Shown piece after piece: positions 1 to 64,000 of a stretch of DNA of 64,000 nucleotides. Below the pieces are notes generated by a model. It was not told the origin of the DNA. It was given only the letters and a program-made list of their open reading frames with translations, and made no database searches. Both the position numbers and the translations under genes were made by a program. Where the stretch lies: positions 3,707-67,706 of the forward strand of contig JBDHQI010000019.1 in NCBI GenBank assembly GCA_039806955.1, given 5' to 3'. Positions within the stretch are counted from its first letter, which is position 1. Every line of letters starts with the position of its first letter. The DNA is from Verrucomicrobiota bacterium. Lineage in GTDB: Bacteria > Verrucomicrobiota > Verrucomicrobiia > Limisphaerales > JADLHS01.

Positions 1-156
1 TTGTTCCCAAATCTGCTGGGTTTGGGCGATACCGCAGCGCGCGCGGCATTTGTCATTGATAAAAACGGCGTGGTGCAATATGCGGAGCAAACGCCGACGC
101 CGCACGACCTGCCCAATTTCGAGCAGGTGAAAGCAACTTTGGCGAAGCTGAAATAG
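1..156 (+). CDS. Peroxiredoxin/AhpC-TSA family protein, 3' part (truncated by window edge)
   Basis: Frame 1 reads LFPNLLGLGDTAARAAFVIDKNGVVQYAEQ...LPNFEQVKATLAKLK*; RAxFVIDKxGxV is the typical peroxiredoxin C-terminal motif. Confidence 0.75.
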   Translation: MFPNLLGLGDTAARAAFVIDKNGVVQYAEQTPTPHDLPNFEQVKATLAKLK

Positions 157-180
157 CTGCAACCGATTTCGGACCGGGTT

Positions 181-224
181 ATTCTTGGAGTGGAACTGGT
201 TTCCGCTCCAGGAATTTTGGTTTT
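181..224 (+). terminator. Intrinsic terminator after the peroxiredoxin gene
   Basis: 15-bp stem attcttggagtggaa/ttccgctccaggaat (with G-U pairs) followed by tttggtttt. Confidence 0.6.
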
Positions 225-239
225 CGGGGAAAAGCAAGC

Positions 240-268
240 TTGACGCGTGGAGAGAGCTTCTCTACGGT
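240..268 (+). promoter_or_regulatory. Putative sigma70 promoter of the nusA-infB operon
   Basis: ttgacg-N17-tacggt upstream of nusA. Confidence 0.55.
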
Positions 269-312
269 GCAGCTTAACGGTAAAGTTTGACGCTGGCAGC
301 CGCCGGCACGCG

Positions 313-347
313 AAGTCGGAAGAATAACCTCTGCCGACTTTTTTGTT
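313..347 (+). terminator. Leader terminator/attenuator hairpin upstream of nusA
   Basis: aagtcgg-a-aga(ataacc)tct-g-ccgactt followed by ttttgtt, between promoter and start codon. Confidence 0.6.
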
Positions 348-385
348 CCCCGCATGGGGAGAAACATGAGAGCGAGTGATTGGCC

Positions 386-1645
386 ATGAATGCTGACATT
401 TTAGCAGGATTAGAATTTTACGAGCGCGAAAAAGGCATCAGCCGGGAGGTGCTGGTGAACGCGGTGGAAGAAGCGTTGCTATCGGCGGCGAAAAAAGCCG
501 TCGGCCCGGCGCGTGAACTGCGCGTCACCATGGATTCCAAGAGCGGCAACATCAAGGCGTGGGCCAGATTGATCGTCGTGGAAAAGGTGATCTCCAAGCA
601 CGACCAGATTTCGCAATTTGACGCGCGGCGACTCAACCCGGACGCGCAGTTGGGAGACGAGCTGGAGGTGGAGGTGACGCCAACCGGCTTCGGTCGCATT
701 GCGGCGCAATACGCCAAGCAAGCCTTGATGCAGCAGGTGCGCCGCGCGGAGAAGGCAATGATCTTCTCCGAATTCAAGGATCGCGTGGGTGACATCATCA
801 GCGGTTCGGTGCGGCGTTTTGAGCGCTCCGACGTTTTTGTTGACCTGGGAAAATACGAGGCGCTGCTCCCCAACAAGGAGCGCGTGCCGACCGAGGAATA
901 TCAAATTGGCGAGCGGATTCGTTGCTACGTCAAAGCCGTCGAGCAAGGTCCGCACGGCCCGGAAATCATTCTCTCCCGGGCGGACCCGCGGTTTGTCATC
1001 AAGTTGTTTCAGGTGGAGGTCTCGGAAATCAACGACGGCACCATTGAAATCAAAGGCATTGCCCGCGAAGCGGGTTTCCGCACGAAGCTCGCGATTTATA
1101 CCCGCGATGAGAAAGTGGACCCCGTGGGCGCCTGCGTGGGCCTGCGCGGGCAGCGGGTGAAAAACATCGTGCGCGAACTGAACAACGAAAAGGTGGACAT
1201 CATCAAGTGGTCGCCCAACATCCGCGACTACGTGACGAACGCCCTGGCCCCGGCCAAGTTGAAAACATTTGAAATAGACGAAGCGAACCGGCGCGTAAAA
1301 ATCATGGTGAGCGAAGACCAGTTGTCGCTGGCCATCGGCAAGCGCGGTCAAAACGCCCGCCTCACCTCCAAACTTACCGGCTGGCAGGTGGACATTGAAG
1401 CGGAAGTGGTCGTGAACAAAGGCTTCGAGGAAAAAGTGGCCGAGGCCGTTGAACAGTTGGCGGCAATCGAGGGGATCAGTCGCGAACAAGCGGACGCGCT
1501 GGTTCATTCCGGTTTGACGCGGCTGGAGGATTTGTTGCTGGCGGACGAGGAAGATTTGCGGGAGATCCCGCAAATTGGCGATCAGGCGGAGTCTATTTTG
1601 AACGCCGCCCGCGCCGAATCCTTGCGCCGCACCCTGAATGTTTGA
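386..1645 (+). CDS. nusA: Transcription termination/antitermination factor NusA
   Basis: FGRIAAQ, S1 and KH domains (DPVGACVGLRGQRV, LSLAIGKRGQNARL), C-terminal HhH; ATG 386 (TTG 380 alternative). Confidence 0.98.
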   Translation: MNADILAGLEFYEREKGISREVLVNAVEEALLSAAKKAVGPARELRVTMDSKSGNIKAWARLIVVEKVISKHDQISQFDARRLNPDAQLGDELEVEVTPTGFGRIAAQYAKQALMQQVRRAEKAMIFSEFKDRVGDIISGSVRRFERSDVFVDLGKYEALLPNKERVPTEEYQIGERIRCYVKAVEQGPHGPEIILSRADPRFVIKLFQVEVSEINDGTIEIKGIAREAGFRTKLAIYTRDEKVDPVGACVGLRGQRVKNIVRELNNEKVDIIKWSPNIRDYVTNALAPAKLKTFEIDEANRRVKIMVSEDQLSLAIGKRGQNARLTSKLTGWQVDIEAEVVVNKGFEEKVAEAVEQLAAIEGISREQADALVHSGLTRLEDLLLADEEDLREIPQIGDQAESILNAARAESLRRTLNV

Positions 1646-1730
1646 TATGCGGTATCCGCGTGAAGCCGCGGGCCCGGGGTCTGACCGGTGACAACGATAA
1701 ACGCACTGCCGCGGTTCGTGTTGAAAAATT

Positions 1731-4259
1731 ATGCCCGTACGTATTTACGAAATCTCGAAGAAGCTCGGCCTGGAAAGCAAACAGATCCTCGCCAAAGCGA
1801 AGGAATTGGGCATCACCGCTAAAGCCGCCTCCAGTTCGCTCGATAAAATCACCGCGGAATATCTCGAAGAGCAACTTTGCCAGGCGTTCCCCGAAGCCAC
1901 GGCAAAACTGAAGCCGGTCACCACCACCACCACGCCCGAGCCGCCGCCCCCTCCCGTCGAACCGAAAATCGAAATCATCAAAGCACCCGAGCCCCCGCCA
2001 GAAGCGCCGGTCGCCACCGCTCCGGCTCCGGACGGAATCATCCCTACGCCCCCGCCAGCGGAAGACCTCACCCCCATCGTCTCAGAGACACCGACGCCGG
2101 TTGCGCCGACCGCGACCGAACCGGACGCGGCCGCCGGGGCAGATGCGCCCGTTGAAGCGCCACCCGAGAAACCGGTGACCCCGCCGCAACCACCCGAGCC
2201 GCCCAAACCGCAGATCGGACAAAAGGTCGGATTTATTCAATTAGCGCCACGACCTCAACCCCGGTCTGGTGACCGCGGCGCGCGCGGCCCCGGGCGCACC
2301 GGCTCATCTGGGGCCACTGAATTTACCCGACGCGGCGGCGCGCAACCGCCTCAACGCGGCGGCGGCGCTCGCGGAGGCCACACGGAATCCTTCCGGCGGG
2401 GCGCGCCGGGCGGAAAACCGACCAACGGCGCAAAACCCGCCGCCACCAAACCCGTGCTGCCGGCCAACGCGCAAGTCATCACGCTCAAACCGCCAATCGT
2501 CGTGCGCGAACTGGCGGAAGCACTCAAGCAAAAGCCCTTCAAGATCATCGCAGATTTGATGGAAGCGGGGGTCTTCGCCACCGTCAACCAGGCGATCGAG
2601 GAAAAAACGGCGGTGCAGGTTTGCGCCAAATACGGGGTTAAATTCGAAGTTGAAAAACGCGCCAAAGGCGAAGGCCAGGTTCACGCGCCGGTCAAAAAGA
2701 CCGAAATTGATATCGAGGACAAACCCGAACAGCTCAAGCCGCGTCCGCCCGTCGTCACCATCATGGGCCACGTGGACCACGGCAAAACCTCGCTGCTCGA
2801 TGTGATCCGCAAAGCCAATGTGGCCGCCGGCGAAGCGGGCGGAATCACGCAGCGCATCGGCGCTTACACAATTTCATTCCCGCATCCGGAACGCAAAAAC
2901 GAACTGCAGCAGATCACCTTTCTGGACACTCCCGGCCACGCCGCTTTCAGCTCGATGCGCGCGCGGGGGGCGAACGTCACCGATATCGTCGTTCTGGTGG
3001 TGGCCGCGAATGACGGCGTGATGCCGCAAACCCTGGAAGCGTTAAACCACGCCAAGGCGGCCAATGTCCCCATCCTGGTCGCGGTCAACAAATGCGATCA
3101 TCCGAACGCCAATCCGTTGAAGGTGCGCCAGCAATTGCAGGAAAAAGGGCTGACGCCGGATGATTGGGGCGGCGAGACGATTTTCGTGGATTGCTCCGCG
3201 CTGACCAAACAGGGCGTGGACAAACTGCTGGAGATGATTTTGCTCCAGGCCGACTTGCTGGAACTGAAGGCCAATCCCGACCGCAACGCCAAGGGCAACG
3301 TGATTGAATCGGGCATCGAACCCGGCGGCCCCATGGCCACCGTGCTCGTGCGCAAGGGCACCTTGCGCCGGGGCGACGTCATCATTTGCGATGAGTTCTA
3401 CGGCAAGGTGCGAGCGCTCATCAACGATGAAGGCAACCGCCTCGAAGCCGCCACACCGTCCATGGCGGTCCGCGTGCTGGGGCTGAACGGGGTGCCTGAA
3501 GCCGGGGTGGAATTTAGCGTTGTGGACGATGAACGCACGGCTCGCGAGCTGGCCGAGGAACGGCGGCTGGCCGGGCGGGCGGAAGATCTGGAAGCGCGCG
3601 CCAAGGTTACTTTGGAAAACCTGTTTGCCACCCTCGACGAACAACAGAGCAAAATTTTGAAAGTCGTCGTCAAGGCGGACACCCAGGGCTCGGTGGAAGC
3701 GATCGTTGACGCCTTGAACAAAATCGAAAGCGACAAGGTTTCGCTTGAGGTCATCCACAGCGACGTGGGCGCGATCACCGAAAGCGACGTGGCGCTCGCC
3801 TCGGCGTCCAAGGGCATCATTCTCGGGTTTCACACGCGCCTCAACAGTTCGGTGGCGGAGAAGGCAAAGCACGCCAACGTGCAGATCAAACTGTACGCCA
3901 TCATTTATGAACTGATTGATGAAGTAAAAGCCGGCATGGCGGGTTTGCTGGACCCGTTGAGCAAGGAAGTCGTGATCGGCGCCGCGGAAGTGCGCCAGGT
4001 TTTCAATCTCTCCAAAGGCACTCCGGTGGCCGGCTCGATGGTCACCAGCGGCCGCATCGCGCGCGGCAAAGTCCGCGTGCGCCGCCGGAAGGATGTCATT
4101 TACGAGGGCGTCACCCAGTCGCTCCGCCGGTTTCAAGATGAAGTCAACGAGGTGCGCGCGGGCCTCGAGTGCGGCATCCGCATTGAAGGCTTCACCGAAA
4201 TTGCCGAGGGCGACATCATCGAGTGCTACACGGTGGAAAAAGTGGCGCAAAAACTCTGA
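1731..4259 (+). CDS. infB: Translation initiation factor IF-2
   Basis: [14 protein letters not shown] and NKCD GTPase motifs; Pro-rich N-terminal linker. Confidence 0.98.
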
Positions 4260-4276
4260 CCGCGCTGACGCCTGCC

Positions 4277-4666
4277 ATGCCCAGTCTGCGACACCAGCGA
4301 GTCCGCGAGCTATTGAAGCGCGCGGTCGGCGAGGCCATCCGTCGCGAATTCAGCCTGGAGGACGTCGGTCTGATATCGGTGAACGACGTCGAATGTTCCG
4401 GTGATCTGAAATCCGCAGTCGTGTATTTCAGCATCCTGGGCAACGCGGACCAGCAAAAGCGCGGGCGGCTCCGGTTGGGGGAGCAGCGCATCCGCATCCA
4501 GGAACTCGTGGCGGCGTCCGTCGTCCTCAAATACACGCCAAAACTTAAATTTGTGGTGGATGACGCCATCGCCCGTGGGGATCGCGTCATGCAAATCCTG
4601 ACCGAACTCGAAAACACATCCGCACCCGACGTTTCATCACCAGACAACCAGTCGTCCGACCGTTAA
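4277..4666 (+). CDS. rbfA: Ribosome-binding factor A
   Basis: RxxRVxELLKR...DLKSAVVYFS...LKYTPKLKFVVD; follows infB. Confidence 0.92.
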   Translation: MPSLRHQRVRELLKRAVGEAIRREFSLEDVGLISVNDVECSGDLKSAVVYFSILGNADQQKRGRLRLGEQRIRIQELVAASVVLKYTPKLKFVVDDAIARGDRVMQILTELENTSAPDVSSPDNQSSDR

Positions 4667-5649
4667 TGAAATCGCAGGCGAAACTCATCGAAGAAATTCT
4701 CACCGCCATCAAACAGGCCGAGACGATCTGCATCGTCGGACACCTGCGCCCGGATGGCGATTGCATCGGCTCCCAACTGGGATTGATGCAGGCTTTGCAG
4801 GCTGACGGCAAGCGGGTCGTCTGCTGGAATCAGGACGCGATGCCGCTGAAATACCGGTTTCTGGATGCCGCCAACCACTTCGCCAAACCGAAGGCGGGCC
4901 AGCAATTTGATCTGGTGATCGCGGTGGATTGCGCGAGCCTGGAACGGCTGGGCACGGTGGCCCGGTTCGTCACCCGACGCCGGCGGTTGATCAACATTGA
5001 CCATCACGAAAGCAACACGCGCTACGGCGACATCAACTGGGTCTCGGCGCGCGAACCCTCCACCGGGGAACTGATCTATCACTTGATGAAGACCGCGGGC
5101 TGGCCCGTCACGAAGGCCATTGCGGATTGCCTGTTCACCGCCGTCAGCACCGATACCGGCTCATTTCAATACGCCAGCACCCGGCCCGGCACGTTCCACG
5201 TCGGCGCGGAACTGGTGACGCATGGCGCCAATCTAGCCCGGATTTGCCACGAGGTTTATCAATCGTTTCCACTCGCCCGGGTGCGCCTGCTCAAACACGT
5301 TTACAATAAATTCAAACTGACCCACGATGATCGTGTCGCCTATTTTTGGTTGAAAAAAGTGGACCTCGCGCGCACGGGCGCGGGCAGCAGTGACACGGAG
5401 GGATTGATTGATCATATCCGGGCCATTGAACCGGTCGTGGTCGCCTGTGTATTTGAGGAATTCGAGCCGGAACAAATCCGGATCAGTCTGCGCTCGAAAT
5501 GCAAACGCGTGAATGTGAACGATATTTGCCGCCAGTTCGGCGGCGGCGGCCACTCGGCGGCGGCGGGCGCCTTGATTACGGGCCGGCCAATGGCCATCCA
5601 GCGCCGCGTCATTGCCGCGATTAAAAAAGCCATCAATTCCGCAACCTGA
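4666..5649 (+). CDS. nrnA: DHH/DHHA1 phosphoesterase (NrnA-like nanoRNase/pAp phosphatase)
   Basis: HLRPDGDC, IDHH, STDTGSF and GGGGH motifs; usual rbfA-DHH-truB context. Confidence 0.85.
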   Translation: MKSQAKLIEEILTAIKQAETICIVGHLRPDGDCIGSQLGLMQALQADGKRVVCWNQDAMPLKYRFLDAANHFAKPKAGQQFDLVIAVDCASLERLGTVARFVTRRRRLINIDHHESNTRYGDINWVSAREPSTGELIYHLMKTAGWPVTKAIADCLFTAVSTDTGSFQYASTRPGTFHVGAELVTHGANLARICHEVYQSFPLARVRLLKHVYNKFKLTHDDRVAYFWLKKVDLARTGAGSSDTEGLIDHIRAIEPVVVACVFEEFEPEQIRISLRSKCKRVNVNDICRQFGGGGHSAAAGALITGRPMAIQRRVIAAIKKAINSAT

Positions 5650-5655
5650 CCGCAC

Positions 5656-6372
5656 ATGCAAGATTTCTCCGCGCTTGATGGCGCGCTGCTCGTTGACAAA
5701 CCAGCCGGGCCCACTTCGCACGATGTGGTGGATGTCATTCGCCGCAAGTTTGGCCTGAAAAAAGTCGGGCACTGCGGCACTTTGGACCCCAACGCCACTG
5801 GCCTGCTGATCATCGTTCTCGGGCGCGGCACCAAGTTATCCGAACGCCTGATGGGGGATGACAAGGTTTATGCCGGCACAATCAAATTTGGCGAAAGCAC
5901 GGACAGCCACGACGCCGCCGGACAATTGATCGCTTCCCTGCCGGTGCCGCCGCTGACGTTGGAACAATTGAACGCGGAAGCAGCGACTTTTCTCGGCGAC
6001 CAAATGCAGATGCCGCCGATGGTTTCGGCAATCAAAAAGGCGGGCGTGCCGCTGTACAAACTCGCGCGCAAAGGCGTGGAAGTGGAACGCGAAGCGCGCC
6101 TCATCCACATCTACAGCTTCCGCTTCACGGAATACACCGAACCGCTGGGCAAATTCAAGCTGGCCTGCACCAAGGGCACTTACATCCGCAAGATCGCCCA
6201 CGATCTGGGGGCGCGCCTCGGTTGTGGCGCGCATTTGACGGCCTTGCGCCGCACCGTTTCGGGGCAATTTGACGTTGCCGACGCCATCGCGCTGGACGCG
6301 CTGCTGGACGCATCAACCGCGGCATTGGAAAAGCGCGTGATTCCTTTTCTGAAATTGGTCGGTTCGGCTTGA
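5656..6372 (+). CDS. truB: tRNA pseudouridine(55) synthase
   Basis: KVGHCGTLDP, PPMVSAIK, KGTYIR motifs. Confidence 0.96.
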   Translation: MQDFSALDGALLVDKPAGPTSHDVVDVIRRKFGLKKVGHCGTLDPNATGLLIIVLGRGTKLSERLMGDDKVYAGTIKFGESTDSHDAAGQLIASLPVPPLTLEQLNAEAATFLGDQMQMPPMVSAIKKAGVPLYKLARKGVEVEREARLIHIYSFRFTEYTEPLGKFKLACTKGTYIRKIAHDLGARLGCGAHLTALRRTVSGQFDVADAIALDALLDASTAALEKRVIPFLKLVGSA

Positions 6373-6477
6373 ATTTGAAACCGCACCCTCCCGGGACGCC
6401 AAACTTTCGCGCCACGGGAAATTCAACTTCGTTCTTAATTTGCATCTGACTTTTTATCATAATGGAGCTTGCTGTTG

Positions 6478-7401
6478 ATGAAGCTCATTCACGCCGCCAG
6501 AGACCTCGCACCGGGCCAGCGCAAAATCTGCCTGGCCATCGGGGTTTTTGATGGCGTGCATCTCGGTCATCAACAGATCATCCGGCAGACGGTCAGCGAC
6601 GCGCAGCAGTCCGGTGCCGTGGCGCTGGTGATTACTTTTGATCGGCATCCAAACGCCATCGTCGCGCCCAGTCGCGTGCCCCCGCTGATTTATTCAGGCC
6701 CGCAAAAGCAACGAGCGATTGAAGCCCTCGGCGCCGAGGCGTTGCTTGAAATTCCCTTCGACCGCGAGTTCAGTCAGTTGACCGGCGAAGCGTTCGTCCG
6801 CCAGTTGCGGCGCGAGCTGGGAACGATCCAGAGCATCTGCGTGGGAGCGGATTTTTTGTTTGGCCATAAGCGAAGTGGCGACGTTCCCCTGCTCCACCGC
6901 TTGGGTCGCGAGTTGCAATTCCAGGTGCATGGTCTGGCGGCGGTTTCCCTGGCGGGTCAAATCGTCAGCAGCACCCGGATTCGCAAGACCATTCGCGCGG
7001 GACATTTCGAGGCCGCGAGTCAAATGCTCGGACGCCCCTACGCCATCGCGGGCCGCGTCGTCCACGGAGATCAGTTGGGACATCAGATCGGTTTTCCCAC
7101 CGCGAATCTCGATACGACCGGAAGGCTGCTGCCGCCGCAAGGAGTTTATGCCGCCTCCGTCCAACTGGCGCGGCAAACCTTGCGGGCGGCGGTCAACATC
7201 GGCATTCGCCCCACGCTCCAACAGCCCGATCCGGGGCCGCGCGTTGAAGTGCATCTGCTCGATTTTCAGGGCGACCTTTACGGGCAGGAACTGGAAATAA
7301 TCCTGGTGAACAAGCTGCGCGATGAGCAGCGCTTTGCCTCGCTCGAAATTCTCCAGGCACAAATTCAACGAGACGTGCTCGCCGCGCGCGCGGCCTTTTA
7401 A
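6478..7401 (+). CDS. ribF: Bifunctional riboflavin kinase/FAD synthetase
   Basis: GVFDGVHLGHQ, VSSTRIR, GFPTANL motifs. Confidence 0.96.
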   Translation: MKLIHAARDLAPGQRKICLAIGVFDGVHLGHQQIIRQTVSDAQQSGAVALVITFDRHPNAIVAPSRVPPLIYSGPQKQRAIEALGAEALLEIPFDREFSQLTGEAFVRQLRRELGTIQSICVGADFLFGHKRSGDVPLLHRLGRELQFQVHGLAAVSLAGQIVSSTRIRKTIRAGHFEAASQMLGRPYAIAGRVVHGDQLGHQIGFPTANLDTTGRLLPPQGVYAASVQLARQTLRAAVNIGIRPTLQQPDPGPRVEVHLLDFQGDLYGQELEIILVNKLRDEQRFASLEILQAQIQRDVLAARAAF

Positions 7402-7509
7402 TTCCATCCCACCGTGCCATGAACCAGTTTCCCGCCTCCCCAATCGTCCCCGGTTCCGTCGCCAGACAATGCCGCGAATGCGGATTGGCCATGATCAATC
7501 CTCCACGCC

Positions 7510-9615
7510 ATGTTTGATCTCAGCACGCTCAATCCACCGCAGCGTTTGGCCGTTGAAACCATCAACGGTCCGGTGCTGATCCTGGCGGGCGCGGGCACGG
7601 GCAAGACGCGCGTGATCACCCACCGGATCGCCTATTTGATTCGACGCAAGATCGCCCCGGAAAACATCCTCGCCGTCACGTTTACCAATAAAGCCGCGCG
7701 CGAAATGCAGGCGCGCATCCGCCCGCTCCTTCCGAAATCCCTGATAACCTCAACGGCCAACGGTTCTGATCGGGCTTCAACCGCGCGCCAACGTCCGACC
7801 ATCTGCACCTTCCACTCGCTCTGCGTGCGGATTTTGCGGCGACACATTGAAAAACTCGGCTACAAACGCGACTTCGTCATTTATGACGAGTCGGAGCAAC
7901 TTGGCGCGGTCAAAAAAATTCTCGCCGGTATTTCGACTCGCGGCGAGAAGGCCGACCCTGCCGCCGTCCTGACCTTGTTGAGCCGGTTCAAGAACAGCGC
8001 TGGCCGCGCTCTCGCCGGAGCCGACTCGGAAGCCTATGCGCTCGCGCAACACATCGCCCAGCGTTACGAATCCGCCTTGCGCGCCTGTAACGCGGTGGAT
8101 TTCGATGATCTGATTTTGCTGACGCTGCGGTTGTTTCGCGAACACGCCGACGCGCTGGAAGCCTGTCGCCAACAGTATCGCTACGTCATGGTGGACGAGT
8201 ATCAGGACACCAACGCGGCGCAGTTTGAGCTGGTCCACGCCCTGACCCAAAAGCACCGCAATTTTTGCGTGGTGGGCGACGACGACCAAAGCATTTACGG
8301 TTGGCGCGGCGCGGAAATCGCAAACCTGCTCAATTTGGAGCAGCATTTTCCCGAGGTAAAACTCATCAAGCTGGAGCAGAATTATCGCTCGACCAATACC
8401 ATCCTGACCGCCGCCAATGCGCTCATTAAAAATAACGTCCGGCGACGGGCCAAAACGCTCTGGTCAACGAAAGGCACGGGCGCGAAGGTTTTACTCCGCC
8501 ACTTTGCAACCGATGAAGAGGAGGCGCGGGAAACGGTCGCCGCCATAGAGTTCAAGCGGCTGGCACAGCGAACGCCCTGGTCGGACCACGCCATTCTGTT
8601 CCGCACGAATCAGCAATCGCGCCCTCTGGAAACGGCCTTGCGCGCCGCTGGCGTTCGCTATCATCTGATTGGCGGACAAAGCTTTTTTGACCGACGCGAG
8701 ATTCGCGATCTACTCGCCTACTTGAAGACATTTCTCAATCCGCACGATGACATCAGCCTGTTGCGCATCGCCAACGTGCCGGCGCGCGGATTGAGCGATG
8801 CCACCAGGGAACAACTGCTCGCGGCCAGCCAGGAACGCGGCAGCTCGGTTTTTGCCACCCTGAAGAATCCCGTGGCCACGACCGCGCTGCCCGCGCGAAC
8901 ACAAAGCGCCATTGCGTCCTTTGTCGCGCTGGTCGAGCAACACCAAAACGCGCTGAAACACTTGGGAATGCCGACATCCGCCCGCCCGCCGAGTGATCCC
9001 AAAGTTGCGCCGGATGCGAGCAATGGCTCGCTGGCGGGCTGGACGGACCAACTGCTGACGCAACTCGGTTATTATGCCGAATTGCGGCGGCTGGAGAAGC
9101 AGCCCGAATCCGCGGAAAACCGCGTGCGCAATTTGAAGGATTTTATCGCGACGATGGACGATCACGTCACGCCGGGCACGCCCTTGTCGGATCAACTGCT
9201 CGAATTTCTGGAAACCGTCACGCTCGACCCGAGCCGGGATGACGACCAGGAAACCGCGCACAACGCCGTGACGCTGATTACCATTCACTCGTGCAAAGGC
9301 TTGGAGTTTCCGCACGTTTACTTGGTGGGTTTGGAGGAGGGTTTACTCCCGCACTCGCGCTCCAAGACTGAAGGCACGTTGGATGAAGAACGCCGGTTGC
9401 TCTATGTGGCCGTGACGCGCGCGATGGCCAGTTTGACCATGAGCCATTGCGCCGGGCGTAAAAAATACGGGCAGGTCCTGCCTTGCCACCCATCGCAATT
9501 TCTCAAGGAATTTCCTCCGGAACTGATCGAAATCGAATCCGGGAAAAATAAGAAACCGGTCTCGCAGGACACGGGTAAGAACCTGTTTGCGGCCATGCGC
9601 CAAGCGGTTCAATAA
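7510..9615 (+). CDS. UvrD/Rep/PcrA family SF1 DNA helicase
   Basis: LAGAGTGKT, VDEYQDTN, VGDDDQSIYGWRGA, KGLEF, EERRLLYVAVTRA. Confidence 0.95.
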   Translation: MFDLSTLNPPQRLAVETINGPVLILAGAGTGKTRVITHRIAYLIRRKIAPENILAVTFTNKAAREMQARIRPLLPKSLITSTANGSDRASTARQRPTICTFHSLCVRILRRHIEKLGYKRDFVIYDESEQLGAVKKILAGISTRGEKADPAAVLTLLSRFKNSAGRALAGADSEAYALAQHIAQRYESALRACNAVDFDDLILLTLRLFREHADALEACRQQYRYVMVDEYQDTNAAQFELVHALTQKHRNFCVVGDDDQSIYGWRGAEIANLLNLEQHFPEVKLIKLEQNYRSTNTILTAANALIKNNVRRRAKTLWSTKGTGAKVLLRHFATDEEEARETVAAIEFKRLAQRTPWSDHAILFRTNQQSRPLETALRAAGVRYHLIGGQSFFDRREIRDLLAYLKTFLNPHDDISLLRIANVPARGLSDATREQLLAASQERGSSVFATLKNPVATTALPARTQSAIASFVALVEQHQNALKHLGMPTSARPPSDPKVAPDASNGSLAGWTDQLLTQLGYYAELRRLEKQPESAENRVRNLKDFIATMDDHVTPGTPLSDQLLEFLETVTLDPSRDDDQETAHNAVTLITIHSCKGLEFPHVYLVGLEEGLLPHSRSKTEGTLDEERRLLYVAVTRAMASLTMSHCAGRKKYGQVLPCHPSQFLKEFPPELIEIESGKNKKPVSQDTGKNLFAAMRQAVQ

Positions 9616-9760
9616 CTGCGACCGCCTTCGCGCCAACCCAAAAAATCAACGGCCCAGGGCAATCCCCGGGGGCAAAGTTTCGTTTTTCCGGAGCGCCAAA
9701 TCCGGCATCCCCTCATGGCGAATTCAACCGGGCGGGGTAAAGTGATCGCGTAATTGAATT

Positions 9761-10168
9761 ATGGACGCCGATCAAACGCTCATCTGCCAATACCTGAAAC
9801 AGTCCCCTGATGATTTCGTTTCGCGGAAGGAAATTTGCCGCCGCGCCGGAGGCAAGTGGCGCTACCGGGAAGATGAACATTGGGCCGTACCGGGGCTGCG
9901 CCAGTTGGTGGAGCGGAACTTGGTGGAATCCAATGACACCGGCCACTTCCGCTTGATCAAGGAAGGCAGCAAAAACTCTGGCGGCAAACAACGCTTCTGG
10001 TTCTCCCCGACCATTCGTTCAGTACTCAAGCAAAGCGGCCAGGATTTTGGCACCATTGATTTGGATGGCGAACCGGAAACAGCCGAACAAATGGCCAGCG
10101 CCAGCCCGTTGCTGGAGTATCAAAGCCAAGCTCCGTTTGGTGGTGCCGGCGGCAGCCAGGGAAATTAA
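9761..10168 (+). CDS. Hypothetical protein with a winged-helix-like N-terminal domain
   Basis: ATG-initiated ORF; pattern ICQYLK...SRKEICRRAG...LRQLVERNLVE...GHFRL resembles wHTH. Confidence 0.55.
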   Translation: MDADQTLICQYLKQSPDDFVSRKEICRRAGGKWRYREDEHWAVPGLRQLVERNLVESNDTGHFRLIKEGSKNSGGKQRFWFSPTIRSVLKQSGQDFGTIDLDGEPETAEQMASASPLLEYQSQAPFGGAGGSQGN

Positions 10169-10202
10169 CCCTCCTTGGCACACATCCGGCTCAGTCCCGG
10201 AC

Positions 10203-10766
10203 ATGGCGGCAAAACCATGGAGCATCGTCACCCTCGGTCGGCTGGTCGGATTTGGCATTGGCTTGGGGCTGTTTTTTCTGCTGATTCTCGTCTCCGAACG
10301 CGGATTCGTTTTTCTGGTTGACCACGCGAACCTTCTATTCCACGAAGCGGGACATCCCCTGATTGGTTTATTGAGCCACCGCTTGGAAACCTATGGCGGC
10401 ACCATCGGGCAGTTGTTCTTTCCCGTGGCGCTGGCCGTCCATTTTTGGCGTAAAAATCAGACGCTTTCCTTCGCGGGCGCATGGATTTGGTTTTTTGAAA
10501 ACTGGTTGAACATCGCCCGCTATCTGGCCGACGCACGCGCACAAGTGCTGCCGTTAGTCGGCGGTGGCGATCACGATTGGCATCGCATCCTCAGCCGCTG
10601 GAATCTGCTGGCCTACGACACCACGATCGCCACGATCCTGCAAATGGTTGGTTGGATTGGAATGATGGCGGCGGCGGGTTGGGTTGGCTGGCGCGCCTGG
10701 CAGGATCGCCAGCGTCCGGCACCTGATCCATTCGCCTCACTCGCGACGCTTTCCAAGGGGGCATAG
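10203..10766 (+). CDS. Membrane protein with HExxH motif (M50-like metallopeptidase)
   Basis: Several hydrophobic segments, LLFHEAGH and a downstream HDW. Confidence 0.6.
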   Translation: MAAKPWSIVTLGRLVGFGIGLGLFFLLILVSERGFVFLVDHANLLFHEAGHPLIGLLSHRLETYGGTIGQLFFPVALAVHFWRKNQTLSFAGAWIWFFENWLNIARYLADARAQVLPLVGGGDHDWHRILSRWNLLAYDTTIATILQMVGWIGMMAAAGWVGWRAWQDRQRPAPDPFASLATLSKGA

Positions 10767-10871
10767 GCTCCTGAGAGGGATGGTCCATTTGTCACGCGCA
10801 CGGGCGGAACAACATTTGCCCCACCACAATTGATGCTCGCGATGAGCTTCGATCCGCCCATCAGACCGGGA

Positions 10872-11288
10872 TCAATCCATCTTGATTTTACCCAACTCCA
10901 GGAGCCGCCGGGCTTGAGTTACATCCACGGGTGATACCGATAATCGGGATTGTTTGATCAGCGGCAGGCTCTTGAGCTGGCGATCGGATTTGAGCGTGGC
11001 CAGAGAAACCGGTTGGACCAAGGCGCGAACCGGCGCGAGATCCACGCAAGACCAGTCCCCCGCTTCGGCAGTCGGGTCCGCGTAAAATTCCTTCACAACC
11101 CTGGCGACACCGACCACCTCGCGCCCATCCACGCTATGGTAAAAGAAAACGCGATCGCCACGCTTCATGGCGCGCAGGTGATTGCGGGCCTGATAATTAC
11201 GCACTCCCGTCCACGCGGTTTGACCCTCACGGACGAATTGCGCCCACGCGTAAGCTTCGGGTTCGGATTTGACGAGCCAGTACTGCAT
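10872..11288 (-). CDS. EVE domain protein
   Basis: YWLVKSEP, WTGVRNYQARN, FFYHS, RLSV signature motifs. Confidence 0.93.
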   Translation of the reverse strand: MQYWLVKSEPEAYAWAQFVREGQTAWTGVRNYQARNHLRAMKRGDRVFFYHSVDGREVVGVARVVKEFYADPTAEAGDWSCVDLAPVRALVQPVSLATLKSDRQLKSLPLIKQSRLSVSPVDVTQARRLLELGKIKMD

Positions 11289-11331
11289 GGAAGGAATTTA
11301 CGTTGGCCGGTTTTCACCGTAAAGTTGGATC

Positions 11332-12039
11332 GTGAGTTTGAGTGAAAATCTGACTTTGATCCAATCCCGCATTCAGGAAGCCTGCCGTCGGTCCGGACGC
11401 GCCACGGACTCCGTCCAGTTGCTGGCGGTCTCCAAAACCCATCCAGCCGAAACGATCCGGGAAGCGGTGGCGGCGGGCTTGGTCTGTTTTGGCGAGAACA
11501 AAGTCCAGGAAGCGAAAGCGAAAATCCCGAATGCTCCACGTCAGGCGCACTGGCATTTGATCGGTCATTTGCAATCGAACAAATGCCGCGACGCCGTGGA
11601 GCTGTTTGAAATGATTCAAAGCGTGGATCGCCTGTCGCTCGCCCAGGAAATCAACAAACGCGCCGAACAACTGGGCAAGACGATGCCCATTCTGCTTGAA
11701 GTGAACGTCGCGGGTGAGAGCAGCAAGTTCGGATATCAACCCGGGCAGTTGTTGGCCGACCTGAAAGCCATCAACGCCCTGCCCCGCCTTGAGCTGCACG
11801 GTTTGATGGCCATTCCGCCCTTCACTCCCGTCGCCGAAAAATCGCGGCCCCACTTTCGCAAATTGCGCGAACTCAAACAACGGGTTGAAGCGGAACTGGG
11901 CGCGCCGCTGCCGCACTTGAGCATGGGCATGAGCGGCGATTTTGAAGTCGCCATCGAGGAGGGCGCCACCATCGTGCGCATCGGCACGGCGTTATTTGGC
12001 GAACGCCGGGCGCGGCGGCTCGCTCCCGCTGGCACTTGA
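11332..12039 (+). CDS. yggS: PLP homeostasis protein YggS
   Basis: LAVSKT, FGENKVQE, WHLIGHLQSNK, LSMGMSGDF, VRIGTALFG. Confidence 0.96.
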   Translation: MSLSENLTLIQSRIQEACRRSGRATDSVQLLAVSKTHPAETIREAVAAGLVCFGENKVQEAKAKIPNAPRQAHWHLIGHLQSNKCRDAVELFEMIQSVDRLSLAQEINKRAEQLGKTMPILLEVNVAGESSKFGYQPGQLLADLKAINALPRLELHGLMAIPPFTPVAEKSRPHFRKLRELKQRVEAELGAPLPHLSMGMSGDFEVAIEEGATIVRIGTALFGERRARRLAPAGT

Positions 12040-12091
12040 TCCCAGCAGATTTTTACTTCACCAAACCCCGTTTCACGCTACGCTAATCCCA

Positions 12092-12421
12092 GTGACGATC
12101 GAGACATTCAAAAAAGAAATCAGCGCCGCCGTGAAGGCGTACGCCAAGTTCATTGTCTGTTTGGAAAAAACGCCGGAAGATTTTGAGGCCGCCATGAAAT
12201 CGCTGATGGCCAAGGCGATTGCCGCCTATCAAAACCGTGCTCCCGGAATGCGCCACGGCCTCGCCCTGGACAAACAGGTCACGATCATTTTGAGCCAGAG
12301 CGATACGACGCGCCCGCTCTGCGGCATCTATTTCAACCTGCACTCGCCCTACCAGCGGAACGCGCTGCCGAGCACCGTGAAGGCCATGGAACAAAAAGCT
12401 TCGAAGGAAGAACAAGCCTAG
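12092..12421 (+). CDS. Hypothetical protein
   Basis: GTG start, coding-like codon usage, fills gap after yggS. Confidence 0.6.
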   Translation: MTIETFKKEISAAVKAYAKFIVCLEKTPEDFEAAMKSLMAKAIAAYQNRAPGMRHGLALDKQVTIILSQSDTTRPLCGIYFNLHSPYQRNALPSTVKAMEQKASKEEQA

Positions 12422-12444
12422 CTCACGGCAAAATTCCGCCGCCG

Positions 12445-12870
12445 TTATTGATCGCGCACTTCATCCCCTTTGGCCGCCTCACCAGAGGTCAAATCAGCCA
12501 CGGTATTATGATCGCGCTCCGGACCGGTTACGCGCACTTCACCCACTTTGAGGCCTTGCCGATAAACAAAGAGGGTTTGTTCTTGTGCCGGCATCCGGCC
12601 CGGCGGAAAATCAAGCACCACAAAACGTCCGGCCTGGTTGAAAGTCACCACGCTACCCAGCAACCGGAATTCTGGAGTCACCAGCAACTTGGGCTTTTCC
12701 GCTGCTGGCTGCGAACCGCCCGCCGCAGTCTCGGTGGCGGTCGTGGCGGCTTTGCTTGCCTCCGTTCCGGATAACGCCGCTGGATCTGAAAACTTTACGG
12801 CCGGTTGCCGGGTGGCACAGCCTGTGACAATCCCACCAACCACCAGCAACGCGAGGTAACCGAATTTCAT
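12445..12870 (-). CDS. Putative lipoprotein, unknown function
   Basis: Signal peptide with lipobox IVTGC, low-complexity linker, then a beta-rich domain. Confidence 0.7.
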   Translation of the reverse strand: MKFGYLALLVVGGIVTGCATRQPAVKFSDPAALSGTEASKAATTATETAAGGSQPAAEKPKLLVTPEFRLLGSVVTFNQAGRFVVLDFPPGRMPAQEQTLFVYRQGLKVGEVRVTGPERDHNTVADLTSGEAAKGDEVRDQ

Positions 12871-12982
12871 GGCGACAGTAAAGCGAGAGCGCTCTTGCGG
12901 GTCAATTCACGTTTCACGGAAAAGCGCGCGGCGGCAGTTGTTCGCCGCGCGCTTGCCCCGCGGGAGCCAGCGCGTTGCGGGT

Positions 12983-13873
12983 TTAGTCTTGCGGGTTCGC
13001 GTCCGGACGGCGGCCCCCGCCGAATCGAAATTTGCCCTGCCCCAGCACTACCCCTGCTCCAATCAATCCGAGCGCGCCGAGAAAGGTCGGGGTAATCGGT
13101 TCCTCCAAACAAAAATAGGCCCAGAGCATGGTCGCCACGGGAATCAGGTTGTTGAACAACAAAACGCGACCGGTTGGCCAGTGGGTCAAAGCTCGATTCC
13201 ACAACGCGTAAGCCAGCGCGCCGCCGGCCAGGATGCAAAAACTCTGCACCCCGAGCAGCGACGCGGTTACGGGCAGACGCCGGAACATCACTTCTCCCAG
13301 CGCGATCGGCAGCAACAACAGTCCCGCCCGCCACATCGTGTGAGCGGAGATTTCGATGCTGTGCAGACCCGCGGAAAATTTGCGGCTTTGCCAGCTGTAA
13401 TTGGTCCAAAGCAAACTGGCAATGATGCCGAGCAGTTCCCCCGGCAGACTGACGTGGAGGCGGCTGCCGACCAGTGCCGGCCAGAGCAACACCACCACGC
13501 CGCTGACCGCGAGCAAGGCGGCCATCCAGCGCAGCCAGTTGATGCGGGCGCCTTCGGCATAAGCTTCCCATAACAACGCCCAAACGGGAGCCGTACCGAG
13601 ATACAACGCCACGTGCGACGCCGAAGTAAACCGCAGGGCATAATTGAATGCCACCGTGTAGAGCGCGAGGCTCAATCCACCCCGACACCACAGGGAGCGA
13701 TTAACCTCGCGGGACCGGGGCGTCAAGGCCCCCAGCCACGGCGTCCAACGCCTGACCAGCAGGAGCAGAAGTCCCGCAAAGAAAAATCGGGTGCTTCCGG
13801 TAAAGATTGGCGGCCAGAATCCCACCAACCATTTCGTCCCGACGTTGGTGCCGCCCCACAGCGTGATGGCCAA
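12983..13873 (-). CDS. DMT/EamA family transporter
   Basis: About 10 TM helices in two EamA-like repeats (LWGGT...RF; LAYALWNRAL...P); start may lie slightly upstream. Confidence 0.88.
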   Translation of the reverse strand: MAITLWGGTNVGTKWLVGFWPPIFTGSTRFFFAGLLLLLVRRWTPWLGALTPRSREVNRSLWCRGGLSLALYTVAFNYALRFTSASHVALYLGTAPVWALLWEAYAEGARINWLRWMAALLAVSGVVVLLWPALVGSRLHVSLPGELLGIIASLLWTNYSWQSRKFSAGLHSIEISAHTMWRAGLLLLPIALGEVMFRRLPVTASLLGVQSFCILAGGALAYALWNRALTHWPTGRVLLFNNLIPVATMLWAYFCLEEPITPTFLGALGLIGAGVVLGQGKFRFGGGRRPDANPQD

Positions 13874-14072
13874 CGCCAGCCCCGGCGCAAGATTTGAATG
13901 GCAGCGATTCCTCAGTGCGAATGAGCTTAACCGAACGGGGTTGGAAATTTCCAGTACGCGTTTCCAACTTTAACGGCGGAAAGGGCTGCCCCGCACTTTG
14001 AAATCGCGCGCAATCAGGCTTCCGGATAACTTTGGTTTTGCGCGCAAGACCCCGGTTTGATTTCCTGTCGTC

Positions 14073-15713
14073 ATGGCAACCAACGCGCTTGCGGGTCAAC
14101 CGGCTCCCGCCAACTTACTCATGGACGTCGCCCGACTGGAACGCGATTACCATGAGCGGAAACCTGATGTAACGAACCCCAATCAGCTTGTGAGCTTCGG
14201 CACAAGCGGACATCGAGGCTCACCGTTTCATGGTACGTTCACGGAAACGCACATCCTTGCGATCACTCAAGCCATTTGCGAATACCGGAAGCGCCACGAC
14301 ATCAGCGGTCCACTCTACCTGGGCAAAGATACGCACGCGGCCTCGGCCTGGGCTGAACGCACGGCATTGGAAGTGTTGGCGGCCAATGATGTGGACGTTT
14401 TTGTTCAACAGAATGACGGGTTTACTCCCACCCCATCCATCTCCCACGCCATTTTGACCTATAACCGGGAACGCGCGAACAGTCTGGCGGACGGCCTTGT
14501 GATCACTCCCTCGCACAACCCGCCGGAAGATGGCGGGTTCAAATACAATCCTCCTAACGGCGGCCCGGCGGATACAGACATCACGACTTGGGTGCAGAAC
14601 CGGGCCAATGAAATCCTGCGCGGCAACAACCGGGAAGTGCGGCGACTGACGGCGGCAGCGGTCCGTCGCGCGGAGAATGTGCATCAGTTTGATTTCATCA
14701 CTCCGTACGTCAGCACATTGGCGGAAGTCATTGACCTGGCGGCGATCCACCGCGCGGGGGTGCGCATTGGAATAGATCCACTTGGCGGCGCAGCGCTGGC
14801 CTACTGGCAACCCGTAATCGAGGCGTATGGATTAAACATCACGGTGGTGAACACCAAGGTAGATCCGCAATTCGGCTTCATGACCGTGGATCACGACGGC
14901 AAAATCCGCATGGACTGCTCCAGCCCCGACGCCATGGCCGGGCTGGTGAAATTAAAAGACAAATTCGATGTGGCGTTCGGCAACGACCCCGATTCCGACC
15001 GGCACGGCATCGTCACTCCAACCAGTGGCTTGCTGAACCCCAATCATTATCTTGCAGTCGCGATAGATTACCTGCTGACGCATCGTCCGCACTGGAAGAA
15101 GACGTCGGCCATCGGCAAGACGCTGGTCAGCAGTGGCATTATAGATCGCGTGGTTGCAGCGCGAGAGCGACGGCTCATGGAAGTGCCCGTTGGTTTCAAG
15201 TGGTTTGCCCCCGGACTGGCGGACGGGTCGGTATGCTTTGGCGGTGAAGAAAGCGCCGGCGCAAGTTTCCTGCGCCACGATGGTCGCGTCTGGAGCACAG
15301 ATAAAGATGGGTTGATCCTCGGCCTGCTGGCGGCTGAGATCTGCGCAACGACCGGCAAAGACCCGGGCGAACACTACAATGACCTGACCCGCAAATTTGG
15401 CGCGCCAAGTTACCGACGCATTGACGTGCCGACGACGCCGGAGCAAAAACGCGCGTTCAAAAAACTGACGCCAGACGCGGTGACCACCAGCACACTGGCT
15501 GGAGAAGCCATCACTCAAAAACTGACCCGCGCCCCCGGCAACCAGGCGGAAATCGGCGGTTTAAAAGTTTGCGCTGAAAATGGATGGTTCGCGGCGCGGC
15601 CCTCGGGCACGGAAAACATTTACAAAATATACGCGGAAAGTTTCAAGGGCGGCGCGCATCTCGAAAGCATTATTGCCGAGGCGCAACAGATACTTGATCT
15701 CGCCCTGCGTTGA
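14073..15713 (+). CDS. pgm: Phosphoglucomutase
   Basis: [33 protein letters not shown]. Confidence 0.96.
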
Positions 15714-15788
15714 TCTCCATCAAGCGCAGCCGATCAATTTGGTATTCGAGCCAGCTTACCCAAGTATCGGAACGTTTCGCGTATTCCA

Positions 15789-15851
15789 GTAGCCGCTGAC
15801 GTCAGGCGTCGGACCTCCGCGCGGCGGGGCCTTGAACTGCGACAGCGCTAC
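15789..15851. repeat. Degenerate GTAG...CTAC REP-like element between convergent genes
   Basis: gtagccgctgacgtcaggcg ... gacagcgctac. Confidence 0.4.
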
Positions 15852-15855
15852 GCCG

Positions 15856-17301
15856 TCAAGCGTTCCAGCCGGCGCGATTTTTTCGGGTTACCCACGCGTT
15901 CAACTCAGGGATGTTGGTGACTTTCATTCCCGGACCGTCCCACATCACCTTGTTGCCCGCACCCGCGTGCATCGCGAGATTGGCCAACAAAACAAATTCC
16001 GTTAGTTGAGTCCCGTAATCGAAGTTGGACGCGGTTTCAGTCTTGCCGGCCCTGATGGCATCCAGGAAATCCACGAACACTCCTTTCGGACGCGGCAGCA
16101 TCTGGGGCGGTTCCGGGGTTTCCTTCATTTTCGCATAGGGCACAAGGTGCATGCGATTGCCGTAGGTGCCGGTGTAAATAATGCCTTTCTCTCCAATGTA
16201 AATGCTGCCGCTGTCGCCACTATCAAGCTCCTCATCAGGATACTTTTTAATCAACTCCAACAGGTGTTGGGGCAGATAGCGATTCGCCCCTTTGGCGGTG
16301 CGCAATACCCCGTCGGCCGCGCCCTGAGTGGAAGGGTTCAGTCCCTCATACCAATACGCCTTGAGCGCGGGCATCTCGCCGCGCGCCGGGATGTCCCAAC
16401 GCACTCGCGAACCGGTGGGGTAGCGCTCGTCACTACCGCCGCGCAGTTGTTCGACTTCAATACTGGTGGGATGCTGCACCTTCAACGCCCAATAGACGCC
16501 GTCCAAAACGTGACAGCCCATGTTGCCAATCGAACCATTGCCGAAGTCATACCACCCGTGCCATTCGTGCGGATGTAGATCACCGTGAAAATCACGATAG
16601 GGTGCCGGCCCGATCCAGGCGTCCCAATTCATTCCTTCAGGAGCGGGTTCTGTGGGTGGACGCGGGCCGACGCCGCCATTGGAGCGATCGGTCCAACTGT
16701 GCGTTTCCGTAACTTTACCAATCACTCCGCTCCAGATGTACTCGCATAATTTACGGTAGCCATCCTCGCAATGGCCTTGTGTGCCCATCTGCGTCGCGAC
16801 TTTCGTTCGCGCCGCCATGGCGCGCATCGCCCGCGCTTCGCCAATGTCGTGGCAGACCGGTTTCTCGCAATACACGTGCTTGCCCAGTTGCATGGCGATC
16901 AGGGACGGCAGGGCGTGATGATGATTCGGACTGGCGATAAACACGGCGTCAAAATCCTTGCCGAGCGCATCAAACATCCGGCGGTAATCCGTGAAGGTTT
17001 TGATTTTCTCCGGATCGTGATTTTTCTCCTGCAACAACTTTTTGGCCACCGCATGGCGTTTTTCATCCACGTCCACCAGGGCCACGATGTGCTCCTTCAA
17101 CACCGCGTTGAGATGTGACATACCACGCGAACCGCAGCCGATTTGCACGCAGCGGATCTGGTCGCCGGCATTGGCTGCCGTGAGAATGTTGAACGGCGCG
17201 ACCGACAAGACTCCGGCGGTGGCCGCCGAGCGCTTAAGAAATGAACGGCGCGTTAGTGACTGACCGATGGTCTCCGTAGTGGTGGGCTTGATAGGCATCA
17301 T
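15856..17301 (-). CDS. Gfo/Idh/MocA family oxidoreductase, Tat-exported
   Basis: TRRSFLK Tat motif, IGCGSRG, HVYCEKP, GNMGCH. Confidence 0.92.
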   Translation of the reverse strand: MMPIKPTTTETIGQSLTRRSFLKRSAATAGVLSVAPFNILTAANAGDQIRCVQIGCGSRGMSHLNAVLKEHIVALVDVDEKRHAVAKKLLQEKNHDPEKIKTFTDYRRMFDALGKDFDAVFIASPNHHHALPSLIAMQLGKHVYCEKPVCHDIGEARAMRAMAARTKVATQMGTQGHCEDGYRKLCEYIWSGVIGKVTETHSWTDRSNGGVGPRPPTEPAPEGMNWDAWIGPAPYRDFHGDLHPHEWHGWYDFGNGSIGNMGCHVLDGVYWALKVQHPTSIEVEQLRGGSDERYPTGSRVRWDIPARGEMPALKAYWYEGLNPSTQGAADGVLRTAKGANRYLPQHLLELIKKYPDEELDSGDSGSIYIGEKGIIYTGTYGNRMHLVPYAKMKETPEPPQMLPRPKGVFVDFLDAIRAGKTETASNFDYGTQLTEFVLLANLAMHAGAGNKVMWDGPGMKVTNIPELNAWVTRKNRAGWNA

Positions 17302-17477
17302 GTTTTAATTGTTTCAATGAATGGCTCTGACGGCTTTCGTCAGCACGCTTATTCGATTAAATGTGTGCGACAACATATTGACAATCATCCGGGGAAGACA
17401 ATCAAACTTTTCAAAGAATTCGTTGAACCGATGGGTTCAAGGTTGAAGCGATCCACCCCAATTGGTATTTCCACCGG

Positions 17478-18983
17478 GTGAAACTCCGTTTTTCCAGGAT
17501 GCAACTCTTCCCAGCCTTGCTTGATGGAGTCGTCCTGCTGGCGCTGGCGTCTTCAAACGGCGTCTCGCAATCAACGTCATCACCACCACCGCCACGACGC
17601 GAATTTCGCGGCGCCTGGGTGGCCAGCGTTGGCAACATAGATTGGCCGTCCAGGCCCGGATTGCCGGTCGCCGAACAAAAGGCGGAGTTGCTCGCCCTGC
17701 TGAATCAGGCGGCGCAACTGAAAATGAACGCGATCCTCCTGCAAGTACGCCCAGCTTGTGACGCGTTGTATGCTTCAAAATTAGAGCCGTGGTCGGAATA
17801 TCTCACCGGCCAGATGGGCCGCCCGCCCGCACCCTTCTACGACCCGCTGGCGTTCGCGGTGACCGAGGCTCACCGACGCGGCCTGGAATTGCACGCCTGG
17901 TTTAATCCCTACCGCGCGCATCATTTCAATGCGTTCTCCCCCGTCGCGTCCACTCACATCAGCAAAACGCATCCTGAGTTGGTGCGCAAATATGGCCGCT
18001 ACCTCTGGCTGGACCCCGGCGAGCCAGCGGTGCGGGATTATTCGCTCAACGTCGTGCTGGACGTCGTCAAGCGCTACGACGTGGATGGCGTTCACTTCGA
18101 TGATTATTTCTATCCGTACGAGGAAAAGGATGCGCGCGGCAATAATTTACCCTTCCCGGACGAAGCAAGCTGGCAAAAGTATGGAGTCCGCAGCGGGTTG
18201 AGCCGTGATGATTGGCGACGCGAAAACGTCAATCAGTTCGTCAAGCGCGTCAACGAGTCCATCAAGGCGACCAAGCCGTGGGTAAAATTCGGAGTCAGCC
18301 CTTTCGGAATCTGGCGGCCCGGTCATCCGCCTTCCATCAAGGGTTTTGACGCCTACGCCCGCCTCTACGCCGACGCGCGCCAATGGTTGATGAACGGCTG
18401 GCTGGATTATTTTGCGCCACAACTCTACTGGAGCATCAACGCCCCGGAACAGAGTTTCCCCATCTTGCTGGATTGGTGGAATCAACAGAATCCCCGGCAA
18501 CGTCACATCTGGCCGGGTATGAACACCACCAAGACTGCGCGCGAATGGCCTGCGGAGGAAATTCTGGCGCAGATTGGCTTGGCGGCGAAACAACCGGTCA
18601 GTGCGGGGCACATTCATTGGAACATGAAAAGCCTCATGAAAAACAACGACCTGAAAGCCAAGCTGGCGCGGACAAGTTACGCTGAGCCAGCCCTGATTCC
18701 AGCCGTGCCTTGGTTGGGTGGCGCCGAGCCACAACCACCGACTCTGATTATCAACGAACGTCAGCCCGGCCGGGTGAGCTGGAGCCATGGGGGCGATTCC
18801 GCGCCAGCATTATGGGTGGTTCAAGCCCGACGCAACCAGCACTGGCGCACAGAGATTTTCCCCGGTGGAGTTCGCTCCGCCGACATCAAGGCGCCAGGAG
18901 TTGAGGCCATTGCCGTCACTGCGGTGAGTCGCACCGGCAAACTCAGCCGGCCCGCAGTTCGCAACCTCAACACCGCCAAATAA
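17478..18983 (+). CDS. GHL10/YddW-like glycoside hydrolase, secreted
   Basis: REFRGAWVASV.NIDWPS, HAWFNPYR, DGVHFDDYFYPY, PQLYW; start may be ATG 17499. Confidence 0.9.
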   Translation: MKLRFSRMQLFPALLDGVVLLALASSNGVSQSTSSPPPPRREFRGAWVASVGNIDWPSRPGLPVAEQKAELLALLNQAAQLKMNAILLQVRPACDALYASKLEPWSEYLTGQMGRPPAPFYDPLAFAVTEAHRRGLELHAWFNPYRAHHFNAFSPVASTHISKTHPELVRKYGRYLWLDPGEPAVRDYSLNVVLDVVKRYDVDGVHFDDYFYPYEEKDARGNNLPFPDEASWQKYGVRSGLSRDDWRRENVNQFVKRVNESIKATKPWVKFGVSPFGIWRPGHPPSIKGFDAYARLYADARQWLMNGWLDYFAPQLYWSINAPEQSFPILLDWWNQQNPRQRHIWPGMNTTKTAREWPAEEILAQIGLAAKQPVSAGHIHWNMKSLMKNNDLKAKLARTSYAEPALIPAVPWLGGAEPQPPTLIINERQPGRVSWSHGGDSAPALWVVQARRNQHWRTEIFPGGVRSADIKAPGVEAIAVTAVSRTGKLSRPAVRNLNTAK

Positions 18984-19045
18984 AAAAACTCCAATCCGAT
19001 GGCCGGACTGAAGCTTGAATAAAAGAACGGCAGAACAATTACGGC

Positions 19046-19336
19046 TTATTCCTTTGCCTTCTTGGCGTCAGCGGCGGCCTTGGACTTGGCCGGGGCGCTG
19101 ACGCTCTCCCATTTCTTGGAGTCCTCTTCGCTCATCTTCGCGCGTTCAGTCTTGTCCAGGCGGCGGTTTTTATTGGTATCGTATTTCTCGATCAACTGCT
19201 TCCGCAGCGCCTGCTGTTCTGTGGTTAACTTGGTACGCTTTGCGCGTTCGCTCTTCTTGGCAGTATTTTCATCGGCATGAACGGCAAACGTCAGCCCGAA
19301 CAATAACATGCTTACAATCAATAATGTTTTTTTCAT
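19046..19336 (-). CDS. Small secreted Lys-rich protein with an EF-hand-like loop
   Basis: MKKTLLIVSMLLFGLTFAVHA signal peptide; KYDTNKNRRLDKTER. Confidence 0.65.
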   Translation of the reverse strand: MKKTLLIVSMLLFGLTFAVHADENTAKKSERAKRTKLTTEQQALRKQLIEKYDTNKNRRLDKTERAKMSEEDSKKWESVSAPAKSKAAADAKKAKE

Positions 19337-19689
19337 GATCGTGGATTTTAGTTTGATGCAACTTACGTTATCTGCCGCAAACGGCCAGCAGTCAGTGAAT
19401 GGCACGAAGATTAAGCAATCTTCACAAAATTAGCAAGCTAATTAATACCATTTTGACGGGATGCGTTCGCCCGCCCTCCGGTAACAGTTACTTTTGGCTC
19501 ACTACGGGCGGACCAAGAGGCGACAGTTCCGAATCCCATCGGGATTTCTCCCATTTGGCTCATGACGCCGGGCGCAATAAGTTTTCCGCGCATGACTCAA
19601 AGGCCCTGAAAGTTTGGCGACGGGCAGCGACCGATATTGGAATCCGGCCTTCAATCATCGTCGCCGCGCCGGCGGTATCGCCATTGCCA

Positions 19690-21879
19690 TTAAAACTGAA
19701 CTGTCAACTCTCGCGGCCGGGAGTCGTTGGCGAAGCGAATCCACAACAAGCCTTCCCTGGCTGAATGGGAATAGTCCAAGGTCGCCCCGCCATTGAAGCG
19801 AACCATGCGGGGCGGCTTGACAGCGTGAAGGAGCAAAACCGCAGGAGTATTTTCCACCCCCTCCACAGCCAACGTCATGGCGGCGTCAGTCTGGCTTTGG
19901 AGCAATGCTTTGCATCCGGAGGCGATGAGGTGCGGGGCGGTGTCGCGCACGCCTTCCAGGTCGCGCAGGAAAAACCGGCTGCCGGGTTTCACTTCGAGGC
20001 TGGTTTGCACTTTCAACTCAGGATCAAACAAATTCACAAAGCGGCCGCGCAGTTGTTTTGGTTCAGCGGTGATGGATTCCTCCAAACCGGCGGCGATCAC
20101 GTACGGGCCGCGCCGGAGTTGCAGGTAATTGGTTTCACGCCACTTCAACCCGACGGACTTCGCCGCGCGCTGGGTCAATTGAATCACCGGTTCGTCACCG
20201 TTGGCGGATTTGGCGAGCTGCACCGGATTTTCCTTCAGCCAGAATACTTCGCCCTGTCCGTGCCACCAATTCAGTGGTTGCGCCGCCGTGGCCGTCGCGT
20301 TCGTGGCGTTGAAACCCAACTGCGCGAACAAGTGTTCTCTTGGGGTGGCGTAATGGTTGCCATCGGTATTCCACCAATCACGCACGGCGTGATACGGGTC
20401 GGAATCATCATCGCAAATGATCAATCGCCCCCCCTGCTTGACCCAATCGGCCAGCGCGGTGTGAACGTCGGCGGCGAGCGGTTTCATGCCGTGATAAGTG
20501 AGCCAGAGCACCCGGAAGTCTTTCAAGTAATGCGGCACGGTGACGTTTTCCAATTGCACCGGCGTGACCGGGATCCCGCGCTTCAACAGCGGCAGCGCGA
20601 GTCCGTAAATTTCGCTTAGCTGCGGATCGCCCGGCTGCGGATCGCCCCGTTGAAACATGAGCGAATCACTCACCATCACCCCCACCCCGGTTGTGCCGCA
20701 ATCCCACTCGACGCGCTCCTGTTGCATGTCGTTCAGCGCGTTGAACACGACCTGGAGTTCGGTGGCGTAGGCGGGCGGGATGGGTTGACGCTGGTCGTCC
20801 GGCACGCCGTGCGGGTAACGACCGTGAAACACACGCTCGGGCCACGGCGCCACTTCGTACTGCCAGACCTCCGGTTGCAACAGCGAGGCAACCAGCGTGG
20901 ATTCCCAGTTCCGCTGGTAATCGTTCCAATCATGATTGGGATTATCCTCAATCGGATCGTTCAAATACCACACCGTGCGACCCGTGGCGCGAACCAGATT
21001 TTGCATCGCCCCGTATTCGAGGAACGCGGTTTCAAAGGTGCGTTCGCGCAATTGACCCCGAAAGAGATTCGGCGTGCGCGCGGTGCCGGTCCAGACCTGC
21101 GCAATGTAACCGTCACAGCCATTCAACCGCGCGAGCGATGATTCCGGACTGACAATGCGCCAATGCGCATAGTTCAACAAACTGTGCGTCGGCACGTAAC
21201 AACGCACGTGGCGCCCGGTGCGGCGGTTAAAACCCTGCACGTAATCGAACACCTGCTGCAACGCGCGCCGGTAGAGAAAATACTTGAGTTTGGAAGCGCG
21301 CCATTGCGCGTCCACCGAATCGTGCGGCGGCTGCCAGGCTTCGTCGTAGTAAGCGCGCCATTCGCGCTGGAAACCTTCCGAATAGCCGCTGCGCCCCCAG
21401 AACTCCGGCTCCTCCAAATGAATGGCCTCCGCGCCGGCATCCAACGCGCGCTGCACGCCCACGCACAGAAATTTGCCGAAGTTCGTGCCGGGCGACATGT
21501 AATACACATCGCCGCCGTGGCTGATCTTTTTGCCGTTGCGCTCGGTTTGCGCTTCGTCCTCGTGATTGATGCCGTCGAAACGTCCGTAGAGATAATCCTG
21601 ATAATTGCCCCACGAGACGCCGGTCATCACGTGCAGGCGGTAGCCGCGATCCCGCCAGGTTTGCAGGCGAGCCGGCAACTGCGGATCAATGCCATAAACA
21701 ATCGCCACATCCGCACGCAAATTGCCAAATCCACTCCACGCTTCGGCCGTCTGAAAACAGGTGCGTTCCCGATCTTGATTGGGGTCCAAGGGAAATGCGG
21801 ATGGATTGGTCGCGCTCCGGCCCACAGCCGGCCCCAGCGCCACCAGCGAAAAAGACAGTAGGAGTTTGAAGGTCCGCAT
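19690..21879 (-). CDS. Secreted hypothetical protein, probable glycoside hydrolase-like fold
   Basis: Signal peptide; aromatic/acidic barrel-like N-terminal part (HLEEPEFW); GH42 trimerisation-like segment (DWVKQGGRLI). Confidence 0.65.
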   Translation of the reverse strand: MRTFKLLLSFSLVALGPAVGRSATNPSAFPLDPNQDRERTCFQTAEAWSGFGNLRADVAIVYGIDPQLPARLQTWRDRGYRLHVMTGVSWGNYQDYLYGRFDGINHEDEAQTERNGKKISHGGDVYYMSPGTNFGKFLCVGVQRALDAGAEAIHLEEPEFWGRSGYSEGFQREWRAYYDEAWQPPHDSVDAQWRASKLKYFLYRRALQQVFDYVQGFNRRTGRHVRCYVPTHSLLNYAHWRIVSPESSLARLNGCDGYIAQVWTGTARTPNLFRGQLRERTFETAFLEYGAMQNLVRATGRTVWYLNDPIEDNPNHDWNDYQRNWESTLVASLLQPEVWQYEVAPWPERVFHGRYPHGVPDDQRQPIPPAYATELQVVFNALNDMQQERVEWDCGTTGVGVMVSDSLMFQRGDPQPGDPQLSEIYGLALPLLKRGIPVTPVQLENVTVPHYLKDFRVLWLTYHGMKPLAADVHTALADWVKQGGRLIICDDDSDPYHAVRDWWNTDGNHYATPREHLFAQLGFNATNATATAAQPLNWWHGQGEVFWLKENPVQLAKSANGDEPVIQLTQRAAKSVGLKWRETNYLQLRRGPYVIAAGLEESITAEPKQLRGRFVNLFDPELKVQTSLEVKPGSRFFLRDLEGVRDTAPHLIASGCKALLQSQTDAAMTLAVEGVENTPAVLLLHAVKPPRMVRFNGGATLDYSHSAREGLLWIRFANDSRPRELTVQF

Positions 21880-22118
21880 ATTTCGTTTTGCTCTACTTGC
21901 TGACGTTGATTAAAGACGATTTGATTTCACAGATAAACCTCATAATTGCGTCCTCAAATAAAAGAGGCCAGGCGGAGACGGCAGAGGGTTGAAAAACCGA
22001 CCTCAACGGTGATTTTTTTCGGGAGAAACCCATTGATTGAAAAATGTTCGATTGAAAAAAGTTTTGCGACAGCAGCAATACTGGTGCGGCGCTTGCTTGA
22101 GTTGAACCATATTTTGTC

Positions 22119-22310
22119 ATGAACTGGAAAGCTAAACTCGCCGCCTATCTGCACGATCCGCCGCACAAGCCAGTTGGCATCCAACACCATGAGCAGGAAC
22201 GCGGCTCGTTCCTGAACCGTTTTGGTTTACCCGAGGTGGGGTTGGTGTTCATAACAGGCCGCAGTCAGCAAGAATCGTTGCTGGCCAAAATTCGGGCGAT
22301 GCGGAGGTGA
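22119..22310 (+). pseudogene. Truncated N-terminus of a type III-B Cas10/Cmr2-like protein
   Basis: MNWKAKLAAYLHDPPHK matches the recalled Cmr2 N-terminal WxxKLxAxLHDPPxK motif; ORF ends after 63 aa. Confidence 0.55.
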
Positions 22311-22464
22311 ATGCCACGGATGCCCGCGTTCTCGTCGCCAAGTCAGTAGCTCGCGGCGTTGCGACTCCGTCAATTGCCGCCAGAGATAGCGTGGCTTGGA
22401 CAGGCCCGCACCCTGTCAGGACAAGCGACAAAAGTCAGGCATAAATTGGTATGCGCATCGGTGC

Positions 22465-22621
22465 TGTTTGTAGTGCCGTCTGAAGGCGGCACTACAAGCA
22501 GAACGCCCTCGCCGCCTGAAGGCGGCACTACGAACATTTCTGCCGCTCGCAGTCCTGCCTTTGGGCAGATTGAAGTTTCCCTTGTTGTTCGTAGTCCCGG
22601 CTTTAGCCGGGACTGCAAACA
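22465..22621. repeat. Cluster of GTAG-type REP palindromes
   Basis: tgtttgtagtgccgtc-tgaa-ggcggcactacaagca (22465-22500), ccgcctgaaggcggcactacgaaca (22512-22536), tgttcgtagtcccggc-ttta-gccgggactgcaaaca (22586-22621). Confidence 0.8.
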
Positions 22622-22722
22622 TCCAGGTCGAGCGGTTCCGCATTGCTTCCGTTCGCGTGAAATTCCACTATGTTCACGGTGGTAAAAGTGACCAGCGACA
22701 AACTAAAGATCCGATAAACATC

Positions 22723-23580
22723 ATGAAAACAAAATTGATGACAACAATCCTGGCGACAGCCATTGGTTTCAGCTTCGCTCCGGCGAGCTTCGCGCAAGCC
22801 CCGAAAGTGGATTTCCCGGCGCCCAGTCCGACGTCCACGCTGAAGCAGCGCGTCGGTCTGACGGACATTGAAATTGTATATTCGCGTCCGGGAGTAAAAG
22901 ATCGCGAAATTTTCGGCGGCCTCGTGCCGTACGGCAAGGTCTGGCGCACAGGCGCGAATGCCGCAACGCGGATTTCGTTCAGCACGGATGTCAAATTGAA
23001 CGGACACGATGTGCCCGCGGGGACGTATGAACTGTTTACCATTCCCGATGAAAATGAATGGACCATCATCATCAACAAAGGCACGGGGCAATGGGGAGCG
23101 TTTCAGTATGACGAAAAACAGGATTTCCTGCGCTTCAAAGTCAAGCCACGGCAACGCGCACGTTCCCTGGAAACATTCACCATCGGCATCAACAACATCC
23201 GGGACGAAATCGCCACCATCAGTCTGGCCTGGGACAAAACCAGCATTTCAATCAAATTTGAAGTGGATTTGACTTCCAAACTCGTTCCACAAATCGAGGC
23301 CGCCATGGCCGCGCCCGACGGCAAGAAACCCTACTTCCAAGCCGCGACGTTTTATTACAATCACGGGCTCGATTCACAAAAAGCCTTGAAATGGGTTAAT
23401 GCCGCCGTCGCCGAAAATGAAGCGCATTACATCGTGCATTTGAAGGCCAAGGTTCTGGCGCGTCTTGGTGACAAAGCGGACGCCATCGCCGCCGCGAAAC
23501 GCTCGAAAGAACTGGCCATCGCCGCCAAGGACTTCGGCTTCGTCAAGCTGAACGATGATCTGATCGCCAGCTTGCAGTAA
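22723..23580 (+). CDS. DUF2911 domain protein with C-terminal TPR-like helices, exported
   Basis: Signal peptide; PSP..TLKQRVGLTDIEIVYSRP, IFGGLVPYGKVWRTGAN. Confidence 0.88.
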   Translation: MKTKLMTTILATAIGFSFAPASFAQAPKVDFPAPSPTSTLKQRVGLTDIEIVYSRPGVKDREIFGGLVPYGKVWRTGANAATRISFSTDVKLNGHDVPAGTYELFTIPDENEWTIIINKGTGQWGAFQYDEKQDFLRFKVKPRQRARSLETFTIGINNIRDEIATISLAWDKTSISIKFEVDLTSKLVPQIEAAMAAPDGKKPYFQAATFYYNHGLDSQKALKWVNAAVAENEAHYIVHLKAKVLARLGDKADAIAAAKRSKELAIAAKDFGFVKLNDDLIASLQ

Positions 23581-23587
23581 ACGCCTC

Positions 23588-26134
23588 ATGAATCCGACGC
23601 AGGTCCCTGCTCGGTCGGCACGCTGGCTGGGAACGGTGGGAACATTGGGTTGGCCTCTGGCCCTGGCCGGCGCGCTGTGCTGGCCGGGCCGGGCGAAAGG
23701 AACTGAATTGCTCGTCGCTCCCGCGGCCATCAAACAGGAATTGATCCGTTTCAACACGATCGGCAGCGTGTTGTTGATCGCGGCGCATCCTGACGACGAG
23801 AACACGCAGTTGATCACCTACCTATCGCGCGGGCGGGGCTATCGCATGGGTTACCTCTCGCTGACGCGCGGCGATGGCGGACAAAATGTGATCGGACCGG
23901 AGTTTGACGAAAAGCTCGGCGTGGCGCGCACGCAGGAATTACTGGCCGCGCGCCGATTGGATGGCGGCCAGCAGTTTTTCACCCGGGCGATAGATTTTGG
24001 TTACTCCAAAACGCCCGAAGAGACTTTGCGTTTTTGGGACCGGGACGCGGTGTTGGGCGACATTGTGCGCGTCATCCGAAAATTTCAGCCGGACGTAATC
24101 GTGACCCGCTTCCCCATTCCGCCCGGCAGCGGTGGGCACGGACATCACACGGCATCGGGGATTCTGGGGCTGGAAGCGTTCAAGCGGGCGGGCGATCCTA
24201 ACGCCTATCCGGATCAGATCCGAGCCGGGCTCCAACCGTGGTCGGCCAAACGCGTGCTGTGGAATGAATCCAGTTGGCAACGTCGCGATAGTTTGGAAGG
24301 ACCAACCATCCGGGTGGACATCGGCGGCACGGATCCGGTAACGGGCGAGGGCTTTGGGAGCATCGCCGCAGCCAGCCGGGCGCAACACGTCACTCAAGGC
24401 TTTGCCAACTTCAGTCGCGGCAGCGGCAGTGGTCCCACACCGGAAACTTTCCGACTGCTCGCGGGCGATCCCCCCACGAACGATCTGATGGACGGCCTTG
24501 ACCTCACCTGGGCACGCTTTCCGGGCGGAGAAGAAATCGCGCAACGGACGCAAAAAGCAATCGTCGCTTTCGATCCGCAGTCCCCAGCGCGCAGCGTGCC
24601 GGAATTACTGGCCATCCGCGCCCAATTATCCGCGATGCCGGAAAATGCGGTCCTGGCTGACAAACGCGCCCAACTGGATCACATTCTGCAATCCTGTCTG
24701 GGCTTGAGAGTGACCACCACGACAGCGCGACCGGAAGTTGTGCCGGGCGAAACCGTGACCTTGACGCAAACGGTTCAACTGACCAGCGACGTGCCAGTGC
24801 GTTGGGTTGAAACGCGTTTGCGCTACCCGACGCAAACAATCCCGGCACACGCTCCGCTCACTGCTGGAAAGGACCTGCACCAGGAGCTGCGCGTCACCGT
24901 GCCGTTGGACGCGCCATTGACGCAACCTTACTGGTTGCGCGAACCGGGCACGAGCGGCACGTATCGCGTGGACGATCCAAGTTTAATCGGCACGCCGGAA
25001 AACGCGCCGACGTTTCCGCTGGATTACGTTTTCGACGTGGCCGGACAAACGCTAGTCATCCCGGATGAACCACGAGGTCGGGTCAAAGACGGCCAAACGG
25101 AACGGCAACGACGGGTGGATGTGATCCCACCGGTATCGCTGCGTTTCATGGCGGAGGTGAATCTGTTCCATCCCGGCCGCACACGATCCGTCACCGTGAC
25201 AGTGACGGCGGCACGCCCCAACCTCAAAGGCACGGTGCAGCTCGAATCTCCGACCGGCTGGAAAATCACTCCCGCCACGCGCGAGTTTGCGCTCACCACC
25301 ACCGGCGCGAGTCAGTCACTTTCGTTTGAAGTCACCGCACCGACCGGGCCGGCCACCGCACGGCTCACCGTCAGCGCCTCGGTCCAGCATCGGCGCTACG
25401 CCAACCAGCGCATTGAAATCAATTACCCGCACCTCCCCTTCATGCTGCTGCAACCCCCAGCCCAGTCTCGCTTGGTGGCGGTGGATTTTGCGGTGCGCGG
25501 AAAAAATGTCGGTTACGTGCCGGGCGCGGGCGACGCAACCGTGGCCGCACTGGAACAGTTGGGCTATCACGTCACGACCTTGACCGGCAGCGATTTGACG
25601 CCGGAAAACCTGAAAGGGTTGGACACGGTGGTGATTGGGGTGCGCGCATTTAACGAACGTCAGGACCTCGCCTCGCGAATGACCAATTTATTTGATTACG
25701 TTAAAAATGGCGGCACGGTCATCGCGCAATACAACCGCCCGAACGACCTGAAGACGCAGGAGTTGGGGCCGTATCCACTTTCGATTCAAGGTCCGGCGCC
25801 GCAATTGCGCGTGACGGATGAACACGCCCCCGTCACTTTTCTCGACCTGCAATCGCCCGCTTTGACCACGCCAAATCCCATCAGCGCCGCTGATTTCGAC
25901 GGTTGGGTGCAGGAACGCGGTTTGTATTTTCCGAGTCAGTGGGACGAGGAACATTACGACGCAGTGCTGGCGATGGCGGATCCGGGAGAGGCCCCGTTGC
26001 GCGGCAGTTTGTTGGTCGCCAAATACGGTCAGGGATATTACGTCTATACTGCGGTCGCGTTCTTCCGGCAATTGCCACAAGGCGTGCCGGGGGCATACCG
26101 GTTGTTCGCCAATCTGATTTCACTGGGAAAATGA
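23588..26134 (+). CDS. Large exported PIG-L/LmbE family deacetylase/amidase with Ig-like (NEW3-like) and C-terminal GATase-like domains
   Basis: AAHPDDEN and GHGHH metal motifs, LTRGDGGQN, RTQELLAARRLDG; hydrophobic N-terminus. Confidence 0.88.
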   Translation: MNPTQVPARSARWLGTVGTLGWPLALAGALCWPGRAKGTELLVAPAAIKQELIRFNTIGSVLLIAAHPDDENTQLITYLSRGRGYRMGYLSLTRGDGGQNVIGPEFDEKLGVARTQELLAARRLDGGQQFFTRAIDFGYSKTPEETLRFWDRDAVLGDIVRVIRKFQPDVIVTRFPIPPGSGGHGHHTASGILGLEAFKRAGDPNAYPDQIRAGLQPWSAKRVLWNESSWQRRDSLEGPTIRVDIGGTDPVTGEGFGSIAAASRAQHVTQGFANFSRGSGSGPTPETFRLLAGDPPTNDLMDGLDLTWARFPGGEEIAQRTQKAIVAFDPQSPARSVPELLAIRAQLSAMPENAVLADKRAQLDHILQSCLGLRVTTTTARPEVVPGETVTLTQTVQLTSDVPVRWVETRLRYPTQTIPAHAPLTAGKDLHQELRVTVPLDAPLTQPYWLREPGTSGTYRVDDPSLIGTPENAPTFPLDYVFDVAGQTLVIPDEPRGRVKDGQTERQRRVDVIPPVSLRFMAEVNLFHPGRTRSVTVTVTAARPNLKGTVQLESPTGWKITPATREFALTTTGASQSLSFEVTAPTGPATARLTVSASVQHRRYANQRIEINYPHLPFMLLQPPAQSRLVAVDFAVRGKNVGYVPGAGDATVAALEQLGYHVTTLTGSDLTPENLKGLDTVVIGVRAFNERQDLASRMTNLFDYVKNGGTVIAQYNRPNDLKTQELGPYPLSIQGPAPQLRVTDEHAPVTFLDLQSPALTTPNPISAADFDGWVQERGLYFPSQWDEEHYDAVLAMADPGEAPLRGSLLVAKYGQGYYVYTAVAFFRQLPQGVPGAYRLFANLISLGK

Positions 26135-26283
26135 CCAAGCCGCACCCGCCATCTGAATCGCCGTCCGAGGAAGCGCCGAATGTTCCCGGTTTCCGCACCT
26201 GGCGCGGCATTTATGTATTCGTATTGTTTTGGTTCATCGGCTGCGTTGCGCTGTTGGCGTGGCTTTCCCACGCCTTCAAATGA
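26131..26283 (+). CDS. 50-aa single-pass membrane protein
   Basis: MTKP...FRTWRGIYVFVLFWFIGCVALLAWLSHAFK; ATGA overlaps with both neighbours. Confidence 0.75.
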   Translation: MTKPHPPSESPSEEAPNVPGFRTWRGIYVFVLFWFIGCVALLAWLSHAFK

Positions 26284-27995
26284 ACTGGATTGACTGGCTG
26301 GTTCTGGTGGGAACGATGGTGGGCATTGCCGCCTACGGCACCTGGCGCACCCGTCACACGCGCAATCTCAACACGTACCTCAAGGGCAACGTCAACACCG
26401 GTTGGTTGACTATTGGTCTCTCGGTCATGGCCACCCAAGCCAGCACCATCACCTATCTTTCGCTGCCCGGGCAGGCATTTGAAAGCGGCATTGACTTCAT
26501 CCAAAACTATTTCGGCCTGCCGCTCGCGTTGATTGTGGTCTGCATTGTCTTTCTGCCGATCTACCGCAAACTTGGCGTTTATACCGCCTACGAGTATCTC
26601 GGCAAACGGTTTGACGCCAAGACGCGGCTGCTCGGCGCGGCGCTGTTTCTCTTGCAACGCGGTTTGCAGGCGGGCATCACCATTTACGCGCCAGCCATCA
26701 TTCTCTCGACCGTGCTCGGCTGGCGACTGGATTTAACGATTCTGTTCACCGGTCTGCTGGTGGTGGTGTACACCGTCACCGGCGGCAGCGCGGCGGTGAA
26801 CCTGACGCAAAAATGGCAGATGGGCGTGATCTTCGTCGGGATGGTGGCCGCGTTCGTCATTCTGGTGTTGAAACTGCCGCCCGATGCCACGCACATCGCC
26901 GGCGCGTTGGGCAAATTGCAGGGCGTGGACTTCACGCCGGACCTGAAACGCCGTTATACTTTCTGGAGCGGCATCCTCGGCGGATTCTTTCTCTCGCTTT
27001 CCTACTTCGGCACCGACCAATCACAGGTGCAACGCTACATCGGTGGCGCCGCGTTGCGCGAAGGGCGATTGGGTCTGATGTTCAACGCCGTGTTCAAAAT
27101 CCCAATGCAGTTTTTCATCGTCATGCTGGGCGCGCTCCTGTTTGTGTTCTATCAATTCCAGCCAAACACTCCAGTCTTCTTCAACCAAACCGAGTGGCAA
27201 CGTCACGCGCAAGGTTCACAAGGCGCGGAGCTGCGGATGATTGAAGCCAAGTTCGCTGCGGTTCACGCTGAGAAACAGGAGAAAATCCGCGCCTGGGTCG
27301 CCGCGCGTGATGGCGGCGACGCGACGCTCGAAAGCGCGGCCCGGACCGCCATGATCGAATCCCACCAAGCCGCCAACGCGCTGCGCCAACAAGCCCGCAG
27401 CACGTTGCTTGCGCTGGATCCCACGGTGAAAACCAAAGACTCGGATTACGTGTTCATCACTTTCATTCTGACGCAGCTTCCGCATGGCCTGGTCGGTCTA
27501 TTGATCGCCGTGATGTTTGCCTCGGCGTTGTCCTCCAAAGCCGGGGAACTCAACGCGCTCGGCACGACGAGCACGATTGATCTGTGGCGGCACTTCCGCC
27601 CCCTGGCCGTTCACGATGAAGCGCGCAACGTGCGCAATGCCAAATGGTTCACCGCGCTGTGGGGCGTTTTCGCCATTGGTTTTGCCCTGTTCATCGGCTT
27701 TGCCGAAAACCTGATTGAAGCTTTGAACATCGTGGCTTCCATTTTTTATCCGTCGCTATTGGGTGTATTTTGCGTGGCGTTCTTCTTCAAACGCGTCGGC
27801 GGTTCGGCGGTGTTCGGGGCCGCCATCGTCGCGCAACTGCTCGTCTTGCTCATCTTTTTCTGCGGCAAAATATTTCCCGCCCACGAAATCGGCTACCTCT
27901 GGCTGAATCCCATCGGTTGCGCCGGTTGCATCGGCTTCAGTCTGCTCTTTCAATGGTTATTGGGTCGCCGCAATGCCGCGATCGCCAAATCATGA
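26280..27995 (+). CDS. Sodium:solute symporter (SSS)
   Basis: GLSVMATQAS.ITYLS.PG, YFGTDQSQVQRY, about 13 TM helices. Confidence 0.93.
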   Translation: MNWIDWLVLVGTMVGIAAYGTWRTRHTRNLNTYLKGNVNTGWLTIGLSVMATQASTITYLSLPGQAFESGIDFIQNYFGLPLALIVVCIVFLPIYRKLGVYTAYEYLGKRFDAKTRLLGAALFLLQRGLQAGITIYAPAIILSTVLGWRLDLTILFTGLLVVVYTVTGGSAAVNLTQKWQMGVIFVGMVAAFVILVLKLPPDATHIAGALGKLQGVDFTPDLKRRYTFWSGILGGFFLSLSYFGTDQSQVQRYIGGAALREGRLGLMFNAVFKIPMQFFIVMLGALLFVFYQFQPNTPVFFNQTEWQRHAQGSQGAELRMIEAKFAAVHAEKQEKIRAWVAARDGGDATLESAARTAMIESHQAANALRQQARSTLLALDPTVKTKDSDYVFITFILTQLPHGLVGLLIAVMFASALSSKAGELNALGTTSTIDLWRHFRPLAVHDEARNVRNAKWFTALWGVFAIGFALFIGFAENLIEALNIVASIFYPSLLGVFCVAFFFKRVGGSAVFGAAIVAQLLVLLIFFCGKIFPAHEIGYLWLNPIGCAGCIGFSLLFQWLLGRRNAAIAKS

Positions 27996-28768
27996 CCACC
28001 GCCCCGATCATTTGTTTCGGCCAGCAACCCTGTGGATTTTTTCCGCGACGCTTTCTCTTCGCCAAAATCCAGACGGCCCGCCGGCTCCAGTTGGAGATTG
28101 GCGGTGAAATCGTGTTCTTCTATCACGACAGCGATCATGACCCGCGTGAGACGCGCACCCGGTTGCGACATCGCAAAACCAACGAACTGGCGCACCTGAA
28201 TTTCAGCGTGACGAACAAAATTCAACGCAAATTCGCGCCGTTGTTTTTGAAACGCATCACTCCGGACTGGCCGCACAAAACGGCGGCGCAACTGCCCAAT
28301 TACGTCGGACACGATTTGATGGATTTATTTCAATCCGTGGCGGCGGATAACGTGGCGGATTTCTGTCTCGAGATGTACCGGCGGCTGGGTTTGCTGGACG
28401 GCATTCGCCTGGTGCGCTCAGGCGATCCGGCCGTGCGCCGGGCCGCCTGTGAGATCGAGGACCGCTTCGTGGATGTGCCCTATGAGGGCGAAATCGTCCG
28501 CGCGCGCCTCACCCCCGAAGGGTTTCAACTTCACGAGGGCGGCAATTCCTTCTTGCACTTCCCGATCACCGCTTTTACGAAAGAACAGGTCAGCCCGACG
28601 CGCGACAGCCGTTTGCGTTGGATGCAATCGGTCGTGCCTTGCACGCATTACATCGCCGGCATGGGCGAACAAAATTATTTGCATCCGGAGGAAACGCCGG
28701 AGATTACTTTCGTGAAGCGCGATTTTATTGAACGTTCTGATGAGGCCTATACCGAAATCTCCCGCTAA
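27992..28768 (+). CDS. Short BshC-like putative cysteine-adding enzyme (258 aa)
   Basis: FGQQ, FFYHDSDHD, QVSP..SRLR and HYIAGMGEQNY match recalled BshC motifs in order; adjacent to bshB1 and bshA. Confidence 0.65.
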   Translation: MTTAPIICFGQQPCGFFPRRFLFAKIQTARRLQLEIGGEIVFFYHDSDHDPRETRTRLRHRKTNELAHLNFSVTNKIQRKFAPLFLKRITPDWPHKTAAQLPNYVGHDLMDLFQSVAADNVADFCLEMYRRLGLLDGIRLVRSGDPAVRRAACEIEDRFVDVPYEGEIVRARLTPEGFQLHEGGNSFLHFPITAFTKEQVSPTRDSRLRWMQSVVPCTHYIAGMGEQNYLHPEETPEITFVKRDFIERSDEAYTEISR

Positions 28769-29477
28769 ACCCGCGCCGCTGCTGGTCTTCGGCGCGCACC
28801 CGGACGACATTGAATTCGGCTGCGGTGGCGTGGTCGCTTTGGAAACCCGACGCGGCCGCCCGACGCATCTGGTGGTCTGCTCCCGAGGCGAAGCGGCCAC
28901 GCACGGCACGCCCAAACAACGCGCGCGAGAAGCGCAACAGGCGGCGAAAATTTTGGGCGCCACGCTCGAGTGGATAACGCTGGACGGCGATGCGCATCTG
29001 GAATTAAAGGTCGCGCACACGATCAAGCTGGCGAAGCTCATTCGCCAACACCGCCCCGGCCTCGTGCTGGCCCCCTGCCCCGTCGAAAATCAGCATCCCG
29101 ATCACGACCGGCTCGGCAAATTGGTGCGCGATGCGGCGCGACTGGCGCGTTACGGCGGCGTCAAGGAATTGCGCCGCCAATTGCCCCACCGCATCGGACA
29201 ATTGCTCTTTTACGCGTTGACGGAAGAAGTGCAGGCCGTCGCGGGCACCGCCGTGTTGATAGATATTTCCGATCCGGCGCTCGTTGCCACCTGGACCCAA
29301 GCCATGCAAGCCCACGCTTCCCAAACGGCGACCCGACGTTACGTGGAAATGCAGCTTCTGCGCGCCCGGCTGAACGGCCATCGCGCCGGTGTCGAATACG
29401 CGCAGGCGCTGTTTCCCAACGACCCGCCGCTCTTGGAATCATTAACGCCGCTGGAACGTGGCGCGCGTCATTTTTGA
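28740..29477 (+). CDS. bshB1: GlcNAc-malate deacetylase BshB1-like
   Basis: FGAHPDDIEFGCGG, SRGEAATHGT...RAREA, HPDH; directly before bshA. Confidence 0.82.
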   Translation: MRPIPKSPAKPAPLLVFGAHPDDIEFGCGGVVALETRRGRPTHLVVCSRGEAATHGTPKQRAREAQQAAKILGATLEWITLDGDAHLELKVAHTIKLAKLIRQHRPGLVLAPCPVENQHPDHDRLGKLVRDAARLARYGGVKELRRQLPHRIGQLLFYALTEEVQAVAGTAVLIDISDPALVATWTQAMQAHASQTATRRYVEMQLLRARLNGHRAGVEYAQALFPNDPPLLESLTPLERGARHF

Positions 29478-29478
29478 C

Positions 29479-30627
29479 ATGGTGGAGCGTCCCTTAAAAA
29501 TTGGCATTACCTGTTATCCGAGTGTCGGCGGCAGCGGCGTGCTGGCCACTTTGCTTGGCGAAGAACTGGCGCAACGCGGCCACGAGGTGCATTTCATCAG
29601 TTACGAACGTCCGTTTCGTCTGCCCGAAAACGCGCCGCGCGTTTACTTCCATCCCGTCGTCATCAATGACTACGAACTGTTCAAGTATCCGGACTACACC
29701 CTGCCGCTCTCCGTGCGCATGGCGGAGGTCAGCCAACAATATCAGTTGGATATTTTGCACGCGCATTACGCCGTGCCGCACGCCACCGCCGCGCTGCTCG
29801 CGAACGCCATGCTGCCCGCTGGCGCGCGGCCCCGCATCATCACCACCGTGCATGGCACCGACACCACGCTGCTCGGAAATGATCCCGGCTATCGTCCGGC
29901 GATTTATCACGCTCTGGCCAACTCGGACGTTGTCACCGCTGTCTCCAATCATCTGCGCACAGAAACCCAACGCGTCATCGGGTTCAACGGCCACATCGAA
30001 GTAATCCACAATTTCTACGGCCCGCTGCCGCCACAACGCGCTCCGGAAACCATGCGGCGCGACCTGGGGTTGCGCGATGAAATCCTGATCTTTCACGCCT
30101 CAAACCTGCGGCAAGTGAAACGCATTGACGTGCTGCTGGCCGCCGTCGCCCAGCTTCGTGATCGCCAGGACTGGAAGTTGCTCATCCTGGCCGGTGCGCC
30201 GTTTGCGCCCTACGCCCAAGACTTGCAACGCCTCGGCCTGACCGACCGCGTCATCGTGCGCGAAAAGGTTCTGGACGTGGAAGATTACCTGCAAATCGCC
30301 GACCTCGGATTGTTCACCTCGGACACGGAAAGTTTTTGTCTGAGCCTGCTGGAAGCCATGTGCTTTGGCTGTCCCAGCGTCTCGACGCGCGTTGGAGGCA
30401 TCCCGGAAGTGGTCGAAGACAATATCTCAGGTTTGTTGTCTCCCGCCGGTGACGCCGACGCCTTGGCTCAAAACCTCCGACGTTTGCTCTCCGATGCCGT
30501 GGAACGGACCAAACTGGGTAGCGCGGCAAAAGCCCGCGCGCAGGAACGCTTCTCCGCGGAAGTCATCGTGCCGCAGTATGAGGCGCTATACCGCCGCGCG
30601 TTGGAAAACCAACCCAAACACAGTTAG
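29479..30627 (+). CDS. bshA: N-acetyl-alpha-D-glucosaminyl L-malate synthase
   Basis: KIGITCYPSVGGSG, HAHYAVPHA, TTVHGTD, ESFCLSLLEAM. Confidence 0.93.
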   Translation: MVERPLKIGITCYPSVGGSGVLATLLGEELAQRGHEVHFISYERPFRLPENAPRVYFHPVVINDYELFKYPDYTLPLSVRMAEVSQQYQLDILHAHYAVPHATAALLANAMLPAGARPRIITTVHGTDTTLLGNDPGYRPAIYHALANSDVVTAVSNHLRTETQRVIGFNGHIEVIHNFYGPLPPQRAPETMRRDLGLRDEILIFHASNLRQVKRIDVLLAAVAQLRDRQDWKLLILAGAPFAPYAQDLQRLGLTDRVIVREKVLDVEDYLQIADLGLFTSDTESFCLSLLEAMCFGCPSVSTRVGGIPEVVEDNISGLLSPAGDADALAQNLRRLLSDAVERTKLGSAAKARAQERFSAEVIVPQYEALYRRALENQPKHS

Positions 30628-30687
30628 CGCCCGCCAGGTACAGACTCGCATCAAGACCAGCGGACAACTACGAGTCGCGCAACGTCA

Positions 30688-32292
30688 TCAACGCGGGCGG
30701 GATGACGCGAAACGCTCCGCCGCGGCCGTGCGAAATTCCCCGTGAATTTTATTTTTCGCATAATTGATCCAGGCCACATCAATAAACAGGCTGATTCCGA
30801 ACCAACCCGCTACAGCGGGCAGAGGGCGGGGAAACATTTGGGCGAACGGAAGAAAAATCAACATTAACAACCAAGGCAGTGTCAAAATCGAACTGGCCGC
30901 CAGACGAAAATCCCGGCGGGTCGTCGGCGTGACGACGCTCTTCCACAATCCCAGCCACAAGAGCGCAAGCAAATCGGGAACGAAAATCCCGACGACCACC
31001 AACTGAATGCCCAGCATCGAAATTTGACCGGAAAAATCCAAATCATGGCGATACCAGCAAGCGCCCAACAGCAACACCACCGTAGAGAGCAGGAGTAGAA
31101 ACGAGTTGCGAAACCGACGGCATAACGCCTGCCGTTCCCCCGCGATGATTTCCGCCACCGACAACGGAGTTACGAGCAACAGCTCAATCGCGCCGCTTTT
31201 CCGATCCCCCCACAGACGCTGGCCCACTTCATTGCCCACCATCGCCTTGAAGGACGCCAGCAGCGCCCAAAGGGTCATCATAAAAATGGGAGGATGAAGC
31301 CAGTTCTGGCGCAACTCATAAAGCCCCCAAATCCAAAACACGCCGAGCAACGCGCACACCAGCCAGAAGCCGTTGATGCCGCTGCGTTGGCGCAAGGCCA
31401 GCCAACTGTAAGCATTTTTGTCGAGCAGTCCCCGGTGGCGCTTGACTTTCCGCCCACGCCGTGACCCCGGTTCAGACCGACTGCGCGCGATAAGCGGCAA
31501 TTTCATTTTCCCTTCAGCCGTGGTTCGCCACGAACGCTGCAACTTAACGCCGGCCAAAATCAGGAACAGCCAGCCGAACGCATGAGTGGTGGCCAGCGAC
31601 GGATAGAATAGATTTCCAAGCGATTGCGAATAGGCCGACGCCATGCCCGCCAGATAAGTAAAGACCGGGCATGGCAACAAAAAGATGAGTCGGTACGAGC
31701 CGTTGGTAAGGGGAGAATGTAGTTCCAACCAGCCCAAGAACGGCGGCACGACAGTCACCAGCAGAATCAGTCCCAGGCCGACTGACGCTGCTGTTGCCGC
31801 GCGTTGACACCAAACCGAAGCCAATATTCCCGCGCTGAGCGAGAAAAATAGCGCGTTTAGAAATACCAGAGTCTGGCGCACATACTCGCCCCCGGTAACG
31901 CCACCCAGCAGCAAGGAAATGCCCAATAACGGCACCACTGCCAGCAGCGCATAAAACAGAACGACCGAATGGGCGAGCAACTTACCCAGCACCACGTCGT
32001 AGCCGCGCAAGTCCGTCAGAAACAGCAGCCCGAGCGTGCCCTCCCGCTTTTCAACACTCAGACAATCAGCCGTCGCCCGATAGCCCGCCACCAGCGCGAA
32101 GAGCGTGAGGCCGCCGGTCGCCAGATAAAACAACCCGGCGCCCATTTCGTGGGCGGAAAGCAGGCCAACTCCCAGCCGAAACCAACTGGCAGCAATCAGC
32201 AAAATCAGAGGCACCCAAAAGCGGACCCGATAAGTTCCCTGCCGTCGCGTCGCCACGCGCAACTCACGCTCGACGATCGGTAAAACTTGCAT
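30688..32292 (-). CDS. ABC-2 type permease-like membrane protein with internal duplication
   Basis: LPIVERELRV...EKREGTLGLLFLTDL and a second copy DRKSGAIELLLVTPL. Confidence 0.8.
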   Translation of the reverse strand: MQVLPIVERELRVATRRQGTYRVRFWVPLILLIAASWFRLGVGLLSAHEMGAGLFYLATGGLTLFALVAGYRATADCLSVEKREGTLGLLFLTDLRGYDVVLGKLLAHSVVLFYALLAVVPLLGISLLLGGVTGGEYVRQTLVFLNALFFSLSAGILASVWCQRAATAASVGLGLILLVTVVPPFLGWLELHSPLTNGSYRLIFLLPCPVFTYLAGMASAYSQSLGNLFYPSLATTHAFGWLFLILAGVKLQRSWRTTAEGKMKLPLIARSRSEPGSRRGRKVKRHRGLLDKNAYSWLALRQRSGINGFWLVCALLGVFWIWGLYELRQNWLHPPIFMMTLWALLASFKAMVGNEVGQRLWGDRKSGAIELLLVTPLSVAEIIAGERQALCRRFRNSFLLLLSTVVLLLGACWYRHDLDFSGQISMLGIQLVVVGIFVPDLLALLWLGLWKSVVTPTTRRDFRLAASSILTLPWLLMLIFLPFAQMFPRPLPAVAGWFGISLFIDVAWINYAKNKIHGEFRTAAAERFASSRPR

Positions 32293-32560
32293 GACCTGCA
32301 GTTAGCCAAGTTCGCCGGAAGCTTTCCAGCCCGAACCACCGGAACGGTCTCCGCCCACCGCAACGCCATCCAGACATCCAAGCTCCAAATTAAAACAACT
32401 TGCCTCCCGATAAGGGCAAAATAAAATGCGGCGGGATCCATACGCGAAAACGTCTGGGCTAATTCAACAATGAAGGCTGAATATTGATTCCTTCCTTTCA
32501 GAATAAACTCAGAATTTACTGCGTGAGAATTCGACGAAATTACAACCTAAAGGCAAAATT

Positions 32561-35410
32561 ATGAAACCAACCAGACATCGCAGTGTTCAACTCGCCCCGC
32601 ATTCGTCGCACGGCGCGCGCGGAGCGTTGGCCCGGACCGGTGCCCTCGTTTTGAGTGCGGCGGTATCACTGTTTGCAACTTCGGCACGCGCGATGTTGTC
32701 CGACTATCAGAACGCCGTGATGAGTGAGCCCAGCCTCATCTCGTATTACACCTTTGATGAATCGGATCTTTCAGATAGTAAATTGCTTTATTGGGGCGAA
32801 GAAAAAGGGACTCCAGCCGTCGCTTACGCTCCCGGTGTGGATGGTGAAGGCATGTCCCTCAGTTTAGACGGGCAGAATTGGATCAACTTTAACATCGTCC
32901 CGGATTTTGCGTTCACGGATGGCGACGGCTCAATCGAGGCTTGGTTCCGGGCTGGCGAAAGAAATTACAATTCACTCCTCTTCGCCAACCGCGACGGATC
33001 CACCCGTTACAGCGTCAATCTGGACACCAATAAAAAAGGCATCGGGATGTGGAACGGGACTAATTACTTCCCTACGGTGCCGATTCCGGATGCGGGTAAC
33101 GCTTGGCATCACTTGGTGGTCGTATTCGAGGGTGGCGACTTCAAGGTCTATTTGGACGGCGTTTATGCCGGTTCCGTAAACCGCCCGTTGGGAAGTCCGT
33201 TAGATCGCCCCACCCAGCTCGGCTCCACGTCTCCGTTTGCGGTGGACGAAGGTTGGGTTGGTGAACTGGATGAAGTCGCCTTCTACGCCGATCCCCTGCC
33301 ACTGGCGACCGTCGAGGCGCATTACCAGGCGTTCCTCGTGGGTAAATCACCGGTGATCGTCAAGTCGCCCAACGGCGGCACGTTTCTACCCGGAGTGACG
33401 CTTAATCTCAAAGTCCAAGCCACCGGACCAGATCTCACCTATCAATGGTTCAAAGGCGACGACCTTCTAGCCGGTGAAACGGCAGCCGTTATCTCCCTGC
33501 CGAATTTAAGTGCGGCCGAGGTTGGCAACTATTCGGTCAAGGTGTCCAATGCCGCTGGGGAGGTAACCAGTGATACCGCTTCCGTGGCTCTGGAAACCGA
33601 ACTGCCCGCGGCGTTGGTGTCCTATCAAACGGCGATTTCAAACGAAACCAGTCTGATTTCGTATTACACCTTCGACCGTTTGCAACCGCTCGATGATTTC
33701 GGTTCGCATGACGGCACCCTGTCGGGTTCTGCCGACTGGGGCGCGGGGTTGGGTGGCGGCCCAGCGCAGGCTCTGGCCTTGGACGGCAAAGGGCATGTCC
33801 GCCTCGGCGCGGTGCCGGATTTTGATTTCACTTCGGGAAGCGGAACCGTCGAGGGCTGGGTCCGGGCGGATTGGAGCGCCTCGGATTCCGTCGCTGATTT
33901 TCCATGCCTGTTTGCCAATCGCAACGGCGGCACTCGCTGGAGTTTGCACATGAGCAAGGACAAGTCCACCCTGACCTTTTACAACGGGGCTGGCAGCTCT
34001 CTTTACACCATTCCCGGTGGTGCCGGCACCGTCTGGCATCACGTCGCAGCCGTAATTGACGCGGGGAATACCACCTATTATTGGGACGGCGCATTGCTCG
34101 CCACGATAGCGCGCCCCTTGGGCGGTGCCAGCGTCACTGTGCAGTTGGGTTCATCCGCAGACAATACAACGGCGGAAGGCTGGTTTGGCCTGCTGGATGA
34201 AGTGGCGTTTTACTCAGAGGCCCTGCCCGCCGCCGCAATCGAAGCGCATTACAACGCCTATGCCGGCACCTTCCCTCCGGAAATTACCGCGCAACCCAAA
34301 GGAGGATACTATTTGGCCAATCAGCCGTGGCAAATCTCGGTCGGCACGACTGGAGTGCAGTTGAGCTACCAGTGGTATCGCGACGGGGTGGCAATCCCGG
34401 GAGCAACGAGCGCCAGTTTTGGCTCGGGAGCGGCCAGTCCCACCCTTTCGGGTCATTACCATGTGGAAGTATCCAACGCCAATGGCACGGTCACCAGCGA
34501 TGACGTGGAAGTTCACATTGGTAATGACATTGCCAATTATCAAAGCGTCGTTCAGAGCGAAAGTAGCCTCATTTCGTATTACACCTTCGACAACGAGGAC
34601 GCGGAAGACGCGCAATTTCTCCATCCCGGCACCATCGTGGGTGACACTGAAACCAGCGTGAGCTTCGGTCCGGGTGCGGGTGGAGTGCCCAACAAATCAG
34701 TTGTATTGGACGGCACGGGACACATTCGCCTCGGTGAAGTGGATGCGTTCAATTTCTACAGCGGTAGCGGGACCGTCGAAGCCTGGGTGCGCGCCAACTG
34801 GGTTAATCCAGCCAGCTACGATCCCACCATTTTTGCGGATCGCTGGGGAGACAGCGTTTGGAGCATTCACATGGAGCGATGGAAGAACTTCATCGGCAAC
34901 TGGAACGGTGAACGTTTTTATCAACAACCCGTTTCCGGTGCCGAGCAATGGCATCATTACGTCGTTGTTTTTGAGGGCGGTCTCACCAAGATGTACTGGG
35001 ACGGCAAACCGATCGGTACCGCGATCCAGGCCCTGAACAATTACCTTGGACGCACGACGCAAATCGGCTCCAGCGCCCCGGACGTCACGACTGAAGGTTG
35101 GATGGGCGGCCTTGACGAGGTGGCGTTCTACTCCGAGGCGCTGGATGATACCGCCATCTGGAATCACTACGTGGCGATGACCGGCTCGGCGCTACCATTG
35201 CCGCCCGCGTTGACCATCACCTTCAGCGGCAACCAGGTCACCGTGGCCTGGCCCGCCGAAGCAACGGACTTCGAATTGGTAACGGCGGACACTTTGCCGA
35301 CCAACGCTTGGACGGTGGTTCCCGGAGTGATGGGTAACAGTGTAACCCTTGACGCCACGGGGACCAGCCAATTCTTCCGCCTCCGGAAAATTGAAATAGG
35401 CGTGCAATAA
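32561..35410 (+). CDS. Secreted LamG-like jellyroll/Ig repeat protein
   Basis: Signal peptide; three units starting SLISYYTFD and ending LDEVAFYxxxL; two Ig linkers (YQW...Y.V.VSN); C-terminal ..QFFRL domain. Confidence 0.88.
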   Translation: MKPTRHRSVQLAPHSSHGARGALARTGALVLSAAVSLFATSARAMLSDYQNAVMSEPSLISYYTFDESDLSDSKLLYWGEEKGTPAVAYAPGVDGEGMSLSLDGQNWINFNIVPDFAFTDGDGSIEAWFRAGERNYNSLLFANRDGSTRYSVNLDTNKKGIGMWNGTNYFPTVPIPDAGNAWHHLVVVFEGGDFKVYLDGVYAGSVNRPLGSPLDRPTQLGSTSPFAVDEGWVGELDEVAFYADPLPLATVEAHYQAFLVGKSPVIVKSPNGGTFLPGVTLNLKVQATGPDLTYQWFKGDDLLAGETAAVISLPNLSAAEVGNYSVKVSNAAGEVTSDTASVALETELPAALVSYQTAISNETSLISYYTFDRLQPLDDFGSHDGTLSGSADWGAGLGGGPAQALALDGKGHVRLGAVPDFDFTSGSGTVEGWVRADWSASDSVADFPCLFANRNGGTRWSLHMSKDKSTLTFYNGAGSSLYTIPGGAGTVWHHVAAVIDAGNTTYYWDGALLATIARPLGGASVTVQLGSSADNTTAEGWFGLLDEVAFYSEALPAAAIEAHYNAYAGTFPPEITAQPKGGYYLANQPWQISVGTTGVQLSYQWYRDGVAIPGATSASFGSGAASPTLSGHYHVEVSNANGTVTSDDVEVHIGNDIANYQSVVQSESSLISYYTFDNEDAEDAQFLHPGTIVGDTETSVSFGPGAGGVPNKSVVLDGTGHIRLGEVDAFNFYSGSGTVEAWVRANWVNPASYDPTIFADRWGDSVWSIHMERWKNFIGNWNGERFYQQPVSGAEQWHHYVVVFEGGLTKMYWDGKPIGTAIQALNNYLGRTTQIGSSAPDVTTEGWMGGLDEVAFYSEALDDTAIWNHYVAMTGSALPLPPALTITFSGNQVTVAWPAEATDFELVTADTLPTNAWTVVPGVMGNSVTLDATGTSQFFRLRKIEIGVQ

Positions 35411-35432
35411 CAAAACACGCAATTAACGCGCT

Positions 35433-35464
35433 GGCATCCGGAAGCCGGAACACTTCCGGATGCC
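35433..35464 (+). terminator. Stem-loop downstream of the LamG gene
   Basis: Perfect 12-bp stem ggcatccggaag/cttccggatgcc; no U-tract. Confidence 0.4.
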
Positions 35465-35674
35465 TCGCTTCCGTTCCGGTCCGGCGCCAATGGCACTGGA
35501 TTCAGCCGCTGCATCAGCATCTGGACTTCCCACGGACTACTATTCTTTCACGCTGGTTTTCCCCGATCTGGTTCTCTGGTCAGAAATTCGCCCGGATTCA
35601 TTCCCTCAGATTTGGTGTGACAAGTTCAAATCAGGGGACTGGACGACGGCGGACTTTTTTCCTAGAGTCCGTTT

Positions 35675-35953
35675 GTGCCGAATCCAGCCAAGAGCACTTC
35701 ATCCGCCACTGCAGCTAAAACGACGATGCCGTTTGAGGAGGCATTGGAGAAATTGGAGGCCGTCGTGGAAGCGATGGAGTCCGGGGAGCTGCCATTGGAG
35801 AAATTGATCGCGCGCTATGAAGAAGGCGTTAAATTTGCGAAAATTTGCCAGGAAAAGCTGGCGGAGGCGGAAGTGAAGATTCAACAATTGGAACAAACCG
35901 CCACTGGCGAGTTGAAGTTGAAGCCCCTGACGGCTGATTTGGCCGAAGAATGA
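35675..35953 (+). CDS. xseB: Exodeoxyribonuclease VII small subunit
   Basis: FEEALEKLEAVVEAMESGELPLE...YEEG. Confidence 0.93.
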   Translation: MPNPAKSTSSATAAKTTMPFEEALEKLEAVVEAMESGELPLEKLIARYEEGVKFAKICQEKLAEAEVKIQQLEQTATGELKLKPLTADLAEE

Positions 35954-35954
35954 C

Positions 35955-37943
35955 ATGAGCAGATATCTGGATATGGTGGATGGGCCGGCCCACTTGAAAA
36001 AACTCTCGCCGCCACAGTTGGAAGTCATCGCGTCGGAAATTCGTCAGGAACTGATCACCAGCCTGGCCAAGGCGGGCGGCCATTTGGGACCCAACCTGGG
36101 AGTGGTGGAGCTGACACTGGCGCTGCACTACGTCTTTGATTCGCCCACCGACAAATTCATCTGGGACGTGAGCCATCAAGTTTATGTCCATAAAATGCTT
36201 ACGGGTCGCAAAGACCGTTTTCATACCATCCGCCAGACCGACGGATTGAACGGCTTCGCACTGCGCACCGAAAGTGAACATGATTGCTACGGTGCGGGGC
36301 ATGCGGGCACGGCATTGTCTGCGGCGCTGGGCATCGCCTCCGGACGGGATCGGCGCGGAACAGAAGAGAATGTGGTGTGTATCTTTGGGGATGCCGCCCT
36401 GACGAACGGCATTTCCTACGAAGCACTGAATAACATTTCGCAAACCACAAAAAAGTTCATCGGTATTCTGAACGACAATGAGTGGAGCATCGCGGAAAAT
36501 GTGGGGGCGATTAACAATTACCTCAACAAGCTAATCCGCAATCCGTCCTACAACAAACTGGCGCGGGACTTTCAGAATTTTCTGCGCAGGCTGCCGAAGG
36601 GAGAGCTGGCGGCGAAACTGGCGCACAAAGCCGAAGAGGGGTTCAAGGGCGCGCTCTCCGAGGTCAGCCTGCGCCGCAATGTGCCGATTGTGGATGCGGA
36701 AGGTCGCGGCGGTTACGGTAGCGCCATTTTGTTCGAGGAACTGGGATTGCGCTATCTGGGCCCGATTGACGGACACGATCTGCCGCTGCTGATCAAGACG
36801 TTGGAATTTGCCAAGTCTTGCGATCACCCCATCGTCATTCACATTCTGACCCGCAAAGGCAAGGGTTTCGAAGCCGCGCTCAAGGCGCCGGAAAAATTCC
36901 ACGGTTTGGGACCGTTTGATGAAAAAACGGGAGAAACCCTGCCGGCCAGCCCGGGCACGGCCCCCAACTACCAGGACGCGTTTGGCCAAGCGTTGGTCAA
37001 GTTGTGTCGGAAGAACAACACGTTGGTCGGCATCACCGCAGCCATGCCCAGCGGTACTGGGCTGAAGCATTTGGAAAAAGCCATGCCGGAACGTTACGTG
37101 GACGTGGGCATTGCGGAAGAACACGGAGTTATCTTCGCCGCCGGGTTGGCGACCATGGGTTTCCATCCGGTAGTGGCAATCTATTCGAGCTTCCTGCAAC
37201 GCGCGTATGACTGCATCCATCACGATGTGTGCCTGCAGGATCTGCCGGTGATTTTCTGCATGGATCGCGCGGGATTATCCGCGAATGACGGCCCGACCCA
37301 TCATGGTCTGTTCGATATCGCGTATCTCCGCTGCCTGCCGAACGTCATTGCGATGGCGCCAAAGGACGAGGACGAACTGCAGGACATGCTGTTTACGGCG
37401 ACTCACCAGAATCATCCCACTTTCATCCGTTACCCCCGCGGAGCCGGCGAGGGTGTGCCGATCAAGGAGCAACCCAAGTTGCTGGAGGTAGGCAAGGCGG
37501 AGGTAATCAGCACGTTCGCCAACTCCGGCAAACGCAAGGTGGCTCTCTTCGGCCTGGGAAACATGTGTCGCGTGGCGCGGGAAGCGGCGGCGGAACTGCG
37601 CGCGAGCGACTTCGACGTAGCGATCGTCAATCCCCGCTTCACCAAACCGCTTGACGCAGGAACACATGAATTTTTTGGGCGAGGGGCAGACCTGCTCGTC
37701 ACGCTCGAAGACCACGTGCTGATGGGCGGTTACGGCGCGGCGGTGTTGGAATGTTTCAGCGATCGCAGCCTGACGACACCGGTGCTTCGGGTCGGTTGGC
37801 CGGATCAATTCATCGAACACGCCTCGACGCAGAATGAATTACGTGCCAAATACGGCCTCACCGCCGCCAGCGTGGCCGCGCGAGTGAAGGCGCATTTCAC
37901 CGATGCGGTGGCGGCACAGCGCAAATTTGCCGAGATCGCCTGA
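35955..37943 (+). CDS. dxs: 1-deoxy-D-xylulose-5-phosphate synthase
   Basis: GGHLGPNLG, WDVSHQ, GPIDGH, IAEEH, DRAG, DGPTH. Confidence 0.97.
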   Translation: MSRYLDMVDGPAHLKKLSPPQLEVIASEIRQELITSLAKAGGHLGPNLGVVELTLALHYVFDSPTDKFIWDVSHQVYVHKMLTGRKDRFHTIRQTDGLNGFALRTESEHDCYGAGHAGTALSAALGIASGRDRRGTEENVVCIFGDAALTNGISYEALNNISQTTKKFIGILNDNEWSIAENVGAINNYLNKLIRNPSYNKLARDFQNFLRRLPKGELAAKLAHKAEEGFKGALSEVSLRRNVPIVDAEGRGGYGSAILFEELGLRYLGPIDGHDLPLLIKTLEFAKSCDHPIVIHILTRKGKGFEAALKAPEKFHGLGPFDEKTGETLPASPGTAPNYQDAFGQALVKLCRKNNTLVGITAAMPSGTGLKHLEKAMPERYVDVGIAEEHGVIFAAGLATMGFHPVVAIYSSFLQRAYDCIHHDVCLQDLPVIFCMDRAGLSANDGPTHHGLFDIAYLRCLPNVIAMAPKDEDELQDMLFTATHQNHPTFIRYPRGAGEGVPIKEQPKLLEVGKAEVISTFANSGKRKVALFGLGNMCRVAREAAAELRASDFDVAIVNPRFTKPLDAGTHEFFGRGADLLVTLEDHVLMGGYGAAVLECFSDRSLTTPVLRVGWPDQFIEHASTQNELRAKYGLTAASVAARVKAHFTDAVAAQRKFAEIA

Positions 37944-37986
37944 GCGTCAATGGCAGTGGATGTAAACTGCATCCCCAACTTGAAAG

Positions 37987-39255
37987 ATGAGAAAGCCCTC
38001 TTTGCTCATCGTCTGGCTGACGGTTTTCATTGACCTGATCGGGTTCGGCATCGTGGTGCCACTGACGCCGATTTTTGCGGAACGGTTTCGCGCCAGCAGT
38101 CTTACCATCAGCATCATCCTCGCGAGCTTTTCGGCTCTGCAATTTGTTTTTGCGCCGATCTGGGGACGCTTGTCAGATCGCAAAGGACGGCGGCCCATCA
38201 TGCTGATCAGCACGGCGGGCGCCATGTTCTCATACGTCATTTTTGCGATCGGGTTGGAATTGCCGAACGCCAATGCGACGCTCGTCATTCTGATCCTCTC
38301 GCGCTCGCTGGCCGGGGCGTTCGGCGGAAACATCACCGTGGCGCAGGCTTACATTGCTGACATTACGCCGCCCGAAAAACGCGCGCAGCGCATGGGATTG
38401 ATCGGGATGGCGTTTGGACTTGGATTTATTTTTGGGCCGGCCATTGGCGGTTTCTGTTTGAAACATGGAGGCGTTGCCGCTCCAGGCTGGGCGGCAGCAG
38501 CCATTTGCGCCGGGAACCTGGCATTGGCTTTTGGGTTGTTGCCGGAAAGTCGCCGGGCGGGTTCCGATCACGCACCGCAGCGCCCACATTTCGCCCAATG
38601 GAAACACACGCTGATGACTCCCGGCGTCGGCCTGTTGGTGACGGTGTTTTTTCTTTCGACGCTTTGTTTCAGCGCATTCGAAGTGACGCTGGCGTTGTTG
38701 GTATGCGACAATTTCAAGATTGATATTCATGACGATGCGGCGACGGCCGCCGTGGCGACCTACCTTTTTGTGTACTGCGGGTTGATCAGCGCTTTGGTTC
38801 AGGGCGGCATGATCAAGGGCATCGTGCGGAAGCTCGGCGAACCCAAGGTGATCGCCTTGAGCTTGGTTTTAACCGCAATCAGTTTGATGCTCCTGCCGTT
38901 CATTCACGGTGATGGCGCGCTTTCATGGCTGGTTCTGGCGCAGCGCGCGGGCGGCCCTTGGTGGACGCTGCTGGGCACTTTGGCGCTATTGGCCGTAGGC
39001 ACGAGCCTCACGCGCCCGCCGTTATTTGGGCTGCTTTCCAATCTCACCGCTGCGGACGAACAGGGAGCGAACATTGGCGTCAATCAAAGCGCCGGAAGTC
39101 TCGCCCGTATTATCGGGCAATTTGGAGCTCCGCTCATCCTGCTGGACGTTTCGCCTTACGTCCTGTTTCTGGGCAGCGGCTTGATGCTTTTGGTGGTGAC
39201 GGGCATCGTGCTCCGCCGCTTGGTCCCCGCAAGCCAAAAATCTTCCGCCACCTGA
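37987..39255 (+). CDS. MFS transporter, TetA/DHA1-like
   Basis: TVFIDLIGFGIVVP, GRLSDRKGRR motif A, GFIFGPAIGG. Confidence 0.9.
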   Translation: MRKPSLLIVWLTVFIDLIGFGIVVPLTPIFAERFRASSLTISIILASFSALQFVFAPIWGRLSDRKGRRPIMLISTAGAMFSYVIFAIGLELPNANATLVILILSRSLAGAFGGNITVAQAYIADITPPEKRAQRMGLIGMAFGLGFIFGPAIGGFCLKHGGVAAPGWAAAAICAGNLALAFGLLPESRRAGSDHAPQRPHFAQWKHTLMTPGVGLLVTVFFLSTLCFSAFEVTLALLVCDNFKIDIHDDAATAAVATYLFVYCGLISALVQGGMIKGIVRKLGEPKVIALSLVLTAISLMLLPFIHGDGALSWLVLAQRAGGPWWTLLGTLALLAVGTSLTRPPLFGLLSNLTAADEQGANIGVNQSAGSLARIIGQFGAPLILLDVSPYVLFLGSGLMLLVVTGIVLRRLVPASQKSSAT

Positions 39256-39401
39256 CGGCTCCGGCAACCACCTTGCTCGAAGGACAATTAAGGCCCGATC
39301 AAAAGACCGGCGGCAGAACTCAAATTCTGCCGCGCTCCGGCACGGCTGGCGCTGGTGATTTCATCGTCAAAATTGGTCCTGTAAAAAGTGAAAACTTTTG
39401 A

Positions 39402-39430
39402 ATGACAAGCTGCCGAACTGGTCTTATGGT
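39402..39430 (+). promoter_or_regulatory. Putative sigma70 promoter upstream of the small ORF
   Basis: atgaca-N17-tatggt preceded by an AT-rich tract. Confidence 0.4.
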
Positions 39431-39536
39431 CAGACTGTCAGAGGTGTTATGAAGTTTAACAACACTCAACTGGAAACGCACAAGGAGCGTTTCTGGAATC
39501 GGTCATCCTCAACAATAAACATCAACGTCCAAGCTT

Positions 39537-39701
39537 ATGACCAAAGCCACGATTGAAGCCATCAGTGACGCCATTCGCGATCCCAATCATCCCTTCCGCA
39601 AGACGGATTATCAGCCCAAGAAGGCGATGAAGAACCGTTACGAGCGACGAAAAATCAAAGCTTATCTGCATCTGGCCGACTGGGAATCCGAGCCGGTGTA
39701 A
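39537..39701 (+). CDS. 54-aa basic hypothetical protein (absent from the ORF track)
   Basis: MTKATIEAISDAIRDPNHPFRKTDYQPKKAMKNRYERRKIKAYLHLADWESEPV*; coding-like codon usage and upstream promoter. Confidence 0.6.
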   Translation: MTKATIEAISDAIRDPNHPFRKTDYQPKKAMKNRYERRKIKAYLHLADWESEPV

Positions 39702-40212
39702 TCCCCGAGCTTTCATGGAAAGTCTTGTCGCCGCCGCACCCGTAAGTGCGGCGGCTCTCTTTTTGGCAGGCCGGGCAAACGCCGAAAAATTCCAACCGAT
39801 GCGTAACCGCTTTGAAATGACTCTGCGCAATCAGCCGCTTTTCCAAATCCGCGACGATGCACTCCTCAAGTTCAACGATGCGATTACACTCGGTACAAAC
39901 CAAATGATGCAGGTGAGCGGACGGATGGTCGTTCAACCAGGCGAAGCGGGTGGCGCCGTTTTCAAAGTGGAATCGTTTCACCAATCCAAGCTGTTCCAGG
40001 ACTTTGACCGAGCGATAAACCGTCGCCAAGTCACAGCGCCCCACAGGAAGCGCCTGAAAAATTTCCTTAGGCGTCAACGACCCCGAAGCGCGCTGTAACA
40101 CTCGTAGAATCGCACGCCGGGGCGCGGTGATTTTGCGCGCCTCCCGGCGCAGCCGCAGCGAGAGCCGGTGCTCGGCAGTGGCGACCGCCGTAGTCGCGAC
40201 AACACCCTTCAT
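39655..40212 (-). CDS. Fur family transcriptional regulator (Zur/Mur-like)
   Basis: TAPRRAIL, DLATVYR, HLHHLVCTEC, GVCPAC. Confidence 0.9.
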   Translation of the reverse strand: MKGVVATTAVATAEHRLSLRLRREARKITAPRRAILRVLQRASGSLTPKEIFQALPVGRCDLATVYRSVKVLEQLGLVKRFHFENGATRFAWLNDHPSAHLHHLVCTECNRIVELEECIVADLEKRLIAQSHFKAVTHRLEFFGVCPACQKESRRTYGCGGDKTFHESSGITPARIPSRPDADKL

Positions 40213-40215
40213 GCG

Positions 40216-40956
40216 TCAATGCACAAACACACAGGCAATTCCCGCTGCTGAGCCGATGATGATCGCGCCCAGCTTGGCCAGGTTGAAGCGGTGCAAATCG
40301 CTGGATTCAAACAAAATCGTGGTGGAGATGTGCATGAAAATGCCGATGACAATCGCCATCATTTCCTTGCCATAGGCCGCCAGGGTCGTGTGGCTGCTGA
40401 TGAACATGCCCAGCGGGGCCATGGCCGCAAACAACACCAGGATTCCGATGGCCTTTCCGCGCGGCATTCCGGATTGCAGCAACATGCCCAAGAGCGCGAT
40501 GGAGACGGGATAGTTATGGACGATAATGCTCGTTAATAAAAGCCGCCGCGTATGCGGGTCCAGTCCCTGCCCCACCCCGGTGTGTCCTTTTCCCAACGCC
40601 AAAGCTTCCACCAAAGCGTGCAAACACAGCCCCATCACGATGCCGACGGGCATGCGCTTGGCCACGACATGAGAATGACCATGCTCAACTCCCATGGAAA
40701 TGACATCCAGCGCCACCTGGATGAAAAATCCCAATAACATCAGGAAGCCGATCAACAAGACCCCGGACGACACCGCGTTCTCGTGGACCGGATGATCGTG
40801 GTAAAGTTCCGGCAATAGATGCAGAAACGTCAGGCTGAGTAGGAAGGCTCCGGTAAAGGCGTTCAGGAGACGAATGTGTCGCGCTTCGTAGAGTCGGAAG
40901 CCGAACACCGTGAGCGCCCCCAGCGCGATACTCGAGAGCAACAGCAGATACTCCAT
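40216..40956 (-). CDS. ZIP family metal transporter
   Basis: FLHLLPE, His-rich loop EHGHSH, LHALVEA, IIVHNYP, MHISTTILFE. Confidence 0.9.
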   Translation of the reverse strand: MEYLLLLSSIALGALTVFGFRLYEARHIRLLNAFTGAFLLSLTFLHLLPELYHDHPVHENAVSSGVLLIGFLMLLGFFIQVALDVISMGVEHGHSHVVAKRMPVGIVMGLCLHALVEALALGKGHTGVGQGLDPHTRRLLLTSIIVHNYPVSIALLGMLLQSGMPRGKAIGILVLFAAMAPLGMFISSHTTLAAYGKEMMAIVIGIFMHISTTILFESSDLHRFNLAKLGAIIIGSAAGIACVFVH

Positions 40957-41001
40957 AAACGGACTTGGAAAGCGTTTAACCGGGAACGCCGCCACCTGGC
41001 G

Positions 41002-41025
41002 CTAATTGCAAAAGTTTGCAATTAG
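41002..41025. promoter_or_regulatory. Perfect palindromic operator, candidate Fur-family box
   Basis: ctaattgcaaa-ag-tttgcaattag, 45 bp upstream of the ZIP start. Confidence 0.7.
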
Positions 41026-41032
41026 ACAGGCC

Positions 41033-41063
41033 AAAAATCCCGTTGGTCGAAAAACCAACGGGA
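41033..41063 (-). terminator. Intrinsic terminator of the rpmG-rpsR transcript
   Basis: Minus strand tcccgttggt-ttttcg-accaacggga followed by tttt. Confidence 0.75.
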
Positions 41064-41070
41064 GACGAAG

Positions 41071-41328
41071 TTATTTAACCAACAACATCTGCCGGGCGCG
41101 TTTGATGGCGCGGCTCAACCGGCGTTGGTAGTGCGCGGGCAGGCCAGTGTATTTACGCGGCAGAATGCGCCCTTGGTCCGTCACGAATTGACGCAGCAGA
41201 TTGGTGTTCTTGAAATCCAAAGCGTCCACCGTGAAATCTATTTTCGGCTTCGGCCGGGGCGTGCGTCTTTCGGTGCTGTTACGACGTCCGTGTTTGTCCG
41301 ATTTATCGGTATTGGTCTTGCGTGGCAT
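41071..41328 (-). CDS. rpsR: 30S ribosomal protein S18 (no Cys)
   Basis: LDFKNTNLLRQFVTDQGRILPRKYTG...YQRRLSRAIKRAR. Confidence 0.95.
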   Translation of the reverse strand: MPRKTNTDKSDKHGRRNSTERRTPRPKPKIDFTVDALDFKNTNLLRQFVTDQGRILPRKYTGLPAHYQRRLSRAIKRARQMLLVK

Positions 41329-41330
41329 GG

Positions 41331-41498
41331 CTACTTGATCTCCTTGTGCAACGTGTGGCGGCGGAGAGCCGGGTTGTATTTTTTCAATTCCAACTTCTCC
41401 GTCTGCAGTTTTTTATTGCGAGTGGTCGTGTAACGGGAGGGGGATTTTCCCTCCTTCCGAGCCTCGGTGCATTCGATGGTGATTATTTCACGCGGCAT
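41331..41498 (-). CDS. rpmG: 50S ribosomal protein L33 (Zn ribbon degenerate; absent from the ORF track)
   Basis: [55 protein letters not shown]. Confidence 0.95.
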
Positions 41499-41506
41499 AA
41501 AATTTT

Positions 41507-42100
41507 CTATTCTTCTTTTTCTTTGGCCGGCTTCTCATCCGGCGCGTCATCGTTGTCATCTTCCAACTCGGCGGTCGCTGCGGCATCCACGGTGCCCAAC
41601 TGTCCAAGCCGACGTTGGCGCAAAGCGCCTTCGCGTTCCAACTGCGCCTGCGCCTGCACGGTGAAACGCGCCCACGGAATGGCTTCGAGTCGCGCCTTCG
41701 GAATCGCCTTCCCGGTCAATTCACACACACCATAAGTGTTTCGCTCGATTCGTTTCAAGGCTTCTTCAATCTCGTAAAGCGCGTCTTGATCGGCGGATAA
41801 CAAACTGAGCGCGAAATCACGGTCAAAATTGTCCGTTCCAGAATCGGCCATGTGCAGACCGTATCCCGCGATTTCCTCAGCGGATTCTTTTGCCAGTCCC
41901 GACATTTGTTGGACCAATTGAGCGCGCAACTCTTGCAGGTGGAGATAATACTTTTGCCACTCGGGCCTCACGCGTTTGGGCCTAAGCTCCTTGGCGCCTG
42001 ATTTTCCGCCCACGGGGCGACCGAGGATCGCTGCGGCTGAGGCTGGCGCATGTGAGATCACTCGTCCCGTTTTCTTGGTTACTTTCTTCTTTGCAGTCAC
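41507..42100 (-). CDS. dksA: DksA/TraR family regulator with one-Cys finger
   Basis: [43 protein letters not shown]; GTG 42100 start is uncertain. Confidence 0.85.
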
Positions 42101-42299
42101 GCGTCTTTTTTTCGATATTCTGGCCTGATTTTTCACTCCTCGGAGCCCATTGTTTCCTACGAGGGGCGCGACTGTATCAGATGAACGGAAATAATCCATA
42201 AAAAAGTTCAGTAAAAACACCTTCAGAATTGACGGCTGATTTTCAAAAAGTATCGCTGGCCGCTCTTGACTTGACCCCGGCTTTCCTCAACATCGTTTC

Positions 42300-43310
42300 G
42301 TGGCTTTATTCACAATCCAGAGTGATTTTCGGTACGAGGTCGTTCGGAAGATTTTCGAGGGCGGCATGGGGGTGGTGTACGAGGCCGAGCAGCGCGGCGC
42401 CCGCAACTTTGTAAAACGGGTGGCCATTAAAATCATCCGCCCCAATTACGCCAGCCAGAAGATGTTCATCGAGAACTTCATTGGCGAAGCCAAACTGGTC
42501 GCCGACCTCATCCACACCAACATCGTCCAAACCTATCACCTCGGTGAAACCAACAACGCCTGTTTCATTGCGATGGAGCTTATTCGCGGGGTGAACCTGG
42601 AGCAATTCGGCCAGCAGCTTGCAGAGAAACGCCGCCAATTGCCGTTGGAGCTGGCGGTGTTTATCACCAGTCGGGTGGCACGCGGACTGGCCTACGCCCA
42701 TGCGAAGACCGGCCCGGATGGAAGGCCGCTGGGCATCGTACATCGCGATGTCAGCTTCAAGAACATCATGATCGCTTTCGAAGGCGACGTTAAGTTGACC
42801 GATTTCGGCATCGCCAAAGCGCGCGGGTTTTTGACGGATCAAGAAGGCGAGGTCGTCGCGGGCAAGGCCGATTACATGAGTCCCGAACAGGCGGATTTTC
42901 AAATCACGGATAAACGGTCCGATCTTTTTTCCGCGGGCGTGGTGCTGGCGCACCTGGTGCTTGGATACAACATTTTCAAGGGACTCACCGCCGAAGAATC
43001 ACGCCAGCGAGTCATCAAGCAGCCGGCCCCCGACTTTCGCACCTTGGACGCCCGCGTGGACGACCGGTTAAATAACATTCTACAGCGTTGTTTGACCCGG
43101 GATCGCCAGCAACGCTTCGCCACCGCGGATGAGTTGATGTACGAGCTGGAGTATTACATCTACCACGGCGGCTATGGCCCCACCAACGAGACGCTGGGCA
43201 AGTTCATCCGCGAACTGTTCGGCCAATCCCCGTCTGCGATACAAACCGCGGAATTACAGGAGCGGACCGAACTTATGGAAAACAGTTCCCGGCTCCACGC
43301 CAACCCGTAA
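42300..43310 (+). CDS. Hanks-type Ser/Thr protein kinase, soluble
   Basis: GGMGVVY, VAIK, HRDVSFKN, DFG, YMSPEQ, SDLFS. Confidence 0.93.
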   Translation: MALFTIQSDFRYEVVRKIFEGGMGVVYEAEQRGARNFVKRVAIKIIRPNYASQKMFIENFIGEAKLVADLIHTNIVQTYHLGETNNACFIAMELIRGVNLEQFGQQLAEKRRQLPLELAVFITSRVARGLAYAHAKTGPDGRPLGIVHRDVSFKNIMIAFEGDVKLTDFGIAKARGFLTDQEGEVVAGKADYMSPEQADFQITDKRSDLFSAGVVLAHLVLGYNIFKGLTAEESRQRVIKQPAPDFRTLDARVDDRLNNILQRCLTRDRQQRFATADELMYELEYYIYHGGYGPTNETLGKFIRELFGQSPSAIQTAELQERTELMENSSRLHANP

Positions 43311-43338
43311 CGCAGTGAAACGACGCATCTCAAATTCC

Positions 43339-44217
43339 ATGGTCCGCCTCGGCCTGTTGCAACACGCCTGCGGCCCGGACCCGATCGCCAATCGCAAAAA
43401 AGCCCTGACGCTGGCGGAACGTGCCGCCAAACAGGGCGCGCAAATCATCTGCACGCAGGAGTTGTTCACCTCGCAATACTTTTGCCAGAGCGAAGATCAC
43501 GACTGTTTTCAACTGGCCGAACCCATCCCCGGACCGAGCACGCAGGCGTTTCAAAAACTGGCCAAGCGACATCAAGTCGTCGTGATCGCGTCGCTTTTCG
43601 AGAAACGCGCGGCGGGTGTTTATCATAACTCCGCCGCCATCATTGACGCGGATGGGGAATTACTCGGCACGTATCGGAAGATGCACATTCCGGATGACCC
43701 GCTGTATTATGAGAAATTTTATTTCACCCCGGGCGATTTGGGTTTCCGTGTGTGGAATACGCGCTACGGTAAAATCGGCGTTTTGATTTGTTGGGATCAA
43801 TGGTATCCGGAAGGCGCGCGACTGACCGCCATGCAAGGCGCGCAAATCCTGTTCTATCCCACCGCCATCGGCTGGCATCCGAGCGAAAAACCCTCACACG
43901 GGGACAAGCAACATGGCGCCTGGGAAATCATTCAACGCAGTCATGCCGTGGCCAACGGATGTTACGTGGCCTCGGTGAACCGGGTTGGCCATGAAATCCT
44001 CTCCGCAGTGGGCGGCGCGGGAATCGAGTTTTGGGGCCAAAGCTTTGTCGCCGGCACCGCTGGTGAGATTCTGGCCAAGGCCGGCAATCACCAGGAAGAA
44101 GTCCTCATTGTCCCCGTGGACCTGGCGCAAGTGGACCTCACTCGCACGCATTGGCCATTTTTGCGGGATCGCCGAATTGACGCTTATGGCGACATCACCC
44201 GCCGACTCATTGACTGA
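43339..44217 (+). CDS. Carbon-nitrogen hydrolase (N-carbamoylputrescine amidase/beta-ureidopropionase-like)
   Basis: QELF, YRKMHIPDDP.YYEKFYF, ICWDQWYPE, WPFLRDRR. Confidence 0.9.
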   Translation: MVRLGLLQHACGPDPIANRKKALTLAERAAKQGAQIICTQELFTSQYFCQSEDHDCFQLAEPIPGPSTQAFQKLAKRHQVVVIASLFEKRAAGVYHNSAAIIDADGELLGTYRKMHIPDDPLYYEKFYFTPGDLGFRVWNTRYGKIGVLICWDQWYPEGARLTAMQGAQILFYPTAIGWHPSEKPSHGDKQHGAWEIIQRSHAVANGCYVASVNRVGHEILSAVGGAGIEFWGQSFVAGTAGEILAKAGNHQEEVLIVPVDLAQVDLTRTHWPFLRDRRIDAYGDITRRLID

Positions 44218-44304
44218 CTGGGAAAGCCGACCTTGACTTGAAGTGGCGATTTTCCTTTCGCTCCGCTTGCCCCCCTGCCCTTTTTGCATCAACATTCTCG
44301 CGCA

Positions 44305-46041
44305 ATGAAAAAGAAACCGTCTGCTCACGCCGAACCGAACCTTCGCCCCTTTTCCAGCGCCCTGCTTGACGGGCCGGAACGCGCCGCCGCGCGCGCCATG
44401 TTGTATCCAGTCGGCTTTCGCGCGGAAGATTTCAAAAAACCGCTCATCGGGGTGGCGTCCACCTGGAGTGACGTCACGCCGTGCAACATGCACATTGACG
44501 ATCTCGCCCTGGCGGCTGAAGCCGGCGTCAACGCCAACGGCGGCAAGGCGATTGTCTTCAATACCATCACCGTTTCCGACGGCATCTCGAATGGCAACGA
44601 GGGTATGAAATACTCGCTCGTGTCGCGCGAAGTCATCGCGGACTCAATCGAAACCGTGGTCGGCTGCGAAGGGATGGACGGCTACCTTGCCATCGGAGGT
44701 TGCGATAAAAACATGCCCGGCGCCTTGATTGCCATGGCGCGCATGAATCGGCCCGCCGTTTTCGTTTACGGCGGCACCATTTTACCCGGATTACTCAAGT
44801 CGCCACATTCGCCCAACGGCGACAAGGAAGTTGATATTGTTTCCGTCTTTGAAGCCATCGGACAACACGCTGCGGGTAAAGTCAGCGACGCAGAGTTGCA
44901 CGCGGTGGAATGTTGCGCCATTCCCGGGCCGGGCGCCTGCGGCGGCATGTACACCGCCAACTCCATGGCCAGTGCCATTGAAGCGCTGGGTATGAGTCTG
45001 CCCAACAGCTCGGCGCAAAACGCCATTTCCAAGGCGAAGCTCGAGGATTGTCGGCGCGCCGGCGCGGCGGTGGTGGACATGTTGCGCCAAGGCATCCGAC
45101 CGTGCGATATTCTCACCCGCAAAGCCTTCGAGAATGCGATCACCACCGTTATCGCGTTGGGCGGCTCAACCAATTGCGTGTTGCACCTATTGGCCATCGC
45201 CCAGGCCGCGAACGTAAAACTCTCGATTGACGATTTCACCCGCATCGGCAAACGCGTGCCGGTGCTGGCGGACCTACGACCAAGCGGCACCTTCAGCATG
45301 AGCGCACTCGTGGCGATCGGTGGCATTCGACCGCTGATGAAGACCTTGTTGGATGCCGGTTTGCTTCATGGCGATTGCCTTACCGTCACCGGCGAAACCA
45401 TGGCCGCAACCCTGGCGGACGTGAAGCCTTACCCGCCCGGCCAGAAGATCATTTATCCGCTGGATAACCCAATCAAGAAAGACAGCCACCTGGTCATCTT
45501 CTACGGCAACCTCGCGCCCGAGGGCGCCGTCGGTAAAATCACCGGCAAGGAGGGCACACGTTTCGAAGGTAAAGCCATCGTATTCAACGGCGAAGAAAAA
45601 GCCTTGCACGCCATTCTCGATGGCACGGTCAAAGCCGGACACGTTGTGGTGATTCGCGGTGAAGGTCCTAAAGGCGGTCCTGGAATGCGCGAAATGCTTT
45701 CTCCGACAAGCGCCATCATGGGTAAAGGTCTGGGTAAAGACGTGGCGTTGCTGACCGATGGCCGGTTCAGCGGCGGCAGCCACGGATTTGTAGTCGGTCA
45801 CGTCACGCCGGAATCCTATGTTGGCGGTCCGATTGCGCTCGTGAAAAATGGCGACAAAATCATCATTGATTCCGTCAAACGCACGCTCACGTTGGCCGTG
45901 TCCGCCAAGGAACTGGCGAAGCGAAAGAAAGCTTGGAAACAACCCAAACCGCATTACACCCGTGGCGTGCTGGCCAAATTCGCCGCGCACGTGACCAGCG
46001 CTTCGCAAGGCGCCGTGACCGATTTGGATTTGAAATTGTAA
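44305..46041 (+). CDS. ilvD: Dihydroxy-acid dehydratase
   Basis: [32 protein letters not shown]. Confidence 0.96.
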
Positions 46042-46139
46042 CCTCGGCAAACGGTCGCCAATGCGGTGGGCGGCTACGTAGTTCCCCTGTCACGCCGGGG
46101 CGGCAACGCCTCCGGGATTGCGTCTGCCATCACGCTTTG

Positions 46140-46173
46140 TTGACGTATGACATGATACTGTCATAAAATGACA
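46140..46173 (+). promoter_or_regulatory. Promoter overlapped by three alternating ATGACA/TGTCAT half-sites
   Basis: ttgacg-N18-taaaat; tatgaca-tgatac-tgtcata and tgtcat-aaa-atgaca. Confidence 0.65.
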
Positions 46174-46178
46174 ACATC

Positions 46179-47231
46179 ATGGCTGCTCTAAAACCTGAAC
46201 CACCCGTCTCCCGGCGGCGGGCGCAACGCGGTTGGTCACAAGCCGAACTGGCGCGGCGCGCGGATATTCCCCGCACCACCATCAGCGCCATCGAAGGCGA
46301 ACGCCTCACCCCTTCCGTCACCACGGCATTGGCCTTGGCGCACGCGCTCGAATGTTCCGTTGAAGAGTTGTTCAGCGACGCGGCGTTGCCCGCACCCACC
46401 GGGCCGACCTGGGCTTGGATGCCCCGGACAGAACCATGCCGGTATTGGGAGGCGGAAGTGGGCGGACGCCGCTTGCTCTACCCGGTGGAAAGCCTGGCGC
46501 TCAACGTGATTCCGCATGACGGCGTGTGGCGCGGCGGGCCGGGCCGGGATGTCGGTGAAACCCTGGCAACGGCCACATTGGTGCTCGCGTGTTGCGATCC
46601 TGCCGCCGGCTTGCTCGCCGCGGAATATGCGCGGACCAGCGGTTTGCGGCTCATCGTGTTCCCGCGCAGCGGTAGCGAGGCCATTGATTTGTTGAAGCGC
46701 GGCTTGGTGCATCTGGCGGGACTGCACCGCTCCACTCAGGAGCATCCCCAGCGCAATCTGGAAACGGTGCATAAAGAGTTGGGCAACGGTTTCCGTCTGG
46801 TGCGCGTGGCGGACTGGCAGGAGGGGTTGGCGCTCCCGACGGACTGGCGTTCGCGCTCGCCTTCGAGCGTCGCCCGTCAGGTGCAGCGCTGGGCGTTGCG
46901 TGAAACCGGTTCGGCGGCACGGGAGTGTCTTGACCAACTCCACGCTGGCGCCACGGGACGAACGGTTCACAGTCATGCCGCGGTTGCGGAAGCCATTCGT
47001 GGCGGCTGGGCAGAGGCGGGCGTGTGCGTGCAGTTATCTGCCGAAGAATCGGGCTTGAACTTTCTGCCAGTTCGCATCGAGGCTTTGGACTTTTGCTTCT
47101 CCGGAAAACGGCAACACGATCCCCGCCTGCAGGCGTTTCTGCGGCTTCTGCGCAGCCGATCGTATCGCCAGATCATTGGCGAGTTGCCCGGGTACGATAC
47201 CCGGCACACCGGCGAAGTCTGCTCAGTCTGA
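46179..47231 (+). CDS. XRE-HTH plus PBP-like (molybdate-binding type) transcriptional regulator
   Basis: GWSQAELARRADIPRTTISAIE HTH; CDPA, GS.EA..LL.RG.VHLAGLH, RETGSAAR, SH.AVA.AI..G.A.AG, LPGYD. Confidence 0.85.
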   Translation: MAALKPEPPVSRRRAQRGWSQAELARRADIPRTTISAIEGERLTPSVTTALALAHALECSVEELFSDAALPAPTGPTWAWMPRTEPCRYWEAEVGGRRLLYPVESLALNVIPHDGVWRGGPGRDVGETLATATLVLACCDPAAGLLAAEYARTSGLRLIVFPRSGSEAIDLLKRGLVHLAGLHRSTQEHPQRNLETVHKELGNGFRLVRVADWQEGLALPTDWRSRSPSSVARQVQRWALRETGSAARECLDQLHAGATGRTVHSHAAVAEAIRGGWAEAGVCVQLSAEESGLNFLPVRIEALDFCFSGKRQHDPRLQAFLRLLRSRSYRQIIGELPGYDTRHTGEVCSV

Positions 47232-47237
47232 CCGGCA

Positions 47238-48050
47238 ATGAATACCTCCCCAGGCAACTCGTGCGCGAGCCAACCCGCGTTTACGCTGATTGAGCTCCTG
47301 GTGGTCATCGCCATCATCGCTGTGCTGGCGGGAATGTTGTTGCCGGCGCTGTCGCGGGCGAAGGAAAAATCCAGGGAAACCCAGTGCGTCTCGAACCTGC
47401 GCCAATGGGGACTCGCTGTGCAAATGTATGCGGAAGATCACGAGGGTTTCCTGCCGCATCCGGATGATCGCCGCCGCGATGGCGGCATCCTTGGTTCGAC
47501 AACGCATCCCGAGCATGATTTCAGCTACGTGGACCTGCTGCCTGCGTATCTCGGCGTCCCGGCGTGGCGGGACTATCCAGTCGATGCAAAACCCACCGGC
47601 GGAATCTGGCAATGCCCGTCCGTCCGGCTGTTGGCGGAATCGGAATACGATTATCAGCCGGCGGCGAATGGTTATCACAGCTATGCCATGAACTCCTATC
47701 TCGCCCACGATTTCCTTTATGGCCTGCCGTGGGGCGCGGAGTTGCAGCCCAGTTTTCTCAAGTTGTCGCGAGCGGTCGCTCCCTCCCGGACCGTTGCGAT
47801 GTTCGAGCAGACCCTCGATCCGCGGGCGGGTTATGGGCTGGCGGGGTCGTTTCGCATGGCCGGTTACCAGACTGCCGAGGACGCCCGCGCGGCCGCCGAA
47901 CGTCACGCCCGCCGCCGCAGCGAATTGGGCGGCATCGTACTGCACCTCGACGGTCACGTGCGCTGGCGCAACGATCTTTGGAACAAGTTCCGTTCCAATC
48001 CGCGCATCCCGCAACGGGGCGATCCAACCTGGTTTCCTTACTATTACTAA
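47238..48050 (+). CDS. Prepilin-type N-terminal cleavage/methylation protein (DUF1559-like, H-X-DG C-terminal motif)
   Basis: [29 protein letters not shown]...CVSNLRQ; RH...LDGHV. Confidence 0.92.
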
Positions 48051-48065
48051 ACCAACTCCATTCGA

Positions 48066-49013
48066 ATGAAACATCGCCAAACGAACATGAATAACAACAA
48101 CACCCCCACGACCTCGAACCATTGCTTCCACCGAAAATGGCTGGCCGCTGTTTTGGTGATTGGCAGCCTGCCGGTGCTGACCCACGCCGTGGACTTTCCG
48201 ATCACAACCGATACTTATCTGGACAGCCGTCCGGATAATCAAACGGCGAACTACGGTCTTAACGGCAGCGTGCGAGTGTTGGTAAACAGCGATACTTCGG
48301 TGACGCGCGGGCTGTTCGCCATTCCGGAAGCACTGGCCGGGTATCCGCCGGAAGCCCTACAGGAAGCGCGGGTCTATTTCTACGTGTTTCAGGACAATAC
48401 GAAGACCCGTGATATCCGCCTCTATCCGCTGACCACATCGTTCGTCGAGGGCACGGGAGCGACGGGATCGGGGGCAACATGGTTCACCTGCGACGGAACA
48501 AACAACTGGACGACTCCCGGCGGAGATTGGGACACCACCCACGCGGTACTCGGGGTGAAGGAGCCGGTGTTGGACCTGGACCTCAACGACCGGTTTTTCA
48601 GTTGGGACATCACCGGGCTGCTCACCAATAATTTGACGCGGTCCAATCTGCTGACGCACGGCGCGATTCTCATCATTGACGAATCTCCCATTCCCGCCAC
48701 CAGTTCGGATCGCGCGCCTTTCACATCGTCGGAAAGCACGTCCAATCCCGCGGAGTATTTGCCCCGGATTGCCGTGACCCTGCGCCAGCCGGTCCTGAAC
48801 CTCGTCAAGTCGGGCGCGAACGAATTCCGTCTGAACATTGCCAACGCCATCCCGTCCCGCCTCCATCGCATCGAACGAACTTTTGACCTGACCTCGCCGG
48901 CCAACTGGACCGAAGTCGTCACACTTCAGGTGACTGGTACGGAAACCAACTGGACCGAAGCCGCGTTTGGCGCAGGAACAAACGTCTTTTATCGCGTGCA
49001 AGTTGAACCATGA
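48066..49013 (+). CDS. Secreted DNRLRE/CBM96-like domain protein with C-terminal FYRV domain
   Basis: Signal peptide; DTYL..RPD..TANYG, TW....NWTTPGGDW, WDITGL, FTSSE....PRI. Confidence 0.7.
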   Translation: MKHRQTNMNNNNTPTTSNHCFHRKWLAAVLVIGSLPVLTHAVDFPITTDTYLDSRPDNQTANYGLNGSVRVLVNSDTSVTRGLFAIPEALAGYPPEALQEARVYFYVFQDNTKTRDIRLYPLTTSFVEGTGATGSGATWFTCDGTNNWTTPGGDWDTTHAVLGVKEPVLDLDLNDRFFSWDITGLLTNNLTRSNLLTHGAILIIDESPIPATSSDRAPFTSSESTSNPAEYLPRIAVTLRQPVLNLVKSGANEFRLNIANAIPSRLHRIERTFDLTSPANWTEVVTLQVTGTETNWTEAAFGAGTNVFYRVQVEP

Positions 49014-49552
49014 GGGGCGATCGCCAATCACGCCCTCTGGTGCGGCTCGTCACCGGAGAACGGGGCGCGGGCAAGACGCGCTGGTGTGAAGGCGCAATCG
49101 CGTCGGCGCGGGCGGCCGGCCACAGCGTGCGCGGGCTGCTCTCGCCAGGCCTCTTCGTGGCCGGAAAAAAGGCCGGCATTCTGGTGCGGGACATTCATTC
49201 CAGCGCGGAACGCCACCTCGCCAGCCCTCACGTCCCATCCGGCGCGGACGCGAAACGCCTTTGGGATTTTCACGATGAGGCGATGGCGTGGGCCAATGAG
49301 CGGCTGCGGATGGCGGGTCCTTGTCACACGTTGCTGGTGGATGAAGTCGGGCCGATGGAACTGGTGGAGAATCGCGGGTGGACGGCGCTCTGGCCGGTCT
49401 TGCGCGATGGCGGTTTCACGCAGGCCATCCTGACCGTGCGACCCACGTTGCTGGAAACTTGTAAGGAGCGGATTCGCCAACTCGGTGAGTTTGAATGGGA
49501 GATCATTTCCTGCCCGGTCAGAAAGGACACACATGTCTCGCTCTCACACTGA
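49010..49552 (+). CDS. P-loop NTPase (NTPase_1/DUF2478-like)
   Basis: VTGERGAGKT Walker A; LLVDEVGPMEL. Confidence 0.8.
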   Translation: MRGDRQSRPLVRLVTGERGAGKTRWCEGAIASARAAGHSVRGLLSPGLFVAGKKAGILVRDIHSSAERHLASPHVPSGADAKRLWDFHDEAMAWANERLRMAGPCHTLLVDEVGPMELVENRGWTALWPVLRDGGFTQAILTVRPTLLETCKERIRQLGEFEWEIISCPVRKDTHVSLSH

Positions 49553-50621
49553 ACACCACACCCTTCACGTCGCGCTGGTGGCAGCCGCTTTGTTGACGCT
49601 CGTCGTCACTGCGGAGGCCGCGCCACTGACGCTGACCAACAGCGAGGGACGCGAATTGAAATTGAACCAATCGCCGGCGCGCCTCGTGGTGGCCGGACAC
49701 GGTTCGTTCATGATCGTCCATGCCGCCGCGCTCTTCCCCGAGGCAAAGGAACGCCTCCGCGCCGCCGCAGGCGGACGCCAGTTGCGGGGGGATAATTTCG
49801 ATTTCCTGATCAAAGCGGGGCGCGTCTCGCCCGACCTTGTGCTGCTCGGCCCGGAGGTCGGGCCGGAGCAACTCGCGCCGCTGCGCCCGGACCTCGTGCT
49901 GCTCAAGAGTGTTTCGGTGCGGCTCGGTGACGCGCTCGAAAAGATCCGCCTCCCTTCGTTTTATTTCGATCTCGAGACTCCGGAGCAATACGAGCGAGAA
50001 CTGGTCAGCCTGGGAAAAATCCTGGGAGATGCGCAACGGGCCGCGGACCTGGTGGCTTACTATCGTGAACGCCGCAACATCGTCTCCAAGCGGCTGGCGG
50101 ACTTGCCACTCGAAAAACGACCGCGCGTCTTGCTGATTCAGGCTTCCGCCAAAGGCGGCACGCTTTCATTCAGCGTGCCGGCGAAGGACTGGATGCAAAC
50201 GCGGCTGGTCGAACTCGCCGGCGGCATTCCCGTCTGGCGGGATGCGCCCACGCGCAGCGGCTGGACGGTGGTCAGCCTCGAACAGGCGGCCGCGTGGAAT
50301 CCGGATGTGATTCTCCTGGTGGACTACGGCGAGGGCAGCACCGAAATGGCGGCGCGCATCCGGGGCGATCGCACCTGGCAAAAACTGGACGCGGTGAAGC
50401 ACGGCAGAGTCTGGACGTTTCCGCGCGATTTCGTCTCCTGGGATCAACCTGATCCGCGCTGGGCATTGGGTCTGATGTGGGCGGCCAAACGCCTGCATCC
50501 GGAACGGTTCACCGAACTAAACCTTTGGGCGGAGGTGGTGAACTTCTACCAGTGGTATGGCCTGAATGAAGCCGAGGTGACGGCGCAAATCAAACCGCGA
50601 CTGCGTGGCGACTGGCCATGA
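49533..50621 (+). CDS. Class III ABC substrate-binding protein (BtuF/FecB/MolA type)
   Basis: Signal peptide; EQLAPLRPDLVL, VSLEQ...WNPDVI, LDAVKHGRV, WDQP...LGLMWAAK.LHPE; RBS aaagga. Confidence 0.9.
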   Translation: MSRSHTEHHTLHVALVAAALLTLVVTAEAAPLTLTNSEGRELKLNQSPARLVVAGHGSFMIVHAAALFPEAKERLRAAAGGRQLRGDNFDFLIKAGRVSPDLVLLGPEVGPEQLAPLRPDLVLLKSVSVRLGDALEKIRLPSFYFDLETPEQYERELVSLGKILGDAQRAADLVAYYRERRNIVSKRLADLPLEKRPRVLLIQASAKGGTLSFSVPAKDWMQTRLVELAGGIPVWRDAPTRSGWTVVSLEQAAAWNPDVILLVDYGEGSTEMAARIRGDRTWQKLDAVKHGRVWTFPRDFVSWDQPDPRWALGLMWAAKRLHPERFTELNLWAEVVNFYQWYGLNEAEVTAQIKPRLRGDWP

Positions 50622-50625
50622 ACCC

Positions 50626-51621
50626 ATGACTCGTCCACCCCGGCTCACTTCACCCTGGCTGCTGCCCGCGCTCCTGTTGCCGCTGATCCTCCTGTCGCTG
50701 CTGCTCGGGCGCTATCCGCACCCGCCGGGGATGTCGGTGCGCCTGCTTTGGGAGGATGAACTGGCCCGGGAACTGGTGTGGAGTCTGCGCCTGCCGCGCG
50801 TCTGTGCCGCCGTGCTGCTGGGCATGGCCTTGGGCGCGGGTGGCGCGGTGCTGCAGATGCTCTTTCGCAATCCGCTGGTTGAACCGGGTTTTCTGGGCGT
50901 ATCCCAGGGCGCGGCCTTTGGGGCGGCGCTGGCCATTCTCTTCTTCAAAGGCGCGATCATTTTGTTGCCCTTGAGCGCCGGGTTGTTTGCGTTGGGCGGG
51001 TTGGCCTTATCCTACACGCTCGCGCGACATCTCAAATTCGGCGGTTGGATCATGCGACTGGTTCTCGCGGGCATCGTGGTTTCCGCGCTCTTTTCGTCCG
51101 GTCTGGGCTTGCTCAAAAGCATGGCCGATCCGCAGCGCGAATTGCCGGAGCTGACCTTCTGGCTGCTCGGCGGCCTGTGGGGTGTTTCGTGGGACGATGT
51201 GCAACGCATGGTGGCCATTGTCGTTCCCGCCTTGATCGTCATCAGTTTGATGCGCTGGCGCATTTCGATACTCGCGTTGGAGGAAGCCACGGCGTTTTCG
51301 CTGGGCGTAGCCGCGGGGCGGGAGCGCGCCCTGTTGGTGGTGGCGGCAGTAGCCGCCACAGCCGCGGTCGTTTCGGTGGCCGGCATGGTGGGATGGATTG
51401 GATTGCTCGTGCCGCACATTGCCCGGCGTCTGTTGAGAGCAGATTCCCGCTCGTCGCTGCCGGGTGCGATGTGGTTGGGGGGCATCTTTGCCTTGGGCTG
51501 TGATGATGTCGCCCGCACCTTGACTCCCGGAGAAATCCCGCTCGGCATCCTCACCTCGTTGATCGGGGCGGTTGGATTTGCCGTGATTCTGATGCGCGGA
51601 AAAGGGTCAGCCCGCGAATGA
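50626..51621 (+). CDS. FecCD/BtuC family ABC permease
   Basis: RLPR, LFRNPLVEP..LGVSQGA, GWIGLLVPHIAR, EIPLG. Confidence 0.93.
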   Translation: MTRPPRLTSPWLLPALLLPLILLSLLLGRYPHPPGMSVRLLWEDELARELVWSLRLPRVCAAVLLGMALGAGGAVLQMLFRNPLVEPGFLGVSQGAAFGAALAILFFKGAIILLPLSAGLFALGGLALSYTLARHLKFGGWIMRLVLAGIVVSALFSSGLGLLKSMADPQRELPELTFWLLGGLWGVSWDDVQRMVAIVVPALIVISLMRWRISILALEEATAFSLGVAAGRERALLVVAAVAATAAVVSVAGMVGWIGLLVPHIARRLLRADSRSSLPGAMWLGGIFALGCDDVARTLTPGEIPLGILTSLIGAVGFAVILMRGKGSARE

Positions 51622-52394
51622 CAGCCACCCCGTCCATTCTGCGTCTGGAGCGTGTTGTCTTCGGTTACACGGAGGACGAAACCGTGTTGCGCGGCATTTC
51701 GTTGTCCATCCCCACGGGCGCGCTGACGGCGATTCTCGGCCCGAATGGTGGCGGTAAAACCACATTGCTGCACCTGCTGCTCGGCTGGTTGCGGCCGCGC
51801 ACCGGCACGTTGCAACTCCAGGACCGCCCGCTCGACGCTTTCAGCCATCGAGAACGCAGTCGTCTCATCGGGTTGGTCCCGCAGAGCGAACACATTCCAT
51901 TTGAGTTCACCTTGCTGGACTATGTCCTGCTCGGGCGCGCGCCCCATCTCGGTCCGTTGGAAATGCCGGGAGCTTCGGATCTGGCGGCGGCGCGGCAGGC
52001 CATCCAGCGCGTCGGGTTGAATGAATTGATCTCGCGTCCGCTGACGCACATGAGCGGCGGCGAACGCCAACTGGCGACGATCGCCCGCGCGTTGGCGCAA
52101 CAACCTGCCGTGCTCCTGCTGGACGAACCCACCTCGCATCTCGACCTCGCCAATCGCCGCCGCGTGCGCAACGTGTTGCGTCAACTCGTCAGCGATGGCA
52201 TCACCGTGATCTGCACCACGCATGATCCGGCATTGGCGGCGGGAATGGCCGATGCCATCGTCTTGATGCGCGCCGGCGAGGTGGTCGCCGCCGGCCCGAC
52301 TGAAACCACCTTGACCTCGGAAAAACTCAGCGCGACTTATGGCCTGCCGGTTGCCGCCCGCCGCGTTGACAACGAATGGCTGATCACTTCATGA
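51618..52394 (+). CDS. ABC transporter ATPase (FecE/BtuD-like)
   Basis: GPNGGGKT, MSGGE, LLLDEPTSHLD. Confidence 0.94.
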   Translation: MTATPSILRLERVVFGYTEDETVLRGISLSIPTGALTAILGPNGGGKTTLLHLLLGWLRPRTGTLQLQDRPLDAFSHRERSRLIGLVPQSEHIPFEFTLLDYVLLGRAPHLGPLEMPGASDLAAARQAIQRVGLNELISRPLTHMSGGERQLATIARALAQQPAVLLLDEPTSHLDLANRRRVRNVLRQLVSDGITVICTTHDPALAAGMADAIVLMRAGEVVAAGPTETTLTSEKLSATYGLPVAARRVDNEWLITS

Positions 52395-53305
52395 ACTGCA
52401 ACTCTACCACTGACTGGCTCGCCCATTGGGAGTCCCTGGTCCGACAAAGGGACGCCGGCGAGCACATCACCGCGCTCGTTGCCGACACTGACGACGAGTG
52501 GCGAACCCGCGCCGCAGACTATGCCCGGCACGCCCCACTCCGAAACGAAGGTCGCCGGGTGGCCCAAGCGGTTCTGGCTTCGGCCTGTCAGGTGGTGGCC
52601 CACGCGACCGTGCTCGATATTGGAGCGGGAACGGGAATCTGGAGCGTGCCACTGGCCAATTGGGCCGCACGGGTCACGGCCTTGGAACCCTCCCCGGCCA
52701 TGCGCGCGCAATTGGAAAAAGCGGTGGCGGCGGCCGGCGTTGGCGACCGCGTAACGATTGACCCGCGGGCCTGGCCCGGCATTGAAATTCCGAAGCACGA
52801 CGTGGCACTATGCGCCCACGTACTCTACGGAATCGCCGACTTTCGCGGCTGGATTGAGGCCATGACTGCAAGCGCCCGCGAGCTGTGCGTGTTGTTGCTT
52901 CGTGCGCCCGCCGCCGATGATTTCCTGAACGAGGCGCGACGCCTGATTGAGAAAACCCAAGCGGCCAGGCCGGACGCCTTTCTGGCTGCGAACGCGCTGT
53001 GGCAAATGGACCTTCGTCCGCACATCCTGATGGAATCCATCGCCGCGCCTTACTCGGGAACCTACCCTGACCCGGCGGCGGCCCTGGTTGGCCTGAAGCA
53101 AATCCTTCATTTGCAAGCCGAGTCGCGTTATGACCAATGCTTGACGGAACTGCTGGAGCGGCGGCTGGATCGAACTCCTGAAGGCTTGCGACTACCGCCC
53201 CGACCACCCACCGCCATTCTGATGTGGCAACCGCCGGGCCACACTCGCACGCTGCTTGAACTACTGGCAGCGCTCACAACGAAATTCTCAACGGAACGCC
53301 CGTGA
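52391..53305 (+). CDS. Class I SAM-dependent methyltransferase
   Basis: VLDIGAGTG, VTALEPSPAM; ATGA overlap with the ATPase. Confidence 0.85.
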   Translation: MNCNSTTDWLAHWESLVRQRDAGEHITALVADTDDEWRTRAADYARHAPLRNEGRRVAQAVLASACQVVAHATVLDIGAGTGIWSVPLANWAARVTALEPSPAMRAQLEKAVAAAGVGDRVTIDPRAWPGIEIPKHDVALCAHVLYGIADFRGWIEAMTASARELCVLLLRAPAADDFLNEARRLIEKTQAARPDAFLAANALWQMDLRPHILMESIAAPYSGTYPDPAAALVGLKQILHLQAESRYDQCLTELLERRLDRTPEGLRLPPRPPTAILMWQPPGHTRTLLELLAALTTKFSTERP

Positions 53306-53422
53306 GATTGCGGAGGTGATTCAGTGGGGGAAAGCTTTGATTGAAGTCAGGAGGAGGAATTGACTAGACTGCGGCTGCTTACCAGCTTCACTGGTATCGG
53401 TTAAATTTACATGGAGCATTCA

Positions 53423-54178
53423 ATGGACAAACATGAATTGAAAAACAAAGTGGCATTGATTGGTGGCGGCGCCAAAAACCTGGGTGGGCTGATCAGTCGC
53501 ACTTTTGCGCAGGAAGGCGCCCGGATTTGTGTGCATTACCACGGTGAGGCGACCAAAGCCGAGGCCGACAAAGTGGTGGCGGAGATCAAGACAGGAGGCG
53601 GCGAAGCTTTTGCGGTAGCCGCGGATTTCACCAAGCCGACCGAAGTGGCGGGAATTTTCACTGCCGTCAAACAAAAATTCGGCGGAATTGATATCGCCGT
53701 GAACACGGTGGGCAAGGTGCTGCGCAAGCCGATCATCGAAACCACCGAAGCGGAATACGACAGCATGATGGCCATTAACGCCAAGGCCGCTTATTTCTTC
53801 ATCAAGGAAGCCGGACTGCATTTGAACGAGGGCGGCAAAATCATCACCATCGTCACCTCGCTGCTGGCCGCTTTCACTGATGGTTATTCGACCTATGCGG
53901 GCGGCAAGGCGCCGGTGGAACACTTCACCCGCGCGGCGGCCAAAGAATTCGCCAAACGCGGCATTTCCGTCACGGCGGTTGGTCCCGGCCCAATGGATAC
54001 TCCTTTCTTTTACGGTCAGGAAACGCCTGAACGCGTGGCGTACCACAAATCACAATCGCTCAATGGCGATTTGACCAAGATCGAAGACATCGCCCCCATC
54101 GTGAAATTTTTAGCGACGGAAGGCTGGTGGATTACCGGTCAAACCATCTTCGCCAACGGCGGCTACACCACGCGTTGA
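53423..54178 (+). CDS. SDR family oxidoreductase
   Basis: GGAKNLG, YAGGK, GPGPMDT, ITGQTIFANGG; ATG 53411 alternative. Confidence 0.92.
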   Translation: MDKHELKNKVALIGGGAKNLGGLISRTFAQEGARICVHYHGEATKAEADKVVAEIKTGGGEAFAVAADFTKPTEVAGIFTAVKQKFGGIDIAVNTVGKVLRKPIIETTEAEYDSMMAINAKAAYFFIKEAGLHLNEGGKIITIVTSLLAAFTDGYSTYAGGKAPVEHFTRAAAKEFAKRGISVTAVGPGPMDTPFFYGQETPERVAYHKSQSLNGDLTKIEDIAPIVKFLATEGWWITGQTIFANGGYTTR

Positions 54179-54327
54179 TCCCTTGGAGTTTCGGGTTGAG
54201 AAACACCAAACCAGAACGGTGATTTCTCGTTGCTGGCATTTGGGGGGATTGCCGCAACCCCAAGGCAACGAACTTCAAACCGCCTGGCCACAACGCGCGC
54301 GCAACCCAACGGCGTGCGCGCTTTCGT

Positions 54328-55641
54328 TCAGATGAACTCGTTGATCAAGTTTTCCAGATACTCCTGGCGGCCGCTGGCATTGGCTGTGATCTCGCCTTTT
54401 TCGAGCATGTACGCCTCCAGCTCCTTGAATCCGACTTTGCCCTTTTCGATCTTGGCGCCGATGCCCGAGTCCCATGAGGCGTAACGCTGCCGCACAAATT
54501 TGTCCAAGCGTCCATCCTGACGAATCGCCACGGCGATTTTGAGACCGCGCGCAAAAGCGTCCATGCCGCCGATATGCGCGTGAAACAAATCCACCGGCTC
54601 AAAACTCTCGCGCCGCACTTTCGCATCAAAGTTGACCCCGCCGGTTTTAAAGCCGCCATACTTCAGCACGCTCAACATTGTGTACGTGGTGAGGTAAATG
54701 CTGGTCGGGAACTGATCGGTGTCCCAGCCGAGCAATTCATCGCCCGTATTTGCGTCAATGGACCCCAGCGCGCCCGCCGCGCCAGCGACTTCCAATTCGT
54801 GCTGCATGGTGTGCCCGGCCAGCGTGGCGTGATTGGTTTCCACGTTCAGTTTGAAATACGGCAACAATCCGTAGGCGCGCAGAAAATTCAAACACGCCGC
54901 CGCATCTGAATCGTATTGATGCTTGGTCGGCTCTTTCGGTTTGGGTTCGATGTAAAATTGCCCCTTGAAGCCGATCTGCTTTTTATAGTCCACCGCGAGG
55001 TGCAGCAATCTAGCCATGTGATCCTGCTCGCGTTTGAGGTCCGTGTTGAGCAACGTCATGTAGCCTTCGCGCCCACCCCAAAAAGTGTAACCGCCGCCCT
55101 TCAGTTCATGTGTGATCTCCAGCGCCTTCTTGATCTGTGCTGCCGCGAACGCAAAAGCGTCTGCGTTACAACTCGTGCCGGCTCCGTGCATGAAGCGTGG
55201 ATTGGAAAATAGATTAGCCGTTCCCCACAGTAACTTGATCCCGGTCCGCTTCTGTTCGGCCTTCAGCACCCGGACCACGGCATCCAGATTTTTGTTGCTC
55301 GCGCGCAAACTGTCGCCTTCCGGCGCCAGATCGCGGTCGTGAAAGCAATAAAACGGCGCGCCGAGTTTTTCCAAAAATTCAAACGCCACGCGCGCGCGAT
55401 TTTCGGCATTGGCGACTGAATTGGAGCCGTCATCCCAGGGGCGCTGCATGGTGCCGACCCCGAAGGGATCGCTGCCCGTGCCCCGGAACGTGTGCCAATA
55501 CGCCACGGCAAAGCGCAAGTGCTCGCGCATCGTTTTGCCGCCCACCACCGCATCGGCATTGTAGTGCTTGAACGCGAGCGGATTCTTGGACTTCGGACCT
55601 TCGTATTTGATCTTTGGAATTTTCGGAAATGCTGCGGGCAT
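54328..55641 (-). CDS. xylA: Xylose isomerase (class II)
   Basis: [33 protein letters not shown]. Confidence 0.97.
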
Positions 55642-55847
55642 GATGTTGTTATTCGTTATCACCAACCTCCTGAAGCGGCCCACGCAAACCAGGGCGCGGC
55701 AGCCCGGCTTCAGGTCAATCTGGTGACAAGGATGCCGGGCCGGATTCGCTTTGGCAATCTTTCCGTGCAACGGGACGGCGCGCAATGGAGTCTGGAGTTG
55801 CGCTGGGCTGGTAATTCTGCCAACACTATGTCGTCGGAAGCGTGGCC

Positions 55848-55923
55848 GGGGTCTTAGCTCAGTTGGTAGAGCGTCTCGTTCGCAATGAGAAGGTCAGGGG
55901 TTCGAACCCCCTAGACTCCACCA
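55848..55923 (+). tRNA. tRNA-Ala(CGC)
   Basis: GGGGTCT/AGACTCC acceptor with G3-U70, anticodon arm tctcg-ttCGCaa-tgaga, GTTCGAA T-loop, encoded CCA. Confidence 0.97.
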
Positions 55924-55969
55924 GCCCCTCCCCGAGGACCTGCCCAGTTACACAAAACGTATCAACCTT

Positions 55970-56434
55970 ATGCCCCGCCCGACCTCGCTGGTAAAAATAA
56001 TGATCGGGGTGGGTCTCGCCAGCGTGCTGCTCTACTTTGTCGGCTTTTCCTGGATTGAACATAATCGCTATAAAAAGGGACCTTGGGAATTTACCTTTCT
56101 CGAAACCAACCAGACCCCGGCGCTGCAAATCACTCAACCTGCCCTGGGACTGAGCAACGTAACCCTTGTCTTTTTCGACGCACCTGCGCCCGCCAACCTG
56201 CCGCAAACGGTTCGCTTCCAGTTGGGAGAAAAGCCGCCTTTCGAGCTTCCATTTGGGCGTTGCGTATTCCTTGATACCTTGTTCCTGCCGGGCACCGTCG
56301 TGGTGAACGTGTTTGGGCACGAAATTCAGGCGTTGCCGCGCACGCTGACCATTGACCGCATTGAGCGGCCCTGGAAATCCGGGGAGAAAATTCTTTTGAC
56401 CAACGGCGCCTCCGCTACATTGTCCCCTGAGTGA
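55970..56434 (+). CDS. Hypothetical membrane-anchored protein
   Basis: N-terminal TM helix; 3 bp from the next gene. Confidence 0.7.
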   Translation: MPRPTSLVKIMIGVGLASVLLYFVGFSWIEHNRYKKGPWEFTFLETNQTPALQITQPALGLSNVTLVFFDAPAPANLPQTVRFQLGEKPPFELPFGRCVFLDTLFLPGTVVVNVFGHEIQALPRTLTIDRIERPWKSGEKILLTNGASATLSPE

Positions 56435-56437
56435 GAT

Positions 56438-57004
56438 ATGTTGCTGGTCATTGATAACTACGACTCGTTCACCTACAACATCGTGCAATACCTCGGCACG
56501 ATGGCGGTGGACTTGCAAATCGTCCGCAACGACCAGATCACCGTGACACAAGCGCGGAAACTGCAGCCGGAGCGCCTGCTCATTTCCCCCGGCCCCTGTA
56601 CGCCACAGGAAGCGGGCGTTTCCAATGAAATTCTGCGCGCCTTGGGGCCAACCATTCCCACGCTCGGAGTCTGTCTTGGACATCAATGTATCGGCCATGT
56701 CTTTGGGGCCAACGTCGTGGTCAACCATCAGATGATGCACGGCAAAACTTCGCTCATTCAACACAACGGAAAGGAATTGTTCGCCGGAATGCCCAATCCC
56801 TTCCCGGCCACACGATATCACTCTCTGATCATCGAGCGCGCTTCCCTGCCCGCTTGTCTGGAAGTCACGGCGGAAACCGACGCCGGTGAAATCATGGGGG
56901 TACGCCACAAGGAATTTCCCATCTGGGGCGTGCAGTTTCATCCCGAAAGCATCCTCACCGAAAACGGTGCCGATATTTTTCGTAATTTCCTGAAACTGAA
57001 ATAA
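56438..57004 (+). CDS. Anthranilate/aminodeoxychorismate synthase glutamine amidotransferase subunit (TrpG/PabA)
   Basis: [32 protein letters not shown]. Confidence 0.95.
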
Positions 57005-57113
57005 GCGATCCGGCGTGGATGGCTTCCACCTCCGTTCGGAGGGAAATAAACCGATCCGCCATAGCAACCGGGGCGCTTGACCGGATGCTTCGCTCTACCC
57101 TACGTTCGTGGTC

Positions 57114-58733
57114 ATGTCGCCGCGCAAAATTGGATTGGCCATTTTCGGAATCGTCACACTAATCGGATTGAATTCCCCGGGCGCACCCCGGCCGAACATT
57201 CTGCTGATCCTGACGGATGACATGGGCTTTTCCGATCTCGGTTGTTATGGCAGCGAGATTGCCACGCCAAACCTGGATCGGCTGGCAGCCGAGGGACTGC
57301 GCTTCACTCAATTTTACAATACCGCTCGCTGCTGGTCGTCACGCGGTTGCCTGATGACCGGCTATTACGCGCAGGCCATTCGGCGGGACACACTGCCGGA
57401 CATTCCCAGCGGCGGCAACGGCAAACGCCCCCGTTGGGCGCCCTTGGTCAGCAAATTTCTGCAAGCCGCCGGGTATCGCTGTTATCATTCCGGCAAATGG
57501 CACATTGACGGAGACCCACGACAAAACGGTTTTCATCACAGCTACGAAGTGCGGAATGAGAATAACAACTTTCGGCCCGGCGCCGACAGGGCAGACGGTC
57601 GCCCGGTGCCGCCGCCGGAGAACTATTATTCCGCCACCGCGTTTGCGGATCACGCCATCAAATGCCTGAAAGAACACGCGGCCAATTACGCGAACCAACC
57701 TTTCTTTGCCTACCTGTGCTTCATCACGCCGCATTTTCCGTTGCAAGCGCCCGCCGCCGATATTGCGAAATATGCGCACACTTACGACGCCGGTTGGAAC
57801 GTGATGGCGCAACGGCGCTACGAGCGGATGACGACTCTGGGGCTGGTGCATCACGCCCTGCCGCCAATGCAGCGCGACGTCGGACCGCCGTATTATTTTC
57901 CCGAAGCGTTGCGGCAACTGGGCGACGGAGAAATCAATCGGCCGTTTCCGTGGAGTGAGCTGACGCCGGTTCAGCAAAAATTTCAGGCTGCCAAAATGTC
58001 GGTTCATGCCGCGATGGTGGATCGGATTGATCAGGAGATCGGACGGGTGCTGGAGCAACTTCAAGCCATGGGCGCTTACGAAAACACGTTGATTCTCTTC
58101 GCCTCCGACAACGGCGCGAGTGCGGAAATCATGGTGCGCGGCGACGGTCATGATCCCGCCGCGCCGCCGGGTTCAGCTCAATCCTTCCTTTGCCTGGGAC
58201 CGGGCTGGTCGAGCGCCTGCAACACGCCGTTTCGTCTGCACAAAACCTGGGTGCATGAAGGCGGGATCGCCGCCCCGTTGATTGCGCATTGGCCGGCAGG
58301 TTTCAACGCACGCGGCGAATTGCGCACTACTCCCGCCCACTTCATTGACGTGGTGCCGACCTTGCTGGAAGTCGCGCAAACCGAAAAACCAAAAATAATT
58401 CAAAACCTCCCGGTCCCGCCCGCTCCCGGAAAAAGTTTGGTCAGCGTGTTTGCCAAAGACGGCAGCGTCACGCATGACCAGCTTTGGTGGTTGCACGAGG
58501 ATAATCGCGCGATCCGCGTCGGCGATTGGAAACTCGTCTCCACCAAAGGCCCGTGGGAATTGTATGATCTCACCACGGATCGCGGTGAATCGCATAACCT
58601 GGCGGGGCGGCATCCCGAAAAAGTGAAGGAGTTGGCGACGCTTTGGCAGGCACAGACAGCGCAGATTCGGGAGCTGGCCCTGACCGATTTAGCACCGCCA
58701 GCAGAAAGCGTGACGCCCAAGAGTTCAAAGTAA
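57114..58733 (+). CDS. Arylsulfatase (S1 sulfatase), exported
   Basis: PNILLILTDDMG, RCWSSR, GKWH, SDNG, WELYDL. Confidence 0.92.
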   Translation: MSPRKIGLAIFGIVTLIGLNSPGAPRPNILLILTDDMGFSDLGCYGSEIATPNLDRLAAEGLRFTQFYNTARCWSSRGCLMTGYYAQAIRRDTLPDIPSGGNGKRPRWAPLVSKFLQAAGYRCYHSGKWHIDGDPRQNGFHHSYEVRNENNNFRPGADRADGRPVPPPENYYSATAFADHAIKCLKEHAANYANQPFFAYLCFITPHFPLQAPAADIAKYAHTYDAGWNVMAQRRYERMTTLGLVHHALPPMQRDVGPPYYFPEALRQLGDGEINRPFPWSELTPVQQKFQAAKMSVHAAMVDRIDQEIGRVLEQLQAMGAYENTLILFASDNGASAEIMVRGDGHDPAAPPGSAQSFLCLGPGWSSACNTPFRLHKTWVHEGGIAAPLIAHWPAGFNARGELRTTPAHFIDVVPTLLEVAQTEKPKIIQNLPVPPAPGKSLVSVFAKDGSVTHDQLWWLHEDNRAIRVGDWKLVSTKGPWELYDLTTDRGESHNLAGRHPEKVKELATLWQAQTAQIRELALTDLAPPAESVTPKSSK

Positions 58734-58802
58734 ATTAGTGTCTGGCCGGAAGCGCGTGTTTTTTGCGCTGCAATCAGGCGCGTTTCCGGCCAGGCACTAA
58801 TT
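58733..58802. repeat. 24-bp inverted repeat (MITE-like relic or bidirectional hairpin)
   Basis: aattagtgtctggccggaagcgcg ... cgcgtttccggccaggcactaatt; 22/24 match. Confidence 0.7.
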
Positions 58803-58973
58803 AGCGGCGGAATCGAACGAGAATCGTCATTTCAATTATCCCCACCGGTCCTGAGCAATTGCCATCAGAACGGCAAATGGATTGGTTTTCTACACCACGC
58901 ACACATCCTCAACTTTTTTGAGAAATCGGGACCGCCCCTCACGGCGCAGATTGGATGGGCGGAGTTCAGCGGT

Positions 58974-61900
58974 CTATCGTCCGCAACACTGCTTGTATTT
59001 TTTGCCGCTGCCGCACGGACAGGGATCATTGCGTCCCACCTTCGGCCCGGAACGCACGGGTTTGTTCTTTTCCACGGCCGCGGCCGCTTCACTGACCACG
59101 TCACTGGCTTTTTCCTGGGCGGCGGCTTCACCCGCACCGCCAAAAGTGCTGGCGGTTTGATGCAGCGTCCGCTGCGGCACGTTGCGCAGAAAGTTTTCGA
59201 AGGCGGCCAGGGACGAGGCGCTGCGGAAGATGTTGTGGCAAATCTCGGTTTTGATGTTCACCATCAACTCGTCAAAAATCTTGTAGCCCTCCGTCTTGTA
59301 TTCGATCAGCGGATCGAGCTGTCCATGCGCGCGCAGGCCGATGCTGTAGCGCAAGCTATCCATGTCGTACAAGTGCTCCTGCCACAGCCGGTCAATGGCG
59401 CTCAGGATGGTATAGCGCTCCACCGCTACCAGCTTGTCCGGCTCTTCAAAACTAACCTTCAACTCGTAGGCCTTGCGAATGCTGTCGCTGATGAAATGGC
59501 ACACGGCAAATTGCGCCGCGCTCAATCCGTCGTAAAGCGAACCTGAAACCGGCTCTTCGGTGCCGGATTGCGCCGCCTTGAGCAGTTCGCCCTCGGGCAT
59601 GCCCAGCGGGAAGTTCGCGTTCACCCAATCCGCCAGGCCGCGCAGATTCCACTGTTCCTGGTCATAATCGCCCTTGGTGAATTGTTCCACCTTGGTAATC
59701 GTGACTTCCTCCATCACGTCCATCAACCGGTCGCGCACATCGGTGGCGTGGATGATTTCGTTGCGAAAACCATAAATCACCTCGCGCTGTTTGTTCATCA
59801 CGTCGTCATATTCCAACGTGCGTTTGCGGATTTGGAAATTGTGCTGTTCCACCCGCTTTTGGGCCTGGCCGATCGAGCGGTTGAGCAAGGGATGCTCCAA
59901 CTCCTGCCCTTCCTCCAGCCCGAGTTTTTCCATGTACTTGACGATGTTGCCCGCGCCGAACAACCGCATCAGATCATCTTCCAAAGAAACAAAAAAGTGT
60001 GATGAACCCGGATCGCCCTGACGCGAGCAACGACCGCGCAACTGCCGGTCAATGCGGCGGGCCTCGTGACGTTCCGTCGCCAAAACGTGCAACCCGCCCA
60101 ACTCCGCCACGCCCGGACCGAGTTTAATATCCGTGCCGCGCCCCGCCATGTTCGTGGCGATGGTGATGGCGCCCCGCTGTCCGGCGCGGGCCACGATTTC
60201 GGCTTCCTGCTGGTGATGTTTCGCGTTCAGCACCGAGTGAACCAACTTCTCCCGGTTCAGCATCTTGGAGAGCAACTCACTGACCTCGACGGAAATCGTG
60301 CCGACCAGGATTGGCCGCCCCTGGGCGTGGATAGTTTTGATTTCCTTCAACACGGCGGTGTATTTCTCCCGCTTTGTTTTATAGACCGAGTCGTTGGCGT
60401 CCTTGCGCAGACAGGGTTTGTTGGTCGGGATGACCATCACGCCGAGTTTATAAATGTCCAGGAACTCGCCCGCCTCGGTTTCCGCCGTGCCCGTCATGCC
60501 GGCCAGTTTGTGATACAGACGGAAATAATTTTGAATCGTAATGGTCGCCAGCGTCTGCGTTTCGCGTTCGATCTCGACGCCTTCCTTGGCTTCCACCGCC
60601 TGATGCAAACCATCGCTCCAACGGCGCCCCGGCATCAAGCGCCCGGTATTCTGGTCCACGATGAGCACCTTGTTTTCCTGCACCACGTATTCCACGTCCT
60701 TGGCGTAAAGCGAATACGCCTTCAGCAACTGCGAGATGGAATGAATCTTCTGCGCCTTGGTTTCAAAGTCACTTTGCAGCTTGGCCTTGGCTTCGAGCCG
60801 CTGCCGTGGATCAAGATCGGGCGATGAATCAATTTCGTGAATGGCCACGCCCAAATCCGGCAGCACAAACGCATCCGGATCCTGAGGCGACATCAAATTG
60901 CGCCCCTTCTCCGTCAGATCGGCTTCGTGACTTTTCTCGTCAATCGCGAAGAACATCTGCTCCTTCTCCGCATACAGCTCGACCTTCTTTTGATCGAGAT
61001 GCAACGAAAGCTCGGCCTCGTTCATCATCTTGAGGTTGTCCGGCTCTTCCAACAATTTGAGCAACACTTCGGATTTGGGCTGTCCCGTCTTCACCCGGAA
61101 CAACAGCAAACCGATTTCCCGGCGCAACGCATCCGGATTTTGAGGATTTTCACCGTTGGTGGGATTGAGCTTTTTCAGTAAACCTTCGGCTTCCGATAAA
61201 AACCTCGCGCACAAGCGTTCCTGCGCGCGCACAACGGATTCCACCAGCGGCTTCCACTGCGCGTATTGCTCATCAAACGTTCGCACCGCCGGGCCGCTGA
61301 TGATGAGCGGCACGCGCGCCTCATCAATGAGGATCGAGTCCACTTCGTCCACGATCGCGTAATAGTGGCCGCGTTGGACCTGTTCCTCCTTGCGCGTGGC
61401 CATGCCGTTGTCGCGCAGGTAATCGAAGCCGAACTCGGCGTTGGTACCGTAAGTGATGTCGCAGTTGTATTGCTCGCGGCGGATGTGCGGCGGCTGATCG
61501 TGCAGGATGCAACCCACCGTCAACCCGAGAAATTTATAGACCGCTCCCATCCATTCCGAGTCACGGGAAGCGAGATAATCGTTCACCGTCACGACGTGTG
61601 CGCCCCGTCCGGTCAGCGCGTTCAAATACACCGGCGCGGTAGCCACGAGTGTTTTACCTTCACCCGTCGCCATTTCCGCAATCTTGCCGGTGTGCAACGC
61701 AATGCCGCCAATCAACTGCACGTCAAAGGGAATCATTTCCCATTTGGTGGGATGTCCGCGGACGCTGACCTCCTGACCGTACAAGCGGCGGCAGGTATTC
61801 TTCACCACCGCAAACGCTTCCGGCATGATTTCCGTCAGCCGCGCCGCAAGTTTGGCGTCATCTTCAATCGCGGAAAGCTCCGCCTTCCAAGCGGCGGTCT

Positions 61901-62036
61901 TCGCGCGAAGCTCATCGTCAGAAAGCGATTGCAGACTCGCTTCGATTTCGTTGATCCTGGCGACCATGGGTCGCAGTTTTTTGACTTCGCGGTCATTTCT
62001 TGACCCCACGATTTTCTTAAAAATGGCACCTATCAT
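58974..62036 (-). CDS. secA: Preprotein translocase ATPase SecA
   Basis: EMATGEGKT, VDEVDSILIDEAR, ATNMAGRGTDI, C-terminal CPCGSGKKYKQCC. Confidence 0.98.
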   Translation of the reverse strand: MIGAIFKKIVGSRNDREVKKLRPMVARINEIEASLQSLSDDELRAKTAAWKAELSAIEDDAKLAARLTEIMPEAFAVVKNTCRRLYGQEVSVRGHPTKWEMIPFDVQLIGGIALHTGKIAEMATGEGKTLVATAPVYLNALTGRGAHVVTVNDYLASRDSEWMGAVYKFLGLTVGCILHDQPPHIRREQYNCDITYGTNAEFGFDYLRDNGMATRKEEQVQRGHYYAIVDEVDSILIDEARVPLIISGPAVRTFDEQYAQWKPLVESVVRAQERLCARFLSEAEGLLKKLNPTNGENPQNPDALRREIGLLLFRVKTGQPKSEVLLKLLEEPDNLKMMNEAELSLHLDQKKVELYAEKEQMFFAIDEKSHEADLTEKGRNLMSPQDPDAFVLPDLGVAIHEIDSSPDLDPRQRLEAKAKLQSDFETKAQKIHSISQLLKAYSLYAKDVEYVVQENKVLIVDQNTGRLMPGRRWSDGLHQAVEAKEGVEIERETQTLATITIQNYFRLYHKLAGMTGTAETEAGEFLDIYKLGVMVIPTNKPCLRKDANDSVYKTKREKYTAVLKEIKTIHAQGRPILVGTISVEVSELLSKMLNREKLVHSVLNAKHHQQEAEIVARAGQRGAITIATNMAGRGTDIKLGPGVAELGGLHVLATERHEARRIDRQLRGRCSRQGDPGSSHFFVSLEDDLMRLFGAGNIVKYMEKLGLEEGQELEHPLLNRSIGQAQKRVEQHNFQIRKRTLEYDDVMNKQREVIYGFRNEIIHATDVRDRLMDVMEEVTITKVEQFTKGDYDQEQWNLRGLADWVNANFPLGMPEGELLKAAQSGTEEPVSGSLYDGLSAAQFAVCHFISDSIRKAYELKVSFEEPDKLVAVERYTILSAIDRLWQEHLYDMDSLRYSIGLRAHGQLDPLIEYKTEGYKIFDELMVNIKTEICHNIFRSASSLAAFENFLRNVPQRTLHQTASTFGGAGEAAAQEKASDVVSEAAAAVEKNKPVRSGPKVGRNDPCPCGSGKKYKQCCGR

Positions 62037-62376
62037 ATTTGCCGAAAACGGCGAAAAGTTACGGTAGAAGAACCGAGCCAACCGGTCAAATGATTAGCAA
62101 AAATCATTCGACCCCGAGCCAACGCATCTCGATCCAGCGGCCTCGATTTACGGAACGGGAACGCGCGAATGACGTGAAGTCGCCCGCTGGTTCAAGAATC
62201 TCCAGGCCGGCGAGACGGCGATTGCCCTTTACTTTCGCATGGTTCATGCCGTTCACGGCTCACCTGCGACCGCAGGGTTTAAGACTATGAAAGTCTGACG
62301 TTACCCGCAGCGCCAGTGAGTCACTGGTTCCGGTTTCCGTTGAAAAACGGGATGAGCCTTGTTAGTTTTTGCCCCC

Positions 62377-63315
62377 ATGTCGGCTGTGGCCAATGCCCCG
62401 CAATCTCCTTCCAAGGCGAAGGTCTTCGTTCGGCGTCTTACCAGCACCACCCTTTTATGGGCCGTGGTATTGGCGGCGATGTTTTCGGGCAATGCGTTGG
62501 TTTCCGGTATTGTCTTTGCCAGCTTCGTCAGCGTGTTCGCCACCGTTGGACTGCTGGAATTTTATCACCTGGCTGAAAAACGCGGGCTGGCCTGTTTCAA
62601 AATCGTCGGAATTGTCGTCGGCCTGGTGCTGACGCTGCTCGTCGCTGCGCCCAGTGCTGGATGGTTGGGATCGGTGCGGCATCCGGCGCAGGTGAACGAT
62701 TGGGAAATCGCCTGGCTCGCTCTAGTAGTGCTGGGACTTTGCGTGCGCCAACTGTACGCCAAATCAAGTCCTTCCGGCTTGATCGCCATTGCAACCACGC
62801 TCCTGGGTTTGTTGTACGTGCCGTGGTTGCTGAACTTTTTTCAGAAGATCAATTTCTTTCCGGGGTTGAATGGCAACGGAAAATTTTTTGTACTCTACTT
62901 TATTTTAGTGACGAAATTCAGCGACACCGGCGCGTACGCCATTGGCTCGCTGATCGGCAAACACAAGCTGATTCCGCGCGTCAGCCCGGCGAAAACGTGG
63001 GAGGGATTCATCGGCGCGATTGCCGTGGCGACGGGCGCAAGCGTGGTCTATGTGCATTTCCTGCAAGACAAAATGCCGGGAATGACGTTGCCACACGCAA
63101 TCGTGCTGGGAGTTTTCCTCAGTTCCACCGCCGTGATCGGCGACTTGATCGAATCCATCTTCAAGCGCGAGGCGGGGGTCAAGGACTCGGGACATTTCTT
63201 TCCGGGCATCGGCGGCATTTTGGATTTGCTCGATAGCTTGCTGTTCAATGCGCCGCTCATGTATCTCTATATGCGCTATGTGCTGGCGCTCGGGGAACCG
63301 TGGCTGCCGCCCTGA
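62377..63315 (+). CDS. cdsA: Phosphatidate cytidylyltransferase
   Basis: SDTGAY, SPAKTWEG, GDLIES..KR..GVKDSG..FPG.GG.LD. Confidence 0.94.
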   Translation: MSAVANAPQSPSKAKVFVRRLTSTTLLWAVVLAAMFSGNALVSGIVFASFVSVFATVGLLEFYHLAEKRGLACFKIVGIVVGLVLTLLVAAPSAGWLGSVRHPAQVNDWEIAWLALVVLGLCVRQLYAKSSPSGLIAIATTLLGLLYVPWLLNFFQKINFFPGLNGNGKFFVLYFILVTKFSDTGAYAIGSLIGKHKLIPRVSPAKTWEGFIGAIAVATGASVVYVHFLQDKMPGMTLPHAIVLGVFLSSTAVIGDLIESIFKREAGVKDSGHFFPGIGGILDLLDSLLFNAPLMYLYMRYVLALGEPWLPP

Positions 63316-63445
63316 GCGTCGGCCCATTGCTAACGAGCCGCCCCTCGTTGCGCTTGCTCAAATGGCTGCCAATGAAACTTGATTGTATGTTAAGACCCGA
63401 AGCATTTTCGTCATCCCCCCTCACTTCAACCCGCCGTGGACGCTT

Positions 63446-64000
63446 ATGAAAAACGTGGTGGTTCTAGGCAGCACGGGTTCAATTGGCACCAGCACGATCA
63501 AGGTGGCTGAGGATTTGCCGGATCGCATCCGCCTGCTTGGCCTGGCGGCTGGCAACAACACCGCGCTTTTGGCGGAACAGGCACGACGCCATCAGCTCGT
63601 GGCGGTGGCCATCAAAGACGCAACCAAAATGGCGGAGCTGCGGAAAGCGCTCGCCGCCAGTTGCGAGGTTTATTCCGGTGACGAGGGGTTGATCAAACTG
63701 GCTACGCATCCACAGGCTGACATTGTTCTGATCGCCATCGTTGGCACCGCGGGACTCGCTCCGGCTCTCGCCGCCATCCGGGCGGGCAAAGATATCGCCG
63801 TTGCCTCCAAGGAAATTCTCGTCATGGCTGGTGAAATCGTCATGCGCGAAGCGCGGCAACATGGCGTGCGCGTGTTGGCGGTGGATAGCGAGCACTCCGC
63901 CATCTTCCAATGTCTCGACGGCAAACCCGCTGCTTCCGTGCGGAAGCTTTGGCTGACTGCCAGTGGCGGGCCGTTTCGGGACAAAGCCGTCTGGTCGCCG
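63446..64000 (+). CDS. dxr: 1-deoxy-D-xylulose-5-phosphate reductoisomerase, 5' part (truncated by window edge)
   Basis: MKNVVVLGSTGSIG, ASKEILV, VDSEHSAIFQCL, LTASGGPFR. Confidence 0.96.
   Translation, partial: MKNVVVLGSTGSIGTSTIKVAEDLPDRIRLLGLAAGNNTALLAEQARRHQLVAVAIKDATKMAELRKALAASCEVYSGDEGLIKLATHPQADIVLIAIVGTAGLAPALAAIRAGKDIAVASKEILVMAGEIVMREARQHGVRVLAVDSEHSAIFQCLDGKPAASVRKLWLTASGGPFRDKAVWSP

Follow-up and report, generated by a model that had tools for sequence, protein, structure and literature searches.

A predicted seven-gene operon with a half-size BshC homologue points to a bacillithiol-type thiol in Verrucomicrobia and to a possible route for its recovery

Analysis of a 64,000-nucleotide stretch of a verrucomicrobial genome (contig JBDHQI010000019.1; hereafter the window) revealed seven co-oriented genes on the + strand at positions 22723-30627. 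They are predicted to combine a bacillithiol-type pathway, whose ligase would be a half-size homologue of BshC ("mini-BshC"), with an extracytoplasmic hydrolase and symporter module that may feed the same pathway, the whole acting as one unit; we regard this reading as about evenly poised between right and wrong. The operon points to the redox thiol so far missing in Verrucomicrobia, and also to a possible route for its recovery. Verrucomicrobia are so far listed without any predicted low-molecular-weight thiol (Hiras et al.), a gap in the thiol map that a mini-BshC replacing BshC, if true, would fill. In the 2025 NmbA survey (PMC12719100), BshC matches were required to be of similar length, and a survey of this design would miss a 258-aa form. 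The half-size BshC is previously unrecognised; the literature searched held no description of this operon or of a short BshC, and the species lists supplementing PMC6282198 and PMC12719100 could hold verrucomicrobial entries.

A sequence-only reading of the window had described seven co-oriented genes and the spacings between them, and the ORF list and the letters at the junctions agree with it exactly (Table 1). In the sequence, 7 bp separate g1 from g2, each of the next three junctions is an ATGA stop/start overlap, g5 and g6 overlap by 29 bp, and a single base pair lies between g6 and g7. Gene order was surveyed in 80 loci of g2 relatives, 56 of which were long enough for g4-g7 and 70 of which had enough flank for g1. 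Genes g4-g7 followed g2 in identical order and strand in 55 of the 56 sufficiently long loci, and g1 lay upstream of g2 in 65 of the 70; no further flanking family was common to more than 8 of the 80 loci. An arrangement conserved in 55 of 56 loci is not due to chance, and by this arrangement the seven genes form one predicted operon. Promoter and terminator scans of the locus were both at shuffle level (2 versus 3.2 in shuffles for promoters, 18 versus 13.0 for terminators), and a search of Rfam with the operon leader gave a chance-level match alone.

Table 1. Genes of the predicted operon, with positions in the window
Gene	Predicted product	Position	Strand	Length
g1	DUF2911 protein	22723-23580	+	285 aa
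g2	PIG-L/LmbE hydrolase	23588-26134	+	848 aa
g3	Membrane micro-protein	26131-26283	+	50 aa
g4	Sodium:solute symporter	26280-27995	+	571 aa
g5	Mini-BshC	27992-28768	+	258 aa
g6	BshB1-like deacetylase	28740-29477	+	245 aa
g7	BshA (GT4)	29479-30627	+	

Two of the three synthesis genes were assigned from direct family comparisons. The product of g7 scored 399.4 bits against the BshA model TIGR03999 (cut-off 273.7), has the two-domain architecture of Glyco_transf_4 and Glycos_transf_1, and is the sole over-cut-off BshA copy in the genome; it is predicted to be BshA, the N-acetyl-alpha-D-glucosaminyl L-malate synthase of family GT4. The g6 protein contains a PIG-L domain (PF02585, 81.2 bits) with the metal-binding motif present, and its nearest solved relatives were TT1542, 2ixd and 6p2t (E 4e-23 to 2e-20), the last of which is named N-acetyl-alpha-D-glucosaminyl L-malate deacetylase 1 (BshB1). 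It scored 137.1 bits against the BshB1 model TIGR04001, below the cut-off of 182.5, and is described here as a BshB1-like GlcNAc-malate deacetylase. The identities first proposed for bshA and bshB1 are therefore upheld, that of bshA over its cut-off and that of bshB1 by the nearest solved relatives, though below its cut-off. A search of the genome for known bacillithiol redox partners gave a best YpdA/Bdr match of 45.7 bits against a cut-off of 339.9, and neither YtxJ/BrxC nor BrxA/B was found, so that a classical redox-buffer role is unsupported.

The third synthesis gene, g5, had been read as short and bshC-like, and this is borne out at the level of profile-profile comparison only. The protein itself had no match in Pfam or NCBIfam, nor in the PDB by phmmer or profile search, and 17 members of its family gave no Pfam, NCBIfam or PDB-sequence match to BshC (TIGR03998; PF10079 plus PF24850). 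BLASTP of g5 against one BshC found no link, and hhalign against a single BshC sequence gave a Prob of 0.2%. When the alignment of the g5 family was compared with that of BshC, hhalign gave a Prob of 92.9% (E 3.6e-7), rising to 94.8% (E 5.4e-8) over 221 columns with larger alignments (219-221 columns over both runs), versus 0.2-0.3% for reversed and unrelated controls. The ESM-Atlas language-model neighbour of g5 was PF10079, with a score of 0.91.

Residues 5-232 of g5 align to BshC residues 74-336. BshC has 27 positions in this span with a conservation of 95% or more, and g5 shares the residue at 16 of them, namely GQQ, K25, F, DHD..E, G, S201, R207, P, G223, E226 and Y229. Outside the span, g5 has no counterpart for a further three conserved positions on the N-terminal side and for eight on the C-terminal side, QER and H505 among the latter. 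The protein ends about 26 residues past the position aligned to BshC residue 336 of 512; it is without the N-terminal ~73 aa and the C-terminal ~175 aa of BshC, and the coiled coil (PF24850 dimerisation domain) is absent. By these profile alignments g5 is remotely homologous to the Rossmann-like catalytic core of BshC. As it fails the direct family models and misses the eight C-terminal conserved positions and the coiled coil, ligase activity is not assured; canonical BshC itself is not known to have been reconstituted in vitro. If the assignment is true, mini-BshC would be the smallest working core of BshC, the mechanism of which is not yet clear. A BshC fragment or pseudogene was considered and rejected, since g5 ranks next to g4 in conservation among the proteins of the unit (median identity 67%, range 64-80%, versus 69% for g4, in loci of g2 relatives). 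A homologue search with g5 returned 6851 proteins at E <= 0.001, and the best 120 of these 6851 are 250-285 aa long; a search of plasmids gave no match.

The first four genes are predicted to form an envelope module. The g1 protein belongs to DUF2911 (PF11138, 198 bits, 7e-59), and its N-terminus, MKTKLMTTILATAIGFSFAPASFAQA, resembles a classical signal peptide; its C-terminal third (aa 180-285) is helical with weak, sub-threshold TPR matches only, and no relatives were found in the PDB. In g2, matches to PIG-L (PF02585, 57.8 bits, cut-off 28.2) and NPCBM_assoc were obtained, the PIG-L domain lying at aa 62-197, followed by a NEW3-like beta-sandwich at aa 529-600 and, at the C-terminus, a conserved domain of ~230 aa, which had no Pfam match and weak flavodoxin-like PDB matches only (E 0.02). 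The metal-site motifs AHPDDE (as AAHPDDEN) and GHGHH are visible. The best NCBIfam profile of g2 was Mca (TIGR03446), at 43.9 bits far under the cut-off of 277.15, and BshB2 (TIGR04000) gave 28.9 bits (cut-off 195.25). An N-terminal hydrophobic, signal-like extension was present in 95 of the 105 g2 homologues examined, which together with the signal peptide of g1 agrees with the earlier description of this enzyme as exported. No family match was found for g3, which was detected by tblastn in 53 of the 80 loci; the motif GLPGFRTWRxVY followed by a hydrophobic helix is conserved in 16 aligned sequences, and the protein is a single-pass membrane micro-protein and a candidate small subunit of the symporter. 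The symporter itself, g4, scored 203.7 bits against TIGR00813 (cut-off 184) and 121.8 bits against PF00474, and its nearest solved relatives were SMVT (4e-41), NIS, the sialic-acid transporter SiaT (5nv9) and SMCT1, with the SGLTs behind. It is thus a predicted member of the carboxylate/anion branch, and its grouping with carboxylate carriers fits a dicarboxylate glycoside as cargo.

Co-occurrence of the two halves was determined in 201 genomes of the phylum and in 301 genomes of the class Verrucomicrobiae. Canonical BshC was found in one of the 201 (G070) and g5 in 10, and over-cut-off BshA was found in the same 10 and in G070; each BshA-positive genome had exactly one of the two, g5 (10) or BshC (1). 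The search of the window's own genome (94.65% complete) for full-length BshC with TIGR03998 was empty. This displacement pattern suggests that g5 replaces BshC in the genomes that carry it. The same 10 genomes also had g2, which was absent from G070. In the class sample 42 genomes had both g5 and full-length g2, always together, and 41 of these also had BshA; none of the three was found in the other 259, the carriers falling in few families, so that kin among them are not independent. Five extra g2 matches, which might be taken to break the co-occurrence, were rejected as such: they cover the PIG-L domain alone (aa ~60-300) at 33-39% identity, in reading frames of 645-728 aa (280 aa in G394), and are therefore paralogues. 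The sequence-only reading had held that a module common in genomes without bshA would speak against it; the full-length PIG-L protein was found in 0 of the 259 BshA-less Verrucomicrobiae, so that within this class the reading is not refuted.

The distribution of the unit is patchy across families, and even in the window's genus one of the two other genomes carries it. At least three independent rearrangements have split the unit differently, with all parts kept in G365, G528 and G180/G563. Strict co-occurrence, retention after unlinking, conserved order and the lack of the PIG-L module in G070 together argue that g1-g7 act together as one functional unit, present in a scattered subset of the Verrucomicrobiae. 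In a sister group of mini-BshC loci, with g5 41-54% identical, no g2 or g4 was found within 4.3-8 kb upstream in 8 of 30 loci. From these loci and from G070 it follows that bacillithiol-type synthesis is not always in need of the envelope module.

On the reading that we prefer, g5-g7 would form a complete bacillithiol-type pathway in the cytoplasm: BshA (g7) would make GlcNAc-malate, the BshB1-like g6 would deacetylate it to GlcN-malate, and the minimal 258-aa BshC (g5) would charge the latter with an amino acid, presumably cysteine, an identity that we infer. Outside the cytoplasm, the exported g2, aided by the periplasmic g1, would remove the N-acyl group, which could be acetyl, cysteinyl or S-conjugated cysteinyl, from a GlcN-malate-based compound; the Na+ symporter g4 with the 50-aa g3 would then re-import either the freed GlcN-malate or the intact thiol, and mini-BshC would charge it again. 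What is salvaged may be thiol, or its conjugates, exported by the cell itself, or else bacillithiol from neighbouring organisms. In the layout of the operon, the gene for the predicted extracytoplasmic hydrolase g2 has that for the SSS importer adjacent to it, and PIG-L enzymes include amidases (Mca, Bca) that free the GlcN-glycoside from thiol conjugates. Salvage-loop chemistry is plausible; which compound g2 cleaves, what g4 carries and which way the loop runs are inferred.

The canonical bacillithiol pathway of BshA, BshB and BshC is known from Bacillus subtilis and also from Chlorobiota, Bacteroidota and Acidobacteriota. The present unit resembles it in having a BshA orthologue, a BshB1-like PIG-L deacetylase and BshC core motifs in the third gene, and its gene order of ligase, deacetylase and glycosyltransferase is that of the canonical cluster in G070. 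It differs in that the ligase has 258 aa, whereas canonical BshC has ~520-570 aa, and is without the N-terminal ~73 aa, the coiled coil and QER; its BshB does not reach the cut-off, the operon includes four envelope genes, and no Bdr/Brx partners were found in the genome. With Mca and Bca/BshB2, g2 shares the PIG-L domain and metal motifs, Mca being its best profile, and the reaction proposed for it, N-acyl hydrolysis on GlcN, is known chemistry of the family. Unlike these cytoplasmic enzymes, g2 is predicted to be exported, has 848 aa with two extra domains, and scores far under their cut-offs. The gamma-glutamyl cycle of Gram-negative bacteria comprises a periplasmic gamma-glutamyltranspeptidase, import of the products and CydDC as the glutathione exporter. 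The proposed salvage loop would follow the same logic of cleaving a thiol outside and recovering the pieces for re-synthesis, but its protein families are entirely different and the unit contains no exporter.

Megaplasmid homologues of g2 in Aminobacter and Bacillus sp. F19 (29-31% identity over 94% of the length) are without the N-terminal signal extension and have genes of ROK, sugar ABC transporter, ArgH-like and PfkB type as neighbours. Their full-length architecture is that of g2, but the adjoining genes are not an SSS symporter, DUF2911 or bsh genes. Because these copies are in sugar-uptake loci, in clades with other thiols or contexts, the g2 family is not bacillithiol-specific. Such distant copies in uptake and catabolic loci (ROK, ABC sugar transporter, PfkB) speak for an alternative that we consider unlikely, in which g1-g4 would be a nutrient-supply module: g2 would deacetylate an unrelated environmental N-acetyl-aminosugar glycoside, for example one derived from chitin or glycan, outside the cell, g4 would import the product, and the link to the bsh genes would be only the supply of hexosamine precursor for UDP-GlcNAc and not of the GlcN-malate scaffold. 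Among solved structures, relatives of the g2 PIG-L domain include diacetylchitobiose deacetylases, and NEW3 domains typically occur in glycan-active enzymes. However, a generic need for hexosamine would not demand strict co-occurrence with the thiol pathway (42/42 carriers, 0/259 others) and leaves retention after unlinking unexplained; moreover, g4 is closer to carboxylate carriers than to sugar SGLTs, and no conserved neighbour of the seven genes is a kinase, a deaminase or another catabolic gene.

Somewhat less likely still is that the product is an exported GlcN-malate conjugate acting in the periplasm or outside the cell, as a metal chelator or envelope redox agent, with an amino acid that, given the truncated ligase, may not be cysteine, and with g1-g4 serving for processing and re-uptake as in a metallophore cycle. 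The genome is without cytoplasmic bacillithiol redox partners, bacillithiol is known to buffer zinc, co-inheritance of the envelope module is obligate, and an ABC exporter-type gene lies directly upstream of mini-bshC in the sister clade (L122, L131), all of which would suit such a role. Yet the seven-gene unit has no conserved exporter within it or next to it, TonB receptors, binding proteins and similar hallmarks of metal uptake are missing from it, and the well-kept BshC-core residues favour BshC-like chemistry. Finally, the uptake system and the thiol pathway might have no functional link and merely travel together on one horizontally transferred island. The patchy distribution, even within the window's genus, suggests gain and loss as a block, and conserved order could reflect recent common descent; against this, the order is kept while protein identities drop to 43-60% across carriers, which indicates an old linkage, the block has been broken up in different ways by three or more independent rearrangements with every part retained, and none of the 301 genomes has one half alone. 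We consider this last explanation very improbable.

The preferred reading can be extended, more tentatively, to a bacillithiol counterpart of the gamma-glutamyl cycle. Verrucomicrobia might make a bacillithiol-type thiol through the half-size BshC, PIG-L and DUF2911 proteins might split the cysteine part off the thiol or its conjugates in the periplasm, and a two-component Na+ symporter might return GlcN-malate for re-charging by mini-BshC; the orphan PIG-L orthologues of Cytophagales might act likewise on canonical bacillithiol. We hold this extension possible but doubtful. It prompts the idea of diderm bacteria recycling or scavenging bacillithiol outside their cytoplasm, and the strict coupling to the bsh genes would give a first testable function to a widespread orphan module of PIG-L, DUF2911 and symporter genes. 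Viral contigs searched with the large PIG-L protein and with its alignment (A6) gave no match. In Cytophagales (Pontibacter, Rufibacter, Adhaeribacter and Fulvivirga), large PIG-L proteins of ~800-850 aa were found that are 42-45% identical to a verrucomicrobial member, span 97-100% of it and have a signal-like N-terminus in alignment A6. The sequence-only reading had placed a trio of PIG-L, SSS and DUF2911 genes in Bacteroidota, and these full-length proteins agree with the PIG-L part of it.

Reading the junctions directly from the sequence bore out the earlier claim of seven co-oriented genes and of their spacing. The first two genes lie 7 bp apart, the next three junctions are ATGA stop/start overlaps, the fifth and sixth genes overlap by 29 bp, and a single base pair separates the sixth from the seventh. 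The genes encode, in order, a DUF2911 protein (g1), an exported PIG-L protein (g2), a micro-protein (g3), an SSS symporter (g4), a short BshC-like protein (g5), a BshB1-like protein (g6) and BshA (g7). There is no space for internal terminators within the unit, which is followed by a convergent gene and preceded by an 843-bp divergent intergenic region. A consensus scan of the locus for promoters and terminators gave results at chance level.

Coordinates of the seven genes in the window
Gene	Position	Strand	Basis
g1	22723-23580	+	ORF layout
g2	23588-26134	+	ORF layout
g3	26131-26283	+	ORF layout
g4	26280-27995	+	ORF layout
g5	27992-28768	+	ORF layout
g6	28740-29477	+	ORF layout
g7	29479-30627	+	ORF layout

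The 283-nt leader 5′ of g1 (22440-22722, + strand) folds far more stably than its shuffled versions (-122.7 kcal/mol, z -7.2), with several perfect hairpins and two copies of a 21-nt palindromic motif (22475-22495 and 22511-22531) that is absent elsewhere in the 4.2-Mb genome. It matched no Rfam family and had no blastn similarity among the loci of relatives that were searched. It may be a regulatory or REP-like element particular to this lineage.

The product of g5 (258 aa) had no Pfam, NCBIfam or PDB match, either singly or as a 17-member profile. A homologue search returned 6851 proteins at E <= 0.001, the best 120 of which are 250-285 aa long, 71-95% identical, mostly from Verrucomicrobiota and, where named, named 'hypothetical'; at the 50% level just 240 cluster representatives were found, many of them fragments. 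Profile-profile comparison of the g5 alignment with 26 canonical BshC sequences gave a match over 219 columns (Prob 92.9%, E 3.6e-7), and that of 164 family members with 114 BshC sequences a match over 221 columns (Prob 94.8%, E 5.4e-8), against Prob 0.2-0.3% for reversed alignments and an unrelated family used as controls. The alignment is collinear, placing g5 residues 5-232 on BshC residues 74-336 of 512, and of the 27 BshC positions in this span with conservation of 95% or more, 16 are identical in g5, namely GQQ, K25, F42, D48-H49-D50, E53, G133, S201, R207, P216, G223, E226 and Y229. Outside the span, g5 lacks counterparts of three conserved BshC positions on the N-terminal side and of eight on the C-terminal side, QER473-475 and H505 among the latter. 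In a protein-language-model search with the homologue P0073, PF10079 (Rossmann-like BshC) clusters came next after those of its own family (score 0.91, 192 of 256 features in common). The description of g5 as a short bshC-like gene thus holds as profile-profile homology to the BshC core and not as a match to the family models. From the profile match, the conserved residues and the PF10079 neighbours together, g5 is read as a minimal BshC (mini-BshC) that keeps the predicted catalytic core but has neither the N-terminal extension nor the coiled-coil half at the C-terminus. Because it fails the BshC family models and has no coiled-coil domain, we class it as a distant, truncated relative with a probably BshC-like function, and not as a BshC equivalog.

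No match to the BshC model TIGR03998 was found in the window's genome, which is 94.65% complete. Of 201 genomes sampled evenly from the phylum, one (G070) had canonical BshC and ten had g5; BshA above cut-off occurred in 11, these being the same ten and G070. Thus each BshA-positive genome has either BshC or g5, never both or neither. The G070 cluster is classical, with a methyltransferase-like ORF, BshC (521 aa), BshB and BshA; that first ORF (252 aa, L099 723-1481), directly 5′ of BshC, looks by eye like a SAM-dependent methyltransferase and is possibly NmbA-like. Full-length g2 was found in ten of the 201 genomes, a set identical to the g5 carriers, and in the class sample of 301 Verrucomicrobiae genomes g5 and full-length g2 shared the same 42. 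BshA exceeded its cut-off in 41 of these 42, the exception (G584) being 77% complete with g5 in three pieces. Among the carriers, G177, G180, G189 and G571 each consist of one contig. The other 259 genomes had no BshA, g5 or full-length g2; the refuting outcome named in the sequence-only reading, a module common in genomes that lack bshA, did not appear within the 301. Five further class genomes matched g2 through a PIG-L-domain paralogue alone (aa ~60-300). This paralogue was seen in G451, G491, G501, G574 and G394, with second copies in G506, G521 and G562, and is present with or without the operon; it aligns to g2 residues ~60-300 at 33-39% identity, mostly in reading frames of 645-728 aa.

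The g7 product is BshA (399.4 bits, cut-off 273.7), the sole such copy in the genome. The g6 product is BshB1-like, scoring 137.1 bits, under the 182.5 cut-off, with BshB enzymes as its closest structures; two further small PIG-L proteins in the genome are neither of them a BshB2/Bca equivalog. The genome yielded no glutathione synthetase (TIGR01380) and no E. coli-type glutamate-cysteine ligase (PF04262), and the operon is its sole recognisable thiol-synthesis route. The top YpdA/Bdr score was 45.7 bits, below the 339.9 cut-off, and neither YtxJ nor BrxA/B was found in the genome; the known partner genes give no backing to a classical redox-buffer role for the product. For Verrucomicrobia, the listing of Hiras et al. 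2018 gives no predicted thiol, and a 2025 survey (PMC12719100) required BshC matches of similar length. No description of the g1-g7 operon or of a short BshC was found in the literature, taken without the supplementary tables of these two studies.

Upstream of these genes, g1 encodes a DUF2911 protein (7e-59 in the family search) with a classical signal peptide. In the g2 product (848 aa), a PIG-L domain (57.8 bits, cut-off 28.2) covers aa 62-197 and a NEW3-like domain aa 529-600; the C-terminal ~230 residues matched no family and gave weak flavodoxin-like matches in a PDB search. The top NCBIfam profile for g2 was Mca, at 43.9 bits far under the 277 cut-off. An N-terminal extension with a hydrophobic stretch after basic residues was present in 95 of the 105 g2 homologues examined, some of the other ten being truncated or masked, and Cytophagales homologues in alignment A6 also have a signal-like start. 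The g3 product, a peptide of 50 aa that spans the membrane once, carries the conserved motif GLPGFRTWRxVY. The g4 product is a sodium:solute symporter (TIGR00813, 203.7 bits, cut-off 184) whose closest solved relatives are the carboxylate/anion carriers SMVT (4e-41), NIS, sialic-acid SiaT and SMCT1, with glucose transporters ranking lower. Its Pfam and TIGR SSS matches are split in two, the first stretch stopping near residue 291-297, which suggests an insert of roughly 100 residues at ~300-400, polar and helical by eye.

Gene order was surveyed in the best 80 of 477 g2-encoding loci from species genomes, a set biased to close g2 relatives. Where 4.7 kb or more of sequence followed g2 (56 loci), genes g4 to g7 lay downstream in the same order and strand in 55, the exception, L091, having no g6 match; g1 was present in 65 of the 70 with at least 1.8 kb before g2, and g3 was detected in 53 of the 80. 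Median identities were 51% (g1), 58% (g2), 49% (g3), 69% (g4), 67% (g5), 62% (g6) and 65% (g7). Every other flanking gene family was confined to at most 8 of the 80 loci, which limits the unit to these seven genes. Many g2 loci (L194, L196 and L200 among them) carry two tandem DUF2911 paralogues 5′ of g2, one about 56-60% and the other about 32-37% identical to g1; the window has one. Some operon-bearing contigs have labels naming Sulfopaludibacter (L088/G201), Tepidisphaeraceae, Phycisphaerales, Methylomirabilia, Rokuibacteriota or Limnocylindria. The Sulfopaludibacter label, at least, looks wrong, as sampling for that genome drew on the same phylum set as for the window.

A survey seeded with divergent mini-BshC sequences gave 30 loci that extend 4.3 kb or more upstream of g5. 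By our count, 22 have g2 and g4 upstream, with a g5 56-71% identical to that of the window; the other eight, a sister group, do not, and their g5 is 41-54% identical. A PIG-L deacetylase adjoins g5 in several sister loci, and L122 encodes a bona fide BshA (421.7 bits). The ligase-deacetylase-glycosyltransferase triad is therefore the older core, to which the envelope module (g1-g4) was added in the window's lineage.

The locus is a tightly coupled operon whose cytoplasmic products are BshA, a BshB-like enzyme and a homologue of the BshC core, encoded together with an exported PIG-L hydrolase, an exported DUF2911 protein and a carboxylate-type Na+ symporter with its conserved micro-protein, all strictly co-inherited. 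The cytoplasmic half (g5-g7) would make a bacillithiol-type compound; the envelope half would free GlcN-malate from N-acylated forms outside the cytoplasm, or take up thiol, and would return the GlcN-malate for re-charging. We give about an even chance to the salvage loop of the sequence-only reading, in which the exported enzyme cleaves bacillithiol conjugates or GlcNAc-malate and the symporter re-imports GlcN-malate or bacillithiol, here widened to the scavenging of foreign bacillithiol. It would work as BshA/B/C do with an Mca/Bca-type amidase, except that the amidase is located outside the cell and has an importer as its partner. The gamma-glutamyl cycle follows a similar logic.

Alternatively, g1-g4 may supply an unrelated aminosugar nutrient, which we think unlikely. 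Full-length g2 homologues (29-31% identity over 94% of length) on megaplasmids of Aminobacter and Bacillus sp. F19 begin at the PIG-L domain, without the N-terminal extension, and have ROK, sugar ABC-transporter, ArgH-like and PfkB genes as neighbours.

The g2 member of a marine verrucomicrobial locus (L164) has named relatives in Puniceicoccaceae and Opitutae (61-64%) and, next below, in Pontibacter, Rufibacter, Adhaeribacter, Fulvivirga and other Cytophagales (42-45% over full length), and the Atlas clusters whose PIG-L proteins measure 831-881 aa occur most often in Acidobacteriota and Bacteroidota. With such distant relatives the architecture is widespread and, at long range, not specific to bacillithiol. 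Of the PIG-L/SSS/DUF2911 trio that the sequence-only reading placed in Bacteroidota, these large Cytophagales relatives confirm only the PIG-L part.

A product that acts outside the cytoplasm and is taken back by a dedicated system, such as a metallophore or an envelope redox agent, is improbable in our judgement. Two related sister loci without g1-g4 (L122 6231-7973 and L131 411-2150) encode 580-aa ABC exporter-type proteins (ABC_membrane and ABC_tran), 80% identical, directly 5′ of mini-bshC, bshB and bshA; this position may hint at export of the product. That the two halves are linked with no functional connection at all seems very unlikely. G365 has g1-g4 and g5-g7 on separate contigs whose inner sides are non-cluster DNA, G528 has g1, g2 and g4 apart from g5-g7, and G180 and G563 have g2 and a second DUF2911 gene far from g1-(g3)-g4-g5-g6-g7 (2.5 Mb in G180). 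These three different splits, with all parts kept, argue for functional dependence and against hitch-hiking. Two further candidates, G438 and G469, were rejected as mere assembly breaks.

Other arrangements were seen around mini-BshC homologues. In L111 (3402-8756) a homologue with 41% identity to g5 is flanked on one side by a GatA-like amidase and a GNAT acetyltransferase and on the other by a divergent PIG-L gene and GatB, and no BshA was found in the 14.6-kb locus. L154 (46-7878) and L155 (54-6158) each have a giant ORF, of 2610 and 2034 aa respectively, that stops a few bases short of a g5 homologue of 303 aa (44% identical); in L155 a PIG-L gene comes after this homologue.

Follow-up and report, generated by a model that had tools for sequence, protein, structure and literature searches.

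A 258-aa protein encoded in a 64,000-nt stretch of Verrucomicrobiota DNA (the window) probably performs the cysteine-adding step of a bacillithiol-type pathway in Limisphaerales/Pedosphaera-like Verrucomicrobiota, as a compact and strongly diverged homologue of the BshC catalytic domain, which is Rossmann-like and of the class I aminoacyl-tRNA-synthetase type. Bacillithiol is an antioxidant, and BshC is thought to add cysteine in its synthesis. The short protein shares with BshC a predicted fold, profile-level homology and roughly half its conserved core positions, is linked to bacillithiol genes in an operon, and is distributed in mutual exclusion with canonical BshC; its catalytic activity, substrates and product we infer. 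Among the steps of bacillithiol synthesis, that of BshC is the only one whose chemistry has yet to be established, and no in vitro reconstitution has been achieved (PMC4360819; PMC5790435), in line with a remark in the preliminary description of this DNA that the reaction has been hard to reconstitute.

The gene occupies positions 27992..28768 of the + strand, from ATG 27992 to TAA 28766-28768. As first described, it is an intact ORF with five motifs in order: FGQQ (residues 9-12), AKIQTARRL (24-32), FFYHDSDHD (42-50), QVSPTRDSRLR (199-209) and YIAGMGEQNY (220-229). The C-terminus lies 29 residues beyond the last motif, not about 35 as had been estimated. The BshC motifs given at that stage agree with the consensus of a 30-sequence BshC alignment (VVTGQQAG, YKxxTxIxLA, VFWxAxEDHD, FSxNVxLRPV, AYVAGPGExxY). 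The G10-Q11-Q12 loop after strand 1 (28019..28027, +) aligns with the GQQ that all 30 BshC sequences share (G92-Q94 in the BshC sequence P0274) and is kept in 23-24 of the 25 short-family ones. The H45-D-S-D48-H49-D50-P-R-E53 motif (28124..28150, +) aligns with D136-H137-D138...E141 of BshC; its D, H, D and E are each present in 23-24/25 short-family and 29-30/30 BshC sequences. S201-P-T-R-D-S-R207 (28592..28612, +) matches S318...R324 of BshC, the S being found in 22/25 versus 29/30 sequences and the R in 24/25 versus 30/30. After the last core strand, Y220-I-A-G223-M-G-E226-Q-N-Y229 (28649..28678, +) aligns with YVAG340-P-x-E343-x-x-Y346; in this GxGE..Y motif, G and E are present in 25/25 and Y in 24/25 short-family sequences, and each in 30/30 BshC sequences.

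The 258-aa protein goes unrecognized by Pfam and NCBIfam scans and by PDB sequence searches (phmmer, hmmsearch), which return only noise (nitrogenase, response regulator, L28, all with E>0.1); the BshC models TIGR03998 and PF10079 have no match to it at E<=1 in protein scans. Alignment of the short family to 30 BshC sequences with hhalign gives 93.5% probability and an E-value of 2.4e-7, pairing residues 4-231 with BshC 86-348 and keeping all five motifs collinear. With a 115-sequence alignment the values are 92.8% and 4.1e-7, again with the motifs collinear, and a rerun with -M first gives 87.6% and 3.5e-6; the negative control, the genome's own CysRS, reaches 1.1% and 0.3% with the short-family profiles. 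Judged by these profiles, the resemblance to BshC is far above chance. When a BshC column is called conserved if at least 27 of the 30 sequences have the same residue, 19 of the 37 conserved columns in the aligned range share their consensus residue with the short family (GQQ, G, K, A, F, D-H-D, E, G, F, G, S, R, G, E, Y). Another 12 (R54, L61, P362, R367, T371, P481, Q486, E487, R488, N491, G500, H518) fall in parts that are absent here, and if catalysis depends on any of them, the short protein must use another mechanism or a partner. The family also has residues of its own that lack a BshC counterpart: C125 is invariant in 115 sequences, and C8, C14, C153, C217 and H219 are conserved; C8, C217 and H219 might conceivably make up a zinc site like that of CysRS. 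In an ESM Atlas feature search, clusters of BshC Rossmann domains rank right after the protein's own clusters, with a score of 0.91. A HMMER profile search of 1.84 billion representatives yielded 259 hits, most of them fragments of the same short family, with no BshC-like protein of ~520-560 aa among the best 150.

The AlphaFold (AF2) model (pLDDT 87.9, pTM 0.87) predicts a Rossmann-like BshC core fold with the connective insert, as in B. subtilis BshC (PDB 4WBD). The latter is the top Foldseek match (E 2.1e-8, TM 0.62 normalized to the query) and the only one at E<=1e-3. It also leads in VIA (Z 19.1, rmsd 2.9 Å, 242/258 residues aligned, 15% identity), so that the structural comparison proposed in the preliminary description returns a BshC-specific match. 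The VIA runner-up is the catalytic domain of class I LysRS (PDB 1IRX; Z 13.7, 210 residues, rmsd 3.3 Å; Foldseek E 4.7e-3), which belongs to the same HUP/Rossmann class; the remaining chains have Z <=8.6, and generic nucleotide-binding HUP proteins 6.5-8. No sequence-level relation to LysRS was found, the short protein lacks the anticodon-binding domain, and neither HIGH nor KMSKS is visible by inspection of its sequence; LysRS serves translation, whereas the genomic context of the short gene is thiol biosynthesis. MshC (PDB 3C8Z, TIGR03447), the ATP-dependent Cys:GlcN-Ins ligase of mycothiol synthesis, carries out an analogous step, the addition of cysteine to a deacetylated amino sugar, and both mycothiol synthesis and the proposed pathway rely on a GT4 glycosyltransferase and a PIG-L deacetylase to make the amino sugar. 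MshC (Z 7.5) and CysRS have only a generic fold likeness to the short protein.

Canonical BshC (YllA; PF10079 + PF24850, TIGR03998) is 520-560 aa long; bacillithiol does not form in its absence, and mutants build up GlcN-malate. The short protein lacks BshC residues 1-85 (its GQQ, at 10-12, corresponds to 92-94 of P0274), has a connective insert shorter by ~37 residues, and ends at the boundary of the C-terminal coiled-coil dimerization domain PF24850 (residues 370-522 of P0274), which is missing together with its invariant P...QER..N motif. GQQ, K, DHD-E, S...R and GxGE..Y are collinear and conserved in both groups, at an overall identity of ~15%. The statement that only the Rossmann core is retained was thus close to correct: the protein corresponds to BshC ~86-348, but the insert is shortened and the N-terminal ~85 residues are gone as well. 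The broader claim of a half-size BshC is supported by the BshC-specific fold match and by homologues of the same length.

These homologues leave practically no room for a pseudogene left behind when a full-length bshC was truncated or frameshifted. The length, about half that of BshC (258 versus 520-560 aa), is what one would expect of such a remnant, but the protein has 6851 homologues at E<=1e-3, of which the best 120 are all 250-285 aa long and 71-95% identical, and thousands are of equal length and well conserved; mean column identity is 70% across 115 short-family sequences. The overlap of the stop with the next gene is conserved, and a PF24850 search of the genome reveals no remnant of the coiled-coil domain. 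Longer forms account for 13 hits among 1526 candidates; all are singletons joined to the neighboring SSF, PIG-L or GT4 genes, and no BshC domain was found in any of the 13. They were treated as read-through or assembly artefacts (P0405 is visibly frameshifted) and rejected both as full-length forms and as reliable Rosetta-stone fusions. The pseudogene reading is refuted, and the initial view that the gene is not a frameshifted fragment holds, its closest homologues being of the same length and not canonical full-length BshC. A split gene, with the coiled-coil domain encoded elsewhere, was also considered and rejected: the best PF24850 match in the genome, at 12.7 bits, lies inside an unrelated 852-aa frame.

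The short gene is part of a conserved five-gene block on the + strand. The first gene (23588..26134) encodes an 848-aa protein whose N-terminal domain is a PIG-L deacetylase/amidase (PF02585, 57.8 bits); its best NCBIfam match, Mca, scores 43.9 bits, far below the cut-off, and of the phylum's 301 genomes 21 carry its family, all within the 22 that have BshA. A sodium:solute symporter (SSF; 26229..27995; PF00474 121.7 bits, TIGR00813 203.6 bits) follows, and its TGA stop overlaps the ATG of the short gene (ATGA). Where at least 2 kb of upstream sequence exists (120 loci), SSF is the immediate upstream neighbor on the same strand 116 times. On the other side, a BshB1-like PIG-L family deacetylase (28740..29477; PF02585 81.2 bits, cut-off 28.2) may start at TTG 28728 or ATG 28740 and overlaps the short gene by 29-41 nt. 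The overlap with bshB1 had been pointed out before and is real; the gene's identity stands in part, its product being closest to BshB1 but, at 137 bits against TIGR04001, under the equivalog cut-off of 182.5. The last gene (29479..30627) encodes BshA, N-acetyl-alpha-D-glucosaminyl L-malate synthase (TIGR03999, 399.4 bits, cut-off 273.7); its ORF opens at GTG 29458, and the match covers model positions 1-374 of 375. This arrangement recurs. In 99 related loci the downstream sequence extends 2.6 kb or more, and bshA is found downstream of the short gene in 95 of them: 71 have the order short-bshB-bshA, with the PIG-L gene directly downstream, and 24 have short-bshA and no adjoining bshB. The same-length homologues beside bshA/bshB1 that the preliminary description suggested looking for are common. 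Even a member at 41% identity (locus L096) adjoins a PIG-L gene.

In the phylum, BshA scores over the cut-off in 22 genomes out of 301. The short family (E<=6e-111) is found in 20 of them and canonical BshC in the remaining two, each BshA genome having exactly one of the two forms; all 20 short-family genomes in turn have BshA over the cut-off. In the two canonical genomes (G247 and G070) the order is bshC-bshB1-bshA, with bshC in the operon position that the short gene takes elsewhere, upstream of bshB and bshA; the adjoining bshB1 products score 212 and 207 bits against TIGR04001. The pattern reflects few independent events, since the genomes are related, one family contributing 16 of the 20. 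A 19-bit hit (E 7.3e-4) in a BshA-negative genome (G241) was treated as noise. In the window's own genome, which is 94.65% complete, a six-frame search of the whole sequence at E<=10 found no TIGR03998 or PF10079 match, and PF24850 had no match over the cut-off, answering in the negative the earlier question of a full-length bshC elsewhere. The MshC model TIGR03447 matched one locus only, the housekeeping CysRS on another contig (contig C44), and the glutathione genes gshB and GCS2 were not found in this genome, nor were the bacillithiol accessory genes YpdA/Bdr (over the cut-off), YtxJ and BrxA/B. In one group of Verrucomicrobia from soil and wastewater, the short protein appears to replace full-length BshC.

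In the proposed pathway, BshA would join UDP-GlcNAc and L-malate into GlcNAc-malate, the adjoining PIG-L deacetylase would take off the acetyl group, and the 258-aa enzyme would couple cysteine to the freed 2-amino group, presumably using the same activated form of cysteine as canonical BshC; it would do so with neither the N-terminal segment nor the coiled-coil dimerization domain of BshC. To say that it works like BshC carries uncertainty, because the reaction of BshC itself has yet to be reproduced in vitro. Counted against the BshC-like reading are the blindness of the family models to the protein, the deacetylase score below the BshB1 cut-off, the 24 of 99 loci with no adjoining bshB, and the accessory genes that were not found.

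A half-size BshC relative of this kind appears to have been previously unrecognized: a search of the main texts of the papers covered found no report of one. Hiras et al. (2018) count Verrucomicrobia with the lineages for which a low-molecular-weight thiol has been neither documented nor predicted (PMC6282198). A 2025 NmbA survey demanded similar length and >80% coverage to C. tepidum BshC and so could not have found the short family (PMC12719100). If the prediction is true, an abundant lineage of soil, freshwater and wastewater makes a bacillithiol-type thiol. An enzyme that keeps 19 of 37 core positions at half the size would show which parts of BshC are dispensable in vivo and offer a smaller target for biochemistry and crystallography.

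Two alternatives accept much of this evidence and assign the protein another role. An unlikely one, still to be taken seriously, is a ligase with the BshC fold and altered chemistry, acting on something other than plain L-cysteine, on another activated donor or on another amino-sugar acceptor to give a bacillithiol variant; the preliminary description had already raised this option for the donor or product. The 15% identity to 4WBD, the change of about half of the conserved core columns, the cysteines and histidine that BshC lacks, the deacetylase under the BshB1 cut-off and the failure to find canonical bacilliredoxin and Bdr genes in the window's genome are all consistent with it. So is a GNAT acetyltransferase gene directly upstream of a divergent member, an arrangement that we take to be reminiscent of MshD in the mycothiol pathway. 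Yet the BshA score, well above the equivalog cut-off, favors the usual GlcNAc-malate scaffold, the positions kept from BshC are those that vary least, and a shared function is the simplest reading of the clean either/or replacement of canonical BshC.

A non-ligase role is improbable. Here, a nucleotide-binding Rossmann-like protein would, for example, have a regulatory or sensory task or assist the symporter and the 848-aa PIG-L protein, with the cysteine step left to another enzyme or to none. The symporter is indeed the most constant neighbor, the 848-aa protein belongs to the same block, and BshC activity itself is unproven in vitro (PMC4360819; PMC5790435). Against such a role, the fold match is BshC-specific (Z 19.1 versus 6.5-8 for generic HUP proteins), the signature residues of BshC are kept, searches with TIGR03998, PF10079 and TIGR03447 found no other candidate ligase in the genome, and the short protein is present in 20/20 genomes that have BshA but no BshC.

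Beyond cysteine addition in a bacillithiol-type pathway, the preferred reading, the short enzyme could, rather doubtfully, be the core of a different thiol system: a make-and-recycle loop with the presumably co-transcribed symporter and the apparently exported 848-aa PIG-L protein, or a new bacillithiol variant. In the loop, conjugates or precursors would be cut outside the cytoplasm, the amino-sugar scaffold would be re-imported, and cysteine would be put back on. In the variant, the family-specific Cys/His residues might stand in for BshC's missing domains. Either system, if true, would reveal the smallest unit able to catalyze the reaction and might give a lead to the activated cysteine donor that has long been sought.

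The short BshC-like gene (27992-28768, + strand) is an uninterrupted 258-codon ORF from ATG to TAA, and its translation contains all five motifs as the preliminary description had them: FGQQ (residues 9-12), AKIQTARRL (24-32), FFYHDSDHD (42-50), QVSPTRDSRLR (199-209) and YIAGMGEQNY (220-229). Its ATG overlaps the TGA of a sodium:solute symporter (SSF) gene (26229-27995, +) in an ATGA at 27992-27995; its stop falls 29-41 nt within the ORF that follows (bshB1 in the preliminary description), which encodes a PIG-L deacetylase. This gene abuts a GT4 glycosyltransferase gene whose product is BshA by a curated equivalog model (TIGR03999, 399.4 bits vs. a cut-off of 273.7); the deacetylase itself is nearest to BshB1, yet under the cut-off (TIGR04001, 137 bits vs. 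182.5). Farther upstream lie a gene for an 848-aa protein (23588-26134, +) with an N-terminal PIG-L domain and a NEW3/NPCBM-associated domain, and a DUF2911 protein gene (22561-23580, +; 197.8 bits) that ends 7 nt before it and is possibly co-transcribed with it. By eye, the N-terminus of the 848-aa protein resembles a signal peptide, and the symporter carries a charged helical insert of ~80 residues (about 320-400) between two Pfam-matched stretches.

The short protein goes unrecognised in Pfam, NCBIfam and PDB sequence searches. For its AlphaFold2 model (30-sequence alignment; pLDDT 87.9, pTM 0.87), the Foldseek comparison proposed in the preliminary description returns B. subtilis BshC (4WBD) as the sole PDB match at or below 1e-3 (E 2.1e-8). 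VIA-align, which is independent of Foldseek and covered 48,161 representative chains, also ranks 4WBD first (Z 19.1, rmsd 2.9 Å, 242 of 258 residues aligned), followed by class I LysRS (Z 13.7), with other class I synthetases and nucleotidyltransferases at Z ≤8.6 and MshC at 7.5. Profile-profile comparison of the short family (the protein and its same-length relatives) with 30 BshC sequences, comprising two canonical Verrucomicrobiota proteins and their relatives, gives 93.5% probability (E 2.4e-7, 225 columns), 92.8% (4.1e-7) with a larger short-family alignment and 87.6% (3.5e-6) with the -M first setting; in a control, the same profiles reach 1.1% and 0.3% against the genome's own CysRS. 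By ESM Atlas language-model features, BshC Rossmann-domain clusters rank right behind the protein's own (score 0.91). The Atlas hits also include clusters of 291-aa and 337-aa Bacteroidota proteins with PF10079, the coiled-coil domain appearing in just 33% of the latter cluster; the proteins are either fragments or additional short forms of BshC within reach of the Pfam model.

In the canonical BshC P0274, the Pfam domains are a Rossmann-like one (15-368) and the coiled-coil PF24850 (370-522); the short protein matches positions 86-348 of P0274 with its residues 4-231. Compared with canonical BshC, the short protein therefore begins at the first core strand, without ~85 N-terminal residues, has a connective insert ~37 residues shorter, and stops at the domain boundary, one strand past the GxGE..Y motif. 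The region of alignment contains 37 BshC columns that are conserved in 27 or more of the 30 sequences; at 19 of them the short family has the same consensus residue, including G-Q-Q, K25, D48-H49-D50, E53, S201, R207, G223, E226 and Y229, and several others differ conservatively (e.g., W to F, F to Y). Twelve conserved BshC columns belong to the regions that the short protein lacks, among them P481, Q486-E487-R488 and N491 of the C-terminal domain.

The reading of so short a gene as a pseudogene or fragment is refuted by conserved homologues of the same length. Among 5.8 billion proteins, a word-indexed search finds 6851 homologues at E ≤1e-3; the best 120 are 250-285 aa long and 71-95% identical, in agreement with the earlier view that the gene is no frameshifted fragment, and they are unnamed or called 'hypothetical protein' and bear a Verrucomicrobiota label wherever they have one. 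Mean column identity across 115 family members is 70%. Searched exhaustively with a HMMER profile, 1.84 billion representatives of 50%-identity clusters yield just 259 matches, mainly fragments, with a few divergent but full-length members (33-43% identity: P0131, P0133, P0136, P0139, P0169) and no ~520-560-aa BshC-like protein in the best 150. The longer forms found by a dedicated search are 13 singletons, each joined to an adjacent SSF, PIG-L or GT4 gene, none with a BshC domain and at least one plainly frameshifted.

The preliminary description proposed to look for same-length homologues beside bshA and bshB1. Species genomes and metagenomes supply 171 related loci, of which 99 extend at least 2.6 kb downstream of the short gene: 71 show the order short-bshB-bshA, 24, nearly all one ~59%-identical subfamily, have short-bshA without intervening bshB, two have bshB without bshA, and two have neither. 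Metagenome loci L097-L149 and L174, a subfamily at ~56-61% identity to the short protein, place bshA 0-15 nt past the short gene, with the 848-aa PIG-L protein and symporter still upstream and no bshB found within the locus. L096 (5207-7313), one of the two loci with neither gene, holds, at 41% identity, the most divergent member whose surroundings could be read. It lies between gatA and gatB; a GNAT acetyltransferase gene, possibly comparable to MshD of mycothiol synthesis, is directly upstream, a PIG-L gene follows in convergent orientation, and no bshA was found within 6 kb. Verrucomicrobiota-lineage labels are borne by 62 of the 80 best species-genome loci (L015-L094); the other 18 (Obscuribacterales/Cyanobacteria, Planctomycetota, Bifidobacteriaceae, Betaproteobacteria, plain 'bacterium' and others) are 66-76% identical with the same five-gene block, and represent either mislabelled bins or whole-cluster transfer.

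Across 301 genomes sampled from the phylum, BshA is over cut-off in 22, and these are exactly the 20 with the short family (E ≤6e-111) plus the two with canonical BshC. A 19-bit short-family match in a BshA-negative genome (G241) is taken as noise. Both canonical genomes have the order methyltransferase-bshC-bshB1-bshA, so the short gene occupies bshC's place. Sixteen of the 20 short-family genomes come from one family; the phyletic pattern therefore reflects few independent events. In the window's own genome (94.65% complete), neither TIGR03998 nor PF10079 detects a full-length bshC elsewhere, and no coiled-coil domain is over cut-off; MshC is absent, only the housekeeping CysRS matching, and glutathione synthase and a GCS2-type ligase were not found.

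Structure and profile matches, operon place and distribution support the earlier reading of the protein as BshC-type. It is a new, unannotated version of a known enzyme: a remote homologue in BshC's place, outside the curated BshC family as defined because it falls short of the model scores and lacks two of the family's domains. The simplest reading, and a probable one, makes it the BshC equivalent of these bacteria: BshA and the PIG-L deacetylase would make GlcN-malate, to which the short protein would add cysteine using only the catalytic core. Its activity and product, like the donor and acceptor, are inferred.

Altered chemistry yielding a thiol variant appears unlikely. The short family does have conserved residues that are absent from BshC, namely C125, invariant in 115 sequences, and the strongly conserved C8, C14, C153, C217 and H219, which may form a metal site or provide a catalytic thiol. 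YtxJ and BrxA/B are undetected in the window's genome and no YpdA is over cut-off, which counts against a textbook bacillithiol system; controls indicate that not all bacillithiol producers carry these families. More doubtful still is a role other than that of a ligase, connected with the symporter and the 848-aa PIG-L protein. In 116 of 120 related loci with sufficient flank, the gene immediately upstream, on the same strand, is that of the symporter; the 848-aa protein, present in all 20 short-BshC genomes and in G247, which has canonical BshC (21 of 301), and in none of 279 BshA-negative ones, may itself serve the pathway, as an amidase of bacillithiol conjugates or as an exported deacetylase.

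According to passages in two reviews, BshC activity has never been demonstrated in vitro, the activated cysteine donor is not known, and the enzyme forms dimers via its coiled-coil domain and has active sites exposed to solvent (PMC4360819, PMC5790435). A passage in Hiras et al. (2018, PMC6282198) counts Verrucomicrobia with the lineages for which no thiol is documented or predicted, and our literature search of main texts brought up neither a short BshC nor Verrucomicrobiota bacillithiol genes. A 2025 NmbA survey applied length and coverage filters that would leave out a half-size form (PMC12719100). In both canonical-bshC Verrucomicrobiota genomes, a SAM-dependent methyltransferase gene overlaps the bshC start (672-1469 in locus L013, 723-1481 in L014); its products, with generic methyltransferase matches only, hint at an NmbA-like N-methyl-bacillithiol synthase.

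Follow-up and report, generated by a model that had tools for sequence, protein, structure and literature searches.

The window, a stretch of 64,000 nucleotides from a Verrucomicrobiota bacterium, contains eight open reading frames on the plus strand at 46179-53305 (Table 1). Two of their seven junctions are gaps, of 6 and 15 bp, and the other five are overlaps, of 4, 20, 17, 4, and 19 bp; the ORF coordinates thus bear out the original prediction of eight close-set genes that either overlap or lie no more than 15 bp apart. That prediction had also described the cluster as devoid of a TonB-dependent receptor, and indeed none of the eight proteins matches a TonB-receptor or Plug family in Pfam or NCBIfam. 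This absence is uninformative, since small oxyanions cross without a TonB receptor and the receptors of type II importers are frequently unlinked. The only Rfam element detected within 40000-58000 is a single tRNA; no cobalamin riboswitch was found in this interval.

Table 1. Features of the eight-gene cluster (window coordinates).
Feature	Position	Strand	Basis
Promoter-like site and candidate operator	46140..46175	+	TTGACG-18-TAAAAT overlapping perfect palindrome
Regulator, XRE-type HTH and PBP_like sensor	46179..47231	+	Pfam HTH_3, PBP_like
Prepilin-like protein	47238..48050	+	N_methyl, TIGR02532
Secreted 315-aa protein	48066..49013	+	Sec signal; DNRLRE/CBM96-like via relatives
Cytoplasmic P-loop NTPase, NTPase_1 (THEP1-like)	49010..49552	+	PF03266
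Periplasmic class III SBP, MolA subgroup	49533..50621	+	Peripla_BP_2, PDB profile matches
FecCD-type (type II) ABC permease	50605..51621	+	FecCD, MolB HI1471
ABC ATPase	51618..52394	+	ABC_tran
Class I SAM-dependent methyltransferase	52376..53305	+	Methyltransf_23/25/12/11

The cluster is flanked by ilvD on one side and by an SDR gene on the other. In G017, a genome of the same genus, all eight genes are kept in order between matching ilvD and SDR flanks, and contig L001 carries six of them, from the pilin to the ATPase, again in the same order. In a third genome of this genus, G014, the SDR gene directly follows ilvD and the cluster is absent, leaving an empty site. At this site the eight genes form a single insertion/deletion unit, and their GC content of 0.630 exceeds that of the two flanks (0.566 and 0.565). 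The conserved order in G017 and L001, the empty site in G014, and the contrast in GC content raise the cluster above a chance arrangement. It is probably an accessory operon that was horizontally acquired, and its eight genes would be transcribed together.

The regulator encoded by the first gene consists of an N-terminal HTH_3 domain (residues 12-64, 5.9e-13) followed by a PBP_like domain (PF12727, residues 148-325, 1.7e-32), the latter scoring 112.6 bits against a Pfam cut-off of 27. Its C-terminal part also matches the C-terminal region of PRK14498, a model for a molybdopterin biosynthesis protein (1.3e-20). The fusion of an HTH to a PF12727 sensor is of the TaoR/VnfR type, and published descriptions give PBP_like as the canonical domain of the tungstate-responsive regulator TaoR (PMC11980592, PMC12327845); a sensor domain of this kind is also described on a Desulfovibrio MoeA (PMC10102598). 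However, the window regulator has no TOBE domain, and it carries an XRE-type HTH_3 where the TaoR-like proteins presented in PMC11980592 have HTH_17. It shares 93% identity with its counterpart in G017 and 58% with a homologue in L037, one of the loci with an ECF importer described below. The promoter-like site in front of the regulator ends 9 bases 5' of the ATG and overlaps a perfect palindrome, ATGACA-N6-TGTCAT, at 46150-46167, which from its sequence is a candidate operator. G017 retains this region with a single mismatch, which falls in the left arm. No regulon can be derived from the palindrome, since its sole other perfect copy in the genome precedes an unrelated Golvesin/Ig protein. 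Expression of the cluster may respond to molybdenum or tungsten.

The importer resembles Haemophilus influenzae MolABC (HI1470/HI1471/HI1472) in its three-part composition of SBP, FecCD permease, and ATPase. The SBP (Peripla_BP_2, 1.8e-18) possesses a signal peptide and no lipobox, and translation more likely starts at the ATG at 49533, which yields the signal peptide, than at the first GTG at 49485. As a single sequence, it matches the PDB entries 4ovk (1.6e-22), MolA HI_1472 (2e-17), and 4hn9 (1.8e-16). As a profile, it matches a small solved group made up of 4ovk (2.9e-33), 4hn9 (2.1e-25), MolA (4.1e-21), and 4pag (1.2e-20), after which the values drop to 2.2e-12; siderophore, haem, and B12 binders reach 1e-10 or worse, with IsdE at 1.9e-07 and BtuF at about 7e-05. 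MolA is therefore the nearest of the proteins with a known ligand, although 4ovk and 4hn9, whose titles name no ligand, lie nearer. Similarly, the best solved relative of the permease (FecCD, 6.2e-77) is MolB HI1471 (2nq2, 1e-52, 182.8 bits), ahead of the hemin permease 5b57 (7.9e-43), HmuU (1.2e-42), and BtuC (1.5e-35). It is the single FecCD match found by tblastn in the window genome, G000, at E<=1e-6. The ATPase matches ABC_tran (2.1e-30), with every NCBIfam match below its cut-off. By sequence comparison, the ABC part is thus nearest to Haemophilus MolA and MolB among the solved type II importers, and the comparison with MolA and BtuF that had been proposed for the SBP and permease, made here by search scores, places MolA and MolB ahead of BtuF and BtuC. 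Two further differences separate the system from MolABC: the operon adds a regulator, a pilin-like protein, a secreted protein, an NTPase, and a methyltransferase, and no ModABC was found beside the window importer, whereas Haemophilus is described as having ModABC as well (PMC4031551).

The second gene was correctly recognized as that of a type IV prepilin-like protein: N_methyl (2.1e-07, 30.6 bits against 21.2) and TIGR02532 (1.3e-06, 27.9 bits against 16.3) both exceed their cut-offs, and the protein has a class III signal with a methylation motif, Glu at +5, invariant F15 and E19, and a hydrophobic alpha1 helix, as do the T2SS pseudopilins and type IV pilins (GspG, PilA). Its profile matches the N-termini of solved pilins, GspG, and PilA at profile positions 8-104 only, and no solved relative of its head, of about 200 aa, was found by comparing the profile with solved structures. 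The match to PF07596 (DUF1559/SBP_bac_10; 26.5 bits against 23.3) is confined to residues 40-71, or profile positions 2-33 of 268. The H-X9-DG model is absent from its NCBIfam matches at E<=0.01, and its relatives are named H-X9-DG proteins by one source. The protein shares with the PVC DUF1559/H-X9-DG family this N-terminal match and the residues C50, C126, R222, H223, D238, and H240, the two cysteines being invariant. Its head, however, falls in a separate subfamily of about 80 clusters, which a gap in E from 7.6e-47 to 7.2e-31 sets apart from the generic members and which is marked by 23 conserved head positions of its own, and the best of the 67 pilin-like matches in G000, after the protein itself, reaches only 5.7e-24. 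On this evidence from sequence, the pilin appears to be a member of a discrete subfamily of PVC prepilin-like proteins and, unlike generic PVC pilins, this subfamily is tied to one partner gene and to a constant setting of metal uptake. Pfam annotation of the eight genes revealed no pilus or secretion machinery within the cluster.

The partner gene encodes the secreted protein, which carries a Sec signal (...LTHA/VD). A divergent DNRLRE/CBM96-like domain spans about residues 42-240, and a further domain, of about 75 aa, lies at the C-terminus. The protein's earlier designation as DNRLRE-like holds by way of its relatives, 27 of 40 of which match NF033679 (DNRLRE_dom) and 12 of 40 CBM96 (PF24517) when aligned, but the window protein itself matches neither model, nor any other family in Pfam and NCBIfam at E<=0.01. 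A CBM96 cluster at 0.97 is among its Atlas feature neighbours. The window protein differs from DNRLRE/CBM96 proteins in its genetic context, which is metal uptake rather than polysaccharide lyases, and in ending in the C-terminal domain rather than in a PEP-CTERM signal, a feature present in 21 of the 40 relatives. The family is rare, with 269 representatives at E<=1e-3 among 1.84 billion, and sequence comparison yielded no solved relative.

Of the two remaining proteins, the NTPase matches NTPase_1 (3.4e-13, 50.2 bits against a gathering threshold of 23.9) but scores only 39.8 bits against the 156 of the NCBIfam equivalog PRK13695. The methyltransferase has Pfam matches to several SAM folds and, like the NTPase, recurs in the related loci considered next, in which relatives 30-35% identical to the window protein are found in six of 26, importer-less loci included.

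The pilin subfamily adjoins a secreted DNRLRE/CBM96-like protein in 26 distinct loci, which were located via the secreted protein, so that its presence there is by construction. A Mol-type ABC importer accompanies the pair in six of these loci and an ECF importer in 11; nine have no importer, five of them on short contigs. The 11 ECF loci contain a new S component, and most also EcfAA', EcfT, and DUF364. Across the 26 loci, the other neighbours are ModE-N-like or XRE-PBP regulators (14 loci), DUF364 (10), NTPase_1 (nine), and XdhC (two), with a locus XdhC reaching 2.4e-56 on the AOR maturation-factor model. The small HTH proteins match TIGR00637 (ModE_repress) at 1e-22 with about 80 bits, under the curated cut-off of 98.5, and the ModE-N-like proteins are without Mop domains. 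By comparison, 77 control loci around generic pilins, covering 1.04 Mb, yielded no secreted protein, ModE-N, regulator, NTPase, SBP, DUF364, or methyltransferase. The claim that the pilin and surface genes are co-conserved with the importer is therefore sustained by two unrelated importer classes in the 26 loci and by the lack of any such link in the controls, and a linkage survey of the kind suggested, over these 26 loci, recovers the pair beside both importer classes and beside Mo/W-type regulators. DUF364 has been tied to Mo/W transport (PMC2954201; bioRxiv 2024.03.05.583561). It lies beside molybdate transporters in the Methanococcus modABC operon and in the Dhaf4260 family, and follows the importer in 10 of the 26 loci; there, however, its partner is an ECF or Mol-type importer and not ModABC. 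DUF364 is absent from the window operon and was not found elsewhere in G000 by tblastn.

The genome of the window is 94.65% complete and contains MoaA_C, MoaC, MoaE, and MoeA_N together with bis-PGD enzymes. Neither ModA nor PBP_like_2 was found in it, and its sole SBP_bac_11 protein is a sulfate binder. Furthermore, canonical ModA was found in none of the six pair-bearing genomes tested, which span three genera (G000, G017, G119, G209, G260, and G368). This is weak evidence, since ModA is present in 28 of 61 relatives and missing from the other 33.

With moderate confidence, the cluster is interpreted as an accessory operon for the uptake of a molybdenum or tungsten substrate, in which a MolABC-type importer and an XRE-PBP regulator act on the same substrate as a pilin and secreted envelope module. 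Comparative genomics supports both the molybdenum link and the coupling of the pilin to the importer. The earlier Mo/W reading gains from the HTH and PBP_like architecture, from MolA and MolB as nearest relatives, and from the lack of ModA in a genome that has Moco genes and bis-PGD enzymes; a simple molybdate reading fits less well the cluster-bearing genomes in which MoaC was not found and the long loci without an importer. The substrate would contain molybdenum or tungsten. A periplasmic MolA-like SBP, a MolB-like permease, and the ATPase would form the engine of import, and the regulator would sense an oxyanion in the manner of TaoR-type proteins, most likely acting at the single promoter and operator. 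The pilin-like protein and its secreted partner may form a fixed two-gene envelope module that handles the importer's substrate outside the inner membrane. Prepilin peptidase would process the pilin, which would then either remain in the inner membrane or become part of a short pseudopilus; in both cases it would present a specialised head for joint action with the secreted partner, itself PEP-CTERM surface-anchored in some relatives. The pair could then hand its substrate to the SBP or, in other lineages, to the ECF S component, which presumes that pilin, secreted protein, and importer touch one another. In the cytoplasm, a downstream step might fall to the NTPase_1 protein and the methyltransferase. 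TonB receptors, haemophores, and surface lipoproteins that feed type II importers offer a functional analogy only, as extra-cytoplasmic modules coupled to an importer; the window module has neither homology to these devices nor a beta-barrel or TonB box. The likeness is that of an extra-cytoplasmic module genetically coupled to an inner-membrane importer, with the type of importer varying between loci. This linkage provides a first testable role for one branch of the very large and functionally uncharacterised family to which these pilin-like proteins belong.

The cofactor genes of other cluster-bearing genomes raise the question as to whether the substrate is instead a preformed molybdenum-pterin cofactor or precursor, imported by the pair and its importers and handled inside by XdhC, DUF364, and the NTPase. 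MoaC was not found in eight such genomes (G119, G209, G260, G368, and G464-G467), which nevertheless encode two to five Moco-binding subunits of the xanthine-oxidase/CODH family, and complete three-subunit operons were seen. MoaA_C, MoaE, and MoeA_N were likewise not found in G119, G209, G260, and G368, which are 94-96% complete; the completeness figures cover these four genomes. In G368 the whole Mol-type cluster is present despite this, and molybdate imported there would have no known use. XdhC-family genes occur in two loci, as noted above. Conversely, MoaC is present in G000 and G017, the lineage of the window itself, and in G461-G463, so that salvage is unneeded there, and oxyanions are what the PBP_like domain and MolA suggest. 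Free Moco is highly labile, and a literature search gave its uptake for nematodes only. Type II ABC and ECF importers are described as typical carriers of cofactors (PMC4245157), and the authors of the DUF364 structure suggest that its ligand is of flavin or pterin type (PMC2954201). Such a substrate is an unlikely but serious alternative, and that the pilin, its secreted partner, and the Mol-type and ECF importers together constitute a bacterial salvage route for preformed Moco or a Mo-pterin precursor is, if anything, slightly more doubtful. If this were true, salvage would account for Verrucomicrobiota that have several xanthine-oxidase-family enzymes though MoaA, MoaC, MoaE, and MoeA were not found, and the Mol family, which is reported to bind molybdate with low affinity, would need its physiological substrate rethought.

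The envelope module could also be a PVC surface cassette in its own right, such as a glycan- or matrix-binding surface protein with a dedicated pseudopilin, that shares only its regulation or location with the importer and has no part in handling the importer's substrate. CBM96, which relatives of the secreted protein match, is described as an alginate-binding module family (PMC9971899), many of these relatives are PEP-CTERM surface proteins, and the genome contains 66 other pilin-like genes. The pair also stands without an importer in four loci with at least 16 kb of DNA (L029, the L030 group, L031, and L049). In G119, G209, and G260, no SBP homologue was found anywhere in the genome, nor was an S component, in a search that had no positive control. 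Yet the importer-less pair keeps a ModE-N-like regulator in L029, the L030 group, L031, and L150, elsewhere the pair accompanies one or other of two non-homologous importers with the gene order fixed, pair and importer are gained or lost together as one indel unit, and generic pilins lack such neighbours. An independent cassette therefore appears improbable for the module considered in our preferred reading, that of Mo/W-substrate uptake.

Less probable still is that the importer carries an ordinary type II substrate, such as an iron-siderophore, haem, or a corrinoid, and that the molybdenum hints are coincidental. In favour of this, its Pfam and NCBIfam families are generic, its permease is the sole FecCD protein found in the genome, and the best NCBIfam matches, all three far below their cut-offs, are IsdE for the SBP (4.7e-14), BtuC for the permease (1.3e-48), and a corrinoid-protein-associated model for the methyltransferase (5.2e-09). 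Against it, the SBP profile favours MolA over both IsdE and BtuF, and MolB leads HmuU by 10 and BtuC by 17 orders of magnitude. A cobalamin (BtuFCD) importer was rejected on these BtuF and BtuC values and on the lack of a riboswitch within 40000-58000, and regulators and neighbours of the Mo/W type accompany the pair in all lineages.

On sequence evidence, the best reading of the eight-gene cluster that fills positions 46179-53305 of the window is a molybdenum- or tungsten-related (Mo/W) uptake operon of the Mol type, with a MolABC-like binding protein (SBP), permease and ATPase and a TaoR-like regulator. The tight packing noted for these genes is borne out: all eight ORFs lie on the plus strand, two of their junctions being gaps (6 and 15 bp) and five being overlaps (4, 20, 17, 4 and 19 bp). 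The noted lack of a TonB receptor likewise holds, none of the eight cluster proteins matching a TonB-receptor family in Pfam or NCBIfam. No convincing terminator was found inside the cluster, where 7 terminator-like sites were counted against 8.3 expected.

Features of the cluster and its surroundings in the window
Feature	Place	Strand	Assignment or remark
Regulator	cluster gene 1	+	HTH_3; PBP_like PF12727 (1.7e-32)
Prepilin-like protein	cluster gene 2	+	N_methyl; DUF1559 match confined to residues 40-71
Secreted protein, 315 aa	cluster gene 3	+	Sec signal; no Pfam/NCBIfam family match
NTPase	cluster gene 4	+	NTPase_1
Binding protein (SBP)	cluster gene 5	+	Peripla_BP_2
Permease	cluster gene 6	+	FecCD
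ABC ATPase	cluster gene 7	+	Pfam/NCBIfam
Class I SAM methyltransferase	cluster gene 8	+	Pfam/NCBIfam
Promoter-like site TTGACG-18-TAAAAT	46140-46169		just before the regulator ATG
Perfect palindrome ATGACA-N6-TGTCAT	46150-46167		overlaps the promoter-like site
Ser/Thr kinase ORF	42300-43310
N-carbamoylputrescine amidase ORF	43174-44217
tRNA	55848-55920	+	68.8 bits
402-aa ORF	55859-57067	-	no Pfam/NCBIfam match

In G017, a genome of the same genus, the eight genes recur in unchanged order, again flanked by ilvD and the SDR gene, and protein identity to the window is 98% in the flanks versus 74-93% for the cluster genes. A second genome of the genus, G014, keeps the order kinase-aguB-ilvD-SDR-xylA, with the SDR gene directly after ilvD and no cluster. 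In addition, the GC content of the cluster is 0.630, as against 0.566 and 0.565 in its flanks. Together, the shared insertion site, the empty site and the GC contrast indicate that the eight genes are one accessory island, gained or lost together. The SBP was found in just 2 of 61 relatives, and a locus search with it returned a single close locus.

The G017 operon differs from that of the window in having an insertion after the ATPase gene and before the methyltransferase gene, which encodes a DUF1016/YhcG PDDEXK nuclease (L009:11805-12911), and is otherwise identical. At the locus of a close relative (L001), the cluster methyltransferase is missing, the ATPase gene is followed by arsenic-type genes, namely those for an ArsC-like LMW phosphatase, an ArsM-like methyltransferase and ArsD (L001:6868-9114), and a ModE-N-like gene stands upstream in place of the XRE-PBP regulator. 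In the window itself, the kinase and amidase ORFs (42300-44217) overlap by 137 bp as listed; since the amidase match starts only at residue 58, the true amidase start probably lies later. The tRNA overlaps the 3' (stop-codon) end of the minus-strand 402-aa ORF, which has a 55%-identical counterpart in G014 and whose true extent is doubtful. Ten sequencing runs contain the window, all of them of DNA from wastewater or activated sludge.

The best solved relative of the permease is MolB (HI1471, 1e-52), followed by the hemin permease 5b57 (7.9e-43), HmuU (1.2e-42) and BtuC (1.5e-35). A profile of six SBP orthologues reaches 4ovk (2.9e-33), 4hn9 (2.1e-25), MolA (4.1e-21) and 4pag (1.2e-20) before a gap to 2.2e-12, and BtuF is reached at ~7e-05. 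A passage in PMC4031551 gives molybdate and tungstate as ligands of MolA and describes MolBC-A as a low-affinity molybdate importer. The FecCD permease of the cluster is the only one found in the window's own genome (G000), which encodes MoaA_C, MoaC, MoaE, MoeA_N and bis-PGD enzymes. Neither ModA nor a PBP_like_2 protein was found in this 94.65% complete genome, and its sole SBP_bac_11 protein is a sulfate binder (513.6 bits). The cluster is therefore of interest as a candidate Mo/W route in bacteria where ModA, PBP_like_2 and other SBP_bac_11 binders were not found. Among carriers, the genomes that possess the pilin-secreted protein pair, ModA was found in 0 of 6 versus 28 of 61 relatives; this complementarity gives only weak support, as the carriers are kin from three genera and 33 relatives are also without ModA. 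Searches returned no AFOR tungstoenzyme in G000, no nitrogenase as a Mo sink in any of six genomes, and no solved relative of the NTPase in the PDB by sequence.

The PBP_like domain of the regulator is called canonical for the tungstate-responsive regulator TaoR in passages of PMC11980592 and PMC12327845, and is also carried by a Desulfovibrio MoeA according to a passage of PMC10102598. However, TaoR-like proteins are reported to carry HTH_17, whereas the HTH of the window regulator is of the XRE type. No solved relative of its sensor domain was found in the PDB by sequence. The palindrome before the regulator gene is a candidate operator. It has one further perfect genomic copy (G000:C30:288-305), before a 1255-aa Golvesin_C/Ig-domain protein, and the reversed pattern, searched as a control, gave 1 match per strand. 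A regulon defined by the palindrome was rejected because this second perfect copy precedes an unrelated protein. Riboswitch or other RNA control was also rejected: an Rfam search of 40000-58000 at E<=1 found one tRNA only, and thus no cobalamin riboswitch.

The linkage of regulator, pilin and ABC genes was surveyed in loci gathered via the secreted protein, whose presence in them is thus by construction. In the phylum sample, 11 of 401 genomes match the secreted protein at E<=1e-5, four of them strongly besides G000; a further 14 loci came from genome contigs and 20 from metagenome contigs. A pilin of the same subfamily adjoins the secreted protein in 4/4 strong phylum matches, in 13/14 genome loci (the exception, L048, being a match at a contig end), and in 14/20 metagenome loci, plus a fragment in L165. 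The metagenome misses include three matches at or close to the end of their contig (L155, L156 and L163), a contig of only 2.6 kb (L160) and a giant multi-domain form (L164). After L042 and L045 were left out as duplicates of L030 and L032, and loci with pilins at least 97% identical were merged, 26 distinct loci remained.

Six of these 26 carry a Mol-type SBP-permease-ATPase (the window, L009 from G017, L001, L032 from G368, L044 and L046). Another 11 carry an ECF importer, in which the place of the S component is taken by a ~190-aa hydrophobic protein of no family; EcfAA', EcfT and DUF364 are present in nine of the 11, and the remaining two (L147, L153) lie on contigs that stop at the S component. 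The sequenced DNA of nine loci, five on contigs <6 kb, holds no importer. A ModE-N-like or XRE-PBP regulator occurs in 14/26 loci, DUF364 in 10/26, NTPase_1 in 9/26, the methyltransferase in 6/26 and XdhC in 2/26. The small HTH proteins score ~1e-22 and ~80 bits against TIGR00637 ModE_repress, under its 98.5 cut-off, and XdhC reaches 2.4e-56 on an aldehyde-oxidoreductase maturation-factor model. A link between DUF364 and Mo/W transport is reported in passages of PMC2954201 and bioRxiv 2024.03.05.583561.

When the pilin alignment was used to search for loci, the generic N-terminal motif dominated the matches; the 77 generic loci obtained (1.04 Mb) were re-used as a negative control and gave 0 matches for the secreted protein, ModE-N, regulator, NTPase, SBP, DUF364 or methyltransferase. 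The pilin and secreted protein genes are therefore co-conserved with importers, and the functional coupling of this pair to the importer operon is well supported by the comparison of loci. Moreover, a module acting on one and the same substrate would be expected to behave as this accessory pair does, retaining its regulators as it changes between two importers that are not homologous. Co-transcription of the genes, capture and hand-over of the substrate by the pair, and the substrate itself are inferred. A further result of the survey is an ECF importer that is linked to DUF364 and ModE-like regulators and whose S component is undescribed.

At L037:5244-8811 and L038:10747-14343, a ~190-aa hydrophobic protein without a Pfam/NCBIfam match takes the S-component position of an ECF-type importer, and after it come a fused EcfAA', a CbiQ-type T component and DUF364. 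The pilins of L038 (filed under Methanomassiliicoccales), L039 (filed under Candidatus Acidoferrum) and the metagenome locus L152 are at least 97% identical; since all three loci are of Verrucomicrobia type, mis-binning is probable.

The Mol-type importer, the PBP_like regulator and the linkage of pair and importer speak for the Mo/W uptake of the original prediction, whereas a simple molybdate reading is strained by the pair without an importer and by carriers in which no MoaC was found. Alternatively, the pair and importer might bring in a Mo-pterin cofactor or precursor rather than the free oxyanion, which we consider unlikely. In four carriers that are 94-96% complete (G119, G209, G260 and G368; loci L142-L145), MoaA_C, MoaC, MoaE and MoeA_N were not found, yet each encodes 3-5 xanthine-oxidase/CODH-family subunits that bind the molybdenum cofactor (Moco), in full FAD/2Fe-2S/Moco operons; no bis-PGD enzyme was found in them. 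By gene content, these four genomes look like Moco auxotrophs, a set brought to light here. Eight further carriers, known via their loci and with completeness not given, include MoaC in 3/8 and XO-family enzymes in 7/8; altogether 8/14 carriers possess Moco enzymes with no MoaC match, three of these (G368, G465, G466) with a Mol-type importer. Such enzymes without pathway matches keep the Mo-pterin reading in play. Against it, Moco uptake appears in the literature searched for nematodes only, plus speculation for T11SS. A simple molybdate reading is further strained by G119, G209 and G260, which have the pair and a ModE-N-like gene but gave no SBP homologue when searched as whole genomes; a search lacking a positive control gave no S-component match in these three, G368 or G000. 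Mo/W-related uptake of the Mol type remains the best reading of the window cluster.

PVC bacteria encode tens to hundreds of prepilin-like DUF1559/H-X9-DG proteins, and no function for them was found in the literature searched. The window pilin has a class III signal with Glu5, and its likeness to solved pilins and GspG is limited to the first 70-100 residues. Its 5816 relatives (E<=1e-10) show a sharp break between a subfamily of ~80 clusters (at least 40% identity, E<=7.6e-47) and the generic DUF1559/H-X9-DG remainder (E>=7.2e-31); among 67 pilin-like matches in G000, the best after self is 5.7e-24. At 23 head positions, conservation is seen within the subfamily but does not extend to the eight generic relatives compared. 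For one subfamily, the cluster thereby supplies a constant partner, a constant regulatory setting and a defined class of candidate substrate, and the idea that these proteins may serve as substrate-specific envelope modules becomes testable.

The family of the secreted partner is rare, 269 of 1.84 billion representatives matching it at E<=1e-3, and sequence searches turned up no relative with a solved structure. Its noted likeness to DNRLRE proteins stands through its relatives, 27/40 of the aligned ones carrying DNRLRE_dom, 12/40 CBM96 and 21/40 PEP-CTERM signals, but not for the window protein itself, which reaches no model. A CBM96 cluster (0.97) is among its Atlas feature neighbours, and PMC9971899 describes CBM96 as an alginate-binding module family. 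Very large surface proteins that bear Chlam_PMP-type repeats and CHB_HEX_C domains also contain the DNRLRE/CBM96-like domain (L032:8309-11122 of G368; L164), which occurs in tandem as well, a 504-aa protein of G119 having two copies.
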